In this document: in pieces, positions 1-64,000 of the stretch | How the letters are laid out: the number at the start of each line of letters is the position of its first letter | How positions within the stretch are numbered: the stretch's first letter is position 1 | Source: Octopus sinensis | Lineage: Eukaryota | DNA length: 64,000 nucleotides | NCBI RefSeq assembly: GCF_006345805.1 | Contig: NC_043001.1 | Coordinates: 103,230,001 to 103,294,000, forward strand | Reading direction: 5' to 3' | Notes under the pieces: model-generated | What the model saw: only the letters and a program-made list of their open reading frames with translations | Told to the model about the DNA's origin: nothing | The model's database searches: none | Position numbers and translations under genes: made by a program

Positions 1-734
1 CGGATGGAATAAAACCCAAGCAGTTAACACATAGGCATTAGCATGACTTCGGTATGGAGCTGGAATCATGAAGTGGCAAAAGAAAGAACTGACATTGAAC
101 ATTGAAAGAATTTACTGAGGATAACATTTCTCCCTACCATCTCTTCCTTTCAACGATAAACTCGAAAAAGTAGAAGAGAGTTTGGCCGAAGGAGAATGTG
201 CCGTCTTCAATCCTTTCAACCGCACTACCTCATTCGCCTCAGATAAAAGAAGGCGGCGGGGGCGATTTTCACAATATGCTCGGCTGGCAAACGGATTCGA
301 CTTACCCATCACGACGACGACGACGACGACGACAACAACAACAACAACAATAAAGAAACGCAGAGGCGTTTAACATTCAGAGAACGCTACTTGACTGAAA
401 AATATCAGATAACAACAATCAAAAATAACGAACGGACTCTAAGAAATGTCAAAAATACCGAAAATAAATGTGAAAATAACTTATTGATATTTAAATCGCA
501 TAATTAATTTATTACGAATATCTAAAATAGCTGGCGATCTTATCATGTGCTATCAAACGATCGGCGCACGGTTCATATAAACAACAGACTCTTTTCCTCT
601 CTCCACTAAAAAATAGCAAATTTTATAAGTAAAAACCGACGATTATTAGTAAGAAAATCCGAAGTCTGAGTACGAACATAAAATGACGAAGTATGGCGTA
701 TGCAAGTAAACCACAAACCCGACAAAAATATTAA

Positions 735-1123
735 TCTTTATATATATAAAGCTGAAGTTGTCTGTTGGCAGGTTTGGTAGCCTTCAATTAACACTATCTC
801 CTCCAAGACCTTGCGGCGCAAGTTGACCAAAATTGAGAGTATGATAGAAGAAGGCTTGCTCTTCCTTCCGTAGAAGAAAAAATTCAAATCGGACCATGTT
901 AACATCAAAAATTATTTACATAAAAAAGGTTCTTTTTTTCTATAAAAATCCCTATTTTTTACGATTTTTTGACTACTGTGTCGCTATTTTTCGGTGTATT
1001 TCAACCAGAAAAATGTTCACTTAAAGAGAATAACAAGCTACATAATGCAAACCTTTTACTTTTCAAAAATTCCTATTCTAAAGGGTTGAAACAAACCCGA
1101 GCAACGCCGGGCGATACTGCTAG
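735..1123 (+). mobile_element. Non-autonomous Helitron-like element
   Basis: 5' TC, 3' GC-rich motif GCAACGCCGGGCGATACTG then CTAG; inserted between A and T. Confidence 0.7.
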
Positions 1124-2076
1124 TTACCTAGTAAAGACAAAGTATATTAAAGATTTACAAAGATATTGTGCCTTACTTTTTGTGTTAGCAGTGCGATGTG
1201 CTCATTTTAGTCTATCATTCTAGATTGTCTACAAAACTCGGTGCTGGCTCTGAATTCTATAGAAAATATGTAGAGATAAATCTAAATGAATAATTATTTA
1301 AATAGGACTGTTTCTTTGGATCATACAGGAAGATGTAAAATCCGGCAAACAGGAAGGTGTAAAAACAAAGCAGAAAAGGCATAATGGGACACTTAAAGCA
1401 TATCTTACTGCCATACTCTTCTAAGACAGGTAAACCAAAAGAATACCAAGAATCAAAATAGAAAACCGTTTCTACAAATAAAAAAACGCAAAATAAACAA
1501 GACAAACAAAAATATAAAACACGTACAAAATGAATAATGAAACAATAAAACGAAATGATTAAATAGTGACCAACAAAAACTGAAAGTGTTAATATGGACA
1601 AGAATATAGATATAAAGAAAGTTGAAGAATTGGAATTTCCAAAGATGATGTTATTCATGAACATGTCAATCTAAATAATTAAGGAATGTTTTCCAAAGAT
1701 GTTTTCCAAAGATAAAACTCAAAATTAAAATGCCTGCAAGCATAAAAGGAACAGTCTGGCCTCCACAGACTGAATACAAAGAAGAACGTCCGTATCCCCG
1801 AGTTAAACGAAATAATGTATGCAGCAGTGACAGTAGTTACAAAGAAATATGGGTCTTCACTTAGATTTGAATACAAAGGATATAAAATATACACACAAAA
1901 ATACACCTATTAAAAACAAACATATAAAAGGAGACCAGAATAAGAAAGAAAAGTGCTTCAAGTCTCAAGAAAATTATAAAAATGGAAAAGAGAAATATGA
2001 CAAAACAAAAAAAGAATTAACCAAAATGAAAGGAAATTTGAAAGAAGAGATTCTCATTAAATCACGAAGAATAGGC

Positions 2077-3130
2077 GTAGGAGTGGAGGTACGGTGAGAG
2101 GTTTGTTTCCTAACCACATGGTTTCGGGTTCAATCCTACCACGTGGTACCTTTTAGTTTAGCAAAGTTTTAGTTGAACAAAGTTTTGTGAGTGGATTTTG
2201 TTGACAGAAACTGAAAAAGCCGTCGTGTATGTTTGTATTTGTTCCCCCACCACCGCTTGATAACCAGTGCTGGTGTGTCCCCGTAACATAGCAGTTCGGC
2301 AAAAGAGCTCGATAGAATAAGCAGCAAGCTTAAAAAATAAGTCTTAGGGTCGATTGCTTCGACTAAAATTCTTCAAGGCAGTGCTCCAGTATGGCCACAG
2401 TCTAATGGCTGCAACAAGTGAAAGAATAAAAGCAGAGTTGTGTGTTCAAACAATTCTCGCTTCGACACTTCTTTACTTCCGCTTCTCCATCAAAAAGACT
2501 TCCGTTGCTATTCTTTAATACAATGTCTAACCGATCGAGCAAACGTGTTCAATGTCATTCGAATCGCAACAAACCTATTTTTATTTTCGAAAAAAGGGCG
2601 TAGAACATGATTTAAGGGAAATTCAACTGCTATTTCTCACAGGTTGAACTCGTTATTGTTATTTTATCTGTGGCTTTCACACAAAGCTGCTCTAACAGGC
2701 GAGCGAGCTGGCAGAAACGTTAGCAGACCGGGCGAAATGATTTGCAGTGTTTCGTCTGTCGTTACGTTCTGAGTTCAAATTCTGCCGGGGTCGACTTTGC
2801 CTTTCATCCTTTCGGGGTCGATAAATTAAGTACCAGAAATGCACTGGGGTCGATGTAATCGACTTAATCCCTTTGTCTGTCCTTGTTTGACCCCTCTATG
2901 TGTAGCCCCTTGTGGGCAATAAAGAAATAAGAAACGTTAGCATGCTGGGTGAAGTGCTCAGCGGTATTTCGTCAGTCTTTACGTTCTGAGTTCAAATTCC
3001 GCCGTGGTAGATTTTGCCTTTCATCCTTTCGGGGTTGATAAATTTAGTGTCTGTTGCGTACTGGGGTCGATTTAATCGACTTGCCCCCTCCCCCCAAAAT
3101 TCCAGGCCTTGTGCCTGGAGTAGAAAAAAA
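2077..3130 (+). mobile_element. Cluster of three tRNA-derived SINEs (Octopus OK/OR-like)
   Basis: Box-B-like GGTTCAATCC / GAGTTCAAATTC followed by the family core GTCGACTTTGCCTTTCATCCTTTCGGGGTCGATAA, which recurs across the window. Confidence 0.75.
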
Positions 3131-4574
3131 TAAAAAGCTCCTCTAAAAGACTCGGCTCACAAAGTGATTGTTTTTTGCTGCACTTACAGTTGTTGTTGTT
3201 GTTGTTTTTGTTGTTATGCCTTTTAGAAAATACAGAAATTAAAAAAAATTAATGACCCGTAATTTGCTGAAAACAACTGAATGTGTTTTGACATCAACTC
3301 AAAGAAGATAATTATAAATTGCATAAAAGTTTTTTAATGCATTAATCTTTTTTTTCTATTTTTAGAAAATTGTTTTGTATTTATTGGCAATATCAAACAC
3401 AAATGACTGGATTATCAATTAAACTAAAATCGTTTCGAGAAAACGAACGAACAATCAAAAGTCACGTAGACCGAGTGACGCCAAAAGACATTTCTCAACA
3501 CACTCACACATACAAAGCGAAGACAAACTCATACAGCTAGAAATAGTGCGAGTAAAGCCATTAGCTTCTGATGTTTTTGCATTGGACCTGTGTTAATTTT
3601 CTGTACAATGTTAATTGTAAAGGCAGCAGGTCTTTAAAAAAAGGTGAAAGACATTAAAAGAAGACTTATAGTTTTTATCGTTGAATGGGAGAAATATACA
3701 CTGTCCGTGAACCTTACCACACACACACACACACGCAATTATAGTATAAGATATGAATTCATAGAATCGTGTGGCTTTCACACAAAGCTCCTCTAACAGA
3801 CTCGGTTATCAGACCACACAGTAATTCAATACGAAGAAATGTAATGCAGAATGTCTACGCAGCTAAAACCCAGAAGATCTGATCGATAAAGTTGTTTCAC
3901 GAGGAGTATATAAACCATAAAAAGTCAGGAACTATTATGAGAGGTGAATATATTTATTTCACCACTTGTTATCCTTAGGGTTGCGGCCGTTTCGCAAACT
4001 TATTCTTGTAATAATATTTTCAGTGTGGAAGAGATTGTGCTTACACGCTTGTATTAATATACATGCTTTGCATTATGCGATGCAATTTAAAGGTTTACAA
4101 ATCAATGCAAATGTATATACAAAGAATAAACAACTGTAGAGGAAGTATATCAATGCGAACGTGTAAGCATAATTTCTTCCAGACTAAAATCATTACTACA
4201 AGAATAAGGCTGCGAAACAGCCGTAACCTTAAGGATGTCAAGTTGTTAAATAAATATATTCACCTTTCATACATCCTGACTTTTTATGGTACATGCACAC
4301 ACACGCACGTATGTATATATGTGTGTGTATGTGTGTGTATGTATATATATGTATGTGTATATATGCATATATATATATATGTATATATATATATGGATAT
4401 ATATGATATATATATATATATACATGATAAATAGGTTTAGTGTATTGAGGGTGTTGTGAAATCTTCGTAGGTCTTCTTTTGGACTATCCTCCAAAATGAA
4501 GCAGTCATCGAGGTAGCGTTTTCACTTCTTCACAATGTTTTCTTTGACGTTGTGATCAGAGATTTCTCCTATTT

Positions 4575-6185
4575 CCTCGTAATATATATATACATACGAC
4601 GAGCTTCTTTCAGTTTCCGTCTGCCAGATCCACTCACAAGGCTTTGGTTGGTCTGAGGCTATAGTAGAAGACACTTGGACCAAAGTGCCATGCAGTGGGA
4701 CTGAAACCGGAACCATGTGTTTGGGAAGCAAGCTTCTTACCACACAGCCACTCCCGGTATATATTTAATTTCTGCGTGAATAATATATGATATAATAATA
4801 AGTAGCGCTGATATATCGATTGCTCGGCAGTTCTTTCGTGACAAAACAGAAGATGAATTTCCCCTGGCGGTGGTTAGAAGCTACATTGGAATAAAATATC
4901 ACCATATTCTTCATTACTTTTCTCTTGAGGTTGCCGAAGTTTCCTGCTGTCCTCATAGCGATTGAAATCCAGTCCCTTGAGGAAGTTAATCATCCAAATT
5001 GTCATACAATTACTTGTCATAAAATATATCTATCTGCTGTTAGTTATTCGATAGTAATTAGACTGCGGTCATGCTGGGGCACCACCTTGAACGGTTTAGT
5101 GGAACAACTCGACCCCGGTACACTTTTCTCCCCTAAAAATTCGACGTTTACTCCATTGGTCTCTTATGCCGAACCGCTACGACACGGAGATGTAAGCAAA
5201 CCAACACCGGTTGTCAAGTGTTGGTGGACACACACACACACACACACATACATACAACGGGCTTTTTTCTGTTTCTATCTACCAAATCCACTCACAAGAG
5301 TTTGGCCGGCCCAAGGTGCCACGCAGTGGGACTGAACCCGGAACCATAAGAGAGACCTGTCTCACGTGTTAGTTCACAGCGTCTACTTTTACGGTCTCTG
5401 TTGCTGAAGAGGAGATAACCACTCCGAAATGCATGCATCCACCAATGTGGTTAGGGAATGCTGTGAGCTGCTGACTCCGTGTATTTACACCTAGATGTCT
5501 ACAGCGTGAAATTTTCTCCAGAACAAAACACCGAATGGCTTTCATACGAGTTCGAATATATCTCTAGCATAATCGAACTGGTAACAAGTCCATATTTATA
5601 AACATCACTGATTAGCGCTGTCACTCATACATACATACATACATACATACATACATACATACATACATACATACATACATGCATGTATATACGGCTATAG
5701 TAGAAGACACTTGCCCAAGGTGTCATGCAGCGGGACTGAACCCAGAACCATGTGGCTGGGGAACAAACTTCTTATCACATAGTCACACCTGCGATTACAT
5801 GTACATGTTTATGTCCAATGTGTGTATATGTATGCATGTATATACGTATTTTTTTTTACTTGTTTCAGTCATTTGACTGCGGCCATGCTGGAGCACCGCC
5901 TTTAGTCGAGCAAATCGCCCCCAGGACTTATTCTTTGTAAGCCTAGTACTTATTCTATCGGCCGTCAAGCGATGTTGGGGCACAGCCACACAAACATACA
6001 CACACACACACACGCACACACACATATATACGACGGGCTTCTATCAGTTTCCGTCTACCAAATCAACTCACAAGGCTTTGGTGGGTCCGAAGTTATAGTA
6101 GAAGACACTTGTCCAGGGTACCACGCAGTGGAACTGAACCCGGAACCATGTGGTTGTTAAGCAATCTACTTTACCACACAGCCAC
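4575..6185 (-). mobile_element. Cluster of reverse-strand tRNA-derived SINEs
   Basis: Repeated TTCAGTTTCCGTCT..CAAATCCACTCACAAGGCTTTGG..TAGTAGAAGACACTTG..GGACTGAACCC..ACCATGTG units. Confidence 0.72.
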
Positions 6186-6189
6186 ATAC

Positions 6190-6392
6190 TTACTTATGTG
6201 TGTATGTATGTATGTATGTATGTATGTATGTATATATGCATGTATGTATGTATGCATGTACGTATGCATGCATGCATGTATGTATGTATGCATGTATGTA
6301 TGTATGTATGTCTGTCTGTCTGTCTGTATGTATGTATGTATGTATGCATGTGTGTATGTATGTATGTATGTATGTATGTATGTATGTATGTA

Positions 6393-6427
<35 letters not shown>

Positions 6428-6500
6428 ATGTATGTATGTATGCATGCATGCATGCATGATTGCATGCATGTATGTATGTATGTATATATGTATGTATGCG
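6190..6500. repeat. (TATG)n/(TG)n compound microsatellite
   Basis: Direct reading. Similar arrays at 13365-13625 and 10770-10890. Confidence 0.97.
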
Positions 6501-7529
6501 ACACAACTACGCCTGCACTCCGCCTACAATCATATATTTATTCACACAAGAATCTTTCTACAACCAAATGAGGTGTGGAACCTTTCACAAAAGCAAAATA
6601 CAAATCGAAATCAAACCCATGGATACATCACACGTTACAATGCACATGATAATGATATCATGGAATATACTAAGGTTTGCTGCTATAAAAGTTTATATTC
6701 GGTATTCATGAGTTTATCAGTCATAAATTCATCATATCTGATTTTATCGGTTATGAAATTTTTCTAACTGATTTTATCAGTTATAACAACTCCCGAGAGT
6801 TTGCTACTCAGCGCAGAATGCGAAGGCCACGCGCTATTGCGGCATTTTATTTTTGAAAATGACTTTACAAAGGTCTCGAAACAGCAGAGTAACGGATGCA
6901 GGAACTCTACCGTTGCAAACAAAACATAAAAAAGTAATTAGTCGTAGTTGTGAGGTAAGAACTTGGCTTCCCAACCACATCGTTTTGAATTCAGTTTCAA
7001 TGTGGCACCTTGAGGAAGTGTCTTCTACTATGGCATCGAACCAACCAAGGCCATGTGAGTGAATTTGGGAGACGGAAACTGATAGAAACTCACGATATAT
7101 ATATATATATATATTGGTTCGTTTTGTTCTCTTACTTTATAATCATCTTATAAGCATCTCATAATAATGCCTTTTATGACTCGTATTACTACCTCAGTCA
7201 ATCTAAATGTATATATTTGTCGTTACCTGTCATAAATAGCCTTTTTCTATTTGCAATATGCATTTTCGTTGATTTTTCATATTTTACCCTTACATTTCCA
7301 CGTGTATTTTATATTTTCTTTTCGTAACATATTTCTACTATATATATATATATATATATATATTTTCAATATGTGACCGCGTGTGTGTCGTTGTCGACTT
7401 TCTTTGTCCTAGTACTTATTCTAGCCTAGTATATATTTAGTTTTAGCTCAGAGCTGTGACCATGCTGGGATACCGCCGCTTTGCTACACTGATATTATTG
7501 AAAGCCTCCTCTGATATATGGCATTTGGT

Positions 7530-7823
7530 GAATAAGGGAGTTTGATGGCGCTACCCTCATTTGCACGTCTTGCTGCGAGGTGGGTTCATCTGGGACTCTC
7601 GATAGGAAGAGGTCCAGTTTTTATTTGAACACACCTACATCCACTCAGGCTCTTTGGGAGGATATTAAAAAGCTGTGGGCCCCTGAAACCCAGGCTGTTG
7701 CAGCAACTGGTCCTGAAGCGCGATGGCATTGTTGGGATTTTTGGCCCTGTGCTGTGTCGACCCGTTCTGGCGTTGGTGTAACTTTCAATGCCAAAATTTG
7801 GCACGATTCCTTCCAGGATCTTC
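7530..7823 (-). mobile_element. CR1/L2-type LINE 3' fragment
   Basis: NSLGFRGPQLFNILP motif typical of CR1 3' ends. Confidence 0.7.
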
Positions 7824-7890
7824 CGATATGCACTGATAATAACTACAGAAATCAACCGTTGATTTCTGTAGTTATTATCAGTGCATATCG
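7824..7890. repeat. Perfect palindrome, 33-bp arms, 1-nt spacer
   Basis: CGATATGCACTGATAATAACTACAGAAATCAAC-C-GTTGATTTCTGTAGTTATTATCAGTGCATATCG. Confidence 0.92.
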
Positions 7891-8289
7891 GCGATTGAAA
7901 CAAGAGTTTTGGGTGTTATTTCCAGCAGGTACACATACCTAGTATATCCTTTGATTAATTTTAATTCTTCAACTATTTAACGCTTTTTGGGGGCTTTCAA
8001 TCGCTCGTATCATTGATTCTGTTATCATTTTTAAATTGTTGCACTAGATAACGAGTCAATGACGTTCGCAAATCATTTTTCTCGAATTATTTGCTCCTAT
8101 TGAAATTATATATATATATATATATATACATATATATATAGTCAATCCAAACAAGAACAGGCAAGAAAAAACAACAACGTGAGGACGTGGAACAAGACGC
8201 TCAGGAAAGGGAAGACGGAGAAATTTATATATATATATATGTAATGGTGGTGGTGGTTTGGGTGGGGGTGGGGGTGGGGCTGATGAGAC

Positions 8290-9125
8290 TAATATGCAGT
8301 TGAATGTCGCAAAATTTCAAGCACTCCGCCATTAGCCCATAAACAAACTACAGCTGAAGTACACGGGACCAGCAGGCAATGTAATCCCAGAATTGGAATC
8401 GGTGCGTGACCTGGAAATCCACATGAGCAACGACTCAACTTTCCATGTGCATATTGCTCAGATGACGACACTATGCAGGCGGGTGGCAGGTTGGACTCTT
8501 AGATCCTTCAGAACCAGGAATAGAGACACAGTGCTTCCGCTTTGGAGAACTTTTGACCCCAGTCGTCTGGACTACTGCTCCCAACTGTGGTCTCCACAGA
8601 GTGTAAAACTAATTGCAGAACTAGAAGCGATCCAACACCACTAGACAAAGAAGATAGACTCAGGAAAACAGGTGGGCTACAGGCAGGGGTTGAAAGAACT
8701 GGGACTCTGCTCCCTGGAGAGAAGGCGTGAGATATATACAGTGCTATACACGTGGAAAATAACGGAGGATCTGACTCCGAATTTTGGATTGAAATCTACA
8801 ACAACCCCCAAACTGGACGGCACGGCACAGTACCAAAGGTCCTATCTCCTCCATCTTTTCCATGATTCAAGGGCCCACAACATTTTAATGCCCTACCACA
8901 GAACACCAGGGATCTGCAAGGTGTAACCATGGACGTTTTCAAAAAACGTCTAGGCAGTATTTTGTCTGCAATTCCGGATGGACCCACATTGTCTGCAATT
9001 CCGGATGGACCCACGGATGGAGGCACAAAGAAGAGCGATAACGTCCAACGAGCAAACTTCACCAGAAGCAATACTGATCAGAAGCCATGAGAGCCACTGC
9101 CTGGTACTGCATCAGCAGAGGGCAT
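8290..9125 (+). mobile_element. Decayed CR1/L2-type LINE 3' region
   Basis: VRDLEI, RLDYCSQLWSP, LEAIQ and LGLCSLERRR motifs, with internal stops. Confidence 0.8.
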
Positions 9126-9137
9126 TCATCATCATTA

Positions 9138-9184
<47 letters not shown>

Positions 9185-9532
9185 TTTTTTTTTTTTTCTT
9201 TTTTTTTCTTCTTTCAAATTTGCTTCCATTTCTTGCCGAGTGTCTTCCCGACTGCTAGGGCAAAGAAACGCATAGTATACATTGGTAGGCCATTAAACCA
9301 AACTCAATAGTTCGCTCATTTTTTTTTTAAAGTTATATTAAAATACATGAGCAGCAACAGTTCTCACATCGACAATGCTCTTCTCAATACGTGTGATGTA
9401 CCAGTTAAGACAATCTTTTGCACTTCTTGCAGGGATGGTATATACAGTGCTATTATTATCATCATTATTATTATTATCATCATTATTATTATTATTATTA
9501 TTATTAATATTATTATTATTATTATTATTATC

Positions 9533-9567
<35 letters not shown>

Positions 9568-9852
9568 TATTATTATTATCATTATTATTATTATTGTGAT
9601 TGTTGTTGTTGTTGTTGTTATCTTGACAATTGTCGATGCATTAGAACATCTTCTGTCCTGAAACTCATTTAAAAACATCAACATCCAACGGATTCATGAT
9701 TCCTTTGCCGTGTTTCACAAATATAGCAACCGAGAGAACAGCAATCATTCACAGTAATCTACCAAACAAGACGACTGCATTAATACCAAGTTATCACTAA
9801 AACCCCAGACAGAAAAAACAGGGCATTTACGTTTCGAAAATAATATATAAAA

Positions 9853-10252
9853 CTAGCAGTATCGCCCGGCGTTGCCCGGGTTTGTAAGGGAAATAACTAT
9901 ATAAGCATTTTCAGAGAGTTATAGCCAAAAAATAGCAAAAAATGCATTAAAAATGGAAAAAAAAATGATGGTAAAGTTTTTTAAAAATCGTTGACTCATC
10001 GTAGACATTTTTAGAGACTTACTTTCCTTATAGTAATAGCAAAAAAAATGCATTAAAATGGAAAAAAATGATGGTAAATTTTTTTTTAAATCGTACACTC
10101 ATCGTAGACGCGCGCTAATACCCAGAAGGGCTCGATATGAATCACGACTATAAGATACCCGGTTTTGGTTAGACTGCACCGCAAAATGTGGGAGTAGTTA
10201 GGAATCTAAATCGTAGGAGACAGAAACACAACCTCTCTTTTATATATAAAGA
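9853..10252 (-). mobile_element. Non-autonomous Helitron-like element
   Basis: Same 5' TCTTTATATATA and 3' ...CGCCGGGCGATACTGCTAG termini as 735-1123, on the reverse strand. Confidence 0.7.
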
Positions 10253-11048
10253 TAAATCGGAATATTATTAATGGTGGCTCATCCTGGGATATTCAACAAT
10301 CAATAATGCTGTTTCATTTAATACCACTGGATAATTCCATGCAATTCTATTGATTTACACCGCTTTAATGACTTCTAACATTTCGATACAATTTGAAGTT
10401 ATCTCTTATTAATGCAGAAGAATGGAATGCGATTCTTTTTACGTTCTAAACAATTATCTTTTCAAAAGTTTGGAATATTTTTGAGCCTTGATCGAGTCTT
10501 GTAATATTTCTGTCATACCTAGTTAGGATATGAAAGTACTTATGTAGGAACCACTACAGACATCTCCAGGTGGTTCTTAGTGTTTTGCAACAAATCACAC
10601 GCCATTACTGAGTTTAAACCTGAGTACACCTTAGCAAGTGTAACCTATTAGCTCTTTAAACTACATAAACATAACTGGTCCTCCGTCGGTTACGATGACA
10701 AGGGCTCCGATCGATCCAGTCAACGGAACAGCCTGTTCGTCAAACTAACGTTGCAAGTGGCTGAGCATCCTACATACGTACATGCATACATACATGCATA
10801 CATACATACATGCATACATGCATGCATACATACATAGAGACATACATGCATACATACATACAGACATACATACATACATAAATACATACGAGCAGGAGCG
10901 GCTGTGTGCTAAGAAATTTGCTTCTAAACCACATGGTTCCGTATTCAGTCCCACTGTTTGACACCTTGAACAAGTGTCATCGATTACAGCCTCGGGCCAA
11001 CCAAAGCATTGTGAGTAGAGTTGACGGAAACTGAAAGAAACTCGTCGC

Positions 11049-11080
<32 letters not shown>

Positions 11081-11165
11081 TAAGGGTAAAAATTGATATT
11101 AGTCAATTAAAACCAGTGGTCTAGCACATTAAAAAGAATCCGAAGATTAAAATATTTATATATAC

Positions 11166-11329
11166 CAATTAAGGACTGAACACGAAAAGGTGGACAGTCA
11201 ACATGCTAGATATAGACGTCAAATCGCCATTCTCCACAATGATTTTGAGAACAAAATCATTGTGGAGAATGGCGATTTGACGTCTATATCTAGCATGTTG
11301 ACTGTCCACCTTTTCGTGTTCAGTCCTTA

Positions 11330-11333
<4 letters not shown>
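11166..11333. repeat. Perfect palindrome, 82-bp arms, 4-nt loop
   Basis: 11166-11247 is the reverse complement of 11252-11333; loop AGAA. Confidence 0.92.
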
Positions 11334-11399
<66 letters not shown>

Positions 11400-11929
11400 G
11401 AGAGAGAGAGATCATTCATAAACATCCAGTTCACTGGTATGTCAGTTGGATATTGGATACCATATAAATATGGGTATAATGCAATTACAAAGATAAATAA
11501 AGTAGAGAGATTCTATTGACAATCCAATAATTTATTTATATTATAATATTACATGATATTCTGTGAATATAATATAACATAATATTATATAACATAAACA
11601 ATTATTTAAAAAAAACATAAAAGGCCAACAAATTGCTTCGACTTATATACATTTTCTGATATATATATACGCAATAACAGTTCCCTTTAGATATATATAA
11701 GTCACTTCAGAGTCATGGTTTAAAGATAGATGAAATTCTGTGTGAAAGGACGGCTGAATTGTAAAAATGATTTCAAATGTCTATGTATTATGAGCGTGAG
11801 CGTTAACTATTCAATCATAAATCAATAATAATTGTAAAACAATAAAAGCACTCTAACGGACGATACAACCAAATAAGTGGGATCAACAACCATCGAAATT
11901 CACTTCATTACATCTCAAACATATACCAA

Positions 11930-12345
11930 TTGACGCAAGGGTAAAAAAAATGAGGTCCTCCAAACTGCGGAATTTGTCCCAATCTTTTGGAAGGATCAGA
12001 ATTCCATTTTAGACAAGGACAACTATTCAAAATTAAATCAACTTCACTTGCGCCTCTGAAAACCTTATTTATGTAATCAGATGCTTGGGTTACCACAAAA
12101 AAACTATATAGGATCTACATAAATGTCTCTCAGACGAAAATGTACAGTCCACAGACAACAGATATTTCCCCCGCAATATCGCCAGATCTCAGTGAACACA
12201 CTAACAGATGTGCAGAACAACTGCAACCACAATTCTTAATCTTCCCATCATATCAATTTGCTATTTGGACTTCAACACAAGTGCGACTAAATAAAGAGGC
12301 CTCATTTATCGAAAAATATAAATCAGAATTAAATATAAACCCATA
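11930..12345 (+). pseudogene. Decayed Penelope-type GIY-YIG endonuclease fragment
   Basis: Hand translation across frameshifts: CGICP...CASENLIYVIRC...YIGST...LR...VHRQQI...E..FI.KYK.ELN. Confidence 0.72.
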
Positions 12346-12992
12346 TTGAAAAGTAATTATTTACATCATCTCTTGAATATAATATTGATATAAGCCAGAC
12401 TCAAATACAAATCAATATTAAAAATTACAGATTTACCTCTCCTTTACTGAAAAATACCTTCGTTACCCCTAGCAAACAAAATCTTTAACTCCGAATTATA
12501 TCCAACATTCAAACTTTGAAAAGCGTTAGCGAAACAGCTTATGTTGGAAGAAAAAAATCTTATTTTGTATAATATTGTACAATAGTTTTGCTCTGGTGAT
12601 TCTAATATATTCTTTAGTTGTGTAAAAGAAATCTTCGTGTTTTTTCATCTTTTTTGTTTCCTTGCACGAACACACACACACACACACACACACACCACAT
12701 GTATGTGTATATATATATATCTGTGTGTGTGTGTGTGTGTTCGTGCCTGTGTAATTAAAGATGCACCGGAACGTGTGACATGTTAGCAAAAAGCAGGGAT
12801 AATGCAGATCAGCCCCAGCCACCTGCACCTCTGGCTCCGAAGTGATTTAAGAGCCATTACAATATTTGTAAAACCCGTCTGTGTGTACGCAAACGTCCGG
12901 TTCGGTTCGCAGCTCCCCTGTATCTCTTTGTGTATGATTGTATCTATTATATCTATGTACGTACACCGACACAAACATATGTTTCTCGACAC

Positions 12993-13155
12993 CAGTGGTT
13001 CCCAGCTTTTTCACTACCAAGGACCCCTTTTATTGAAATGAGGTTTCTCACGAACCCAAGGGTATTGAAAGGTCTGTCAGCTTAACATTTTCACACACCC
13101 TACTACTACCTTGTGGACCACCAAGGGTCCGCGGGCCACAGGTTGGGAATCACTG
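12993..13155. mobile_element. hAT-type MITE
   Basis: CAGTGGTTCCCA / TGGGAATCACTG TIRs; 8-bp TSD CTCGACAC/CTCTACAC (1 mismatch). Confidence 0.75.
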
Positions 13156-13959
13156 CTCTACACTATAGTTAAAGACATTAGAACAAAAATATTAATCCCT
13201 ATTCGTGTCTGCCTGCCTGTTTGTCTGTCTGTCTCTTTCTCAATCTCTCTTTCTTTCTTTCATCTCTCTCTCTCTTGTCTCTTTTCTGTAGTTGTATTGA
13301 CATTCCTATTGAGGTACACACAGGTACATATATATCACTATGACAACGATATTATCTGTCAGCATGTATGTATGTATGTATGTATGTATGTATGTATGTA
13401 TGTATGTATGTATGTATGTATGTATGTATGTTTGTGTGTGTGTATGTATGTATGTTTGTGTGTATGTATGTATGTATGTATGTATGTATGTATGTATGTA
13501 TGTATGTATGTATGTATGTATGTATGTTTGTGTGTATGTATATATGTATGTATGTTTGTATGTATGTATGTGTGTGTTGTGTGTGTGTGCGCGCGTGTGA
13601 TTGTGCATGTGTGTGTGTGTGTGTACACGAGTTCACATTTCTCAACAAGATCATTAAAGAACTATTAAAAACAGGGGGTTGTGGCGAACCTTGCTGTACT
13701 CTTTCACCACAACTTTCTCTCACTCTTTCTTCCTGTTTCTCTTGTACCTGTATTTCAAAGGGCCAGCCTTGTCACACTCTTGTGCCACGCTGAATCTCCC
13801 CGAGAACTACATTAAGGGTACACATGTTTGTGGAGTGCTGAGCCACTTGCACATTAATTTCACAAGCAACATGTTCCGTTGATCGGATCAAATGGAACTC
13901 TTGTCGTCGCAACCGACGGAGTGCCACAATGATTATATATATATATATATATCTATATA

Positions 13960-14013
<54 letters not shown>

Positions 14014-14029
14014 CATAATAACCAACAAC

Positions 14030-14066
<37 letters not shown>

Positions 14067-14084
14067 TAATAATAATAATAATAA

Positions 14085-14515
14085 GACCTACCAAAAAACT
14101 GAGCAAATATAAAGATCTTGAAATAGAAATCAGCAAAATGTGGAACCTGAAGACTAAAACAATGCCTGTTGTCATAGGTGCCCTGGGAATGATAGCGAAA
14201 GGGGCTGATTGCTACCTAACTCAGATACCAGGAAACCCCAAAATGGCAGAAATTCAAAAGACAGTGCTCATGGGAACTGCTCATATCCTACGCAAAATAC
14301 TCTCTATGTAATTCCAAGTTTAAAACAAACTTAAAAAAAAATTTTTTTTATGTATTAGACATTCACTAGTACAACACCAAAAAAAGCCCCAAATATATGG
14401 CACACTAGGCATAACAACAACATGAACTTCCAACCTGTTGTCTCTTGAGGTCTCTGGGTGAGACTTGGAGCCAACTTGTACAGACATAAAGCAAAAGTCA
14501 AACATAGAATAATAA
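14085..14515 (+). mobile_element. R4/Dong LINE 3' end in a (TAA)n array
   Basis: KLSKYKDLEIEISKMWNLKTKTMPVVIGALG...QKTVLMGTAHILRK, flanked by TAA repeats. Similar short ends occur at ~9345-9455 and ~28330-28440. Confidence 0.8.
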
Positions 14516-14552
14516 TAAGAATGATAATAATAATAAAATAATAATAATAATA

Positions 14553-14621
<69 letters not shown>

Positions 14622-15254
14622 TAATAATAAATAATAATAATAATAATAATAATGATAATAATAATAGTAAAACCTTATAATAAATCCTTATGCGTGCATT
14701 CATGCATGCACACCTGGATACAAAAATACGTATGTGCATACACATGTGTGAGTGCGCGTTTGTTTGTTTGATTGTTTGTGTGTATGAGCGCTATTTTACT
14801 AAAGATTATAATGTTTAAAATTTTTTTCAGCGTTCTTTTTAATAATTTAAAGATTAAGAATATGTTTCTGAAGAAAAAGAAAAAGAAGAAATAGAAGGCG
14901 AGTTGTCGAAGATCAGCAGACATCTTAACGAAAAACAGTGATTTTCATTTCGGCAGAGTTGTTTCCTATGAGATCGTGGGATTTTAATTATTTCCTTTTA
15001 CGGTTTTTACCACTATTTCCCCGTAATCATATAACATGTATTTAGTATCAGAGCCTGTAGCCATGTGTAATGCGCACATACATGCACACACATGCTTACA
15101 TACATGCATCAACACACGCTCACACACACACACGTACACACACATATATAATATAAAGGAAGATGTATAATTCTCCATTCTTTATGATCTCTTGATCATA
15201 TATATATATATATATATATACAGATATATATATATATGTATATGTGTGTGTGTG

Positions 15255-15319
<65 letters not shown>

Positions 15320-16194
15320 GTATATATGTATATATATATATATGTACACATATATATATATATGTATATATGTATATATGTATATATGTATATATATATA
15401 TGTACACACATATATATTGAATGTAAGAATGTGTGTGTGTGTGTGTGTGTGTAATTCAATTACTAGCGTTTTATAGATTTTACAATATTTTGTGAAAAAG
15501 AAATAAAAAGTTGTCCTCTCTGCTTTATTTCATTTTAATGTGAAAAGAATGAGGTAAATAGAAACCATAGAAGATTTTTCATGCTGACAAATCAACACCT
15601 CACAATATAAAACTTCCGCACACGTGCTTGTGTGTGTGAGTGTGTGTGTGTGAGTGTGTGTGTGCGCTTGTGTTCGTGCATACGCACTCATATTTCGATA
15701 TACAGACGCGGCTGTGTGGTAAGAAGCTTGCTTCTTAACCACATAGTTCCGAGTTCAGTCCAACTGCGTGGCACCACAGGCTCACCAAAGCCTTGTGAGC
15801 GGATTTGGCAGACGAATACTGAAAGAAGTCCGTCATGTATACGAGGCGGGTGGGGCTGAAAAGTTCCTGCTCTTAAAGACCTGGTTAAAGAGCCAACTTT
15901 CCAAGTTCCTCTTTCCATTTGTTCGTCGCACCGAGCCTCTCCGATTCAGACTGACTTCAATCTTTCATGCTTATCAAAACGTAAAAAAGAAAGACGTATT
16001 ATTTAAAACCATTAACGAGGGAAGAAGTGCAACTTTTTAGCTATTTCCTTTCTGAAGGAAATTTTCGCTTCCGTTTGTCATGTCGTCATGCTGACCGTTT
16101 GTTGAGCTCTTCTGAGTTAACCAAGTACACAATATCACTTTGACCCGTATGAAACTAATGGACGATAAGACAAAACTCATACATACATACATAT

Positions 16195-16247
<53 letters not shown>

Positions 16248-16267
16248 ATACATGCAAACATATATAT

Positions 16268-16431
16268 AGGCGCAGGCGTGGCTGTGTAGTAAGGTGCTTG
16301 GTTCCACACCACATGGTTCCGGGTTCAATCCTACTGCGTGACACCTTGGCCAAGTGTTTTCTACTACAGCCTCGGGCCAGCCAAAGCCTTGCGAGTGGAT
16401 TTGGTAAACGGAAACTGAAAGAAGCCCGTTG

Positions 16432-16511
<80 letters not shown>

Positions 16512-16775
16512 GTGTGTGTGTGTGAGTGTGTGTATATATCAATGTGTGTGTGTGTCGTTGTGTCTGCATTTGTCCTCTCATTACCACTTGGCAACCGATG
16601 TTTGTGCGTTTATGTCCTCGTATTTTAGCGTTTTTGCTAAAGTGACGGATCGGATAAGCACTAGGCTTTAAAAATGCCCTTGGGTCAATTTGTTCGTCTA
16701 AAACCCTTCAAGATTGTGTTCCAGCATGGCCGCAGTCAAATGACTGAAACAAGTAACAAAATGAAAGAATGAAAG
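16268..16775 (+). mobile_element. tRNA-derived SINE with internal (TA)/(GT) microsatellite
   Basis: GGCGTGGCTGTGTAGTAAG...GGTTCAATCC head and the shared 3' core. Confidence 0.75.
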
Positions 16776-17161
16776 AGTAAGCCCACTCCTACGTGTCGGG
16801 GTTCGTGTGTGTGTGTGTGTGGATCGGTGAAGGCAACATGATGTGTCGGACAAAATGATTTGCGGTGTCGTTCCGACTCGGTTATCTTCCTTTTATCCCA
16901 GATTAAGTTCGCATTTCGTCTCTGCACCGAACTCGGGAACAGAAGTCCAAGAATAAATAGTTGGGTTGACATAATCGACTTGGAGGCGGTGCCATAAAAT
17001 GGCTGAAACCTCATGACTAAAATTCTAATGTTAAATGCACACAATACGGTATTAGAATCAAACTATAAAAACAGAAAATGTTATGTAAAATAATTAAAAT
17101 CATATAATTTAAAACGAAACAGCTCTGATGGGGCGAAGTCACTATTTAACCTTCAGAAATA

Positions 17162-17353
17162 TGTCGTCGTCGTCGTCGTCGTCTTCTTCTTCTTCTTCTT
17201 CTTCTTCTTCTTCTTCTTCTTCTTCTTCTTCTTCTTCTTCTTCTTCTTCTTCTTCTTCTTCTTCTTCTTCTTCTTCTTCTTCTTCTTCTTCTTCTTCTTC
17301 TTCTTCTTCTCTTCTTCTTCTTCTTCTTCTTCTTCTTCTTCTTCTTCTTCTTC
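17162..17353. repeat. (TCT)n microsatellite
   Basis: Direct reading. A similar purine/pyrimidine tract lies at 21848-22045. Confidence 0.97.
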
Positions 17354-17398
17354 AAGAATAAAAGAATAAAAAAAGAATAAGTATGCATGTGTGTGTAA

Positions 17399-17435
<37 letters not shown>

Positions 17436-17541
17436 GTGTGTGTGTGTGTGTGTGTATATATATACATACATACACACATTGTGTGTGTGTGCATGCAGGC
17501 ACACACATTTCAATTTATAGGAATAAAGCGTGTAAGTGAAG

Positions 17542-17850
17542 GAGCGTGGCTTAGTGGTACGGGTATTTGACTCACGTGAGTTCGATACCTAGCGGTGTTT
17601 TGTGTCCTTGAGCAAGACACTTTATTTCACGTTGCTCCTGTCCACTCATCTGGCAAAAATTAGTTGTACCTGTATTTCAAAGGGCCAGCCTTGTCACACT
17701 CTGTGTCACGCTGAATCTCCCTGAGAACTACGTTAAGGGTACACGTGTCTGTGGAGTGCTCAGCCACATGAACGTTAATTTTACGAGCAGGCTGTTTTGT
17801 TGATCGGATGAACTGGAACCCTCATCGTCGTAACCAACGGTGTGCCAGGT
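17542..17850 (+). mobile_element. tRNA-derived SINE (second family)
   Basis: GGAGCGTGGCTTAGTGG...GTTCGATACC head. The tail is shared with 13720-13925 and 10680-10770. Confidence 0.7.
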
Positions 17851-18021
17851 GAGTTAACCATTTTATCGAATCAGGCCCAGAAGAAGAACACCATTATTGC
17901 ACTAAATGACCAAATTCAAATATTATTTATATTCAAGTCGTGTCCCCTTCGAAGTAGTCACCTTGCGAACGAGAGAGTCTTCTACGTTTGAATTTCATCT
18001 ATTTGCGTATATATATATATC

Positions 18022-18560
18022 ATACGAGGTTGGGAAGCAAAACTTGGAATTTTTTGTAAACCTAATCTTTTTATGTAGCATTGGTCTATTATAACATTAT
18101 TTTCTTTTTTATGTTCAGCATTAGTTCTCATCGTAATTTCATTTGCTTTTTCATGTACAAGTCCAGCCATGTCACCCCATGAAGCAAAGAGACAACGCAT
18201 TGTTTATTTGCTCCGAGCAGGAATTACCAAAAAACGAATTTCTGAGTTATGTAATGTGTCGTTAAGCTCATTTTACCACACCAAGAATCGTTTGGATAAC
18301 AACAGAGTCATTCAGGCGAAACAAGGTACTGGAAGAACCAATAATAAGCGAGATCCAGCGTTCTTGAAGGCGCTCAAATCTAAAATTTCGAAGGATCCAA
18401 TTACATCCATGAAGAAGTTGGTAATTGCCATGAAAGCTGATGCCAAGACTGGAAGAAATGCTGTTCACTACGATTTAGGCTTGCAATCCTATGCGCGAAC
18501 TCCAAGACTCCACCTGACCGACAGCCTGAAACCCAAGGGGCTTAAAAGCGTATTCTTGAA
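18022..18560 (+). mobile_element. Tc1/mariner-superfamily transposon 5' fragment (HTH region)
   Basis: TACGAGG terminus. ORF 18169-18585 has a paired-like HTH and GTGR motif; no catalytic domain. Confidence 0.7.
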
Positions 18561-19316
18561 AACAAGATTTTGTTGTAGGTTTTGACTACAAAAACTGATC
18601 AATCTATACCTCGGTATTGTTTAGCATATTCAAGATTTCATTTCTTTGGTATTATTTTTTGACCATTTTCTCCCAATTATCAACTTTGTCTTGGTATAAA
18701 TTATTACAGACTTCAAGTAATGGATCCGAGAGTCCTGCTTCCATTGGTATATTATCAAAAGCTGGTGCTTTGTCATTTCTTATCGATAAGTAAGGTCATT
18801 TTCGGTTGGCCTCTGATGTTTGATGGTCATCCAAATAACTTCGGGAAGTGATCCTTCAACTTTTTAAAGTTTAGTTTTCAGGATCTTTTACGTTTCGTTT
18901 TCCTCTATCGGTTTTCTTTCTCCGTGTTATTTCATTCACAGTTGTTCATGTTAGGAAAAAGCTACCGATTTTCTGAAGCATTTTGGATAATAATTCTTTT
19001 ATCCTGAAGATATTCTTCAAATTCTTGTTCAGAAGTTCCATTTAGTTGTTTTAAGTAATAGAATGCTGTTCTGTTAGATCTCATGAGTATATTGATTTTA
19101 CTTGTAGCATTGCAGAATTCCTTCGGTTCTCTTTTATCTCCTTGCTTTCCTATGGGATACGAATCTTTTGTCTTTCTTTCTTTCTCCTCGTGGAATATCT
19201 TCTGTATTTTCCCGTATATATATATACATACATACATACATACATATATATATATATATTATATATATATATATATATAGATATATATATATATATATAT
19301 AATATATATATATATA

Positions 19317-19360
<44 letters not shown>

Positions 19361-20524
19361 TGTGTGTGTGTGTGTGTGTGGTGTGGTGTGTGTGTGTTAC
19401 AACAAGCAGAGTTGGTATTTTTAACATAATTTAACACTTGCAATGCGAAGAAGAGACATTTGCATCAATCGTATATGAATCCTTCATATAACTGCATCAT
19501 TGGCAAGTTCTCTCCGGTCGTAATATTTTAATATTTTATTCATGCTTAGCATAAACGTTCCCGTCACAATTCGCGGGGCAAACTTGAAAAGTAGAAACTT
19601 TGCCTTTCACAACACTATTTTCTCATTTGTTCGTTGATTCGAATGTGATCTCGCTGTGTCCTGTTGCTGAGGATGAGAACGTTACTGCTTGCCTTTCCTC
19701 TCTGTATTTTCGACTTCAATTGATCATTTCACATTCTGTTTCACATTCTGGCATTGTGGATGGAAAGTTCGAAGAGAGAAAATGAAGAATTGTATTGTTA
19801 TGGCCATCATTGGACAAGATGTCAACAAAATGGGAAACATATTTATGCCACAGAACCTCTCAAAACTAGAAACCAATATTTAAGCATTATCTAAGCCTAA
19901 TTAGGTTACCTATGAAGAAGAAAACCAAACAATACCAAGTAAGCGATCCCCACAGATCATGAATTCACAAACATTTTCCTCTTTACAAGAATGTTCACCG
20001 ACCTAGAATAACGAGACTAAGTTAGAAATTCACAATCGAGCATAACATATATGCATTCTCATCATCAGCTGCCCAAACATATATCACTGTGGTTTCGACA
20101 CCCGAGAAGGCCTCAAAATACTGTTCTTAGAGTTACTGTAGAAGGCGCAATGATATATGGATCTGAATTCTAGGCACTTAAGAAAGTAACAGAAAACAGG
20201 CTAGGGTGAACAACGTTTCTAGAGAACAAAATTCACCGATCAGAGTATTATAAAGGAAATATACCCTTATTAAAAGTAACCATCAAACACCGCAGACTTA
20301 AGTTTGTGGTACACCTGGTGGCGAAGGAAAAATATGTAGTTGTACGTTAAATATTACTATAATAAGCAACATGTGGTAGAAAATAAGAAGAGGCAGACCT
20401 TGTCGAACATGTGGCAGTGGTTCATGGAGGGTAGAAATCTTGGGAAAAATTGTGTTGCGGAAAAGATGGAGGACAGAAAAATGTGGAGGAGACAATAGAA
20501 TTGAGGTACGCTTGACAGGCTTAT

Positions 20525-21170
20525 ATGCATGCATGCAGACATATATACATATACACATACAAGCATACATACATTCACACACATACATACATACGTACAT
20601 ACACACACACTTACATACATACGTACGTACATGGATGCATGCATACATACACACACATACATACATACACACATACACACATACATACATACATACATAC
20701 ATACAAACATACATACACACACATACATACAAACATACATACATACATACACATACATACATACATACACACATACATACACACATACACACATACATAC
20801 ACATATACATACACACATACATACAAACATACATACACACACATACATACAAACATATATACATACATACATACACACATACATACACACATACATACAT
20901 ACATACATATACATACATACATACATACAAACATACATACATACACACATACATACATACATACACACACATACATACACATATACATACACACATACAT
21001 ACAACATACATACACACACATACATACATACATATACATACATACATACACACATACATACACACATACATACATACATACATACATACATACATACATA
21101 CATACATACATACATACATACATACATACACGCACATATATATACATACAAACAAACATGCATACAAGGC
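20525..21170. repeat. (CATA)n/(CA)n compound microsatellite, ~640 bp
   Basis: Direct reading; source of six spurious ORFs. Confidence 0.97.
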
Positions 21171-21620
21171 TAAATAAATTGGAAGGTATAATGAATAAAC
21201 GCTCTAATTGGTCAAAACAACTTTATAACGTTCGCATATTATCACAAATCGAACATAAATAAATATTTTTCGGTTTATCGAAATTATAAAATTATCCTCA
21301 TATGCATACAAGGCAACGTACCTACAAGTTTACGATTTTACACAAAAATCTAGAACTACTAGGTTTTCTTGAAAAAGTGCGAAAGGTGCAAATTGTCCGA
21401 ATGTATTCTATTGGTGGCACATTGAGGGTTTGTGTGACATTCGAAAGATTACCTGAGGTACTTGGATGTCTGCATCGTCAGTCCAACCGAGACCCTAACT
21501 CGACCCTATATATACACACGCCGGGAGCTCTCTGAACACCAAAGTCCTGTTGCTTTGTCAATGACAAGCTTGAACTCCCTGACGAGGAACTGAAACTCAA
21601 GAAAAATCATACATATATGC

Positions 21621-21703
<83 letters not shown>

Positions 21704-22709
21704 AACATACACACACTCACATGTGTGTGTGTTTGTGTGTGTGTGTGTGACCCACCAATTTTGTGCCTCCTGTCTGAAATAATACAATTAAATATTAACG
21801 TTGCCACATTCCTCTGAGGCAGTCATTTATAAAGTGACGCCAGCTGATTCTTCTTCTCCTTCTTCTTCTTCTTCTTCTTCTTCTTCTTCTTCTTCTTCTT
21901 CTTCTTCTTCTCCTTCTTCTTCTTCTTCTTCTTCTTCTTCTTCTTCTCTTCTTCTCTTCTTCTTCTTCTTCTTCTTCCTCCCCTTCTCCTTCTTCTTCTT
22001 CTTCTTCTTCTTCCTCCTCCTCCTCCTCCCATCCCCCCTCCTCCTCTGCTCTGGTCCCTGTCGACAACAGGGGAGAACTTCATCGGTCGCTCGAAGCAGC
22101 TTCATTGTATTTCTTTGGTAAATTCAGGAGATGAGCAAGGGAAACAGTAGAAACGCCAGCAGTTTCGGATAAACCAATAAGAAACCTGTTCTCTCCAATG
22201 GACGATTGGCGAAAATCTATAACACTCTTTGCTCCACAATCTACAATTTCCAACGCAACTTGTATTTGCTTAAAGCGAACGAAGTCAAACTTTTAAAAAC
22301 TTCTGCTTTATTGATCTATCGACTCAACAACTTTTGATTCTGGCTTTTGTTTCACAATGTTTCTTTCAATTGAAATAGTTTAATCGACGATATATTTGTT
22401 GCATCGTCATCTGTATATCGGCGATCTGAACAGAAATTAACTGGACAGTAGGGGGGAATATATGTCCAAAAGCGTTACATTAGGTTCCGTATGATTCCTT
22501 CCCGCATATCTGAGTGAGCAGTACCGTTCTTAACCAGACAGATTTGGAATAATAAATCTTAGCTCGATTTGTTCTTCTGGGACATGGCTGACTTACAACA
22601 CAACAACAACAACACAACAACAACAACAATAACAACAACAACAACAACACAACAACAACAACAACACAACAGCAACAGTTTCGCTGTTCTTTTGATTTGT
22701 TACTCCAGC

Positions 22710-23190
22710 TATCAGGTTGGTGCAAAGGTAATGGACAATTTTAAGGTCTCTATTAAAAATTAAAAAGCCCATGATTAAGACTATATTTATTCGTTACCAT
22801 AATTTCCATTGCATTCTAGAACTTCCTTCCATCTGTCAACAAGCTTATAAATGCCTTGCTTGTAAAATTGTTTAGATTTTGATGCGAAATATGAATCCAA
22901 CTAATTTCCAGCCTCTTCTCCTGATGTCAACCTAAAACCATTCAAATGGTTCTGTAGTCCCTGAAACAAGTGATAATCAGAAGGAGCAAAGCGAGGAAAA
23001 TATGGAGGATGAAGCAATATTTCCCAACCAAGTTCTTCCAAGAGATCTTTGGTCAGTCTAACTGTGTGAAGACAAGCATTATCATGGTGGAACATGACAC
23101 CCTTTCTTTTGACTAAACAGGGCCGCTTTCTATTCAAAGCAGCTTTCAAACGATGAAGTTGATCACAGTAGAGATTAACAGTAATCCCAG
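22710..23190 (-). mobile_element. Truncated mariner (one TIR plus transposase C-terminus)
   Basis: TATCAGGTTGGTGCAAA terminus; HHDNA and HPPY..FAPSDYHLF motifs. Confidence 0.85.
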
Positions 23191-24398
23191 CCAACCAACC
23201 AACCTACCTACCTACCTACCTACCTACCTACCTACCTACCTACCTACCTACCTACCAACCTACCTACCTACCTATATAACGGGAAGCTTTATGAAAATAG
23301 ACAAAAGACGAAGGCAGGTGGGAAACAAACAAACAATTGTATTAGTATGGCGCTCAGGAAATATAAATAAAACAAGTTATATACATACATACCTACCCAC
23401 CTACCTCCTACCTAATTTATTGTTTATTTATTTGTCCCCATCTTAATTATTTTCATTGCAAAAGGGATTGTGATTGTTTCCCTTTGTATTCTTCATATTT
23501 TCCGGATTTCTATTTTTTGGAAATCTTCTCAAGAATGCTGGACGTGGGGGGGGGGATTACTCGTACAATTAGAAATTTCTCCTAGAATGTCTCTTTTCTA
23601 TCAACTTTGATATCTTTGTCTATTTGATTGGTGTATACCAGAGTTAAGAACTTTTGTCATTCTCCAGGACCTCTCCCGGTGCATATTTTTACCACTTCCT
23701 TTCTTTTAGTACTTCGCAATGCCGTCATAGTTTCCCGTGTATAAAAGCCTCAGTTCTTTTATGTCTGCAGACTTGGTAACCATTGTCAGTTACTTCAGCA
23801 CAACCTCCAGATTTTTTTAGTTATTTAATATATCCTGTTTAATGCATCCTGTTTCATTTCATATTTTGATGGTTTCTACTGAGAAGCCTTTAATTCCGTT
23901 CCGCAAGCGAATATTTTTCAGTCTCACTTTCTACATATATTTTCAATCTGTTCATATTTATTTTTCAAATATTAATGTTAAACAAAAAATTCTGTAATTG
24001 GTATTCTGTAACTTCATCTTATTTAAATTCTTTCAAAATTACATTGTTGTGGAGGGAGGGAGTTGGTCGGGGTGTGAAGCAATTTCTATTAGTTTCTTTT
24101 GCTTTTTAACAATATTTTTATAATCCTAAAATGAGGATTTGATAATAAATTTCTAGTTCCAGAATTAACTTATATCTCACTATTCGTGGTTAATATAACT
24201 TTTATATGTTTTCTTATTTCTGGGTTCTTTATTAAAAATACAGTCCTTATTTGTCTTCTTTTCTCGTTCAATCATGTGGATTTCTTTAGTTTCTAATTAA
24301 AAACAACAAATTATTACTGGAAGCGTTGTTGCCCATTATATTATTTTATTCTCTTAGTTATGTCTGCGTCTATAGTATTCCGCCAAAGTCATTTACTT

Positions 24399-26236
24399 AC
24401 CGTATTTTAACGTGTATAAGGAATTCTCGTGTATAAGGAGACCCCTTATTTTTGAGGCTTAAAATTTGGAAAAAAGGTTTTGTAAGGGATTATGAGGATC
24501 TTTTCTTTTTGAAAGCCAGATTTTTCAAACTAAATAATTTGAAACTTCGTATACTGGTAGAATGTTTCAAAAGAAAACAATAATTTCAACTAGTTTTTTT
24601 GACAAAAATGTATTTTATAAGTTTATACGTAGTTTAAATCTGCGAATTTTAACCAATCGTATTCTCTGTATTCAGTTGAAATTATTTGCTCCGTCTAAAC
24701 ATATTGTTACTGTGACGTAAACAGCACACACGTACTGTTTACTTTAGATGAATAATAAACACATATTCAGTGTTTTTGTATAGGCTTCGGGTGTTTTCTC
24801 TATACAATGTATATATTTACTATAAACTTGTGCACACGCTTTGATTCTTCAGTTTGACACACGCCTTGAACCAGTTATTTGGCTTGTATGCACCCACATA
24901 CACACACGTACCCATCCATACGCATACTCGCACATAATCAGGGCCCCTCTGCGTTTTCGCTCGTCGATGTGCTAGGAATAACACCCAAATCCCCTTAAAA
25001 CCATATACTACTGGGTTAAAGGAAGGGTACATTGGCTAATATAATCATAGATGCTATATCTGAAAAAAAGGGGGGGGGCGCAAAAATACGGGTTGGTCAT
25101 AGTTGGAACCCTTTGATCCTCAACCGGGTTTATCAGGATGACCTGAGTTAAATAGCAATAACAATATATTTGTAATATTGATTATAGACACAAAGAATAT
25201 ATTTTGGGGTGAGTGGAGGGTATAATCATTTATATCGATCTCCAATACTTGATCGATGTATTTTCTCGAGCGTGGAAGAACAGACGGCTTGTTTTGAATT
25301 CCGGTGAGGGTTGAAACCCGAACGTATAGGACCGTATCCCTAAACATTCTAACAGTCCTTTACCAAGCCCTTGTCAGCATGTAATATCATCTGATCCACA
25401 TTATCTCTCTATTATTTGTCCACGCGTAAAAATATATCATCAAGGTGACATAGTTAAACTTCGACGAAAAATATAATGTAAAGCTGGCAGAATCGGTAGT
25501 GCATCGGATAAAATGCCTAGCGTCATTTCTTACGAATCTTTACGTTCCGTGTTCGAATATTGCTGAGCTTTCCTTCTTTCGGGCGGCGCTTATAGAATAA
25601 GTACCAGTTGAATACAATCGACTAGTTCTTCCCATCAGCTTCAGGCCTTGTACTTACTGGGGAAAGAAATATTATTAAGGAAGGGGGTGGGCAGTTAAAA
25701 TGTTTTAAAACGTGGATTTTTCAGAAAAATAAGATTTAATGCGAATTACATGTATTTTAGAGTGACGAAAATTACCGAAACCCCTCCAAAAATTTACCAT
25801 CGAAATTTCATTTTATTCTCGACAGCTATTTCGAAAGCCCGCCGTATTTTTATTATTATTCTGTCTGTTTAGGACTTTTTTTACATTTAGATAGGTTAAC
25901 TACGTCACAAAATAGCTGCTTACGTCACAGTAACAATATTTTGAGAAGCAGTAAATAATATGAGGCCGAAAGAAAGAATATCATTGGTTAAAATTCGAAT
26001 TTTTAAACAAGGTTAAACTTAGAAATTACAATTCCGTTTTCATTTTGGTTTACAATTATGTTTTCTTTTGACACATTCTACCAGTATACGAAGTTTCAAA
26101 TTGTTTAGTTAACTAGGAAAATCTGGCTTTCAAAAGGAAAAGATCCGATTATGATACTAACCATATATAAGAAACTCCCATATTTTTAAACCTAATTTTG
26201 ACAAAAATGTGTTCCTTATACACGTTAAAATACGGT
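24399..26236. mobile_element. Non-autonomous pogo/Tc1-type DNA transposon with long imperfect TIRs
   Basis: ACCGTATTTTAACGTGTATAAGG at the left end and its reverse complement at the right. Further inverted blocks at ~24510-24580/26040-26130 and ~24700/25915. Confidence 0.72.
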
Positions 26237-27094
26237 GATTGTGTATGTTTCGTAATTCTGCCTCCGTTTAGGCTGATTTTCTAATTTCTGTGTCGTATCG
26301 AACTTGTTAGTGTTTTTCTTAACTTTCCTCTCTTTTCAGTTGCCATAACGCTACATTTTCCTAAACGTGAACTCACAACGCAGATACAGAGTAAACGCTG
26401 CCAAGCATTTCCCCCAGCGTGCTGACCATTCTGCTAGCTCGTCGTCTTCTTTGTTCATTCTCTATTAATTTCTTGCAATCTTACTTTTAACATTCCATAT
26501 TGTTTTGCAAAATTCTCCTAATCCATTTCAAATTATTTCTATAATTTCACTTTTAGCTTTGTTTAATTAATAGAAAAATACCTGTACGTTGACGGTGAGG
26601 CAGTGGTTTTGCTCATAGAAGAAACTGCATTTTCTCAAATCTTCTGAATCTCTGTTTTGGAGCAAAGGCCTCTTAAGCTTCTCTGCTATCTACTTCATCA
26701 TTTGAAATTGTATGCTTTTACGTATCTATCGTTGTTTGCTTGGACTTTCTTTCATATCTCTGCCCTCTCTTCTAATTTCACATAGGTCAAAAAAGTATTA
26801 TCATTTTCGTTCTATTCCTTATATTTTGTCCTTTCAATTTGTTCTTCAGGGAATTTACATTATTTCAATTTATTTTCTACTCAAATCCATTCTCACGAGA
26901 AAAAGGAATTATGTCAGTTTCACGAAGAAACTAATTTAGTTTTCCGCCTTCTACTTCGTTATCTGAAAGATTGCTTTGTTGAAAACTGCTCGTTTTTGTT
27001 TCATTTCGTTTCCTCTCTACTTTCAGCTTTTTAATAATCGATACACCTTAAAATTACTCATTAAACTGTTGGAAGAGAAAACAATCCTAACATC

Positions 27095-28245
27095 GGGTTG
27101 CAACAAGTTGCCTTAGATGCCAAAAACACTCCTACCGGGTTACAGTAAGTTACCTTAGACGCCAAAAACCTTCTTAAATATTCTAGCTGTCCCTAATAAC
27201 ACTGTTTTCTGGAGCTGTACTAAACTGGGTTTTATCCCAGTTTCCTCTGTCCACCTGTTCAGATCTTTAGGGATAGTCCCTAATACACCTATAACTACTG
27301 AAATACATTTTACCCGCGCTTTTCATCATATCTGTAATTCAATAGCTTGGTCCTAATACTTCGCTATTTTTTCTATACTTCTCATATTTATTCATCATTT
27401 GGGACTATGAAGTCAATTATCTGGTACTTTCTATTCTCTTAATCTACTGCTACCAAATCAGCCCTTCTAGCTTCTATTACTCTGTCAGTCTGAATGTTAA
27501 AGTCGCACAACATCTTGTGCTTCTTTCTTTATAGTACTTTACTAGATTCATGTTCATACCATGTTCATACTATATGAGTAACACTTTCCTCTTTTGATTT
27601 GCATAATCTACATTGGGAATCTACTTGGTTTTTATCTATTTTGACTTTTATCCAGTTATTCCTTAATGCTTGATCTTGTGCAGCTACTAACAAACTTTCT
27701 GTCTCTCTCTAGCTTTCTTTTCTGCAGTCATAACCATGTTTCACTACTATTTGCTGAAACCATCTTTGGGAATCTACCATGCAACGCCTTCTCCTGCCAG
27801 TCAGATAATTTCTGTTCTTTTTCTGGTTTTTGACTTCATTTGGTGTTTTTGGTTTCCCTATGTCTTGCTGTGACTCTAGCAGATTTTGATAAACTTTCTT
27901 CACTATTTCCTACATAGGAGTCTATATCTTCTCTAACTAACTCAACACAGTCTTCCACTGATATTAACCCCATTCCGCCTTCCTTTATAGGAAGGTATAA
28001 TCTTGCTACTCCAGCCCTTGGGTGGAGTCCTCCATTCATATTGAATTCCTTCCTAGTTCTTCTGTCTAGCTTTGCTAATTCAGTTTTTGTCCAATCTACA
28101 AAAGTTGCTGAATATCTAAGTAATGATACTGCCCAAGCGTTTACAACCTTCACTAGATTCGGACCGTTTAGTTTTGACTTCATTAGCTTCCTCATCCTTC
28201 TGATGAACTCCTTCTCAATTTTCGTTTTCCATTTCTATAGTTAGT
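27095..28245 (-). mobile_element. Decayed R4/Dong-type LINE (RT C-terminus plus restriction-like endonuclease)
   Basis: AVSLLRYSA..W...L..LDRRTRK...GGLHPRAGVARLYLP..EGGMGL; 3' end reads LQKTVLLGTARI. Confidence 0.85.
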
Positions 28246-30519
28246 ACTCTGCCAGATTTCAATCTTCCTAGGTACTTATAACTCTCTCCTTTCAATGATT
28301 TCAATGTCTGGGCATCTGGCAATTGTGGCCTCAATAAGAGTAGAGTACTTGCAGAAAACAGCACAAATTGGAACCGCTCGAATACTCCGGAAGGTGCTCG
28401 AAAAATAAGAACAGCTGACACCGTAGAACATCTCTGACACCGTTAGAAGCTGTGCAAAGGCAATAATATTAATAAAAATAATAATAATAATAATAATAGT
28501 CATTTTAATGATGGCAACTGATATCGGCTTGTAATGTATGTCTGTATATTGGATGAGGGTGACCAACCAGAGATAATGTGATTAATTGTTTATTCTCAAC
28601 ATCCACATATTTGCAGTTAATGTATTCCACCGAATTACAGTTTGTTAGATTAAGATTTCGGTCCTCTGCTACAATGAAGAACTCTTGACTTACTTCTTTG
28701 CCAATGTTGCACATTTTCTGTGCATTTTACTTCACCGAATTTTCCACACTTCTGCCATGCAAACCTTTTCCTGCCATCTCTTTACTATGGTATTCTGTTT
28801 CATATTTCTCACAACGACCGCCTGTCATTTCAGACTCTGGTATGTATTTGTTGGCTTCCTTCAAGGCAGAAAACATTTATTTTTTGCGCTTGTTTGTATA
28901 ATGTAGCTATTTGTATAAGTTCATCATTATTCTTTACTCGATATTTTGCAATCTTACAATGGATATTTTTAACTAGTTTTCGAATGGCATAAAGTCCTGC
29001 TTCCTGGTGTTCGTCAGAAATATAATCTTTCTATGTAAGATTGTTAATAGTCTAAATTCAGTCATAATTTTCCTTCTTTCTTTTTTTTCTTTTCGCTTCT
29101 GTTGGTTTAGCTTCCGTTAGAGAATATAATTTATTACTGACAACAGTAAGTTCACCGAGTCTTCTGTCTAAAATAATCCAATACTTATCTTTCATTTGTA
29201 CGTGTAGACATTTGATTAGTCGTCACTTGGAGGCAAAATACCGGAAGATGATGAATTTCACATGACATTTATACAATATATAATCGGATGAGGTTTCTAT
29301 GAATATATAGGTTATGGAACTATTCCGGAGCTGTGACCCACAGCGGATACAGCGATAAGCTGACCAACTGGTGGTGAAAGGCAACACCAACAGTAGTTCT
29401 ATATGTGAGAGTAAGTACCATTTGATGGTTGCCTTTCTAACAAGACGTGCTAAAGAACTGAAGAGAACATCGTAGAGGCAACCGTAGTCTACAAGAACTG
29501 CTATTCTCAGGGCACCACAAGTCATATTTCTGGGAAAAAGACGAAAGAGATCGCCTCATGCTCAATTCCTGGAATCAGCCAAAAATTAACAGCCAGAAAA
29601 CCAATGGATACTTTCGTTCGTGTATAACCAATTGCTCAACTCGATCACCCTGTAGCAACGAGAAAAAGATGGCAAAGGAGCAGGGCGAGTATACTGTCGG
29701 AGTTAGAAAAACAAACTTACCCCACCAAAAGAGAACACACTTCAAGGGAAAGCAAATAAAACGAGCGAGAAGTCAATCATCCTCCACTTTTATGGAATTT
29801 TGTAGTTCTTTGCATAACAACTGCAGAATTAAGACAGGAAATACTATATGAGCCTTTTGGACGAATATAGTTCAGATTTGTGTGTAGGTGGAGCTAGTGA
29901 AAGACACGGTACTTCTAAAAGCTATCTAATGTACACTACAAAAATATATATGTCAACTATTACTAAAATATGAGACTTTGGGGCTCGAGAAATCTCAAGT
30001 ACTTAAGGACCTGAAATAGACTGTTAAGGCGATTGCTTAGAGTTTTGGTGAGTCCTGGTTTGAACTAAAGGATAGTCTCTCTTCTATGTCTGGGCGAGGT
30101 GACTTGTTTGTATTTTTAATCTAATTTATAACTACCTTAATTACATCAATGTTTTACATATTTATTTTATTCAATTTTAAATAAGTTCTATTTTTCAAAA
30201 AATATATTCCTCGCCCTCGTTCTTTGGATATAAGTAGCAGTCATTTTGTAAAACTAATTTTTCTTATCAATAGAATACGAAAAATGTAATTTTTCTCGTC
30301 AATAGATTGGCCGGTACAGTGTCAAGCAGTAATTCGTTTTGAATCTTTGACGTCCTCAATTCGCTGAGGTCATATTTGTCTTTCATCTTTTATGGAGTTG
30401 ACAGAAGGAGTAACGAGATCCATTGACCAACTCTGACATCCCATATTTCAAAATCCTCGAGCGTATATTAGAAGCAGGTATTATGGGGGATAGCTTATCT
30501 TTTGTCATTTACTTGGTTC

Positions 30520-31170
30520 AGTCATTAGCATGTGGCCAGTCGAGTACTGGAGTCGATATGATCAACTCTCCTCCCCCACCCACAAAATTCAGGCTTTGTG
30601 CCTATAGTAGAAAATAGTATTATCATTATTGTTAAGGCCGTGAGCTCGCAGAACCGTTAGCACACCGAATGAAGTGCTTAGCAGTATTTCTCCCGTCGCG
30701 ACGTTCTGTGTTCAAATTCCGCCACGGTCGTCTTTGCCTTTTATCCATTCAGTGTCGATAAATGAAGTACCAGTTGCGTACTGGGGTCGATGTAATCGAC
30801 ACCGTCCTGGATCAAGCGTAGACCAGTAAAATAAAGTACCGGTGAAGTACTGAAGTCAAAATAATCGACTAATTTTTCCTTTCAAAGTCGCTGGACTTGC
30901 ACTTACATTAGACACCATTGTTAAGGCAGCGAGCTAGCAGAAACGTTAGCACGCCGGGCAAAATGCTTAGCAGTATTTCGTCTGCCGCTACGTTCTGAGT
31001 TCAAATTCCGCCGAGGTCGACACAAGGCCTGAAAATTTGGGGCAGAGGACTGGTTGATCCCATCGCCTCCAATACTCAGCTGGTACTTGGTTTATCGACC
31101 CCGAAAGGATGAAAGGCAACGTCGACCTCAGCGGAGTTTGATCTCAGACCATCATTAAGACAGATGGACG
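30520..31170. mobile_element. Cluster of OR-like SINEs in both orientations
   Basis: Multiple GCAGAAACGTTAGCAC...TTCAAATTCCGCCG copies. Confidence 0.72.
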
Positions 31171-33019
31171 AAATACTGCTAAGCATTTTGCCCGGCGCGC
31201 TAACGATTCTGCCTGCACGCCGCCAAGTCATTAACAGATCCGTCGGTGGCAGACATCATTTCAGGAAGAAATCGAAAATTCTTCGCCGCTCAATAAACAA
31301 AACGATTTGAAGACAAATGACAAATGTGAACATCCGCCATCAAGGTTAGCTCCTATACTGTGTCCATACTTCAATTTATTCTATTTATTTTTGGTATCTC
31401 TTGCAAATTTCCCAAATTCCTGAAATACATCGCCCTGGACATACTTCGATATATAATCATTCATTGGTGTCCATTTTCTAATGCGTTGTATCAATGAAAT
31501 GCCCGCCTTTCAACTGGCCCTTTTTCTCCACCCATTTCCTATGACCATATTGAGAGTGTAAAACTAAAACGATTGGCCAGGGAAGTTGGTCATGGACTGC
31601 GTTATTTTCCCTCCTTAAAAATCATATTTTAATCAATAAATACACACATTTCTAGTAGAAACAGTATACCAAAATCTATAGTATTGTGAACGAGAGCATT
31701 TATTATTAAAATCTCTCCTCCTGAATTCAACGTGTTTTTGTTGCTGTCCGATTTTTCTCAGAATTCGCCCCTGAATAACTAAAACGTATTATATCATGTT
31801 GACATGATCTCTGATTTTCTTGGAAAAGATAGTAATTATCCTCGATACAGTAGCATAATACGAGTGATGTTGTTGCTTAGGCTGCTTGTTGATTTTCTCT
31901 GTACGCTGTGTTGGATTGGTCGATTGGTCTGCTCAAATGTCTCTTAATTGCCCAACAACATAACCTTGAATAGAGGAAAATAGAACAGCAATTCAAAAGT
32001 AAACATATCGGTCCATTAATTTATGCAAACACCGAAACTGAAAGGCAAAAAGAAAAAAAGTAGTGATGTAGTAACACAATATTGGGAAATGATTCAATGA
32101 GTCTATATTGAGATATATTATAATATCTCAAAATAGACTGAGAAATAATGAATGACGCATTGACAGCTTGATATGAAGTTCATTTGGCAACCACGAGGTG
32201 CCGAGTTCGATTCCGCTGTATGCCATCTTGAACCAGTGTTTTTTTAGCAGAGGCTCGGGTGAACCCAAATCTTGTGAATTAAAATGCGTAGACGGAAGTT
32301 TTAAATTCTGCTGAAGTCGTCTTTGCCTTTCATCCTTTTGGTGGTCGATATAATGAATACCAGTGGATGATTGGGTTCGATTTAATCGATTTGGCGCCTC
32401 TCCTGAACTTGTTGGCCTTGTGCCAAAGTCTGAAGTCAATATAACTTTTTGGAAACACATTGGTTGTCAGTGAGCGAAACGAGCGTTTGTCACCCGATTT
32501 GAGGGCAATGTGATCCTTGTTTTATGACCTCCATCCCGGAAAGTGGTTGAAGGAATGACCAGAGTCTGAGCAATAGCAACAGCAACAACAACAACAAGCA
32601 ACGCTTGTGATATCTTTTTCTCTTTTATTTTTTACTTGTTTCAGCCAAAAGACTGCGGTCATGCTGCAGCACCTTCTTAAAGCACTCTTAGTCGACTTAA
32701 TTTTTTAAAGCTTGGTACTTTTTCTATGGATCTCTTGCCGAACCGCTAAGTTACTGATACGTAAACATACCAAAACCGATTACCAAACGGTGATAGAGGA
32801 CAAACACGGATACAAATGTGTGTGCGTGTGTGTGTGCGTGTGTGTGTGCGTGTGTGTGTATGTAAAAAGGTTGAATTAAATTTCGTCCTTTAATTTGGAG
32901 AATTCCAAAAATGATTTCTAACATAGTTTCTTCATATTTTGCTGGTAGATTACTGGTGTAAGTTTGCGAATATGAAAATAATATTCGTCGTCGTCGTGGT
33001 GTTTGTGGCAGAGTTGTCC

Positions 33020-33063
<44 letters not shown>

Positions 33064-33534
33064 TGACTGTGAAGCTGTCGTCTGGGTTCTTCCAATTCTT
33101 CGTGTGTCGGCGGAGTTGGCGTCCATGCTCACACCTGCACCTGTGTTGCTTCTCCCCCTCCTTCCCTCCTTCATGAAGCTGTGGGGAAGGCAGGGTAGGG
33201 AAATCAACGTCGTAAGCGTTGTCAAGGAGACCATCGTTCTTCTCGACAACGACTTCATGGCTTTGAAGTCGCCATTCTCAAAACAGAAAATGGCTTGGAA
33301 AGCCGAAGACGAATTTACAAAATCGGGAAACACGCCACACAGGGCAGGTTTCCCGTGCAAAGAATTTGCACAACCGAATGTATTTATTAGTTGTTGCACA
33401 ACTTTTACATAAAAATATTATCCAAGCTTTTGAAGGCAATAAAAGGCAAACTTACTACGAGATAGATAGATATGTTTCTTTATTAGCCACACAAGGCTGC
33501 ACACAGACGGGAGAGATTACAAAGTAGAGCTCGT

Positions 33535-33573
33535 AGATAGATAGATAGATAGATAGATTGATAGATAGATAGG

Positions 33574-33609
<36 letters not shown>

Positions 33610-33682
33610 CAGACTGACAGACAGACATACAGATAGGTAGACAGACAGACAGACAGACAGACAGATAGACAGACAGACAGAC

Positions 33683-33732
<50 letters not shown>
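33535..33732. repeat. (GATA)n/(GACA)n microsatellite
   Basis: Direct reading. Confidence 0.97.
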
Positions 33733-33733
<1 letters not shown>

Positions 33734-34351
33734 AAAAGAAAGATATGGCCGGTCTATGGGTTACTCTAGGTTTCATGTCCATAAAGTGCTCAGCTCTACA
33801 GCGTTTCTTCAGAACCTAAATCCGTTGGCATCAAACAAGTGACATCTCTAGAAAATGGAGGAGGAAAAGACTTCGTTACTCTACCCAACAACAAGAGATT
33901 ATCTCCTTTTGACAATTTCCTTGCACTGGAATGGAACAAAAACGCAATAGTGGGGATTAAAACGTTCGGACAGATAGATGACACAAAGAGAAACAACAAT
34001 TAGAAGGACAGGCAAAAAAGACCGGTCATTCTTGGCTTTCTTTCATCAGTCAAGTACCAGAAGTCACGGCCATTTCGGAGAGTTACACTCGAGATGGTTC
34101 GATTTGGTTGTCTCCAAAAAAAGTCTAAGCTAAGAGCATTAGACCCCTTTCTAAGAAAGCTAGCGAATGTATACGGCAACAAAGAAACCCCCCCCCACCA
34201 AAAAATAAATAAAAGGAGAACATGGTACAGAATTACTAATACAAACAACAAGAACTAACAACAGGCGTCTTTCGACTGAGAACGATTCAAATTGAGCTGG
34301 CGTGTATGGAGTGAAAGCCTAAAGGCAGGAACATGGAAGATGGACAAATGT

Positions 34352-34420
<69 letters not shown>

Positions 34421-34539
34421 TGTGTGTGTGTGCGTGTGCGTGTGTGTGTGTGTGTGTGTACGTGTGTATCTTAAGCTTACTTCTGTGCTGTTTCCACCTC
34501 CATCTTATATATATATATATTTATATATATATATACACG

Positions 34540-35245
34540 ATGGTGGGGGGAGCTTCTTTCAGTTTCCGTCACCAAATCCACTGGCAAGGGTTTGCTCGGC
34601 CCGTGGCTATAGTAGAAGACATTTTCCCCTGTGTGTCACACAATGGGACTGAACCTGGAGCCATGCGGTTGGGAAGCAAACGTCTTACCACTCAGCCTCG
34701 TCAGAATTTTAAAAATTTGAACGTCTCTCCTCGACGGCGTTTGATGCTCCACCGGTTTATAATTGACCCCAAAAGTTTCAGACGATGGGGGTTTAGGGAA
34801 GTCATTTCGATCGAATACCAATCAATCAGCTGTTATTATTTTTTGACCATGAAAGAATGAAATCAAAGTGGCTGCGAGGTAAAAAGCTTGTATCACAACC
34901 ACATGGTTCCGGGTTCAGTCCCACTGCGTGGCAACTTGAGCAAGTGTCTTCTACTATAACCTCAGACCGACCAAAGCCTTGTGAGTGGATTTGGTAGATG
35001 GAAACGGAAAGACGCCTGTCGTATATATGTATATGTCTGTGTCTGTGTTTGTCCCCCAAACCACTGTTTGAAACCGATGTTGGTGTGTTTACGTCCTCGT
35101 AACTTAACAGTTCAGTAAAAGAGACCGATAGAATAAGTACTAGGTTTACAAAGAATAAGTTGTGGGGTCATTTGTTCGACTAAAAGCGGTGCCCCAGCAT
35201 GGCCGCAGTCAAAGGACTGAAACAAGTAAAGGAATAAAAGAATGA
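34540..35245. mobile_element. Pair of OK-like SINEs
   Basis: Same family core as 16268-16775, in opposite orientations. Confidence 0.68.
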
Positions 35246-35510
35246 GCGAAATTCGAACTGGGCAGGTTCAGGTAAGCTGACCATATGCTGGAACCAGTTT
35301 TTAGGGGTCAATCTCTCGGCCCTCAACTTTCGGTCCTCGGCCCACCCACTAATCCACCGTTTGATTCCATGACATTACAATTAACATGCAAATTGAGCGA
35401 TATTTAGAATGAAAAACATGAATTATTCATTTATAGATAAAAACCATTCCGCGTTGTTTTGCTCGTATATCCGGCTGCGCAGTTTAGCATAGTGCTTGTG
35501 TGTGTGTGTG

Positions 35511-35556
<46 letters not shown>

Positions 35557-35735
35557 GCGCGTGCGAGCGTGTGTTTTCATATACATATATACATACAAAC
35601 ATGCATGAATGTATGTGCGAGCATATATTTATATACATACATACATAGAAACATGTATATGCGTGTATATGTGTGTATGTGCAGGTGCGTTTATAGACAT
35701 ACGCACTCACACATGTATGTCTGTGCGTATGTGTA

Positions 35736-37029
35736 CGAGGGGCGTTCAATAAGTAATGCCCCTGACCCACTTCCCATATCAGTAGAGCAACGAAACTTGG
35801 CACAGTCATTAGTCTTTTTCTACATAGGAACCACCCAGAGTTACGCATTTCTCCCATCGTTTGATGCAGCTCTGGAGACCGTTTTTGTAGAAGACCCCAG
35901 CTTGGTCCTCCAACCAGGACGTGACTTCAGAAATCAAGGCAGCATCATCTGGGAAACGCTTTCCTTTCAAAAACAACTTAATGGCTGGGAAGAGGTGAAA
36001 ATCAGAGGGTGCAAGGTCAGGAGAGTAGGAGGGATGGGGGAAGAGTTCATAGCCGCACGCCTGTGCTTCTGATCTGGCGACGCGCGAGTTGTGGACCGGA
36101 GCGTTCTCCTGCAGGAGGATGATGCCTTTGCTGATCTTGCCCCGCCTCTTGATTTTGATAGCTTCTCTTAATTTCCTTAAAAGTGAAGCATAATAGGCTC
36201 CTGTAATTGTGGTACCCTTTGCCAGGAAATCTGTCATCACTACTCCGTCCTGGTTCCTGAAGATTGTGAGCATGACCTTGCCAGCGGAGGGCTGCACCCT
36301 TGCCTTCTTTGGAGGAGATGAGTCACGGTGCTTCCACTGCATTGACGGGGCTTTGGTCTCTGGATCATAGTGATGGACCCAGGTTTCATCCTGTGTAATC
36401 AGTCTTTTGAAAAAATTTGACTCATCTTCTTGGCATATCTCCAAATTCATCCTCGCGAACTCGACGAGTTCTTGCTTCTGGAAAGGTGTGAGCAACCTGG
36501 GAATCCATCTGGCAGACACCTTTTGCATATGCAAATGGTCATGAATGATAGTTTCCACAGACCCGGTACTAATCTTGACCTCATGGGCTATTTGGCGAAT
36601 AGTTATGCGTCGATCTTCCAAAATGGCAGCCTCAACTTGACGGACAGATGCCTCATCAATGGCAGAAGGGGGGGCAACCAGATCTGGGAGCTGTTTCCAC
36701 AGAGTTCCGATCATGTTTGAATTCACGATGCCAGCATTTTACAAGGTCATATGATGGGGCATCATCACCATAAGTTACTTTCATTTCATCAAAAGTCTTC
36801 CGTGGTGTGCATCCTTTCAAATACAAAAACCAGATCACTGTTCGACACTCAACAGGCTCCATTTCACACTTGATTCAGTTCAAACACCTGTAAATCAGAA
36901 ACCACAATTAGTTCAGAGCTGCTATTTGCCACTTAATCTATAGAGATATAAATAATTGCACATGCAAAATTTCAGCTAGATCAAACAACTGCAAGTGGGT
37001 CAGGGGCATTACTTAATGAACGTCCCTCG
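35736..37029 (-). mobile_element. Full-length mariner transposon (1,294 bp), frameshifted transposase
   Basis: TIRs CGAGGGGCGTTCAATAAGTAATGCCCCTGACCCAC with flanking TA. ORFs 36656-36862 and 35809-36726 carry WIPRLL, TQDETW, QENAPVH and YSPDLAPSDF. Confidence 0.93.
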
Positions 37030-37750
37030 TACGTGTGAGCATGTGTGTAATTCATACATGAATGTTCTTGTAAAGAATGTGTAAGTATGGGTGTACACTC
37101 CTCGCTAGAATGTTCTTTTGTGTGTGTGCATGTGCGTGTGTATGCGTGTATGTGAGCGCGTGTGTGTGTGTGTGGCCGTGTGCGTAAACATGGAATGGAT
37201 GAACTTGTTTAACAACATGATGCAGATTCATTGATAGACATGGTTAGAATATCAGAGAGTGTTATGCTAACCTAATTCGCGAAGCTGTGTAAGCGATCAA
37301 CGCATGTTTCTTGTTTTTGTGAACGAAATACCCTTCGCTTCTTCTTCTGATCTTGCAAACGGACAACCGTTCGATATGTCGATCTCTTTCCTTCTTCTTT
37401 AACAATCTAATACAATGAGTTTGTAGTTCACCGGTTTTGTTTGTTTTTTTTCGATTTTTATCGAGTAATTTTTCTCCAGACATATATTTACTGTGCTGAA
37501 GCAGACCAAATCTGGATAACACCGATATAGAATGGCGACAAGACTCCAGCTGTTTTTACCAGCCGTTTCTCATTCCCATTTGCTTATGTATTTGCTTTGT
37601 TTGTTCTTCTCTTCCAGATTTTATACAAACGAAATTTTTGCTAATTACGTTGAAGTAATAAATATCAAAAAAATCTTCTGCAAGATCGGAATTGATTGAA
37701 GTAAACTGGAATGTGATGAAGTATCCAGTCCAACGGGCTTAAATACTTAC

Positions 37751-37848
37751 CAGGAGGACCAACCTTTTTTGAATAGTGGAAGGACACCTTGATAAGGTAG
37801 TAGTGATTGCGAGATCGATATACAACACTTTTGATCGGTAGCGTTGAT
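37751..37848 (-). other. Candidate internal exon of an unidentified host gene (98 bp)
   Basis: Minus strand TGTTTTGTCCAG|...|GTAAGT, non-repetitive, open in all three frames. Confidence 0.3.
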
Positions 37849-39168
37849 CTGGACAAAACAATAACGACGACGATAACAACAACAGCAGCAGCATCAGTGG
37901 AGGCGCAATGGCCCAGTGGTTAGGGCAGCGGACTCACGGTCGGAGGATCGTGGTTTCTATTCCCAGACCGGGCGTTGTGTGTGTTTATTGAGCGAAAACA
38001 CCTAAAGCTCCACGAGGCTCCGGCAGGGGGTGGTGGCGACCCCTGTTGTACTCTTTCGTTCCAACGTTCTCTCACTCTTTCTTCCTGTTTCTTGTCGTCG
38101 ACTTCCTACGCAACCGCTGAGCCTGGATGCGCATTCATCCATCCGGCGATGCTCTCGGTGTCGGGGGTTGACCTGCTTTCTCTTCTGCGGGTCTTACGAA
38201 TAGCAAAGGACCACGTTTCGGACTTCTCCCAAGGACGAAGACCACTTCGCTTAACAAACAAACAAAGCAGCAGCATCAACTTCTTTACCTGCAATCCCAC
38301 GTAGGAAGTTCTACATTCTAGATCAATCATTTAGAAATTGTAGGCAGATCTCTCTCAAATAAAACTTTGAAAAGGAAGTATATATCGGATAGTAAAGTCT
38401 TAAAATACTTTGAAATTAGATGAAATGGCCACTGTTGGATAACTTTTGATCATAGGTATGCTGGACAAGAGCTACCCGAAGCTAAACAACATCTGTACCA
38501 TTTTCTTTCCCAAGAGATAAATGTATAATATCAATAAACCATACATAAGCAAATGGGAATGAAATAATTTCTCTTGGCAATTCACGATTGTTTTTCTGAA
38601 TTCCTTAAATGGAATGATCACTGTTATAATCGTACTAGACGCTTGTGGAATTGTGTGGCCAAAAGAGAAGACAAAATACCATTTTCAAGCTTCCGAAGCT
38701 GTAAATATGACAAATATAATGAAATAAATATTAAGTTTGAAATATCAAGAGTCAATTCTGCTGGTTATGGTATTTTACTTCCAACAAATTCTATCGAAGA
38801 ATAATTCACTCAATTTAATTTTGTTGCTGATGGTTCCCCCTACACACATCTCTTGCTTTTTTTTTTCCTGCAAGTGAAACTTGGATTCGAACCAAATTCC
38901 GTTATTTCAAATAAATGATTAAATTAGAATAACGAAATTTACGAAAGTTGAATAATGCGAAGAGTGAAAACTGGTTTCGTTTAGGGGCTGAAATGACGAG
39001 GGAACCGATAATCGATATTACATTTGGTGACTTTGTATTGATCACTTTTACGGTTAACATGTCTTGCGGGTGTTCAACATCCACGTGCGCAGCTACATAT
39101 GTATATATATATATACACTACTTCCTTGTGTAGATACGCACTTACATAAACACACACATACATATATG

Positions 39169-39241
<73 letters not shown>

Positions 39242-40549
39242 TCGAATATAATTGTTTTGTCACTTCAGCCTCTAATCGATACCAATTTTCAATCTCTACA
39301 TTCTTCTTCGAAAATGACTTCCTGCTAAATTGGTCATTTCCTTTAAGTACCGGTTGCTAGTTCGAATCTATCATCTTCGTGTCACCGTCAACAAAACTGA
39401 AAGATATGAAGCCTTTTTCGATGGAAATTATTGAAGAGACATAACAGCTAATATCTTAAATTGAATGAATAATTAGCTTATAGTCATACATCCAGGCATA
39501 TACACAGCATTTTAAAATTATTAACGACGTAATATTCCTTTTAACTTTATTTAAAAACTACACGTTGAAATTCAATGAAATTTCCACAGAATGATGGCAA
39601 CACTTATATGTGCGTGGTGCGTAACAAACGTGAGGTTTTTAGCAAGTGTAAACAAGCCGCGGCCATTTGCATGATGTCCTCGAACTTTCAATGATCCAAA
39701 TTATTAACGAGGGGTCGGGTAATCGTGTAATTATTGATAGTAAATATGACTTAATTGCTTCAGAAAAAAACTGTTATTACTTCTGAACTTTTAAAAGGTA
39801 AATCAACATAAAAATATCTAAAATAACACTGAGTAACACAAGAGTTGCTTCTCGAAATGTTTTTAGTGTTCCTAAGGTAAAGTTTTTCTCCTGATTTCAA
39901 AACTACCCTAAACAATTGCATAGCATTGATAGTTCAGGAGATAATTGCAGTTTTCTAGAGAATGAGAACAAAATTTAGCTGCGATAGTACTTTATTCAAC
40001 TTATTCACATGGTATATTAATAGGAACTAAAATATTTGTCCTAATATTTATTTTTAAACTAATCTCAACTAACAGCTGTTTCTGTTAGCACGATTCCCAG
40101 TCGTAGCCACCACAATAATAATAATAGTTAATTAATTAAACCTATTTGAATCGCGGAATTTCATCAGATCGGAAAAGCAAATAAAAGAAAAAAGAAAAAG
40201 GAGCAAGCGAGAAAACGGTGATAATTAATTCGTGCTACATGCTGTCCCAGTGGGGAACTTTCGACCGACAAGAATTTAGAAATAGAATTGGGATATCTAT
40301 AAGATTTAATGGCCCATTCCTATATACGAGGGAAGGCGTGGATTAAACATAAAATAACTATATGAGCAATTTGGCTAGGTCAAAAAATAAAAATAAAACG
40401 TAAGAAATATAATTAAAAATACCGGTAGTTATAGTAGTAAATAATGACAGGTGACTATGATCTATTATTTATTGATTTCGTATGTATTTTACTTATTATT
40501 GTATGTAGGCAGAATACCTGAAACAACCCCGGGTCCAGAGTAGGAATGG

Positions 40550-40670
40550 TCTGGACAGTAAGAGGATACTATTGGTCAGTTAATTTTTAAAAACAAAAGG
40601 ATGGCCATTAAGAAACCGTAAATCAATGGAGCAAATGGACAGTTGCTGTTTTTGCAACTTTAATAATAAA

Positions 40671-40714
<44 letters not shown>

Positions 40715-40823
40715 TTTGTCATTAAAGCTGAAAAATCAGCAAATGTCCATTTATGATTTTGTTAATGGCCATCTTTTTGTTTTTAAAAATTAACTGACCA
40801 ATAGTATCCTCTTACTGTCCAGA
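40550..40823. repeat. Foldback/MITE-like element with a (TA)n centre
   Basis: ~120-bp imperfect inverted arms starting TCTGGACAGTAAGAGGATACTATTGGTCAG. Confidence 0.75.
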
Positions 40824-40833
40824 AAGAGGATCC

Positions 40834-40860
<27 letters not shown>

Positions 40861-40864
<4 letters not shown>

Positions 40865-41677
40865 TACCTATCTTGGCTCTACCGTCACCTACAACCTATC
40901 CTTTGACGCTGAGCTCAATATACGCATTGGCAAGGCAGCTGCTGCGATGGCCTAACTCTCCAAACGGGCTTGGGACAACAATAAGCTGACCAAGACCACG
41001 AAAATGATCTACCAGGCATGTGTACTTAGCACTCTACTGTATGGAAGTGAGACTTGGACGCTATACACACGCCAAGAGCGTCGCCTAAACATCTTTCACC
41101 TGCGCTGCCTCCGGAAAATCCTCCGCATCAAATGGCAGAATCATATCCCCAACAAAGATGTCCTCAGGCAAGCAGGAATACCAAGCATGTTTGCACTCCT
41201 CACACAAAGACGTATGAGATGGCTTGGGCATGTTAGCAGTATGAAAGATGGCAGAATCCCCAAGGACATACTCTACGGAGAGCTTGCTAGGGGTACTAGG
41301 TCTGTGGGTAGACCGTTCTTACGTTACAAGGATGTTTGCAAAAGGGACATGAAGGCCTGCAACATCAACATTAGCGGTTGGGAGGCAGTTGCCGGCAACC
41401 GTGGAGACTGGCGACGTACCGTAAAAGAGGGAATACAAAGGAGTGACAGAGAGTGAGAGGAGAAATGGAAAGACAAGAAAAGACGTCAACAAGAAACTAT
41501 GGCATTACAACCAGCCAGGAACAGTCTTCGCTACATTTGCGGTACCTGCCAGAGGGAGTGTTTGTCCAGGATAGGACTACACAGCCACAGCAGGAAGTGT
41601 ATCTGGACATGAAATGTAAAAGCCGGACTAGACTACTTTATGCGCAACTCCATTGTCTACCGAGACAAAAAGGATGC

Positions 41678-41688
<11 letters not shown>
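40861..41688 (+). mobile_element. 5'-truncated RTE (BovB-like) LINE 3' end
   Basis: FTYLGS, YQACVLSTLLYGSETW, RRMRWLGHV..M...RIPK..LYGEL and GRP..RYKD; ends in a (CAA)n tail. Confidence 0.88.
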
Positions 41689-41746
<58 letters not shown>

Positions 41747-41752
<6 letters not shown>

Positions 41753-42859
41753 AAATATAAGAGAATGGTCACTATGTGGCTCATTCTAGCACTAGAAAAT
41801 CCAAAAGGTTTCAACCACAAAAATACATGTTTCCCGTGAAAGTCAGTACGATTGTTAGCTCACACGAACAGGGCAAATAAAAAATAACAAAAATACAGAT
41901 TATTTTGGGACAATTGTTTCGCTATTAATGAATTAAATGTAATTTTACTTACAAAAAACCCACTTGTAGCTCCTCGGCCAAAACTATCTGGATGAAATCC
42001 ACTCAATCACACGCCAGATTTTACCATAACGATAAATACACGTGTGGTTCAATTGATTACATCCGACGTTATAATTCAAATGCCCCTACTAACAGCGCGC
42101 CAAACTTTCATGGAAACAAATACTACATTTAGAAATAAATGTAGCATAATTATAATTAATTAATAAGGGTGAGAGAATTAGATACTAATTTAATAGTATA
42201 TCTATTCAACACCAAGTGGCCCAGTGCTTCGAGAAACCTGGATTATTATAATATTTTATTATATATTATAATATTTTAATAGATATACTATTAAATTAGT
42301 ATCTAATTCTCTCACCCTTATTAATTAATTATAATTATGCTACATTTATTTCTAAATGTAGTATTTGTTTCCATGAAAGTTTGGCGCGCTGTTAGTAGGG
42401 GCATTTGAATTATAACGTCGGATGTAATCAATTGAACCACACGTGTATTTATCGTTATGGTAAAATCTGGCGTGTGATTGAGTGGATTTCATCCAGATAG
42501 TTTTGGCCGAGGAGCTACAAGTGGGTTTTTTGTAAGTAAAATTACATTTAATTCATTAATAGCGAAACAATTGTCCCAAAATAATCTGTATTTTTGTTAT
42601 TTTTTATTTGCCCTGTTCGTGTGAGCTAACAATCGTACTGACTTTCACGGGAAACATGTATTTTTGTGGTTGAAACCTTTTGGATTTTCTAGTGCTAGAA
42701 TGAGCCACATAGTGACCATTCTCTTATATTTATTTTTGTATAAAATATTATAATATATAATAAAATATTATAATAATCCAGGTTTCTCGAAGCACTGGGC
42801 CACTTGGTGTTGAATAGATATACTATTAAATTAGTATCTAATTCTCTCACCCTTATTAA

Positions 42860-42866
<7 letters not shown>
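41747..42866. repeat. Long inverted repeat (~460-bp arms) with a duplicated inverted spacer
   Basis: A(41747-42206), B(42207-42277), rcA(42278-42737), rcB(42741-42812), partial rcA(42813-42866). Confidence 0.88.
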
Positions 42867-42943
<77 letters not shown>

Positions 42944-43064
42944 TATATATATATCGTTTTTCTCTCTCTTAGATGAGTGTACGCTGGGATAAAACCTGAC
43001 GTCCCACGATGCTACTATGAATATCTATGTTTATATCACTATTTTACACGTATATTTTTACATG

Positions 43065-43825
43065 TATTTTTATTTCTTTATTGCCCACGGGGGTCTATAC
43101 ATAGAGGGGACAAACAAGGACAGACAAAGGGACTAAATCAATTACATCGACTCCAGTGCATGACTGGTACTTATTTAATTGACCCCGAAAGGATGAAAGA
43201 CAAAGTCGACCTCGGCGGAATTTGAACTCAGAACGTAATGGCAGACGAAATACCTATTTCTTTACTACCCACAGGTGGCTAAACAGAGGGAATAAACAAG
43301 GACAGACAAAGCGATTAAGTCGATTATATCGACCCCAGTGCATAGCTGGTACTTATTTAAATCGATCCCGAAGGGATGAAAGGCAAATCAACCTCGTCGG
43401 AACTTCAACTCAGAACGTAACGGCAGCCGAAATACCGCTAAGCACTCCGGCCGGCGTGCTAACGCTTCTGCCAGCTCGCCGCCTTTGTATATCAAATGTA
43501 TGTGTAGCATGCATAGAGCGTTGGGCTCACAATTGTGAGGTAATGAGTTCGATTCCACGACCAGGAAGTGTGTTGTGTTTTTGCGCAAGACGCCATAATT
43601 TACGCTGCTGCAGTTCACTCAGCTGTGGGAACGAGTTGCGACATCCCTGGTGCCAAGTTGTCCGAGTTTCCCTTGGACAGCATCAGTGGCATGGGGAGGG
43701 AAGGAGGGTGGTATGCATGGCTGACTGTTAGTCTTCCATAAACAACCATACCCGGACTTGTACCTCGGAGGGGAACGCTCTGAGTGCAATTCCATGGTCA
43801 CTTATGACCGAATGGGGTCTTTACC
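43065..43825. mobile_element. SINE cluster (OR-like reverse copies plus a further tRNA-like SINE)
   Basis: GACCCCGAAAGGATGAAAG..AAGTCGACCTCGGCGGAATTTGAACTCAG cores; GAGTTCGATTCC box B. Confidence 0.68.
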
Positions 43826-43861
43826 TTTTACATTTACACAACACACACACACGTAGGTATG

Positions 43862-43904
<43 letters not shown>

Positions 43905-44488
43905 AATCCAAAAGGGAAACAAAAAAACAACAACAACAGGAACAATTACAGTATTATTATTAATAGGCGCTCAGGAGATGGAAGCAGAGATATATATGTA
44001 TATGTGTGTGTGTATTTATATTCAGTTATAATAAAAACAAGTTTTCATTAAGCTGATGGCTTACTCTATACTTTTGTAGAGACGAATTTATAATTTTTAA
44101 ACAAGAATATTGTTGACAGTGACTTCGAGGTCGCGACGATGTCGTAATCGGCCAAAACGAAACTGTCAATAATATCATTGTTTAAGAATTACATGTATTA
44201 TTATACTATGAGCCTTCCATAGTAGCTTTCTGTCCGTAAGTTATAAAGCCTTCCGCGTTTATTTACAAATATTATATATAGTATTAGACAGTTTAAGTAT
44301 ATATTAACAAATTTTGACTGAAATTGATGGGTGAGCGTTTGGCCAGTTGGATGCGCAAGGAGTAGTGTTAGCGTTGATTTGTGGGTTCGATTCTGACTAG
44401 GGTTAGTTCCTCATTTCTCAGTCATTTGTTTGTATTTACAAATTGTCTCTTCAAATCGAAGAATAAAATATTATTATATATTATACAG

Positions 44489-44900
44489 TTATATAAATAA
44501 TAAATATTAGGGAATAAATCCAAATTTACAGGGAAAAAATCAGATTTAGGATTAAATCCAATTTTATAGTAAAATATTATAAAATATTATTAGAGACAAA
44601 ACCACTATTTTGCAAAACAAACAAGGAAAGACTTAATCAATACATAAAATTTTAATAAATAGTCAAAAAAACCGCCACTACAATTGTTTCTTGCCTTGAT
44701 CGACAATCTTCAGGTGGACTTCCAATCTAAAATATCAATATTTTAAAATATAAAAATAATAATTTTAAAATAATTAAAGTATGAATGAAAAAATATAAAT
44801 ATATAATCCATATATAACCTATATATAATCCATATATAATCAATATATAAACAATATATAAACTAAAATAAACCTATCAACAATTAAATATAAAATATAA
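44489..44900 (-). repeat. Inverted copy of the PLE 5' segment 47340-47750
   Basis: ~410-bp reverse-complement match that includes the hammerhead. Confidence 0.92.
44675..44717 (-). ncRNA. Second minimal hammerhead ribozyme (inverted copy)
   Basis: Reverse complement of 47523-47565 with one stem II change (gacaa to ggcaa, a G-U pair). Confidence 0.82.
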
Positions 44901-46334
44901 ACACACACACGTGTGCGTATTTTGATTGTGCAACTCGCCCATATGCATGTATGCGGGCGCGATTACATTGTTGCACATATCGAGCCCAAATAGCATGCAT
45001 ATGTACATGTGAGGGGGTACACGTACATGCCGTGCGCGTGTACCCCCTGCATTTATACCCGTGCGTGAATATACACATGGAGACTACCACACAGGTACAA
45101 ATGTGTATAGTAATGGGAGCCCCATCACTACACTCAATGTATAATCTCACCCATCCGCACGGATGTGAAAGTGAATCTCCGGTGTATATGTTGAGGCTTA
45201 TATGTAGCGCTGTGGAGGTGAACGTCGTTGAAATTGTGAATGAATGGGTGGAGTTGGGAATTGTAACCGGGTGGTGGGCTAGCGTTGCTTGGAATTGGGA
45301 ATGGAATAGTGTAGTAGTAAGGCAGGCATCGAGAATAGATTTGGGTTACTGCAAGTTGTTTGTTAGAGCTGCTAAGATGAGCTAAAGCTCATAATTGTAT
45401 ATAATAATTTATTATGGTAGTTTTATTAAAGAATCCATTCATAATAAATTTTTTTTAAGTAGTGTTGGTTTGCCACGTGGATATAGTTTTTAGTTCCATT
45501 TATTCTATTTCTCCATTCATAATTTTAAATGACGTTTACTTTCCATGGCGCGTATTCTTTTTTTACATAAGTTATATTTCTATGGTAACGTAATTTTGGT
45601 TTGATTTTTTAACGGCTAAGAATTAATTTCACTTCATAATTTGAAACTGACTTGTAAGTATGTATTTTATTTCTCCTTATGTCATATTGTTATTTTTGAT
45701 ATTCTGGTTAATTACGATGTATTTAATGTTGTTTTTTATTGGAGTGTTTATGTATATGAGATTGTGTGTGAGTTTTTAGTTGTATAATTTATTTATCTGT
45801 ATGAGTGTGGGTGTGTAAATATTGTTGTATATATCGAGTTTAGTGAGTATGTATATGCGTATATGTGAGGGAGTATATGTATCTGTTGTGTGTGTGTGTT
45901 TTGCGTGTGTGTGTGTTTGTGTGTGAATGTGTATATGGGTTTGTTATTTAGGTTTTGGGATGTATGTGTTAATTGTCTGTGTGGGGAGGGAGTGGGTTTT
46001 TGGTGTATATTGAGGTTTATAAGTTAGTATAGGTATGTGTATAAGTCGTGGATCTGTGGTTTACGTGTGTGTTTTTTGTGTGTGAATGTTTAGGTTAGGG
46101 GGATTGCTATATAGGTTTGTTATAGAGTTTAGCAAAGGGAGATTTTATCGTTATATGGTTTTAAGAGTTTTGGTTTATCATGGTTTTTTTAGGGAATTCG
46201 TGGTAATTTGTCTATTTTCGATGTTGGTTGTTTTATTACATTGTTTCATTCATAATTTTTGAGTGGTGTTCGTTTTGCCACGTGAATATTATTTTTAATT
46301 CCATTTATTCCATTTCTCCGTTCATAATTTTTAA
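44901..46334 (+). repeat. Direct repeat copy 1 (~1.43 kb, pseudo-LTR)
   Basis: Near-identical to 62525-63958 (offset ~17,624 bp). Confidence 0.93.
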
Positions 46335-47100
46335 GTAGTGTTGGTTTGCCACGTGGATATAGTTTTTAGTTCCATTTATTCTATTTCTCCATTCATAATT
46401 TTTGTGTTTATTTGTCTGTGTGGGGTTGAGTGGGTTTTTGGAGTATATGTTGAGGTTTATATGTATGTATAGGTATGTGTAAGTGGTGTGGGTATTTGTA
46501 TATGTCGTGGGTGTGTGGTTTACGTGTGTGTATTTGTGTGTGAATGTATAGGTTAAAGGGATTGCTATATAAGTATGTTATAGTGTTTAGTAAAGGGAGG
46601 TTTTATCATTTATGTTTTGTGAGTTTTAGCTTATGGTAGTTTTATAAAAGAATCCATTCATAATTTTTGTGTTTATTTGTCTGTGTGGGGTTGAGTGGGT
46701 TTTTGGAGTATATGTTGAGGTTTATATGTATGTATAGGTATGTGTAAGTGGTGTGGGTATTTGTATATGTCGTGGGTGTGTGGTTTACGTGTGTGTACTT
46801 GTGTGTGAATGTTTAGGTTAGGGGGATTGCTATATAGGTATGTTATAGAGTTTAGTAAAGGGAGATTTTATCATTATATGTTTTTATGAGTTTTGGTTTA
46901 TCATGGTAGGTTTGTTAAGGAATTCGTAGTAATTTGTGTCTATTTGCGATGTCTGTTGTTTTATTGCATTGTTTCATTCATAATTTTTAAGTAGTGTTCG
47001 TTTTACCAAGTGAATATAATTTTTAATTCCATTTATTCCATTTCTCCGTTCATAATTTTAAGTGATGTCCGTTTTCTAGAGCGTGAATGTGGGTTGTATG
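45780..47100 (+). repeat. G/T-rich degenerate tandem subrepeats within the PLE leader
   Basis: Recurring units such as TTCATAATTTTTAAGTAGTG..GCCACGTG and GTGTGTGGTTTACGTGTGTG..GGGATTGCTATATAGG. Confidence 0.75.
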
Positions 47101-47522
47101 TGTGTGTGTGTGTGGGAGTATGAATAAGTATTGTGTTGAAGTATTTAGCTATTTTATTTATTTATAGTTGCCTAGACGTTTTTATGTGTATGTATAGGGA
47201 TATATATATAGGTGTGTGATTTAGTGTATGTAGTTAGATATGGTTATATATAATTAGGTATATGTGTATGGGTGTATATATAGTTTATTATTATATTATT
47301 ATTATTTTTTTGTTTTGTTTTATATTTTATATTTTATATTTTATATTTTATATTTAATTGTTGATAGGTTTATTTTAGTTTATATATTGTTTATATATTG
47401 ATTATATATGGATTATATATAGGTTATATATGGATATATATTTATATTTTTTCATTCATACTTTAATTATTTTAAAATTATTATTTTTATATTTTAAAAT
47501 ATTGATATTTTAGATTGGAAGT

Positions 47523-47565
47523 CCACCTGAAGATTGTCGATCAAGACAAGAAACAATTGTAGTGG
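47523..47565 (+). ncRNA. Minimal type I hammerhead ribozyme
   Basis: ccac-CTGAAGA-ttgtc(gatcaa)gacaa-GAAAC-aatt-GTA-gtgg: full core, stems I-III and a palindromic loop 3. Confidence 0.85.
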
Positions 47566-47797
47566 CGGTTTTTTTGACTATTTATTAAAATTTTATGTAT
47601 TGATTAAGTCTTTCCTTGTTTGTTTTGCAAAATAGTGGTTTTGTCTCTAATAATATTTTATAATATTTTACTATAAAATTGGATTTAATCCTAAATCTGA
47701 TTTTTTCCCTGTAAATTGGATTTATTCCCTAATATTTATTATTTATATAATATTGATAATTTTGTATATTGAGTGTAATACCTCAATTTCGTAAATT

Positions 47798-49000
47798 ATG
47801 GATTTTACAGGTAAGATAGAACCGCTGTTTTGGGATTCATCTTTGAAAGATATTCCTATTCCTTCTAGAAAGGAATTTATCTTGAAACTTGTTAATAATG
47901 TTAAAGATTTTATTTCTAGAATTAAATGGAAAGCTTTTTACTATAATTTTTATTTATTTAATGATATTGATAGTAGGAATGATAATTTTACCTCTAAATT
48001 TAAATCTAGAAAGGAACCTCCATTTAATAAAGAATTACAATTACTTGAAGATAGTATATGGAAGGTGGTAAAAAATATTGAATTCCATAAATACCCAAAT
48101 AGAAATAATGAATATTTAAGGAATTTAGCAATTAAAATTAAAGATATGAGAAATATGGATGGTATTATAGTACAATCTGATAAAACAAGGAACCTATATA
48201 AATTAGATGTTAAATTATATGATAAACTATTAGGAAAAGAAATAATTAAAAAATATAAAATTGTTCCAGATGATATTCTTTATAATATTAATAAGGCCTC
48301 TAAAGTAGTAATGTTAAAATATGAGTTGGATAATAAAACTGAACCTTATGTACCTTTGCACCCCAGAATTACTCTTAAAAACCATAAAGATAATTTTTAT
48401 TCAGACCCTAAAGTTAGATTAATTTGCTCATGTAAATCGGACCTAGGTAAATTAAGTAAATTTATTTTAGATAAATATATTGATAAGTTAAATAAACTTA
48501 ATTATTTAAAATTATGGTTTAGTAATAATAATACATTGAAATGGTTTAATAATATTAAAGATAAAAATGGTTATAAATTTATTCAAATAGATATAGATAA
48601 TTATTATTCTTCTATTAATGAAATTGTGTTTAATAAAGCGCTTATTTTCGCAATGAATAAAGTGGGTATGTCACGGGAAGAAGTTAATGTAATTAAAATG
48701 GCTAGGAAATCGCTAATTAAATATAAAAATAAATTATGGGCTAGGAATGATACTAGAGATTGTTTTGATATACCTATGGGAGCACCAGATTCTGCACAGG
48801 CTACTGATTTAGTAGGTATTTTTCTTTTATCTGAACTCCAATTAGAAAATCTTAAGATAGAGGGTGGTTTATATAGAGACGATCTTCTACTAGTTACAAA
48901 GAATTGTACTAATAGGAATCTAGAAGTATATAAGAAAAAACTATATAGTTTCTTTAAAAGATATGGTTTAAGTATTACTATATATAAGGAGAATTATAAT
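47798..49000 (+). pseudogene. PLE reverse transcriptase, N-terminal ~401 codons, cut by the virus insertion
   Basis: SLKDIPIPS...RIKWKA, SDKTRNLY, DIDNYYSSI, IPMGAPDS and LYRDD. The tail of the track ORF (to 49099) reads into the viral TIR. Confidence 0.9.
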
Positions 49001-49306
49001 GTAATACGTGACGAGTACAGCGCAGTTCACCTAAAAAATCACATCATTTCTCAAAAAAGTAGCCAAAAAACCACTTTTAACAACACTTTTTATGGATAAA
49101 TCAGCAAAATACCCTAATATTCATGCTATTTTACCGCATTTTTATAAATAATCCCTCAAATCCGTTTTTTAACCGAAGTTTTTCCAGAAATATCACCAAT
49201 AAAAAATAGCTCTCGATCGCCAACATTTTTAGAGGAGTCACGTGACACCTTCTAAATCATGTGACTCTATGACTCATCCATACGTTCACCGATCAGTCAC
49301 GTGACC
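49001..49306 (+). repeat. Left terminal inverted repeat of the virus
   Basis: GTAATACGTGACGAGTACAGCGCAGTTCACC...GTCACGTGACC is the reverse complement of 59986-60292. By eye the only difference is A6 vs A7 in one homopolymer. Confidence 0.95.
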
Positions 49307-49418
49307 TAACCCCTAAAAAATCATAAGTAAAAAAAAAAAAAAAATTTAGGTGTTGGAAAAAACAGTAAAAAAAAAAAATCTAGTCGAAAAAACCCAATCA
49401 AAATTTGTTCCTAAGAAA

Positions 49419-52400
49419 ATGGCCAAGCAGAAATTCCAAGATCTAATTTACCACGAAACATTCGAATTAAAATCTATAAATGAAATAGCAAAAAAAATTA
49501 AAATTAGGTTTTACCCAGTTAAAATTAAATTAGCTATTTTATGTAAATTTTATAGACCATCTGATGATAAGAAAGTAGAAAGATATTTTAATTTAAAACC
49601 TATGGTAATTAAAAGTGAAAACAATAAAACTAAATTATTCTATAGTACTACAAAACAATTTAATACTTGGGTTGAAGATGTACAATTAGCAGGGAGTGGA
49701 TTTATATTTTTAGGGACTGTTGAACTAATTTTAAAACAGCATAAAGTACAATTTTTAGAAGGGTCTAGTTATATACCATTAGGGTTTAAAAGTCATTGTA
49801 TTATCAATGTAAAGAATACTGATAATAAATGTTTCTTATATTCAATTCTAGCAAAGTTATACCAACCAGAAAAAGATCCACAAAGAGTAACTAAGTATAA
49901 AGAGTACTTAGATTTCATTAATATGGATAATATAGAATATCCTGTAAAAGTATCAGATATAGCTAAAGTAGAAAAACAAAATACCTTCCTTAGTATAAAT
50001 GTTTTTTCATTAGATAATTATAAAGAAAAAGAATCTTTGTATCCTGTATACATTTCAAATTATAAAAAAAGAAAAGAAGTAGTAGATCTGCTATTATTGG
50101 CAAAAGGTGAAGTAACTCATTATGCCTTAATTAAAGATATCAATAAATATTTCTCAGATAAGGTAAATAGAAATAAAAAAGTGTTATGTAGAAGATGTTT
50201 AACATTACATAGATCACAAGAAGCATTAGATAGGCATCAAGCATTATGTGAAACAAATTCACCAGCTAGAACAGTAATGTCTAGTTCAGGAGTAACAAGG
50301 TTTATTAATCCTCATTTCAAATCTAGATTACCATTCGTGATTTATTCTGATTTTGAAGCAACAAATATACCATTTAAAAAACTAACAGAAGATAACACAA
50401 GAGCACTAGCAACACAGAAAATAAATAGTTTTGGTTTATATTTTAAATCTGATTATCCAGATCTAGTTTCCTCAGAATATATTACTTATACAGGAGAAGA
50501 TGCAATTGAAAAATACATCCAAAATATCTTATTATTTTATGAATCTGTAGATGATATTTTTAGAAGTAAATCAAAAGCAATATTAACAAAAGAAGAAAAA
50601 GTAGAATTTGAAAATGCTACTAAATGCTATATCTGTAATAATGAGTTTAATAGTGATAATAAAATAAAAGAACATTCACATTTATCAAATAAATATAGAG
50701 GAGCAGCATGTAAAGAATGTAATTCTAAAGAAGGTAGATCATCTAAAATATTACCTATTCTATTCCATAATGGATCAAATTATGATTTCCACTTTCTAAT
50801 TTCTGAACTAATGAAATATGAAACTAGATATAGAAAAGTAAAAGTGTTAGCAAGAACAGCAGAAGAATATATTTCAATAGATTTTGGTAACCAATCATTA
50901 AGATTAAGGTTCTTAGATTCATACAGATTTTTAGCAAGCAGTTTAGAGGGAATTGTAAAATCATTAAACTCCTTTCCAATCCTAGAATCTGAAATGTTTG
51001 ATACTTTTGATTATGAAAAAGAAGAAATAATAACTTCTAAATATAAAACAGATCTTCTGAAAACAAAAGGAATTTACCCTTATGAATACATTACATCTTT
51101 AGAAAAACTAAAAGAAAAAGAACTTCCTAAATTTATTAAAAATAAATCAGTTCAACTAGATAAGAAATTATACAATATTCCAAAAGATCATTTTCTCTAT
51201 AAATTTATTTTAAAATGGTATAATTATAAAAGAGTTTCTCCATGGCATTCTTCTTTAAAAAGAGAAGATATAACAGAAAAAGATTACCAAAAAGCATTAA
51301 AAGTTTGGGATTATTATGATTGTAAAACTATTCAAGATTATCATAATCTATATTTAAAATCTGATGTTTTACTTTTAGCAGATGCATTTGAACAATATAG
51401 AAAATTTAATTTAACTTATCATCAAATTGATCCTTGTTATTGTTATACAAATCCTGGATTAACATGGCAATGTGGGTTAAAATATACTGATATAAATTTA
51501 GAAAACTTACAAGATGAAGATATGTTTCTCTTATTCGAAAAGGGAATTAGAGGAGGATTTTCAGGTGTATTAGGAAGAAGATACGTTAAAGCAGATTCAG
51601 AAAATCAATTACTTTATCTAGATGCAAATAATTTATATGGTTATGCTATGTCTCTTCCATTACCAACTTCTGATTTTCAATGGGAAGAAGATTTAAACTA
51701 TTTTAAAAAAGTACCAAAAGGAAGGGGTTGTATTATAGAATGTGATTTAAAATATGTTTCAAAAGAAGAAACAAAGAAATTTCCTTTAGCTCCAGTTCAT
51801 TTTCAACCTACTATAGATATGCTTTCAGAATACCAATTAAAACTATTAGGAGAAAAAGCAACTAAGAAAGAAACAGTAGAAGACGCTAAGTTGATGTTAA
51901 CATTACAAGATAAAACAAATTATGTTATACACTATAAAATATTAAGAAAATTTATAGAATTAGGAATGGAAGTAACTAAAGTTCATAGAACTATTTCTTT
52001 TATAGAAAAACCTTGGTTAGCAGATTATATTAATTTTAATACAGAAAATAGAAAGAAAGCAAAAACTAACTTTGAAAAAGATTTATTTAAACAATCTAAT
52101 AATGCCTTCTTTGGTAAAACAATGGAAAATGTAAGAGATAGAAATAATGTAGAATTATTCAATAATGCAGATATAATTAAAAAGAAAATAAATAGTCCTA
52201 AGTTTTATAACTCTGTAATCTTTAATGAAAGCCTAGTAGCAATTATAAGTAAAAAAGGAAGTGTGGTATTAAACAAACCAATTTATTTAGGACAAGCAAT
52301 TCTAGATTTATCAAAGTTACTTATGTACGAATTTTATTATGATATAGTAGAAAAGGTATGGCCTGATAATGAAATACTTTATAGTGATACAGATTCAATT

Positions 52401-52919
52401 GTATTATCTATTAATTCTAAAGATGATATCTATAAAACTATGAAAGAAAAAACTCTAACAACAAACTTTTCAGAAGATCATCCTTTATATTTAAACAATG
52501 AAAGTATCCAGAATATATTTGATACTTCTGCTTATCCAACTGATCACTTCTTATATGATGGAAAAAATAAAAAAGTAATAGGAAAATTTAAAGATGAATT
52601 ATCTGGAGAAAAGATGTTAGAATTTATAGCATTAAAAAGTAAAAGTTATTCTTATTCTACTGAAAGTTCTACAGACTCCTCTACAGAAGAGTTTAAAAAA
52701 CTAAAAGGAAGCTCTAAAGCAACAATTAAAAAAGATATTAAACTAAAAGATTTTAAACATGCTCTATTCACTAGTACAAAACAATATAATAATAACTACT
52801 GTTTAAACTCTAAGAAGCATGAAATGTACCTACAACAAGTAAAAAAGATTTCAATTAATCCATTCGATAATAAGAGATTTATTCTTGATAATGGAATTGA
52901 TACTTTGCCATTCAGATAA
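49419..52919 (+). CDS. polB: Protein-primed family B DNA polymerase (pPolB) with N-terminal extension, Zn finger and embedded endonuclease VII-like motif
   Basis: The ORF track starts at 49350 (GTG); the first ATG is at 49419. Exonuclease motifs: YSDFE, FHNGSNYDFHF, YLKSDVLLLAD. Polymerase motifs: YLDANNLYGYAM, KQSNNAFFGK, YSDTDS. Also CRRC..H...C and CYIC...EHSH...YRGAACKECN. Confidence 0.95.
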   Translation: MAKQKFQDLIYHETFELKSINEIAKKIKIRFYPVKIKLAILCKFYRPSDDKKVERYFNLKPMVIKSENNKTKLFYSTTKQFNTWVEDVQLAGSGFIFLGTVELILKQHKVQFLEGSSYIPLGFKSHCIINVKNTDNKCFLYSILAKLYQPEKDPQRVTKYKEYLDFINMDNIEYPVKVSDIAKVEKQNTFLSINVFSLDNYKEKESLYPVYISNYKKRKEVVDLLLLAKGEVTHYALIKDINKYFSDKVNRNKKVLCRRCLTLHRSQEALDRHQALCETNSPARTVMSSSGVTRFINPHFKSRLPFVIYSDFEATNIPFKKLTEDNTRALATQKINSFGLYFKSDYPDLVSSEYITYTGEDAIEKYIQNILLFYESVDDIFRSKSKAILTKEEKVEFENATKCYICNNEFNSDNKIKEHSHLSNKYRGAACKECNSKEGRSSKILPILFHNGSNYDFHFLISELMKYETRYRKVKVLARTAEEYISIDFGNQSLRLRFLDSYRFLASSLEGIVKSLNSFPILESEMFDTFDYEKEEIITSKYKTDLLKTKGIYPYEYITSLEKLKEKELPKFIKNKSVQLDKKLYNIPKDHFLYKFILKWYNYKRVSPWHSSLKREDITEKDYQKALKVWDYYDCKTIQDYHNLYLKSDVLLLADAFEQYRKFNLTYHQIDPCYCYTNPGLTWQCGLKYTDINLENLQDEDMFLLFEKGIRGGFSGVLGRRYVKADSENQLLYLDANNLYGYAMSLPLPTSDFQWEEDLNYFKKVPKGRGCIIECDLKYVSKEETKKFPLAPVHFQPTIDMLSEYQLKLLGEKATKKETVEDAKLMLTLQDKTNYVIHYKILRKFIELGMEVTKVHRTISFIEKPWLADYINFNTENRKKAKTNFEKDLFKQSNNAFFGKTMENVRDRNNVELFNNADIIKKKINSPKFYNSVIFNESLVAIISKKGSVVLNKPIYLGQAILDLSKLLMYEFYYDIVEKVWPDNEILYSDTDSIVLSINSKDDIYKTMKEKTLTTNFSEDHPLYLNNESIQNIFDTSAYPTDHFLYDGKNKKVIGKFKDELSGEKMLEFIALKSKSYSYSTESSTDSSTEEFKKLKGSSKATIKKDIKLKDFKHALFTSTKQYNNNYCLNSKKHEMYLQQVKKISINPFDNKRFILDNGIDTLPFR

Positions 52920-52944
52920 ATAAAGTTTATTTCTTTTAAACAAA

Positions 52945-53361
52945 ATGACTTATGAAAAGTTTTGTACCAAGTGTGAAAAAAGTAAAACAGAAAAAGAATT
53001 CTATAGTAACCTAAATCTTACTTATTGTAAAAAATGTATAAGAATAATATCTAAGAATTATTATAAAAAAAATATGAAACAGCAACTTATAAAACTATGG
53101 ATATCTAGAGGAATAAAAACTAATGATTTTGATGAATTATACGATAAATATTCATCTTCTACTAATTGCTATTTTTGTGATATATCTTTTGATAATACAG
53201 TAAAAAATAAAAGAAGATGCTTAGATCACTGTAATCTCTCTGGTTCTCCTAGATTTATTATTTGTAGTAAATGTAATATAAATACTCTTCCTAAATTAGA
53301 TACCCTAAGAAATAAATTACATTTAGAATTACATAGATATTTTAACCGTGTACTAAGGTAA
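52945..53361 (+). CDS. Zn-ribbon plus T4 endonuclease VII-like (HNH-fold) nuclease, 138 aa
   Basis: N-terminal CTKC...CKKC. C-terminal CYFC...RCLDHCNLSGSPRFIICSKCN matches the endonuclease VII pattern CxxC...DHxH..G..R..LC..CN. Confidence 0.75.
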   Translation: MTYEKFCTKCEKSKTEKEFYSNLNLTYCKKCIRIISKNYYKKNMKQQLIKLWISRGIKTNDFDELYDKYSSSTNCYFCDISFDNTVKNKRRCLDHCNLSGSPRFIICSKCNINTLPKLDTLRNKLHLELHRYFNRVLR

Positions 53362-53367
53362 CTTTTT

Positions 53368-53994
53368 TTAATATTTAATTAGTGTAATCGTAGCTAAGGA
53401 GTAATTCCATGTTTTAAGCACAGATTTACTAAAATCGAAATAAGAACTATTCATATGTTTTACTGTTATTTCTTTACTATCAAACTTAAAATTACCTGAA
53501 ATAAATTTATAATAAGGGGATTCAAAAGTAGTTAAAGTCCAGAAATAAGAAATATTAGGTTTTACATAACTATAACTTTCAATCATTCTATGTTTTAAAG
53601 AAGCTGTAGAAGAGGTAAAAATAACAATATCTGGAGTAAAATTAATTGTAAAAGTACCTGATCCAGTAAATGTGATATCTTGTCTTAATCCTTTAAAATC
53701 TATATAATTCCTATTTTCTTGGTATTTAGAATCTACATATTCTTTATTTGCTGCATCTGTAGGATTAAAAGGACTTCCAACATTAATAGGTGTTCTTCCA
53801 TTTAGATTCCCAGATGTCCAATCAGCGTATTCTTTTGTAGCTGCATCTGTCTTTTTTACAGGCCATTCAAGATTACTTATCCCATAATCCTTCATATCAA
53901 TAGCTCCAGAAGCAACACCATTTTTAATATAATCAGTATTTTTTATTTTATTATTTTGTGATTCTTGATCAATAGGTCTTCCAAATATATCCAT
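53368..53994 (-). CDS. Putative virion fibre/spike protein, 208 aa
   Basis: Begins MDIFGR. Has two stalk-like repeats (P..KTDAATKEYAD, P..PTDAANKEYVD) of the type seen in phage/Polinton fibres, and a beta-rich C-terminal head. Confidence 0.6.
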   Translation of the reverse strand: MDIFGRPIDQESQNNKIKNTDYIKNGVASGAIDMKDYGISNLEWPVKKTDAATKEYADWTSGNLNGRTPINVGSPFNPTDAANKEYVDSKYQENRNYIDFKGLRQDITFTGSGTFTINFTPDIVIFTSSTASLKHRMIESYSYVKPNISYFWTLTTFESPYYKFISGNFKFDSKEITVKHMNSSYFDFSKSVLKTWNYSLATITLIKY

Positions 53995-54064
53995 TTCTTT
54001 ACACTTAATTTTAAAAGGAAAAAAGTAAATTACTAAAAACTACTTAGTTTTTAGCTACCATAAA

Positions 54065-54808
54065 TTAAATAATTATTGCTTTAAACTTATTTTTATACCT
54101 TCCATTATTCTTCTTTTTTGTTGTATCTATTGTAAGAAATCCGTAATCTTCACTCCATACTTTATTACAAAGTTTTCTAAATTCTTGATAACTCATATCA
54201 TCATAAGCATAGTCCTCGAATATAAATCTAAGTGATCTCTTATCTTGATAAAATAATATAATTAAATTTGCATTTTCTCTTATAGTTTGTTTAGGTAGTT
54301 TAAAGAAGTTTTGTGAAATATAAAAACAATCAATATTTGAATGTCTTCCTCTTGTATAATAATCTTCACATTTTACTTGTTTTTCTCCAATAACATCATC
54401 AAAGATAATAAGATTCTTTTTAGATCTATCTACTTCAGCAGGATCCATAATATCTTCATTCTTATCAAAGAAAGTAACTGTTACTTCAGGAGTAAATTCT
54501 GCATTCTTTTTTAAATAATCTACTACTATATCAGAATCTACATCTTGGTTTTGAAATAGTTTTAATACTCCATCTTTAGGAAGTATCTCTAAATTCTTTA
54601 ATAATTCGTATTCTTTTTGAAATAAAGATTTACCATAAACCATTAAATTATTATAATCTAAAAATCCTTTTTGCAATAATAAATTCATTAAAAGATTTGT
54701 TTTTCCACATCCTGATTTCCCTACTATAATTCCTCTGATACTCCTTGGTAGATTTATATGATTATTTCTTTTTATTTTATGTCTGCTAGATAAATTTTCT
54801 ATCTCCAT
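54065..54808 (-). CDS. A32/FtsK-like genome packaging ATPase, 247 aa
   Basis: Walker A GKSGCGKT, Walker B LIIFDD, and the TRGRHSNIDCFYISQNFFKLPKQTIRENAN signature. Confidence 0.93.
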   Translation of the reverse strand: MEIENLSSRHKIKRNNHINLPRSIRGIIVGKSGCGKTNLLMNLLLQKGFLDYNNLMVYGKSLFQKEYELLKNLEILPKDGVLKLFQNQDVDSDIVVDYLKKNAEFTPEVTVTFFDKNEDIMDPAEVDRSKKNLIIFDDVIGEKQVKCEDYYTRGRHSNIDCFYISQNFFKLPKQTIRENANLIILFYQDKRSLRFIFEDYAYDDMSYQEFRKLCNKVWSEDYGFLTIDTTKKKNNGRYKNKFKAIII

Positions 54809-54833
54809 TTTTCTAGGAATGTTTAATTCTAAC

Positions 54834-56093
54834 CTAACTAATTAGATTAAATCTTCTATCTGATGAATGAAGACTAAGTTCGATATCAGATAAAAGTGTT
54901 GCAAAAACTTCTACACCTGTTCCTGGGGCTGAATTAAAAGTTGCTTTAATTTGGATATCCATATTACTAACTCTAGTTCTATCATCATATTTAGAAATAT
55001 CTATTACATAGATAGGATAAAGGGATTTAAAGGTGATATAAGAGAAAGAAGGTGGTTCATCAGTATCATAAAAATTCTTTTTGAAATCATAAGATTGTTT
55101 AAAGATTCTAGAGTATTTTTCTTCAGGATAATCAATTTCTATATCATGATTAGGATATCTTCTTGTATTAATCTCTACAAGTATCTTTTTTAGTTCTAGA
55201 TTAGAAAAGTTAGATTTACTAAATAGATTATTCTTTTGCATCCCAATTACAATATATCTAGGTGTTCCTGTAGTATTTTGTAGATTCCAACTTAGATTAG
55301 TAGAATTAGCAGCAGGAATAAAAGTTTGTGTGTTTCTACCTCTGAATAGAATCTTTAATATCTTCTTTTTATCAATCTGATCATAGAGTTTAATTTCTGT
55401 TTCTAGTGAAGGTTTAATAACTGGGATAAATAAAGACATCTTAGAAAGAGATAATTTAAAATCTGTTTTATTTTCTCCTTTCATCACTTGAAGAGATTCA
55501 TGATTTACTAATCTTTTTAATCTAAATGTTTGTTGTACTCCATACAAAACTTTTTTATAATCTTCCATAAACCCAAAGATATGATCCAGAGGAACATTAA
55601 AACTAAATTTCTTAAATCTAGATCTTAATACCATAGAATTATTTGATTCATTTGCATTATAATCAATATCAGGAAGCCATGACATACTTAATCCATTAGA
55701 AGAACTTTGTGGAATAGAATATTTAAACATCCCTAACATAGAAGTAGTTTGTCCTGGTCTGTCTATATCTTCTACTACATTCCCATTAATAAGATAAGTC
55801 ATTCTTTCAAAGAGATACATCATAGAATTATTAATCAAACTAACTTTTTCATAATCTGCTGCAGCAATATCTGTTCCATCAGACTTTGTTAGTTCTCCTT
55901 CAAAATAGAGATAAGCATCAGAAGGAAAAGTGATTAAATCTTGTTGCTGAATTACAATTTCTTTATTCCCTGTTGTATTAAGATTAGTAGTATTAATAGG
56001 AGGAAACTCTACGTACTCAAATTCCTTTATACTATTATCAGAAAAGAGAGAATGTTCACTATCATAGATATCAAAGATTTCTTTAGTATTCAT
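54834..56093 (-). CDS. Major capsid protein (double jelly-roll), ~420 aa
   Basis: Track ORF 54834-56156; likely start is the ATG at 56093. Size, position beside the ATPase, and motifs (EFEYVEFPP, FYFEG..., PRYIVIGMQ, RRYP, PIYVIDIS) fit the Polinton/adintovirus MCP. Confidence 0.85.
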   Translation of the reverse strand: MNTKEIFDIYDSEHSLFSDNSIKEFEYVEFPPINTTNLNTTGNKEIVIQQQDLITFPSDAYLYFEGELTKSDGTDIAAADYEKVSLINNSMMYLFERMTYLINGNVVEDIDRPGQTTSMLGMFKYSIPQSSSNGLSMSWLPDIDYNANESNNSMVLRSRFKKFSFNVPLDHIFGFMEDYKKVLYGVQQTFRLKRLVNHESLQVMKGENKTDFKLSLSKMSLFIPVIKPSLETEIKLYDQIDKKKILKILFRGRNTQTFIPAANSTNLSWNLQNTTGTPRYIVIGMQKNNLFSKSNFSNLELKKILVEINTRRYPNHDIEIDYPEEKYSRIFKQSYDFKKNFYDTDEPPSFSYITFKSLYPIYVIDISKYDDRTRVSNMDIQIKATFNSAPGTGVEVFATLLSDIELSLHSSDRRFNLIS

Positions 56094-56124
56094 TTTCTTA
56101 GCGAGTTTTTTAGTAAAAAAAATA

Positions 56125-56451
56125 TTAATTAATGAATTTAATAGAACTTCCTGCAAACATATTTTCTATAACTGAAGGATCATAAGAAGGTTGCTCTAAT
56201 TTAGGTTGTTTAACTCTTCTAGGTTTTGCTTTAGGTTTTATCTTATTAGATATAGCATTAACTATTTCTTCTGCACCCTTAGATGCAGCAGCTTTAATAG
56301 CTGTTTCTGCTCCTGTTTTCATTAAAGATTTTGCTGTTGTAGAGGCTAAAAGTTTTGCAATAGCACTCATTATTCCTTCACCCTCCTGGGTAGCTTGTTT
56401 TATTTTTTCTTGTTTTTCTTGTTTCTTATTTTTTCTCTTTTTAATATACAT
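56125..56451 (-). CDS. Small basic core/membrane-active protein with amphipathic helix (cupiennin-like), 108 aa
   Basis: K-rich N-terminus, then GEG followed by IMSAIAKLLASTTAKSLMKTGAETAIKAAASKGAEEIVNAI, an amphipathic helix. Confidence 0.55.
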   Translation of the reverse strand: MYIKKRKNKKQEKQEKIKQATQEGEGIMSAIAKLLASTTAKSLMKTGAETAIKAAASKGAEEIVNAISNKIKPKAKPRRVKQPKLEQPSYDPSVIENMFAGSSIKFIN

Positions 56452-56501
56452 TTTAATTAGTACAAAATAAGTTATAAAAAAGTAAAATTTAGTAAATTAA
56501 C

Positions 56502-57257
56502 TTAGGTAAAAAGTAGGTTGTTTATTTTAAGAAAATCTACTTTTTCTATCTTACCAGTTTCATAAAGATATTTTAAAATATCAGAAATTTCATTATTTAC
56601 ATTATGATTTCCTGCTTGTCTTGCACCTAGTAAAAGTTCTAATCTTTGGGTTAAATATTTAGGATCAGAAATAACAATTCCTTCACCTGCTATCATATCA
56701 TTTTCTTCTATTTCTTCTATAATAGGTTCAAAAGTTCTTGTTTGATTTTGTATCATTTTATAAATTTTATAGTCATTAGAATTAAATCCTCCCCTTCCTC
56801 TTGAATTACTAAAAAAGTTTAATTTAGATGCTAGGGTATAATAAGTACTTTTTTCTTCATTAGATAAATCTGTAATACGAATATCCTTATCTCTAGAAAT
56901 TAATTTATAAAGATTTTCAGTCATTGGAATTTCTTCGTTATTTATAATTAGATTATCTCCTTTAAAGAAAAGTGGTTCATCTTTTAAATAAACTCTATCC
57001 CCAATTAATTTAAAAAAGGTATTTAGATTATTTTTTAGTGTTCCTTTTGCTAAATATTTAGACCCTAAATTACTTGGAGAAACTGTAATCGGAAGAGTTT
57101 CTGATTCTTTTAAACTTTCTATTGCTGAGATAATTGGTTTTTGCTGTTGCATTAAATCTTGATAATCATAAAAATCATTCATCTTTTTTTCTTTTGAGTC
57201 ATGATATAATTTCTTTCTTAAAGATAACACTTTTTTCATCTTATCTAGTTCAGTCAT
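56502..57257 (-). CDS. Conserved Polinton-type protein of unknown function, 251 aa
   Basis: Intact ORF in the structural block. The C-terminal AGEG...LTQRLELLLGARQAGNHNVNNEISDIL motif is of the kind recalled from Polinton ORFs. Confidence 0.6.
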   Translation of the reverse strand: MTELDKMKKVLSLRKKLYHDSKEKKMNDFYDYQDLMQQQKPIISAIESLKESETLPITVSPSNLGSKYLAKGTLKNNLNTFFKLIGDRVYLKDEPLFFKGDNLIINNEEIPMTENLYKLISRDKDIRITDLSNEEKSTYYTLASKLNFFSNSRGRGGFNSNDYKIYKMIQNQTRTFEPIIEEIEENDMIAGEGIVISDPKYLTQRLELLLGARQAGNHNVNNEISDILKYLYETGKIEKVDFLKINNLLFT

Positions 57258-57271
57258 TTCTTTAGAATAAA

Positions 57272-57679
57272 TTATAATAAATAATGTAAAAGATCTTTAA
57301 ATTGCTTTATAGTTGTAGGATTCTTATTTAAAATAAATATACAGAGATGTCCACAAATAACAGAATTATCTGGTTGTAATATTAAATTATTATAGAATAC
57401 CCCTTTATAAGAGTTTACATTTCTAATATAAGTTAAGAATTCTGGAGGTGGAATTAACCCATAAGAATCAAAATATAGTACTAAAGAATTCTTTTTAATC
57501 CAACAAGTCCAATGTGTTCCTTGATTTTCTGATGTATCTAAATTTAGTACACCTGATTCTTTTTCTTTAGGAGTAATATCTTTTAATTCATCTCTCATAA
57601 AACACCCTCTATAGGCTTTATTTTTTACTAATTTATTCATATCTAAATTTGTTAGTGATTTATAAAATATTGGATCCAT
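57272..57679 (-). CDS. Adenain-like (adenovirus C5-type) cysteine maturation protease, 135 aa
   Basis: VLNLD...GTHW, YFDSYG, LQ...CGHLC supply the catalytic H, D, Q and C residues. Confidence 0.9.
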   Translation of the reverse strand: MDPIFYKSLTNLDMNKLVKNKAYRGCFMRDELKDITPKEKESGVLNLDTSENQGTHWTCWIKKNSLVLYFDSYGLIPPPEFLTYIRNVNSYKGVFYNNLILQPDNSVICGHLCIFILNKNPTTIKQFKDLLHYLL

Positions 57680-57709
57680 TTCTTTTACTTTATATTTTTA
57701 ATTAATTTA

Positions 57710-58303
57710 TTAGAATAATTTAATAATATCTCCTATCAGTGGAACATTTTTAAGGAAATCTAGAAATCCATCTCCTTTCCTCAAATACAATCCTTCACCG
57801 CTATAAATCCCATTATTTTTAAACATTCCAGGTCTTCCTATAAAAGGAACAATCTTAAATCCATTTCCCTCACAACAACTTACTTTAAACAAACTAGATC
57901 CTTTTTTAAGATAAAGTCCACTTCCAATATTACAATTACCACTTCCCATTACTTTTTGTACACCTGTTTGTGCTAACCCAGAAAGAGCTCCTACTCCTAA
58001 TGCTGGAAGAATTTTACTAGCAATCACTGGTAAAAATCGTGATGCAAGTCCTGCAAGCATACCAAGAAATCCACCATGCTTAATATTATATTTTACTTGT
58101 GCATCTGATAAAGTTAGTTTTACTCCTTTTTGTTTTATGATCGCATCATTAACTTTTTTTAGTTGTGGTACAGTAAGATAAATATCTGACCCACCTTGAA
58201 CTAAATCAGGGTAAGCAAATATAAGTACTATCTGACCTGACTGTTTTTCTATTTTTTCTTTTTGTTGTTCTGAAACATAAACTGAGAATTTTTTGTAAGC
58301 CAT
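57710..58303 (-). CDS. Glycine-rich putative core/membrane-penetration protein, 197 aa
   Basis: HGGFLGMLAGLASRFLPVIASKILPALGVGALSG hydrophobic/amphipathic segment, plus several GxG motifs. Confidence 0.6.
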   Translation of the reverse strand: MAYKKFSVYVSEQQKEKIEKQSGQIVLIFAYPDLVQGGSDIYLTVPQLKKVNDAIIKQKGVKLTLSDAQVKYNIKHGGFLGMLAGLASRFLPVIASKILPALGVGALSGLAQTGVQKVMGSGNCNIGSGLYLKKGSSLFKVSCCEGNGFKIVPFIGRPGMFKNNGIYSGEGLYLRKGDGFLDFLKNVPLIGDIIKLF

Positions 58304-58335
58304 TTTTTAAAAGAAATAAAATTAGTTAAAAGAAG

Positions 58336-59064
58336 TTATTCTTTTAAAATAAATCTCAAATCCACAAGCTCTCTGTTATTATTAATTAATTCACCATTTT
58401 GATCTGTAATTCTAATATTAATTCTTGAAATATTTCTTGAAGAAGTTGGAAGAAAAACTGGATTAATAATATCTTTATTTATCTTAAATCCGAATTGAAC
58501 ATTAGGAAAGAAGGAATAAATGATTGGTTTTTGAACTCCATTAACTGTTGATCCTTCAATGTTACTAACTTCTACATTTATAATATTTACTGAAAGAATA
58601 TCAACAACATTATCTGAAGTTGTTGGAGAGGATTGAATTAAATTATTTTTGAAACCTAAAATCTTTTTTAATTTATCATTTAAAGTTACACTAACAAAAG
58701 GTGTTTTAAAAGTAATTATTGAATGTCCTGTTGTTTCTACTGGTTTTACTGAAAATACATCATCATCTGTAACTCCTTTATCTTTAATTTCATCTACTAA
58801 ATAATCGTTTAATTGTGTAATATCATATGATCCATTTGGAATATTAATATCCATTAAAGAATTTGCTGATTTTAAAGAAATACTACAATCTACCATATTA
58901 TGAATTGCATTATAAGTTGAAATATAATCTAATGCCATTCTAGGAATATTTTCAAATTCCAAGGCTGGTGAAAAATTTATTGTATATTCTGTTCCTCTAA
59001 AAGATGCTCCTATCATTTCATTTTTCTTTTGCTTTACTTTTACATTCAGATATTCTTGATCCAT
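58336..59064 (-). CDS. Minor capsid protein (penton, single jelly-roll), 242 aa
   Basis: IPNGSYDITQLN, LKKILGF, NVEVSNIEGSTVNG...IIYSF and ISRINIRITDQNGELI match the Polinton penton pattern. Confidence 0.8.
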   Translation of the reverse strand: MDQEYLNVKVKQKKNEMIGASFRGTEYTINFSPALEFENIPRMALDYISTYNAIHNMVDCSISLKSANSLMDINIPNGSYDITQLNDYLVDEIKDKGVTDDDVFSVKPVETTGHSIITFKTPFVSVTLNDKLKKILGFKNNLIQSSPTTSDNVVDILSVNIINVEVSNIEGSTVNGVQKPIIYSFFPNVQFGFKINKDIINPVFLPTSSRNISRINIRITDQNGELINNNRELVDLRFILKE

Positions 59065-59081
59065 TTTTAAAAGAAATAAAA

Positions 59082-59453
59082 TTAACTGTATATCCCTAAA
59101 CCTAAAGTATTTTTTGCTCCTATTACGTTTCTAACTATATTTCTTTCTACCCATTGTTTTGGATTTGATACTTTTAAAGACTCTAATTTTTTTAACATTT
59201 GGGTATCGCATATTTTTCTATTTTTGCTATCTCTATAACAAATATCATGTTTCATACAAATTCTATCTAATCCATTTCTAGGAATAGAATGTGGAAGAGG
59301 ATTATCATTTTCATCTAATCTTTTTTCTAATTTGGTTCCAGGACCACAAAACTTATATCCTGGTAGGTGCATTTCAAATGGTAAATCTGTCCATCCATTT
59401 CCTTTATATTTTTTATTAATTTGTTTTGTTTTATTTCCTTTTTTATAATACAT
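59082..59453 (-). CDS. Parvovirus VP1u-type phospholipase A2 (PLA2X), 123 aa
   Basis: Ca-binding loop GYKFCGPGT and catalytic NGLDRICMKHDICY (HDxxY). Confidence 0.88.
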   Translation of the reverse strand: MYYKKGNKTKQINKKYKGNGWTDLPFEMHLPGYKFCGPGTKLEKRLDENDNPLPHSIPRNGLDRICMKHDICYRDSKNRKICDTQMLKKLESLKVSNPKQWVERNIVRNVIGAKNTLGLGIYS

Positions 59454-59486
59454 TTTTAAATGTTCATTTTTAGTTTTTAAAACTAA

Positions 59487-59687
59487 TTAAGTTTGTTTAG
59501 TAACTTTTTTTAAGCAGTTTACTTCTGTAAATGTTCTAAGTTGTTTTAGTATTTTTTGTAATTTTTCTAGGTATTCCTCTTTTAAATAATTATCTTTTAT
59601 ATATTTTATTTTCTCTTTCAGGTATTTTATCATCTCACTAAGTTGTTTTATTTTTGTAATAAATTTCGTCAAAAATTCTTCTCTCAT
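59487..59687 (-). CDS. Small basic helical/coiled-coil protein, 66 aa
   Basis: ATG-initiated ORF in the same-strand gene array with the same A-rich start context. Confidence 0.5.
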   Translation of the reverse strand: MREEFLTKFITKIKQLSEMIKYLKEKIKYIKDNYLKEEYLEKLQKILKQLRTFTEVNCLKKVTKQT

Positions 59688-59702
59688 TTTCTAGGGATTT
59701 TT

Positions 59703-59921
59703 TTAGCATTTTCTTTTTTTAAAATAATCAGGATTTCTTTCCTTAAATTCGTTAAATGCTTTTTTATATTTTTCTTTATTTAACTGATAATGCTTCTGTT
59801 TTCTTGGTCTATCACAATCTATACATTTTCCTCTATACCCATCTACACAATTTTTTTCTTTATGGAATTCAGAATGCAGTTTGGTCTTTTCACAATATTT
59901 GCAATATTTTTCATTGATCAT
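59703..59921 (-). CDS. Small Zn-ribbon protein, 72 aa
   Basis: CKYC...K...EF......CIDC resembles the N-terminus of the 138-aa ORF at 52945. Confidence 0.6.
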   Translation of the reverse strand: MINEKYCKYCEKTKLHSEFHKEKNCVDGYRGKCIDCDRPRKQKHYQLNKEKYKKAFNEFKERNPDYFKKRKC

Positions 59922-59985
59922 TTTTTAAGGAATAATTTTGAGTAGATTTTTTTTAACATAAAAATTTAATTTTTTTTAAGGGTTG

Positions 59986-60292
59986 GGTCACGTGACTGAT
60001 CGGTGAACGTATGGATGAGTCATAGAGTCACATGATTTAGAAGGTGTCACGTGACTCCTCTAAAAATGTTGGCGATCGAGAGCTATTTTTTATTGGTGAT
60101 ATTTCTGGAAAAACTTCGGTTAAAAAACGGATTTGAGGGATTATTTATAAAAATGCGGTAAAATAGCATGAATATTAGGGTATTTTGCTGATTTATCCAT
60201 AAAAAGTGTTGTTAAAAGTGGTTTTTTGGCTACTTTTTTTGAGAAATGATGTGATTTTTTAGGTGAACTGCGCTGTACTCGTCACGTATTAC
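59986..60292 (-). repeat. Right terminal inverted repeat of the virus
   Basis: Ends ...GCGCTGTACTCGTCACGTATTAC(T); mirror of the left TIR. Confidence 0.95.
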
Positions 60293-60634
60293 TATCTCTA
60301 TTTAGATGTTAATTTTAATCTTATTACAGGTAAAACACAACCATATCATAAACTTAATGAGAACCTTAGATATATAAATGTTAATAGTAATCACCCATTT
60401 TCTATTAAAAAATCGTTGATTAATAATATAAGTAAACGTATTTCATTACTCTCTTATGATATAGAGATTTTTAATAAACATGCTAATTATTATAATGAGG
60501 CCCTTAGAGGGGCAGGTTATAATAGGAATATTAAATTTTATAATATTAGTGATAAAGATTTAATTGATAATTTTCGAGATACTTCTAATAATAATTATAA
60601 TTTTGTTAGGTTTAGTGGTAAAAATAATAGATAA
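60293..60634 (+). pseudogene. PLE RT continuation (thumb region) after the virus
   Basis: YLDVNFNLITGKTQPYHKLNENLRYINVNSNHPFSIKKSL directly follows the RT motifs left of 49000. Ends at TAA 60632-60634. Confidence 0.88.
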
Positions 60635-60639
60635 TATAA

Positions 60640-61608
60640 AAAAATAATAAAAATGATAAAAATATAAATAAGAATAATAATAATAATAATAAATATAATA
60701 ATAATAATAATATAAATAAGAATAATAAAAATAAAAATAAATTTAATAATTATTATAATAATTATATTGATAAAATTAATAATATTAATAATTCCTTAAA
60801 TGCTGTACATAGATATAATTTTGATAATAATTTTAATAAAATAAAGAATTATAAATATATTTATAATAATGATAATAATAATAAGGTTATTAAGAATAAA
60901 ATTTGGTTAATAGTTCCTTATGGAGATCAAGTAAAAACGAATATTATTAAAGAAATTTTAGATGTTATAGAACTATTTATTAGAGTTAATCGTAAATATA
61001 GAAACATTTTCTCTTTTAATAATTTTGGAGTTGGTTATTCTACCACTAATAATGTTGGTAACATTATTTCTTCATTTAATAAATATAAACTGAATAATTT
61101 TTATAAAAAGAAATTATTTGATAATAATATTAATAATGATAAGACTTATATTAATTGTACATGTAGAGATAAATCTAATTGTATATTAAATAATAATTGT
61201 GATATTAACGATGTAGTGTATAAATGTATAGTTACATTACATGATAATAACTTTAAGAATAATAATTACCCAAAAGCGGTTTATATAGGTTCTACTTCCT
61301 CAAAAATAAAACTAAGAATCGCACAACATATGAATTCTTTTAAAAATAAAAACTTAATCAACTCAACTGGACTTAGTAAGTACATTTGGAGTCTTAAATC
61401 ATTAAATATTAATTATAGTTTAATTTGGGAAATAATTTGTAAAACTAAATCATATACTATAGGAGCTAATTGTTGTTATTTATGCTCTAATGAGTTTAAA
61501 GAAATTTTATTTTATAAGTATGATAATTTACTTAATACTGGTGAAGAGCGCAAAATAAAATGCAGACATAAGTTACTTTACCTATATAATAAGTTTCATG
61601 ATAAATAG
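60640..61608 (+). pseudogene. PLE Asn-rich linker plus GIY-YIG endonuclease, frameshifted relative to the RT
   Basis: Open frame from 60640: IWLIVPY...TNI, CTCRDKSNC...C, VVYKC...YIGST, R...H..SF, LSKYIWSLK, CYLC..E, LN...E...CRH. Confidence 0.88.
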
Positions 61609-62524
61609 CAATAATAGTTCCCTATTAGGTTACTTTAGTTTAGTTTAAATTAGTTTAGATAATATATTTTTTGGTATGTAGTCTAGGCTTTAATTATAGT
61701 TAGTCTTTATTGATATTTCTTTGTTTTAATTAGTTCATTTTTAATGTATATTAATATAACAGTTTATGGTATGTTAAAACTTTAATAATTTATATTAGAT
61801 TTTTTTATTTTCTTTATTATATATTTTTTTATTTTATTTTATTTTATTATGTATTTTTATTATGCATTTGTTATATGTATTTTGGAGGATATATTTATAT
61901 GTTGATGGGTGTTATTTAGTGGTGTTTTTATTGAGTTTTGTATGTATGTGTGAATGTTTACGATCCCTTTGTTTTTTGTTTTTTATTTGGTATGTTGAAT
62001 TGACAGATTTTATTTGGGTATTGTCTGTTATAATAAAGTATACACACCCATAACAAATATAAGTGCCCACTTCATTCGCGCGTACCTGGAATTGCATGTG
62101 AGCCTCAACATATACACCAAACGGCCACTCCATCACCATACGGACGAATAAATACATACATCCCCAAAAATGGGCGTAATCCCACTCACACCAATCATAT
62201 GTATACAATTATACACACTAGAATAATACATAACTAACCCAAATATACAGAACATATTAAAAATCACCAACAAACCACCATCACAAATGAAACCTACACC
62301 CATACAATGACAAAACTCCCCCCTCCATACCCAATTTACACCCACATAGCAATCCCAATATATTCATCCATACATGGACGCACGTGCGTGAAGCACATGC
62401 ACACAATAAATACGTACAACCCCCCAATACACACTCATATACATACGTATCAAGCTCGACATCCACAGCAATACGCTTACACCCACTCACACCCAGATGG
62501 GTGAATTGCACAACCAGGGAACGC

Positions 62525-63958
62525 ACACACACACGTGTGCGTATTTTGATTGTGCAACTCGCCCATATGCATGTATGCGGGCGCGATTACATTGTTGCAC
62601 ATATCGAGCCCAACTAGCATGCATATGTACATGTGAGGGGGTACACGTACATGCCGTGCGCGTGTACCCCCTGCATTTATACCCGTGCGTGAATATACAC
62701 ATGGAGACTACCACACAGGTACAAATGTGTATAGTAATGGGAGCCCCATCACTACACTCAATGTATAATCTCACCCATCCGCACGGATGTGAAAGTGAAT
62801 CTCCGGTGTATATGTTGAGGCTTATATGTAGCGCTGTGGAGGTGAACGTCGTTGAAATTGTGAATGAATGGGTGGAGTTGGGAATTGTAACCGGGTGGTG
62901 GGCTAGCGTTGCTTGGAATTGGGAATGGAATAGTGTAGTAGTAAGGCAGGCATCGAGAATAGATTGGGTTACTGCAAGTTGTTTGTTAGAGCTGCTAAGA
63001 TGAGCTAAAGCTCATAATTGTATATAATAATTTATTATGGTAGTTTTATTAAAGAATCCATTCATAATAAATTTTTTTTAAGTAGTGTTGGTTTGCCACG
63101 TGGATATAGTTTTTAGTTCCATTTATTCTATTTCTCCATTCATAATTTTAAATGACGTTTACTTTCCATGGCGCGTATTCTTTTTTTACATAAGTTATAT
63201 TTCTATGGTAACGTAATTTTGGTTTGATTTTTTAACGGCTAAGAATTTAATTTCACTTCATAATTTGAAACTGACTTGTAAGTATGTATTTTATTTCTCC
63301 TTATGTCATATTGTTATTTTTGATATTCTGGTTAATTACGATGTATTTAATGTTGTTTTTTATTGGAGTGTTTATGTATATGAGATTGTGTGTGAGTTTT
63401 TAGTTGTATAATTTATTTATCTGTATGAGTGTGGGTGTGTAAATATTGTTGTATATATCGAGTTTAGTGAGTATGTATATGCGTATATGTGAGGGAGTAT
63501 ATGTATCTGTTGTGTGTGTGTGTTTTGCGTGTGTGTGTGTTTGTGTGTGAATGTGTATATGGGTTTGTTATTTAGGTTTTGGGATGTATGTGTTAATTTG
63601 TCTGTGTGGGGAGGGAGTGGGTTTTTGGTGTATATTGAGGTTTATAAGTTAGTATAGGTATGTGTATAAGTCGTGGGTCTGTGGTTTACGTGTGTGTTTT
63701 TTGTGTGTGAATGTTTAGGTTAGGGGGATTGCTATATAGGTTTGTTATAGAGTTTAGCAAAGGGAGATTTTATCGTTATATGGTTTTAAGAGTTTTGGTT
63801 TATCATGGTTTTTTTAGGGAATTCGTGGTAATTTGTCTATTTTCGATGTTGGTTGTTTTATTACATTGTTTCATTCATAATTTTTGAGTGGTGTTCGTTT
63901 TGCCACGTGAATATTATTTTTAATTCCATTTATTCCATTTCTCCATTCATTATTTTAA
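62525..63958 (+). repeat. Direct repeat copy 2 (~1.43 kb, pseudo-LTR)
   Basis: Near-identical to 44901-46334. Confidence 0.93.
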
Positions 63959-64000
63959 AAGATGTTCGTTTCCAGAGCGGTTATACTTTTTATACATATG

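What the first reader, a model, noticed from the sequence alone, without database searches (positions are those of the whole stretch)
48980..60320. Virus inserted in the RT of a Penelope-like element without a target-site duplication
Seen: the PLE RT reads ...ITIYKENYN up to 49000 and resumes as YLYLDVNFNL from 60293. Joining 49000 to 60293 restores the frame. The 6 bp flanking each end (TATAAT vs TATCTC) are not duplicated. Read inward, the right end is AGTAATACG (the Polinton-like 5'-AG), while the left is TGTAATACG, where GTAAT could equally be host codons. Inference: the insertion arose by end-joining or microhomology capture at a DNA break, not integrase catalysis, which fits the missing integrase.
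Basis: partly seen in the sequence, partly recalled or inferred. Interest (0 to 1): 0.8.

Follow-up and report, generated by a model that had tools for sequence, protein, structure and literature searches.

The report
Integrase-less virus genome inside octopus retroelement
A complete 11.3-kb genome of a Polinton/adintovirus-like DNA virus that has lost its integrase gene sits inside a retrotransposon gene on an Octopus sinensis chromosome, with no duplicated, missing or extra host bases, so the host's own DNA-break repair probably pasted it in.

Summary
Window 49001-60292 (11,292 bp) is one element bounded by ~320-bp terminal inverted repeats that are 99% identical. It has 13 open, full-length ORFs: a protein-primed-type PolB, a double jelly-roll capsid protein, an A32-type packaging ATPase, a PLA2-like protein, a protease-like protein, a penton-like protein and an endonuclease VII-like protein.

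It splits one reverse-transcriptase gene of a Penelope-like retroelement. Compared separately with four uninterrupted cephalopod relatives, the two pieces account for every residue, with none gained or lost. No direct repeat of 5 bp or more abuts the element under any boundary within ±12 bp. The immediate hexamers match at 3 of 6 positions.

An integrase profile built from relatives hits 22 of 31 related loci. It hits nothing in the element or anywhere else in the window.

Insertion without an rve integrase is therefore well supported. Host end-joining is the best inference. Both junctions show zero microhomology, so blunt ligation fits better than microhomology capture. The source is O. sinensis GCA_006345805.1.

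Integrase-less Polinton-like viruses integrated in algal genomes are already known. This is a clean animal example and a new variant of a known kind. Interest is moderate.

The parts
49001..60292 (.). Complete inserted virus-like element, 11,292 bp, 25-28% GC
   Evidence: Bounded by the inverted repeats. Holds 13 open ORFs with no internal stops, all full-length against syntenic relatives. There is no second copy in the window.
49001..49320 (+). Left terminal inverted repeat
   Evidence: perfect for 58 bp from the tip, 99% identical over 320/321 bp.
59972..60292 (-). Right terminal inverted repeat
49350..52919 (+). Family B DNA polymerase of the protein-primed type (ORF open from 49350, first ATG at 49419), with an Endonuclease VII-like insert at residues 413-464
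   Evidence: Relatives reach 50% identity. More distant relatives carry PF03175 together with PF02945. A profile of relatives scores 1392 bits. Pfam finds Endonuclease_7 at E = 3e-6. There is no direct Pfam or PDB polymerase hit.
52945..53361 (+). Stand-alone endonuclease VII/HNH-like protein, 138 aa
   Evidence: PF02945 at E = 9e-6 and phrog_2633 at E = 1e-11. It is not homologous to the 138-aa gene at the same position in L007. No close relatives were found in metagenome contigs.
53368..53994 (-). 208-aa protein with fibre-like motifs
   Evidence: Two short hits to phage tail-fibre families. The function is inferred.
54065..54808 (-). A32/FtsK-type genome-packaging ATPase, 247 aa
   Evidence: PF04665 at 30.5 bits, above its 22.8-bit cut-off. 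71% identical to the L004 homologue.
54834..56093 (-). Double jelly-roll major capsid protein, 419 aa (= P0001)
   Evidence: PF21738 at E = 1e-29. Relatives are 59-69% identical. This protein is the only gene called in the public record at this locus.
56125..56451 (-). 108-aa basic protein, syntenic with relatives
56502..57257 (-). 251-aa conserved protein of unknown function
   Evidence: 47% identical to the L002 and L004 homologues. The relatives carry a weak DUF8207 hit.
57272..57679 (-). 135-aa cysteine-protease-like protein
   Evidence: 62-65% identical to relatives, with invariant H, D and C residues. The profile's best PDB hit is the ASFV S273R cysteine protease, but only weakly (E = 0.013).
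57710..58303 (-). 197-aa conserved protein with a glycine/alanine-rich hydrophobic stretch
   Evidence: 51% identical to relatives. Function unknown.
58336..59064 (-). 242-aa penton-like (minor capsid) candidate
   Evidence: Conserved and syntenic in L002, L004 and L005. No profile or PDB support. Assigned by position only.
59082..59453 (-). PLA2-like protein, 123 aa
   Evidence: PF08398 at E = 2e-10. In relatives the integrase gene lies between this gene and the penton-like gene. Here only 17 bp separate them.
59487..59687 (-). 66-aa ORF of unknown function
59703..59921 (-). 72-aa zinc-ribbon ORF resembling the N-terminal half of endonuclease VII-family proteins
47798..61608 (+). Interrupted ORF of the flanking Penelope-like retroelement, with an RT-like part and a GIY-YIG-like C-terminal part. 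It is broken by one insertion (the element above) and one further frame change. There are no stops inside the aligned segments.
   Evidence: Its pieces align to consecutive parts of uninterrupted relatives. A structure model of relative P0016 has a reverse-transcriptase fold with telomerase among the top hits.
61216..61608 (+). GIY-YIG-like C-terminal domain of the flanking retroelement
   Evidence: Aligns to residues 645-782 of the uninterrupted paralogue at E = 7.5e-19. No Pfam or NCBIfam hit.
44489..44901 (-). Inverted, 5'-truncated copy of the retroelement's 5' region (matches 47340-47750 at 99.3%)
   Evidence: This arrangement is described as typical of Penelope-like elements.

Best explanation
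A full-length linear double-stranded DNA genome of an adintovirus/Polinton-like virus, from a lineage that has lost its rve integrase, was ligated into a chromosomal double-strand break inside a Penelope-like retroelement of Octopus sinensis.

Shown:
- The element is complete, with symmetrical repeat tips.
- Its 13 genes are intact.
- It has no integrase.
- The host site has no duplication and no net gain or loss.
- Neither junction has microhomology.

Inferred:
- The joining was done by the host's classical (blunt, Ku/ligase IV-type) non-homologous end-joining.
- This happened after the terminal protein was removed. By established knowledge, protein-primed replication leaves such a protein on each 5' end.
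- The insertion is evolutionarily recent, because the repeat arms are 99% identical and all ORFs are open.
For: - Element bounds and inverted repeats.
- Same reading phase on both sides, and an element length that is a multiple of three.
- Residue-for-residue continuity of the two pieces against four uninterrupted relatives and one paralogue at DNA level.
- No flanking repeat above chance under any boundary.
- No rve hit in the element or the window, against 22 of 31 related loci with hits. The integrase lies next to PLA2 or PolB in L002 and L004-L008.
- rve integrases typically leave 6-bp duplications.
- All ORFs are intact.
- No other recombinase-type domain was found in any ORF.
Against: - No empty allele or second insertion could be retrieved, so the exact pre-insertion sequence is inferred from paralogues that are only 38-56% identical.
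- End-joining often trims ends. Here both viral tips and the host site are untouched, which is possible but unusually tidy.
- The element encodes endonuclease VII/HNH-like nucleases whose role is unknown.
- The natural genome termini of this virus are not known independently.
Confidence: 0.6

Rival explanations
1. The element's own endonuclease VII/HNH-like nuclease (the 138-aa protein and/or the PolB insert) made or processed the host break, and host ligation completed the insertion. This would be a nuclease-assisted route that replaces the lost integrase.
For: - There are two Endonuclease_7 domains and a related zinc-ribbon ORF.
- The stand-alone gene is not shared with L007 at the same position and has no close relatives in metagenome contigs.
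- The junctions are unusually clean.
Against: - The PolB-embedded domain is present in most integrase-bearing relatives, so it is not a replacement for the integrase.
- By established knowledge, endonuclease VII-type enzymes usually resolve branched replication or recombination intermediates.
- No target specificity can be judged from one insertion.
Confidence: 0.1
2. An rve integrase supplied in trans by a co-resident integrase-encoding relative inserted the element.
For: - Close relatives carry an rve integrase.
- In-trans use has been proposed for integrase-less Polinton-like viruses integrated in algae.
Against: - There is no duplication: the flanking hexamers match at 3 of 6 positions although the repeat arms are 99% identical.
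- The codon count leaves no room for duplicated bases.
- rve integrases typically give 6-bp duplications.
- There is no integrase in the 64-kb window.
Confidence: 0.07
3. A replication-based or homology-guided event, such as template switching at a stalled fork or recombination with a short similar stretch, copied the viral DNA into the site.
For: It cannot be excluded from one filled site. Both the retroelement and the virus are very AT-rich, 21-28% GC, so short chance similarities are common.
Against: - There is zero microhomology at either junction (sequence).
- The complete genome is present with both tips ending at the same repeat position. This fits ligation of a free linear molecule, not copying that starts and stops at arbitrary points.
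Confidence: 0.07
4. Integrase-mediated insertion with a normal duplication, followed by loss of the integrase gene and decay of the duplication.
For: The integrase is ancestral in this group.
Against: - Three of six flank positions would have had to change while the 320-bp repeat arms kept 99% identity and all 13 ORFs stayed open.
- A duplication would add two codons, and none is seen.
- Only 17 bp separate the two genes that flank the integrase in relatives, with both neighbours intact.
Confidence: 0.03
5. Assembly artefact: free viral DNA was wrongly placed in the chromosome.
For: The element is intact and could be an infecting virus present in the sequenced tissue. Only one copy is seen.
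Against: The two flanks are adjacent residues of one gene, at base precision on both sides. A misjoin or a chimeric library molecule would not produce both junctions from neighbouring host nucleotides.
Confidence: 0.03

Closest known systems
Adintoviruses / animal Polintons (Mavericks)
   Same: - Protein-primed-type PolB, double jelly-roll capsid protein and A32-type ATPase.
- A protease-like gene and long terminal inverted repeats.
- A PLA2-like virion protein, described as typical of Alpha (Mayetiola-class) adintovirus virion modules.
- Gene order matches the integrase-bearing mollusc relatives L002 and L004, the latter from an Okenia hiroi run.
   Different: - No rve integrase, which is the defining gene of Polintons and the 'int' in adintovirus.
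- No 6-bp target-site duplication.
- 11.3 kb, which is below the 15-40 kb given for most Polintons.
- A stand-alone endonuclease VII-like gene.
Polinton-like viruses (PLVs) integrated in algal and protist genomes without an rve integrase
   Same: Integrated, bounded by inverted repeats, lacking an rve integrase and often lacking duplications. The mechanism is unknown or proposed to work in trans or through a tyrosine recombinase.
   Different: - The host is an animal.
- The capsid protein and gene order group with integrase-bearing animal elements, so the loss is secondary.
- A protease-like gene is present, whereas PLVs were described as lacking one.
- No tyrosine recombinase was found.
- The interrupted ORF gives base-level evidence on the target site.
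Endogenous viral elements of non-integrating DNA viruses captured by host end-joining
   Same: Insertion without a viral integrase and without a target-site duplication (established knowledge).
   Different: Such insertions are usually fragmentary or rearranged, with trimmed ends. Here the whole genome is present with both tips intact and no host loss.
Penelope-like elements (the flanking gene)
   Same: - Reverse-transcriptase fold with telomerase among the best structural matches.
- A C-terminal GIY-YIG-like module.
- An adjacent inverted 5'-truncated copy.
   Different: - No hammerhead ribozyme motif was found.
- Neither the RT nor the GIY-YIG module is recognised by Pfam.
- Very AT-rich, with an asparagine-rich linker.

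Membership tests
Polinton/Maverick-adintovirus group | [quoted passage not shown] | tested here: met
   The 1189-aa ORF is 50% identical to its nearest relatives. More distant homologues carry PF03175. A profile of relatives scores 1392 bits. The ORF itself has no direct Pfam or PDB polymerase hit.
Polinton/Maverick-adintovirus group | Retrovirus-type (rve) integrase | tested here: not met
   A profile built from six relatives' integrases gives no hit in any frame of the element or the window, against hits in 22 of 31 related loci. Pfam also finds none.
Polinton/Maverick-adintovirus group | Double jelly-roll major capsid protein | tested here: met
   PF21738 at E = 1e-29.
Polinton/Maverick-adintovirus group | A32/FtsK-type packaging ATPase | tested here: met
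   PF04665 at 30.5 bits against a 22.8-bit cut-off.
Polinton/Maverick-adintovirus group | Minor (penton) capsid protein | tested here: inconclusive
   A conserved syntenic 242-aa gene is present but has no profile or PDB match.
Polinton/Maverick-adintovirus group | Adenain-type cysteine maturation protease | tested here: inconclusive
   The profile's best PDB hit is the ASFV S273R cysteine protease at E = 0.013. There is no Pfam hit.
Polinton/Maverick-adintovirus group | Terminal inverted repeats | tested here: met
   320 bp at 99% identity.
Polinton/Maverick-adintovirus group | 5-6-bp target-site duplication | tested here: not met
Polinton/Maverick-adintovirus group | OTU-like domain at the PolB N-terminus (adintovirus PolB classes) | tested here: inconclusive
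   No Pfam hit in residues 1-397 at E up to 10. Structure was not tested.
Polinton/Maverick-adintovirus group | PLA2-like virion protein (Alpha-class adintovirus virion module) | tested here: met
   PF08398 at E = 2e-10.
Polinton-like viruses sensu Yutin et al. 2015 | Minimal module (MCP, mCP, ATPase) with a distinct MCP form and without protease or rve integrase | tested here: inconclusive
   The rve integrase is absent, as in PLVs. However, a protease-like gene is present, and the capsid protein's nearest relatives are integrase-bearing elements, two of them from animal sequencing data. No capsid phylogeny was made.
Penelope-like elements | Reverse transcriptase related to telomerase RT | tested here: met
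   An AlphaFold model of the uninterrupted relative P0016 (core pLDDT 70-93) matches retron and DRT reverse transcriptases and several TERT structures at E = 2e-6 to 1e-5. The window's pieces align to that relative. Pfam and PDB sequence searches found nothing.
Penelope-like elements | GIY-YIG endonuclease domain (C-terminal in canonical EN+ elements) | tested here: inconclusive
   The C-terminal ORF is homologous to the paralogue's C-terminus and shows a YIG-type motif. There is no Pfam or NCBIfam hit, and that part of the structure model has low confidence.
Penelope-like elements | Pseudo-LTRs or an adjacent inverted 5'-truncated copy | tested here: met
   A 413-bp inverted copy at 99.3% identity.
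Penelope-like elements | Hammerhead ribozyme motif in the repeats | tested here: not met
   No Rfam match at E up to 0.1 in 43000-64000.

The most novel reading that the evidence does not exclude
This element represents a lineage of animal adintovirus-like viruses that has replaced rve-integrase insertion with a nuclease-driven route. Its own endonuclease VII/HNH-type enzyme would open host DNA, and host ligation would then seal in the complete genome without a duplication. That would be a previously undescribed way for a Polinton-type virus to enter an animal germ line.
Probability: 0.08. Interest if true: 0.75.

Novelty: new variant of a known kind. Interest (0 to 1): 0.45.

Why it matters
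How integrase-less Polinton-like viruses enter host genomes is an open question. Published proposals are an integrase borrowed in trans or a tyrosine recombinase. Because this insertion interrupts a conserved reading frame, the target site can be read at single-codon resolution without an empty allele.

The reading argues against an rve-type staggered cut. It also shows that an animal adintovirus-like lineage can lose its integrase and still end up whole in a chromosome. The element is intact and apparently young, so it is a useful marker for presence/absence surveys in octopus populations. It also records a virus group not yet described in cephalopods: two literature searches found no such report.

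Tried and rejected
- Exact-sequence look-ups of the ATPase and the penton-like protein found no other contig.
- The repeat tip has no exact match in viral contigs.
- The capsid protein found no close relatives in viral contigs.
- The 138-aa nuclease found no close relatives in metagenome contigs.
- I tried to read a reference integrase-made junction from two integrated, integrase-bearing relatives, L007 and L008. Their shared sequence starts abruptly beside the integrase gene with no left inverted repeat, and it ends in a variable 76-bp tandem array. No clean ends could be defined.
- L033, a 9.8-kb contig with terminal repeats and no integrase hit, looked like a free integrase-less genome. Its ORFs are fragmented, so I did not use it.
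- Sequence searches of PolB against solved structures found nothing, either alone or as a 3-sequence profile. The same was true for the retroelement profile.
- Alternative boundaries were rejected on frame and codon count: a 1-bp T/T duplication, a TA duplication of the mariner type, and GTAAT counted as host sequence.
- The ORFs open on both strands at 20.3-21.3 kb are a (CATA)n microsatellite, not genes.


Full report
**What is at the coordinates**

Reading 48700-49300 and 60000-60600 shows two long stretches that are reverse complements of each other. The repeat finder and a BLAST of the two ends give arms at 49001-49320 and 59972-60292. They are perfect for the first 58 bp and 99% identical over 320/321 bp, with two mismatches and one indel. 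The bases just outside, 49000 and 60293, are both T and so are not complementary. The repeat, and hence the element, ends at 49001 and 60292, for a length of 11,292 bp. No other copy of the element or of its ends occurs in the 64-kb window.

**The flanking gene is one gene in two pieces**

- The ORF at 47798 runs to the element and ends on a complete codon at 49000.
- Its continuation starts on a complete codon at 60293.
- Both pieces are in the same phase, and the element length is a multiple of three.
Each was compared separately with relatives.

A protein search with the left piece found cephalopod proteins only. These were Argonauta hians P0015 (38% identity over 99% of the query), Octopus sinensis P0018 and Octopus bimaculoides P0017 and P0019, plus one metagenomic protein, P0016.

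In an alignment with the two pieces as separate rows, all four uninterrupted relatives have ten residues between the conserved LSI/LDI and (Y/F)LD motifs. The left piece fills eight of those columns, and the first two residues of the right piece account for the other two. The aligner displaced those two residues to distant columns, so this assignment rests on the residue count.

The O. sinensis paralogue in locus L003 is an uninterrupted 783-aa ORF. It has the same number of codons over this stretch at DNA level. By tblastn, the left side matches paralogue residues 1-253 and the right side matches 257-782. The three unaligned paralogue residues correspond to one window residue on the left and two on the right. 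Net gain or loss at the site is therefore zero codons.

**No target-site duplication**

The hexamers next to the element, TATAAT and TATCTC, agree at three of six positions. I scanned every pair of boundaries shifted by up to 12 bp on either side. No exact flanking repeat was longer than 4 bp. Of the two 4-bp repeats, one (ACGT) lies inside both repeat arms and is its own reverse complement. The other leaves no inverted repeat at the ends. In random pairs of flanks from this AT-rich DNA, exact repeats of 5 bp or more arise in about 16% of trials even with only ±3 bp of slack.

Any duplication of 1, 2, 4 or 5 bp would break the reading phase. One of 3 or 6 bp would add codons, and none is seen. 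For comparison, intact vertebrate Mavericks have perfect 6-bp duplications, and rve integrases typically produce 6-bp duplications.

**What the element encodes**

There are thirteen ORFs. All are open, end in a stop codon and are full-length against syntenic relatives, and twelve begin with ATG. The PolB ORF's first ATG lies 23 codons inside the mechanical ORF start. Relatives' N-termini vary, so I do not count this as damage.

- **Major capsid protein:** double jelly-roll, PF21738 at E = 1e-29.
- **Packaging ATPase:** A32-type, PF04665 above its cut-off.
- **PLA2-like protein:** PF08398 at E = 2e-10.
- **Polymerase:** the 1189-aa ORF has no direct Pfam or PDB polymerase hit. Its homologues are up to 50% identical and include named hits from Mytilus, Rhodnius and Paramuricea. 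The more distant ones carry PF03175, the organellar/viral protein-primed PolB family, together with PF02945.
- **Endonuclease VII-like sequences:** one domain is embedded in PolB. A stand-alone 138-aa gene is a second copy (PF02945 at E = 9e-6, phrog_2633 at E = 1e-11). A 72-aa zinc-ribbon ORF resembles the N-terminal half of the same family.
- **Protease-like protein:** 135 aa, 62-65% identical to relatives. Its profile's best PDB hit is the ASFV S273R cysteine protease, but only at E = 0.013.
- **Penton-like protein:** the 242-aa gene is assigned by position and conservation only.
- **Fibre-like protein:** the 208-aa protein has two short fibre-like motifs.

The PLA2-like gene is described as characteristic of the Alpha (Mayetiola-class) adintovirus virion module.

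**The integrase is truly missing, and that is a derived state**

In the nearest capsid relatives the gene order is PLA2, rve integrase, penton-like gene, and then the same genes as here. Those relatives are L002, from assembly GCA_044670265.1, and L004, from run SRR13555242, which a paper assigns to the nudibranch Okenia hiroi. Both have 59% capsid identity to the window's element. The more distant L005, L006, L007 and L008 also carry an rve integrase.

In the window only 17 bp separate the PLA2 and penton-like genes. A profile built from six relatives' integrases hits 22 of 31 related loci at E = 1e-27 to 1e-137. It hits nothing in any frame of the element or of the whole window. No other recombinase-type domain was found.

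**Source and reality of the insertion**

The capsid protein is on record once, on CM016863.1 (135.9 Mb) of GCA_006345805.1. A published paper identifies that accession as the chromosome-scale Octopus sinensis assembly. P0018, which is named as O. sinensis, lies on the same assembly.

The two host flanks are neighbouring residues of one gene at base precision. A misassembly or a chimeric library molecule is therefore very unlikely to have produced both junctions. Read-level confirmation was not possible with these tools.

**Identity of the flanking gene**

Pfam does not recognise it, and a profile against PDB sequences found nothing. An AlphaFold model of the uninterrupted relative P0016 was built from an alignment that included the window's pieces as separate rows. 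It has mean pLDDT 61, with 70-93 in the core. The model matches retron and DRT reverse transcriptases and several telomerase TERT structures at E = 2e-6 to 1e-5.

Penelope-like element RTs are reported to share their most recent ancestor with telomerase RTs. These elements are also described as often having an adjacent inverted 5'-truncated copy. The window has such a copy: 44489-44901 matches 47340-47750 at 99.3% in inverted orientation.

The C-terminal ORF at 61216-61608 is homologous to the paralogue's C-terminus. It shows a YIG-type motif but is not recognised by any profile. No hammerhead ribozyme was found. 'Penelope-like element' is therefore a reasonable label, with two defining features met, one inconclusive and one not met.

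Apart from the insertion, this copy's ORF has one further frame change between the RT part and the endonuclease part. There are no stops inside the aligned segments.

**Mechanism**

If the pre-insertion site had 49000 next to 60293, the first viral base (G) differs from the next host base (T). The last viral base (C) differs from the preceding host base (T). Neither junction therefore has any microhomology.

Several facts together are what ligation of a free linear genome into a clean double-strand break would give:
- both repeat tips end at the same position;
- the host site has no loss, gain or duplication;
- no integrase is present.

By established knowledge, protein-primed genomes carry a terminal protein on each 5' end. 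That protein would have to be removed first, and classical end-joining can ligate blunt ends without loss. Both of these steps are inference.

The rivals fare as follows.
- **Integrase borrowed in trans**, as proposed for integrase-less Polinton-like viruses in algae: this predicts a duplication that is not there.
- **Integrase insertion followed by decay:** this would need half the duplicated bases to change while the repeat arms stayed 99% identical and every ORF stayed open.
- **A role for the element's own endonuclease VII-like enzymes:** this cannot be excluded. However, the PolB-embedded copy is shared with integrase-bearing relatives.
- **Template switching or homology-guided copying:** the absence of shared bases and the presence of the exact full genome make this unlikely.

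**Comparison with what is known, and novelty**

By gene content and nearest relatives the element belongs with animal Polintons and adintoviruses. It fails their defining integrase test and lacks their duplication. In lacking an integrase it behaves like the Polinton-like viruses of algae and protists, several of which are integrated without any known integration enzyme. The loss here is secondary, and the host is an animal.

Literature searches for adintoviruses in octopus and for endogenous viral elements in O. sinensis found nothing. I rate it a new variant of a known kind. It is a tidy, informative case rather than a new class of system.

Noticed in passing
window 50586-50741 (PolB residues 413-464) and relatives P0020-P0092: An Endonuclease VII-like (PF02945) domain is embedded in the polymerase and is conserved in most relatives of this PolB clade across molluscs, insects and cnidarians. 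Two relatives (P0037, P0041) also carry intein/LAGLIDADG domains.
   Followed up: partly
window 52945-53361 and 59703-59921: A stand-alone 138-aa endonuclease VII/HNH-like gene and a 72-aa zinc-ribbon ORF resembling its N-terminal half. The 138-aa gene is not homologous to the gene at the same position in L007 and has no close relatives in metagenome contigs.
   Followed up: partly
window 44489-47750 and 63035-63979: The retroelement is preceded by an inverted 413-bp copy of its own 5' region. G/T-rich repeats (a 265-bp tandem unit at 46388-46901) lie upstream, and a related stretch (85% identical) lies downstream at 63035-63979. Whether these are pseudo-LTRs or a satellite that the element inserted into was not resolved.
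   Followed up: partly
window 47000-62000: Both the retroelement (21-24% GC) and the virus (24-28% GC) are much more AT-rich than the surrounding 28-46% GC DNA. The retroelement's linker is an (AAT)n-like asparagine-rich stretch at 60619-60792.
   Followed up: no
window 35809-36726 (- strand): A 305-aa ORF with a mariner-type Transposase_1 domain (E = 4e-20), from an unrelated DNA transposon remnant.
   Followed up: no
window 20528-21166: A 640-bp (CATA)n microsatellite, followed by (AC)n, (TTC)n and other simple repeats up to 23274. It explains the ORFs that appear open on both strands there.
   Followed up: yes
L007 8770-21700 and L008 8770-21700 (ENA assembly ERZ25069866): Two integrated, integrase-bearing relatives lie on megabase contigs of one assembly. 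Their shared sequence starts abruptly beside the integrase gene and ends in a variable 76-bp tandem-repeat array. No terminal inverted repeat was found.
   Followed up: partly
L033 1-9821 (IMG/VR contig): A 9.8-kb contig with about 490-bp terminal inverted repeats (86% identical), a PolB relative and no integrase hit. Its ORFs are fragmented, so it is either degraded or uses another genetic code.
   Followed up: partly
L012 (IMG/VR contig, 16.9 kb): Appears to be a complete free genome of the wider group, with a 401-bp terminal inverted repeat match (99%) that probably extends beyond the stored locus, plus integrase, capsid and PLA2 genes. Its termini were not examined.
   Followed up: no
L003 2916-4928: A separate non-LTR-type reverse-transcriptase ORF lies just upstream of the uninterrupted retroelement paralogue on O. 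sinensis CM016888.1.
   Followed up: no

What the first reader, a model, noticed from the sequence alone, without database searches (positions are those of the whole stretch)
49001..60292. Compact, intact Polinton/adintovirus-like virus genome with no integrase, in an octopus-like genome
Seen: an 11,292-bp unit between near-perfect ~306-bp TIRs with 13 uninterrupted ORFs covering replication (pPolB), packaging (A32-like ATPase), capsid (MCP, penton, fibre), maturation (adenain) and entry (PLA2, amphipathic proteins). The ORFs fill the space and none shows an rve DDE integrase pattern. Established: animal Polintons/Mavericks/adintoviruses are defined by a retroviral-type integrase, 6-bp TSDs and usually larger genomes. 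Inference: this is a minimal, non-integrating linear dsDNA virus of the adenovirus/Polinton lineage infecting a cephalopod, endogenised accidentally and recently, possibly still able to form virions.
Basis: partly seen in the sequence, partly recalled or inferred. Interest (0 to 1): 0.95.

Follow-up and report, generated by a model that had tools for sequence, protein, structure and literature searches.

The report
Integrase-less adintovirus-like genome in octopus
An intact 11.3-kb genome of a Polinton/adintovirus-type DNA virus sits in an Octopus sinensis chromosome; unlike every relative that could be checked it has no integrase gene, and it entered without the target-site duplication an integrase leaves, so it records an integrase-independent route by which such a virus got into an animal genome.

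Summary
Window 49001-60292 is bounded by 306-nt inverted repeats with no substitutions and one homopolymer length difference. It carries 13 uninterrupted ORFs and is 95.7% coding. The genes are an OTU-type protein-primed PolB with an inserted Endo VII/HNH domain, a stand-alone Endo VII, an A32 ATPase, a double-jelly-roll capsid protein, an adenain-like protease, a parvovirus-type PLA2, a fibre-like protein and small virion-type proteins. No rve integrase or remnant exists anywhere in the window.

This is not an old integrase-free lineage. All 19 relatives in which the region next to PLA2 can be read carry rve there, including the closest with context (59% MCP identity, one from a nudibranch) and a complete free 16.9-kb genome. 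The window lacks both rve and the integrase-related zinc ribbon normally fused to PLA2.

The unit is inserted inside a cephalopod-specific AT-rich Penelope-like retroelement. Comparing the two host pieces separately with uninterrupted paralogues shows no target bases gained or lost. That argues against integrase-mediated insertion.

Best reading (about 0.6): the integrase was lost before entry, and host end-joining captured the genome recently. This is a new variant of a known kind, seen at one locus.

The parts
49001..60292 (.). Whole virus-like unit, 11,292 bp, 26.0% GC against 36.9% for the host part of the window
49001..49306 (+). Left terminal inverted repeat. Holds two TCACGTGAC palindromes and a CATGTG variant.
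59986..60292 (-). Right terminal inverted repeat, one base longer than the left arm in a homopolymer run
49350..52919 (+). [quoted passage not shown] OTU-like domain at about aa 96-270, C2H2 zinc finger at about aa 280-300, Endonuclease VII/HNH insert at aa 413-464 (nt 50586-50741) between Exo I and Exo II. All Exo and polymerase motifs are present.
52945..53361 (+). Stand-alone Endonuclease VII/HNH protein, 138 aa, with an N-terminal zinc ribbon
53368..53994 (-). Fibre- or spike-like protein, 208 aa, with two phage tail-fibre-type motifs. Its N-terminus is 41% identical to the ORF after the ATPase in L004.
54065..54808 (-). A32/FtsK-type genome-packaging ATPase, 247 aa
54834..56093 (-). [quoted passage not shown]
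56125..56451 (-). Small basic, Ala-rich protein, 108 aa. Conserved in L005 and L007-L009. Probably a core or minor virion protein (inferred).
56502..57257 (-). 251-aa protein of unknown function. It is 47% identical to ORFs that sit alongside rve in L004/L005, so it is not a substitute integrase.
57272..57679 (-). Adenain/Ulp1-like cysteine protease, 135 aa
57710..58303 (-). 197-aa protein with a Gly/Ala/Leu-rich hydrophobic helix. Candidate membrane-active virion protein (inferred). 51% identical to L004/L005.
58336..59064 (-). 242-aa conserved virion-module protein in the position of the minor capsid (penton) gene. The fold was not verified.
59082..59453 (-). Parvovirus-type phospholipase A2, 123 aa. 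It lacks the DUF5679 zinc ribbon that relatives have at the N-terminus. In relatives the rve gene lies between this gene and the 242-aa gene; here the two are 17 bp apart.
59487..59687 (-). 66-aa coiled-coil-like ORF. No relatives found.
59703..59921 (-). 72-aa zinc-ribbon protein, 48% identical to the small gene just upstream of the polymerase in L001/L002
47798..61608 (+). Host element: reading frame of an AT-rich, cephalopod-specific Penelope-like retroelement (RT, HTH_animal region, C-terminal GIY-YIG-like domain). It is interrupted by the nested virus-like unit and by at least one further frame interruption.

Best explanation
This is a complete, recently endogenised genome of a mollusc-associated virus of the Polinton/adintovirus kind.

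Inferred from homology: it would replicate as a linear dsDNA by protein priming from its inverted terminal repeats, using an OTU-PolB fusion. It would be packaged by an A32/FtsK ATPase into a double-jelly-roll capsid, matured by an adenain-like protease, and would enter cells with the help of a PLA2.

Shown: its lineage normally carries an rve integrase next to the PLA2 gene. This genome has neither that gene nor the integrase-related zinc ribbon.

Inferred: the loss happened in the virus before it entered the octopus genome. Insertion was therefore not catalysed by an integrase. Host double-strand-break repair joined the full-length linear DNA, end to end, into a break inside a Penelope-like retroelement, leaving no target-site duplication.
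For: - Gene content and intactness.
- rve is absent, with no remnant.
- rve is ancestral at this position. L004 and L005 (MCP 58-59% identical, collinear) and L006, L011/L012 and L014 all have PLA2 followed by rve. 19 of 19 loci with PLA2 and at least 1.2 kb downstream have rve. Those rve ORFs pass Pfam's threshold, and one has a chromodomain.
- Two separate integrase-related segments, on either side of the retained PLA2 domain, are missing. What remains is a tidy 17-bp spacer and a full-length PLA2 domain with intact motifs. This looks like evolution in a replicating genome rather than random decay.
- No target-site duplication. The left and right host pieces are in the same frame. Together they give 15 residues (8 + 7) between two conserved motifs, exactly as in all five uninterrupted relatives. 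Extrapolating the DNA alignments to paralogue L010 puts the two flank ends on adjacent bases.
- Recency: no substitutions in 306 nt of TIR, no broken genes, and 26% GC like its free relatives (24-30%) rather than the host's 37%.
Against: - It is a single locus, and no second integrase-less relative was found.
- The closest relatives (69% MCP identity) are on 2.3-kb contigs that do not reach the PLA2 junction.
- The true empty allele was not available. The zero-duplication result rests on paralogues that are 38-55% identical in protein and 66-74% in DNA.
- Capture of a protein-capped linear genome with both ends complete and no loss of target bases is unusually clean for end-joining.
- The octopus assembly itself could not be searched for other copies.
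Confidence: 0.6

Rival explanations
1. The integrase was lost after insertion. A normal integrase-bearing genome entered the chromosome, and genomic deletions later removed rve and the zinc ribbon.
For: All readable relatives have rve, so the loss is derived. Endogenous copies do decay, as in the degraded L081 and L084.
Against: - There is no target-site duplication, so an integrase did not perform the insertion even if one was present.
- It needs two separate clean deletions flanking a retained, intact PLA2 domain, with no other damage in 10.2 kb of coding sequence and no substitutions in the TIRs.
Confidence: 0.15
2. It is a non-autonomous deletion derivative that was inserted by an integrase supplied in trans by a related element or co-infecting virus.
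For: Related integrases are well conserved (45-95% identical) and might act on related ends. This is the usual way integrase-less derivatives of transposons spread.
Against: - rve integrases leave 5-8-bp duplications in Polintons (PMC10748475), and none is present here.
- No other cephalopod hit for this capsid family turned up in the protein search.
- A detailed O. vulgaris repeat annotation lists no Maverick/Polinton class (PMC13282606).
Confidence: 0.07
3. The element's own stand-alone Endonuclease VII/HNH nuclease took over from the integrase. It cut the target, and the genome was inserted in a homing-like, duplication-free way.
For: - The stand-alone Endo VII gene has no detectable counterpart in the related loci examined.
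- The insertion is very precise at both ends.
Against: - There is no evidence of target specificity or of a second insertion.
- Small stand-alone Endo VII/HNH genes are common selfish passengers (949 relatives).
- The polymerase-embedded HNH domain co-occurs with rve throughout the family, so HNH domains here are not in general integrase substitutes.
Confidence: 0.08
4. It is an assembly artefact or contamination: free viral DNA wrongly joined into the chromosome.
For: The base composition is foreign to the host. The element is single-copy as far as could be seen.
Against: Both junctions lie at exactly the two viral termini and at adjacent bases of one host retroelement ORF that continues in frame on the other side. 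A chimeric join would not give this.
Confidence: 0.03

Closest known systems
Adintoviruses (proposed Adintoviridae; Starrett et al. 2021, PMC8502044; Buck-lab 2024 preprint, PMC11071296)
   Same: Animal-associated midsize linear dsDNA genome. [quoted passage not shown]
   Different: No rve integrase with chromodomain, which the authors treat as present in all adintoviruses. Only 11.3 kb. An extra stand-alone Endo VII gene. No direct comparison with reference adintovirus sequences was possible.
Polintons/Mavericks (class Polintoviricetes), especially the pPolB2 group with nuclease-domain inserts found in molluscs, nematodes and oomycetes (Jeong et al. 2023, PMC10748475)
   Same: pPolB, DJR MCP, ATPase, protease and TIRs within the 100-1,500 bp range. 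A nuclease (HNH-type) domain inserted in the polymerase. Evidence of polymerase-module exchange.
   Different: No integrase. No 5-8-bp target-site duplication. Below the 13-25 kb size range. Single copy rather than a repeated family, as far as could be seen.
Adenoviridae, and the integrase-less Hydra and Anelosimus MELD viruses (PMC8502044; PMC11161782)
   Same: Linear dsDNA, protein-primed PolB, DJR capsid, adenain, packaging ATPase and no integrase.
   Different: Those polymerases have an inactivated or undetectable OTU domain, and adenoviruses encode a separate terminal protein. Here the OTU-like domain keeps its invariant Cys and His, and the N-terminal region is fused to the polymerase. 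The genome is a third of adenovirus size.
[quoted passage not shown] 2021, PMC8557442). This applies to the host element only.
   Same: A single ORF with RT followed by a GIY-YIG-like domain.
   Different: Extremely AT-rich (18-22% GC). No Pfam RT hit. Known so far only from octopods. Annotated in RefSeq as 'GATA zinc finger domain-containing protein 14-like'.

Membership tests
Polinton/Maverick | [quoted passage not shown] | tested here: met
   Exo I-III and polymerase motifs A, B, C and KxY are invariant in a 17-sequence alignment. Relatives at 28-39% identity carry PF03175. The window protein itself gets no direct Pfam or PDB polymerase hit.
Polinton/Maverick | Retrovirus-like (rve) integrase | tested here: not met
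   No Pfam hit in any ORF. tblastn of seven relatives' integrases against all 64 kb gave a best E of 0.12.
Polinton/Maverick | 5-8-bp target-site duplication | tested here: not met
   The flanks differ. Residue counts against five uninterrupted paralogues, and DNA extrapolation to L010, indicate no bases gained or lost. The true empty allele was not available.
Polinton/Maverick | Terminal inverted repeats of 100-1,500 bp | tested here: met
   306-nt near-perfect TIRs.
Polinton/Maverick | DJR major capsid protein, packaging ATPase and Ulp1/adenain protease | tested here: met
   Protease support is weak in score but consistent.
Polinton/Maverick | Single-jelly-roll minor capsid (penton) protein | tested here: inconclusive
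   The 242-aa ORF is conserved in the expected position, but its profile found no solved structure.
Polinton/Maverick | Length 13-25 kb | tested here: not met
   11,292 bp. The range is from PMC10748475.
Adintoviridae (proposed) | [quoted passage not shown] | tested here: met
   Model pLDDT 84.6. About 45 of the top 50 Foldseek PDB hits are OTU deubiquitinases, although each E is only 0.035-2.4. Cys and His are invariant.
Adintoviridae (proposed) | Hexon recognisable by BLASTp against adintovirus hexons | not testable with these tools
   No named adintovirus reference came back in the sequence searches. Foldseek against BFVD lists entries from 'Adintovirus sp.' and 'MELD virus sp.' among many DJR proteins.
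Adintoviridae (proposed) | rve integrase with a C-terminal chromodomain | tested here: not met
   Absent from the window. Present in relative L006 (rve 1.9e-11, Chromo 2.4e-6).
Adintoviridae (proposed) | Adenain, FtsK/PacK ATPase and (Alpha type) PLA2 | tested here: met
Adenoviridae | Stand-alone terminal protein gene and an inactivated OTU domain in the polymerase | tested here: not met
   No separate TP-like ORF was recognised. The OTU-like domain keeps its invariant Cys and His.
Penelope-like element (host of the insertion) | RT followed by a GIY-YIG endonuclease in one ORF | tested here: inconclusive
   An RT-type YxDD motif can be read in the left piece. HTH_animal is precomputed on relatives. 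The C-terminal domain is homologous to that of the intact relative P0094 (E 8e-18). No Pfam RT or GIY-YIG hit in my own scans.

The most novel reading that the evidence does not exclude
An adintovirus-type lineage in molluscs has given up its integrase yet stays a complete, autonomous virus, with an active-looking OTU-PolB, a full virion module and an added stand-alone HNH nuclease. That would be an independent replay of the integrase loss thought to have accompanied the origin of adenoviruses from polintons. The octopus locus would then be a chance, integrase-free endogenisation of a virus that may still circulate in cephalopods.
Probability: 0.3. Interest if true: 0.8.

Novelty: new variant of a known kind. 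Interest (0 to 1): 0.62.

Why it matters
Polintons and adintoviruses are defined by their integrase, and current surveys state that all adintoviruses encode one. This locus is an intact member of the group without it, inserted without a target-site duplication. It gives a concrete case in which loss of the integrase and presence in an animal genome are uncoupled.

That matters in two ways. First, endogenous copies of these viruses need not reflect integrase activity. Second, it offers a living-sequence analogue of the step from integrating polinton to non-integrating adenovirus-like virus. It is also, as far as the searchable literature shows, the first element of this kind described in a cephalopod.

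Tried and rejected
- IMG/VR scans with the MCP and the polymerase found no relatives.
- Direct PDB searches with the polymerase and with family profiles of the polymerase, the 242-aa and the 251-aa proteins gave nothing useful.
- Exact-match look-ups of the window's protease and PLA2 returned nothing. This is uninformative, because the collection called only the MCP gene on this chromosome stretch.
- TIRs and target-site duplications of the integrase-bearing relative L002 could not be read, because the element runs beyond the fetched locus.
- The termini of the complete free relative L043 share no motif with the window's termini.
- Five long relatives with no rve hit were examined and rejected as integrase-less genomes: two are contigs cut before the PLA2 region, and three are degraded or truncated MCP fragments.
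- The idea that the AT-rich block reflects one foreign unit was rejected. The retroelement family is resident in octopods, and the low GC is a property of the virus lineage.
- The idea that the 251-aa protein, or any other virion-module ORF, is a hidden recombinase was rejected, because their homologues sit alongside rve in L004/L005.
- The hosts of four accessions holding close relatives could not be traced in the literature.


Full report
**1. The observation**

The unit at 49001-60292 is real. The repeat finder reports two inverted-repeat blocks, 49001-49058/60235-60292 (100%) and 49053-49320/59972-60239 (99%). A global alignment shows that the first 306 nt of the two arms have no substitutions and differ by one base of length in a homopolymer; similarity decays after that. 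The repeat ends exactly at 49001 and 60292, because the next bases outward are not complementary.

Thirteen ORFs fill the space. Spacers are 6-70 bp and 95.7% of the unique region is coding. With this base composition a stop is expected every 12 codons, so open frames of 66-1189 codons are not chance.

The genes form two inward-facing blocks that start at the TIRs. The polymerase and a small Endo VII gene lie on the + strand. Eleven genes lie on the - strand. The blocks meet at a 6-bp spacer.

**2. The source**

The window's capsid protein is on record on NCBI GCA_006345805.1, chromosome CM016863.1, 135.9 Mb. A protein from another chromosome of the same assembly is named Octopus sinensis by NCBI. 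The rest of the window looks like animal DNA, with microsatellite-rich sequence and a mariner-type transposase ORF.

**3. What the genes are**

- Capsid protein. It matches Pfam DJR-like_dom (1e-29). An AlphaFold model built on 14 relatives (pLDDT 77.8) matches iridovirus, chlorovirus, mavirus, Sputnik and PRD1 capsid proteins at E down to 5.6e-15. It also matches many predicted viral DJR proteins, including entries labelled Adintovirus sp. and MELD virus sp..
- Packaging ATPase. It matches Pox_A32 (3.3e-7).
- PLA2. The 123-aa protein matches the parvovirus-type PLA2 domain (2.3e-10).
- Protease. A four-sequence profile of the 135-aa protein has as its top two PDB hits the ASFV S273R protease (E 0.0019) and adenovirus adenain (E 0.028). 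His, Asp, Gln and Cys are invariant.
- Fibre-like protein. The 208-aa protein has two phage tail-fibre-type motifs.
- Polymerase. The 1189-codon ORF gets no direct Pfam or PDB polymerase hit. It has 73 relatives. The more distant ones carry PF03175, and all exonuclease and polymerase motifs are invariant in a 17-sequence alignment.
- OTU-like domain. The model of polymerase residues 96-300 (pLDDT 84.6) retrieves almost only OTU deubiquitinases among its top 50 PDB matches. Individual E-values are weak, 0.035-2.4. An invariant Cys and an invariant His sit where OTU catalytic residues are expected.
- Endo VII domains. Pfam and PHROGs also find an Endonuclease VII/HNH domain inside the polymerase (aa 413-464) and in the 138-aa ORF that follows it.
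- Not verified. The 242-aa 'penton' could not be verified structurally. The functions of the 251-, 197-, 108- and 66-aa proteins are inferred only from position and composition.

**4. Is the integrase really absent, and is that normal for this lineage?**

It is absent. No ORF hits rve. Seven integrases from relatives, which are 45-95% identical to each other, find nothing in the 64-kb window (best E 0.12).

It is not normal for the lineage. The nearest relatives with context are L004, from a whole-genome run of the nudibranch Okenia hiroi (PMC7995900), and L005, from GCA_044670265.1. Their identities to the window are 58-59% for the MCP, 70% for the ATPase, 61-64% for the protease and 63-68% for PLA2. 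They are collinear with the window, except that an rve gene of 215-230 aa lies between the PLA2 gene and the 244-aa gene. In the window those two genes are 17 bp apart.

More distant relatives (L006, L011/L012, L014) also have PLA2 followed by rve, with a chromodomain.

A metagenome scan with the MCP alignment confirmed 353 relatives. Among the loci held, 19 of 19 that contain PLA2 and at least 1.2 kb downstream have rve. The long loci with no rve hit are truncated contigs or degraded fragments. L043 is a complete free linear genome of 16,929 bp with TIRs reaching both contig ends, and it has rve.

In the relatives, the PLA2 protein begins with a DUF5679 zinc ribbon that is homologous to the N-terminus of the L001/L002 integrase (E 1e-8 to 1e-10). 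The window's PLA2 lacks it. So two integrase-related segments on either side of the retained PLA2 domain are missing, and the genes left behind are whole and tightly packed.

**5. Could another gene replace the integrase?**

Every window gene from PLA2 to the ATPase has a homologue in L004/L005, next to rve. The 72-aa zinc-ribbon gene has a homologue beside rve in L001/L002. The polymerase-embedded Endo VII domain occurs across the family together with rve. It also resembles the nuclease inserts described for pPolB2 polymerases (PMC10748475).

Only the stand-alone Endo VII gene and the 66-aa ORF have no counterpart in the loci held. The stand-alone nuclease belongs to a large family of small Endo VII/HNH proteins: 949 hits, most of 100-180 aa, with the best at 60% identity and 140 aa. 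It is not a copy of the polymerase's domain, to which it is 33% identical over 46 residues. A role in insertion cannot be excluded or tested here.

**6. Where and how it was inserted**

The unit lies inside an ORF of an AT-rich element (18-22% GC). Its relatives are octopod proteins from Argonauta hians, O. bimaculoides and O. sinensis, named 'GATA zinc finger domain-containing protein 14-like' by RefSeq. [quoted passage not shown] That is a Penelope-like architecture.

I compared the two host pieces separately with uninterrupted relatives and did not join them. The left piece aligns to the Argonauta protein up to residue 405, and the right piece from residue 411. Five window residues cover the five residues between. 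In all five uninterrupted relatives, 15 residues separate two conserved motifs. The window's pieces contribute 8 and 7, and they are in the same frame. At the DNA level, alignments to the O. sinensis paralogue L010 extrapolate to adjacent bases, 6327 and 6328.

The insertion therefore added and removed nothing. Polintons leave 5-8-bp duplications (PMC10748475), so an rve integrase is unlikely to have made this insertion, whether supplied in cis or in trans. The same geometry rules out an assembly chimera.

The host retroelement frame is broken by the insertion and by at least one further interruption.

**7. Age and origin**

The evidence for a recent event:

- identical TIRs;
- no broken genes among thirteen;
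- a GC content (26.0%) equal to that of free relatives (24-30%) and far from the host's 36.9%.

The polymerase is 48-49% identical to that of L001/L002, whose capsid module is not detectably related. It is only 32-34% identical to the polymerases of all MCP-family relatives. This fits the module exchange reported for these viruses (PMC11071296, PMC10748475).

**8. Comparison with what is known**

By the published criteria (PMC8502044, PMC11071296), the element meets the adintovirus features of OTU-PolB, hexon-type MCP, adenain, PacK-type ATPase and PLA2. It fails on the integrase.

By Polinton criteria (PMC10748475), it fails on integrase, target-site duplication and size.

Integrase-less MELD viruses are known from Hydra and a spider, but those lack a detectable OTU domain. 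Adenoviruses are thought to descend from polintons with loss of the integrase and inactivation of the OTU domain (PMC11161782).

No paper in the searchable library describes a Polinton-type element in octopus. A detailed O. vulgaris repeat annotation lists none.

**9. Verdict**

The best reading is a recent, integrase-independent capture of a complete virus genome whose lineage had just lost its integrase (confidence about 0.6).

The main rival is loss after insertion (0.15). Trans-mobilisation (0.07), nuclease-driven insertion (0.08) and artefact (0.03) are less likely.

It is a new variant of a known kind, resting on one locus.

Main limits:
- the octopus assembly and reads could not be searched;
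- the true empty allele is unknown;
- the contigs of the very closest relatives are too short to show their PLA2 junction.

Noticed in passing
window 47798-61608 (flanks of the insertion); L010; P0093-P0097: An extremely AT-rich (18-22% GC) Penelope-like retroelement family, apparently confined to octopods. RefSeq annotates it as 'GATA zinc finger domain-containing protein 14-like', probably because of Asn-rich low-complexity stretches. It gets no Pfam RT hit.
   Followed up: partly
L005 39-1280; L011 3626-5125; L001 6496-7446: In relatives, the DUF5679 zinc ribbon fused to PLA2 is homologous to the N-terminus of the L001/L002 integrase, while the rve ORF just downstream of PLA2 lacks that N-terminus. 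This suggests a shared exon or alternative splicing between PLA2 and the integrase.
   Followed up: no
window 50586-50741 (polymerase aa 413-464): An Endonuclease VII/HNH domain is inserted between Exo I and Exo II of the polymerase, with invariant Cys/His. It is conserved across the family, including the free genome L043. Comparable HNH/VSR inserts are reported for pPolB2 polymerases.
   Followed up: partly
window 49238-49306 and the mirror positions in 59986-60292: Each TIR holds two TCACGTGAC palindromes (E-box core CACGTG) and a CATGTG variant, just upstream of the first gene of each inward-facing block. They are candidate promoter or origin elements.
   Followed up: no
L043 1-16929: A complete free linear relative (JGI contig Ga0209458_1000372): 16,929 bp, TIRs of about 1.1 kb reaching both contig ends, with rve, PLA2, ATPase, MCP, polymerase and protease.
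   Followed up: partly
L001, L002 compared with L006-L043: The window's polymerase is 48-49% identical to that of L001/L002, whose capsid module is unrelated, but only 32-34% identical to polymerases of elements that share its capsid family. This is evidence of exchange between replication and virion modules.
   Followed up: partly
window 35809-36726 (-): A 305-aa mariner-type transposase ORF (PF01359, 4e-20) in the host part of the window.
   Followed up: partly
window 6150-6767, 13111-13668, 20298-21262, 62000-63000: Long spurious ORFs produced by microsatellite-like repeats (Cys/Met/Tyr/Val or His/Thr/Tyr runs on opposite strands). A 265-bp tandem duplication lies at 46388-46901.
   Followed up: no
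L081 390-1715; L084 1254-2579: Metagenome contigs holding a capsid gene of this family split into two ORFs within otherwise ORF-poor sequence. These are probably decayed endogenous copies in unidentified hosts.
   Followed up: no
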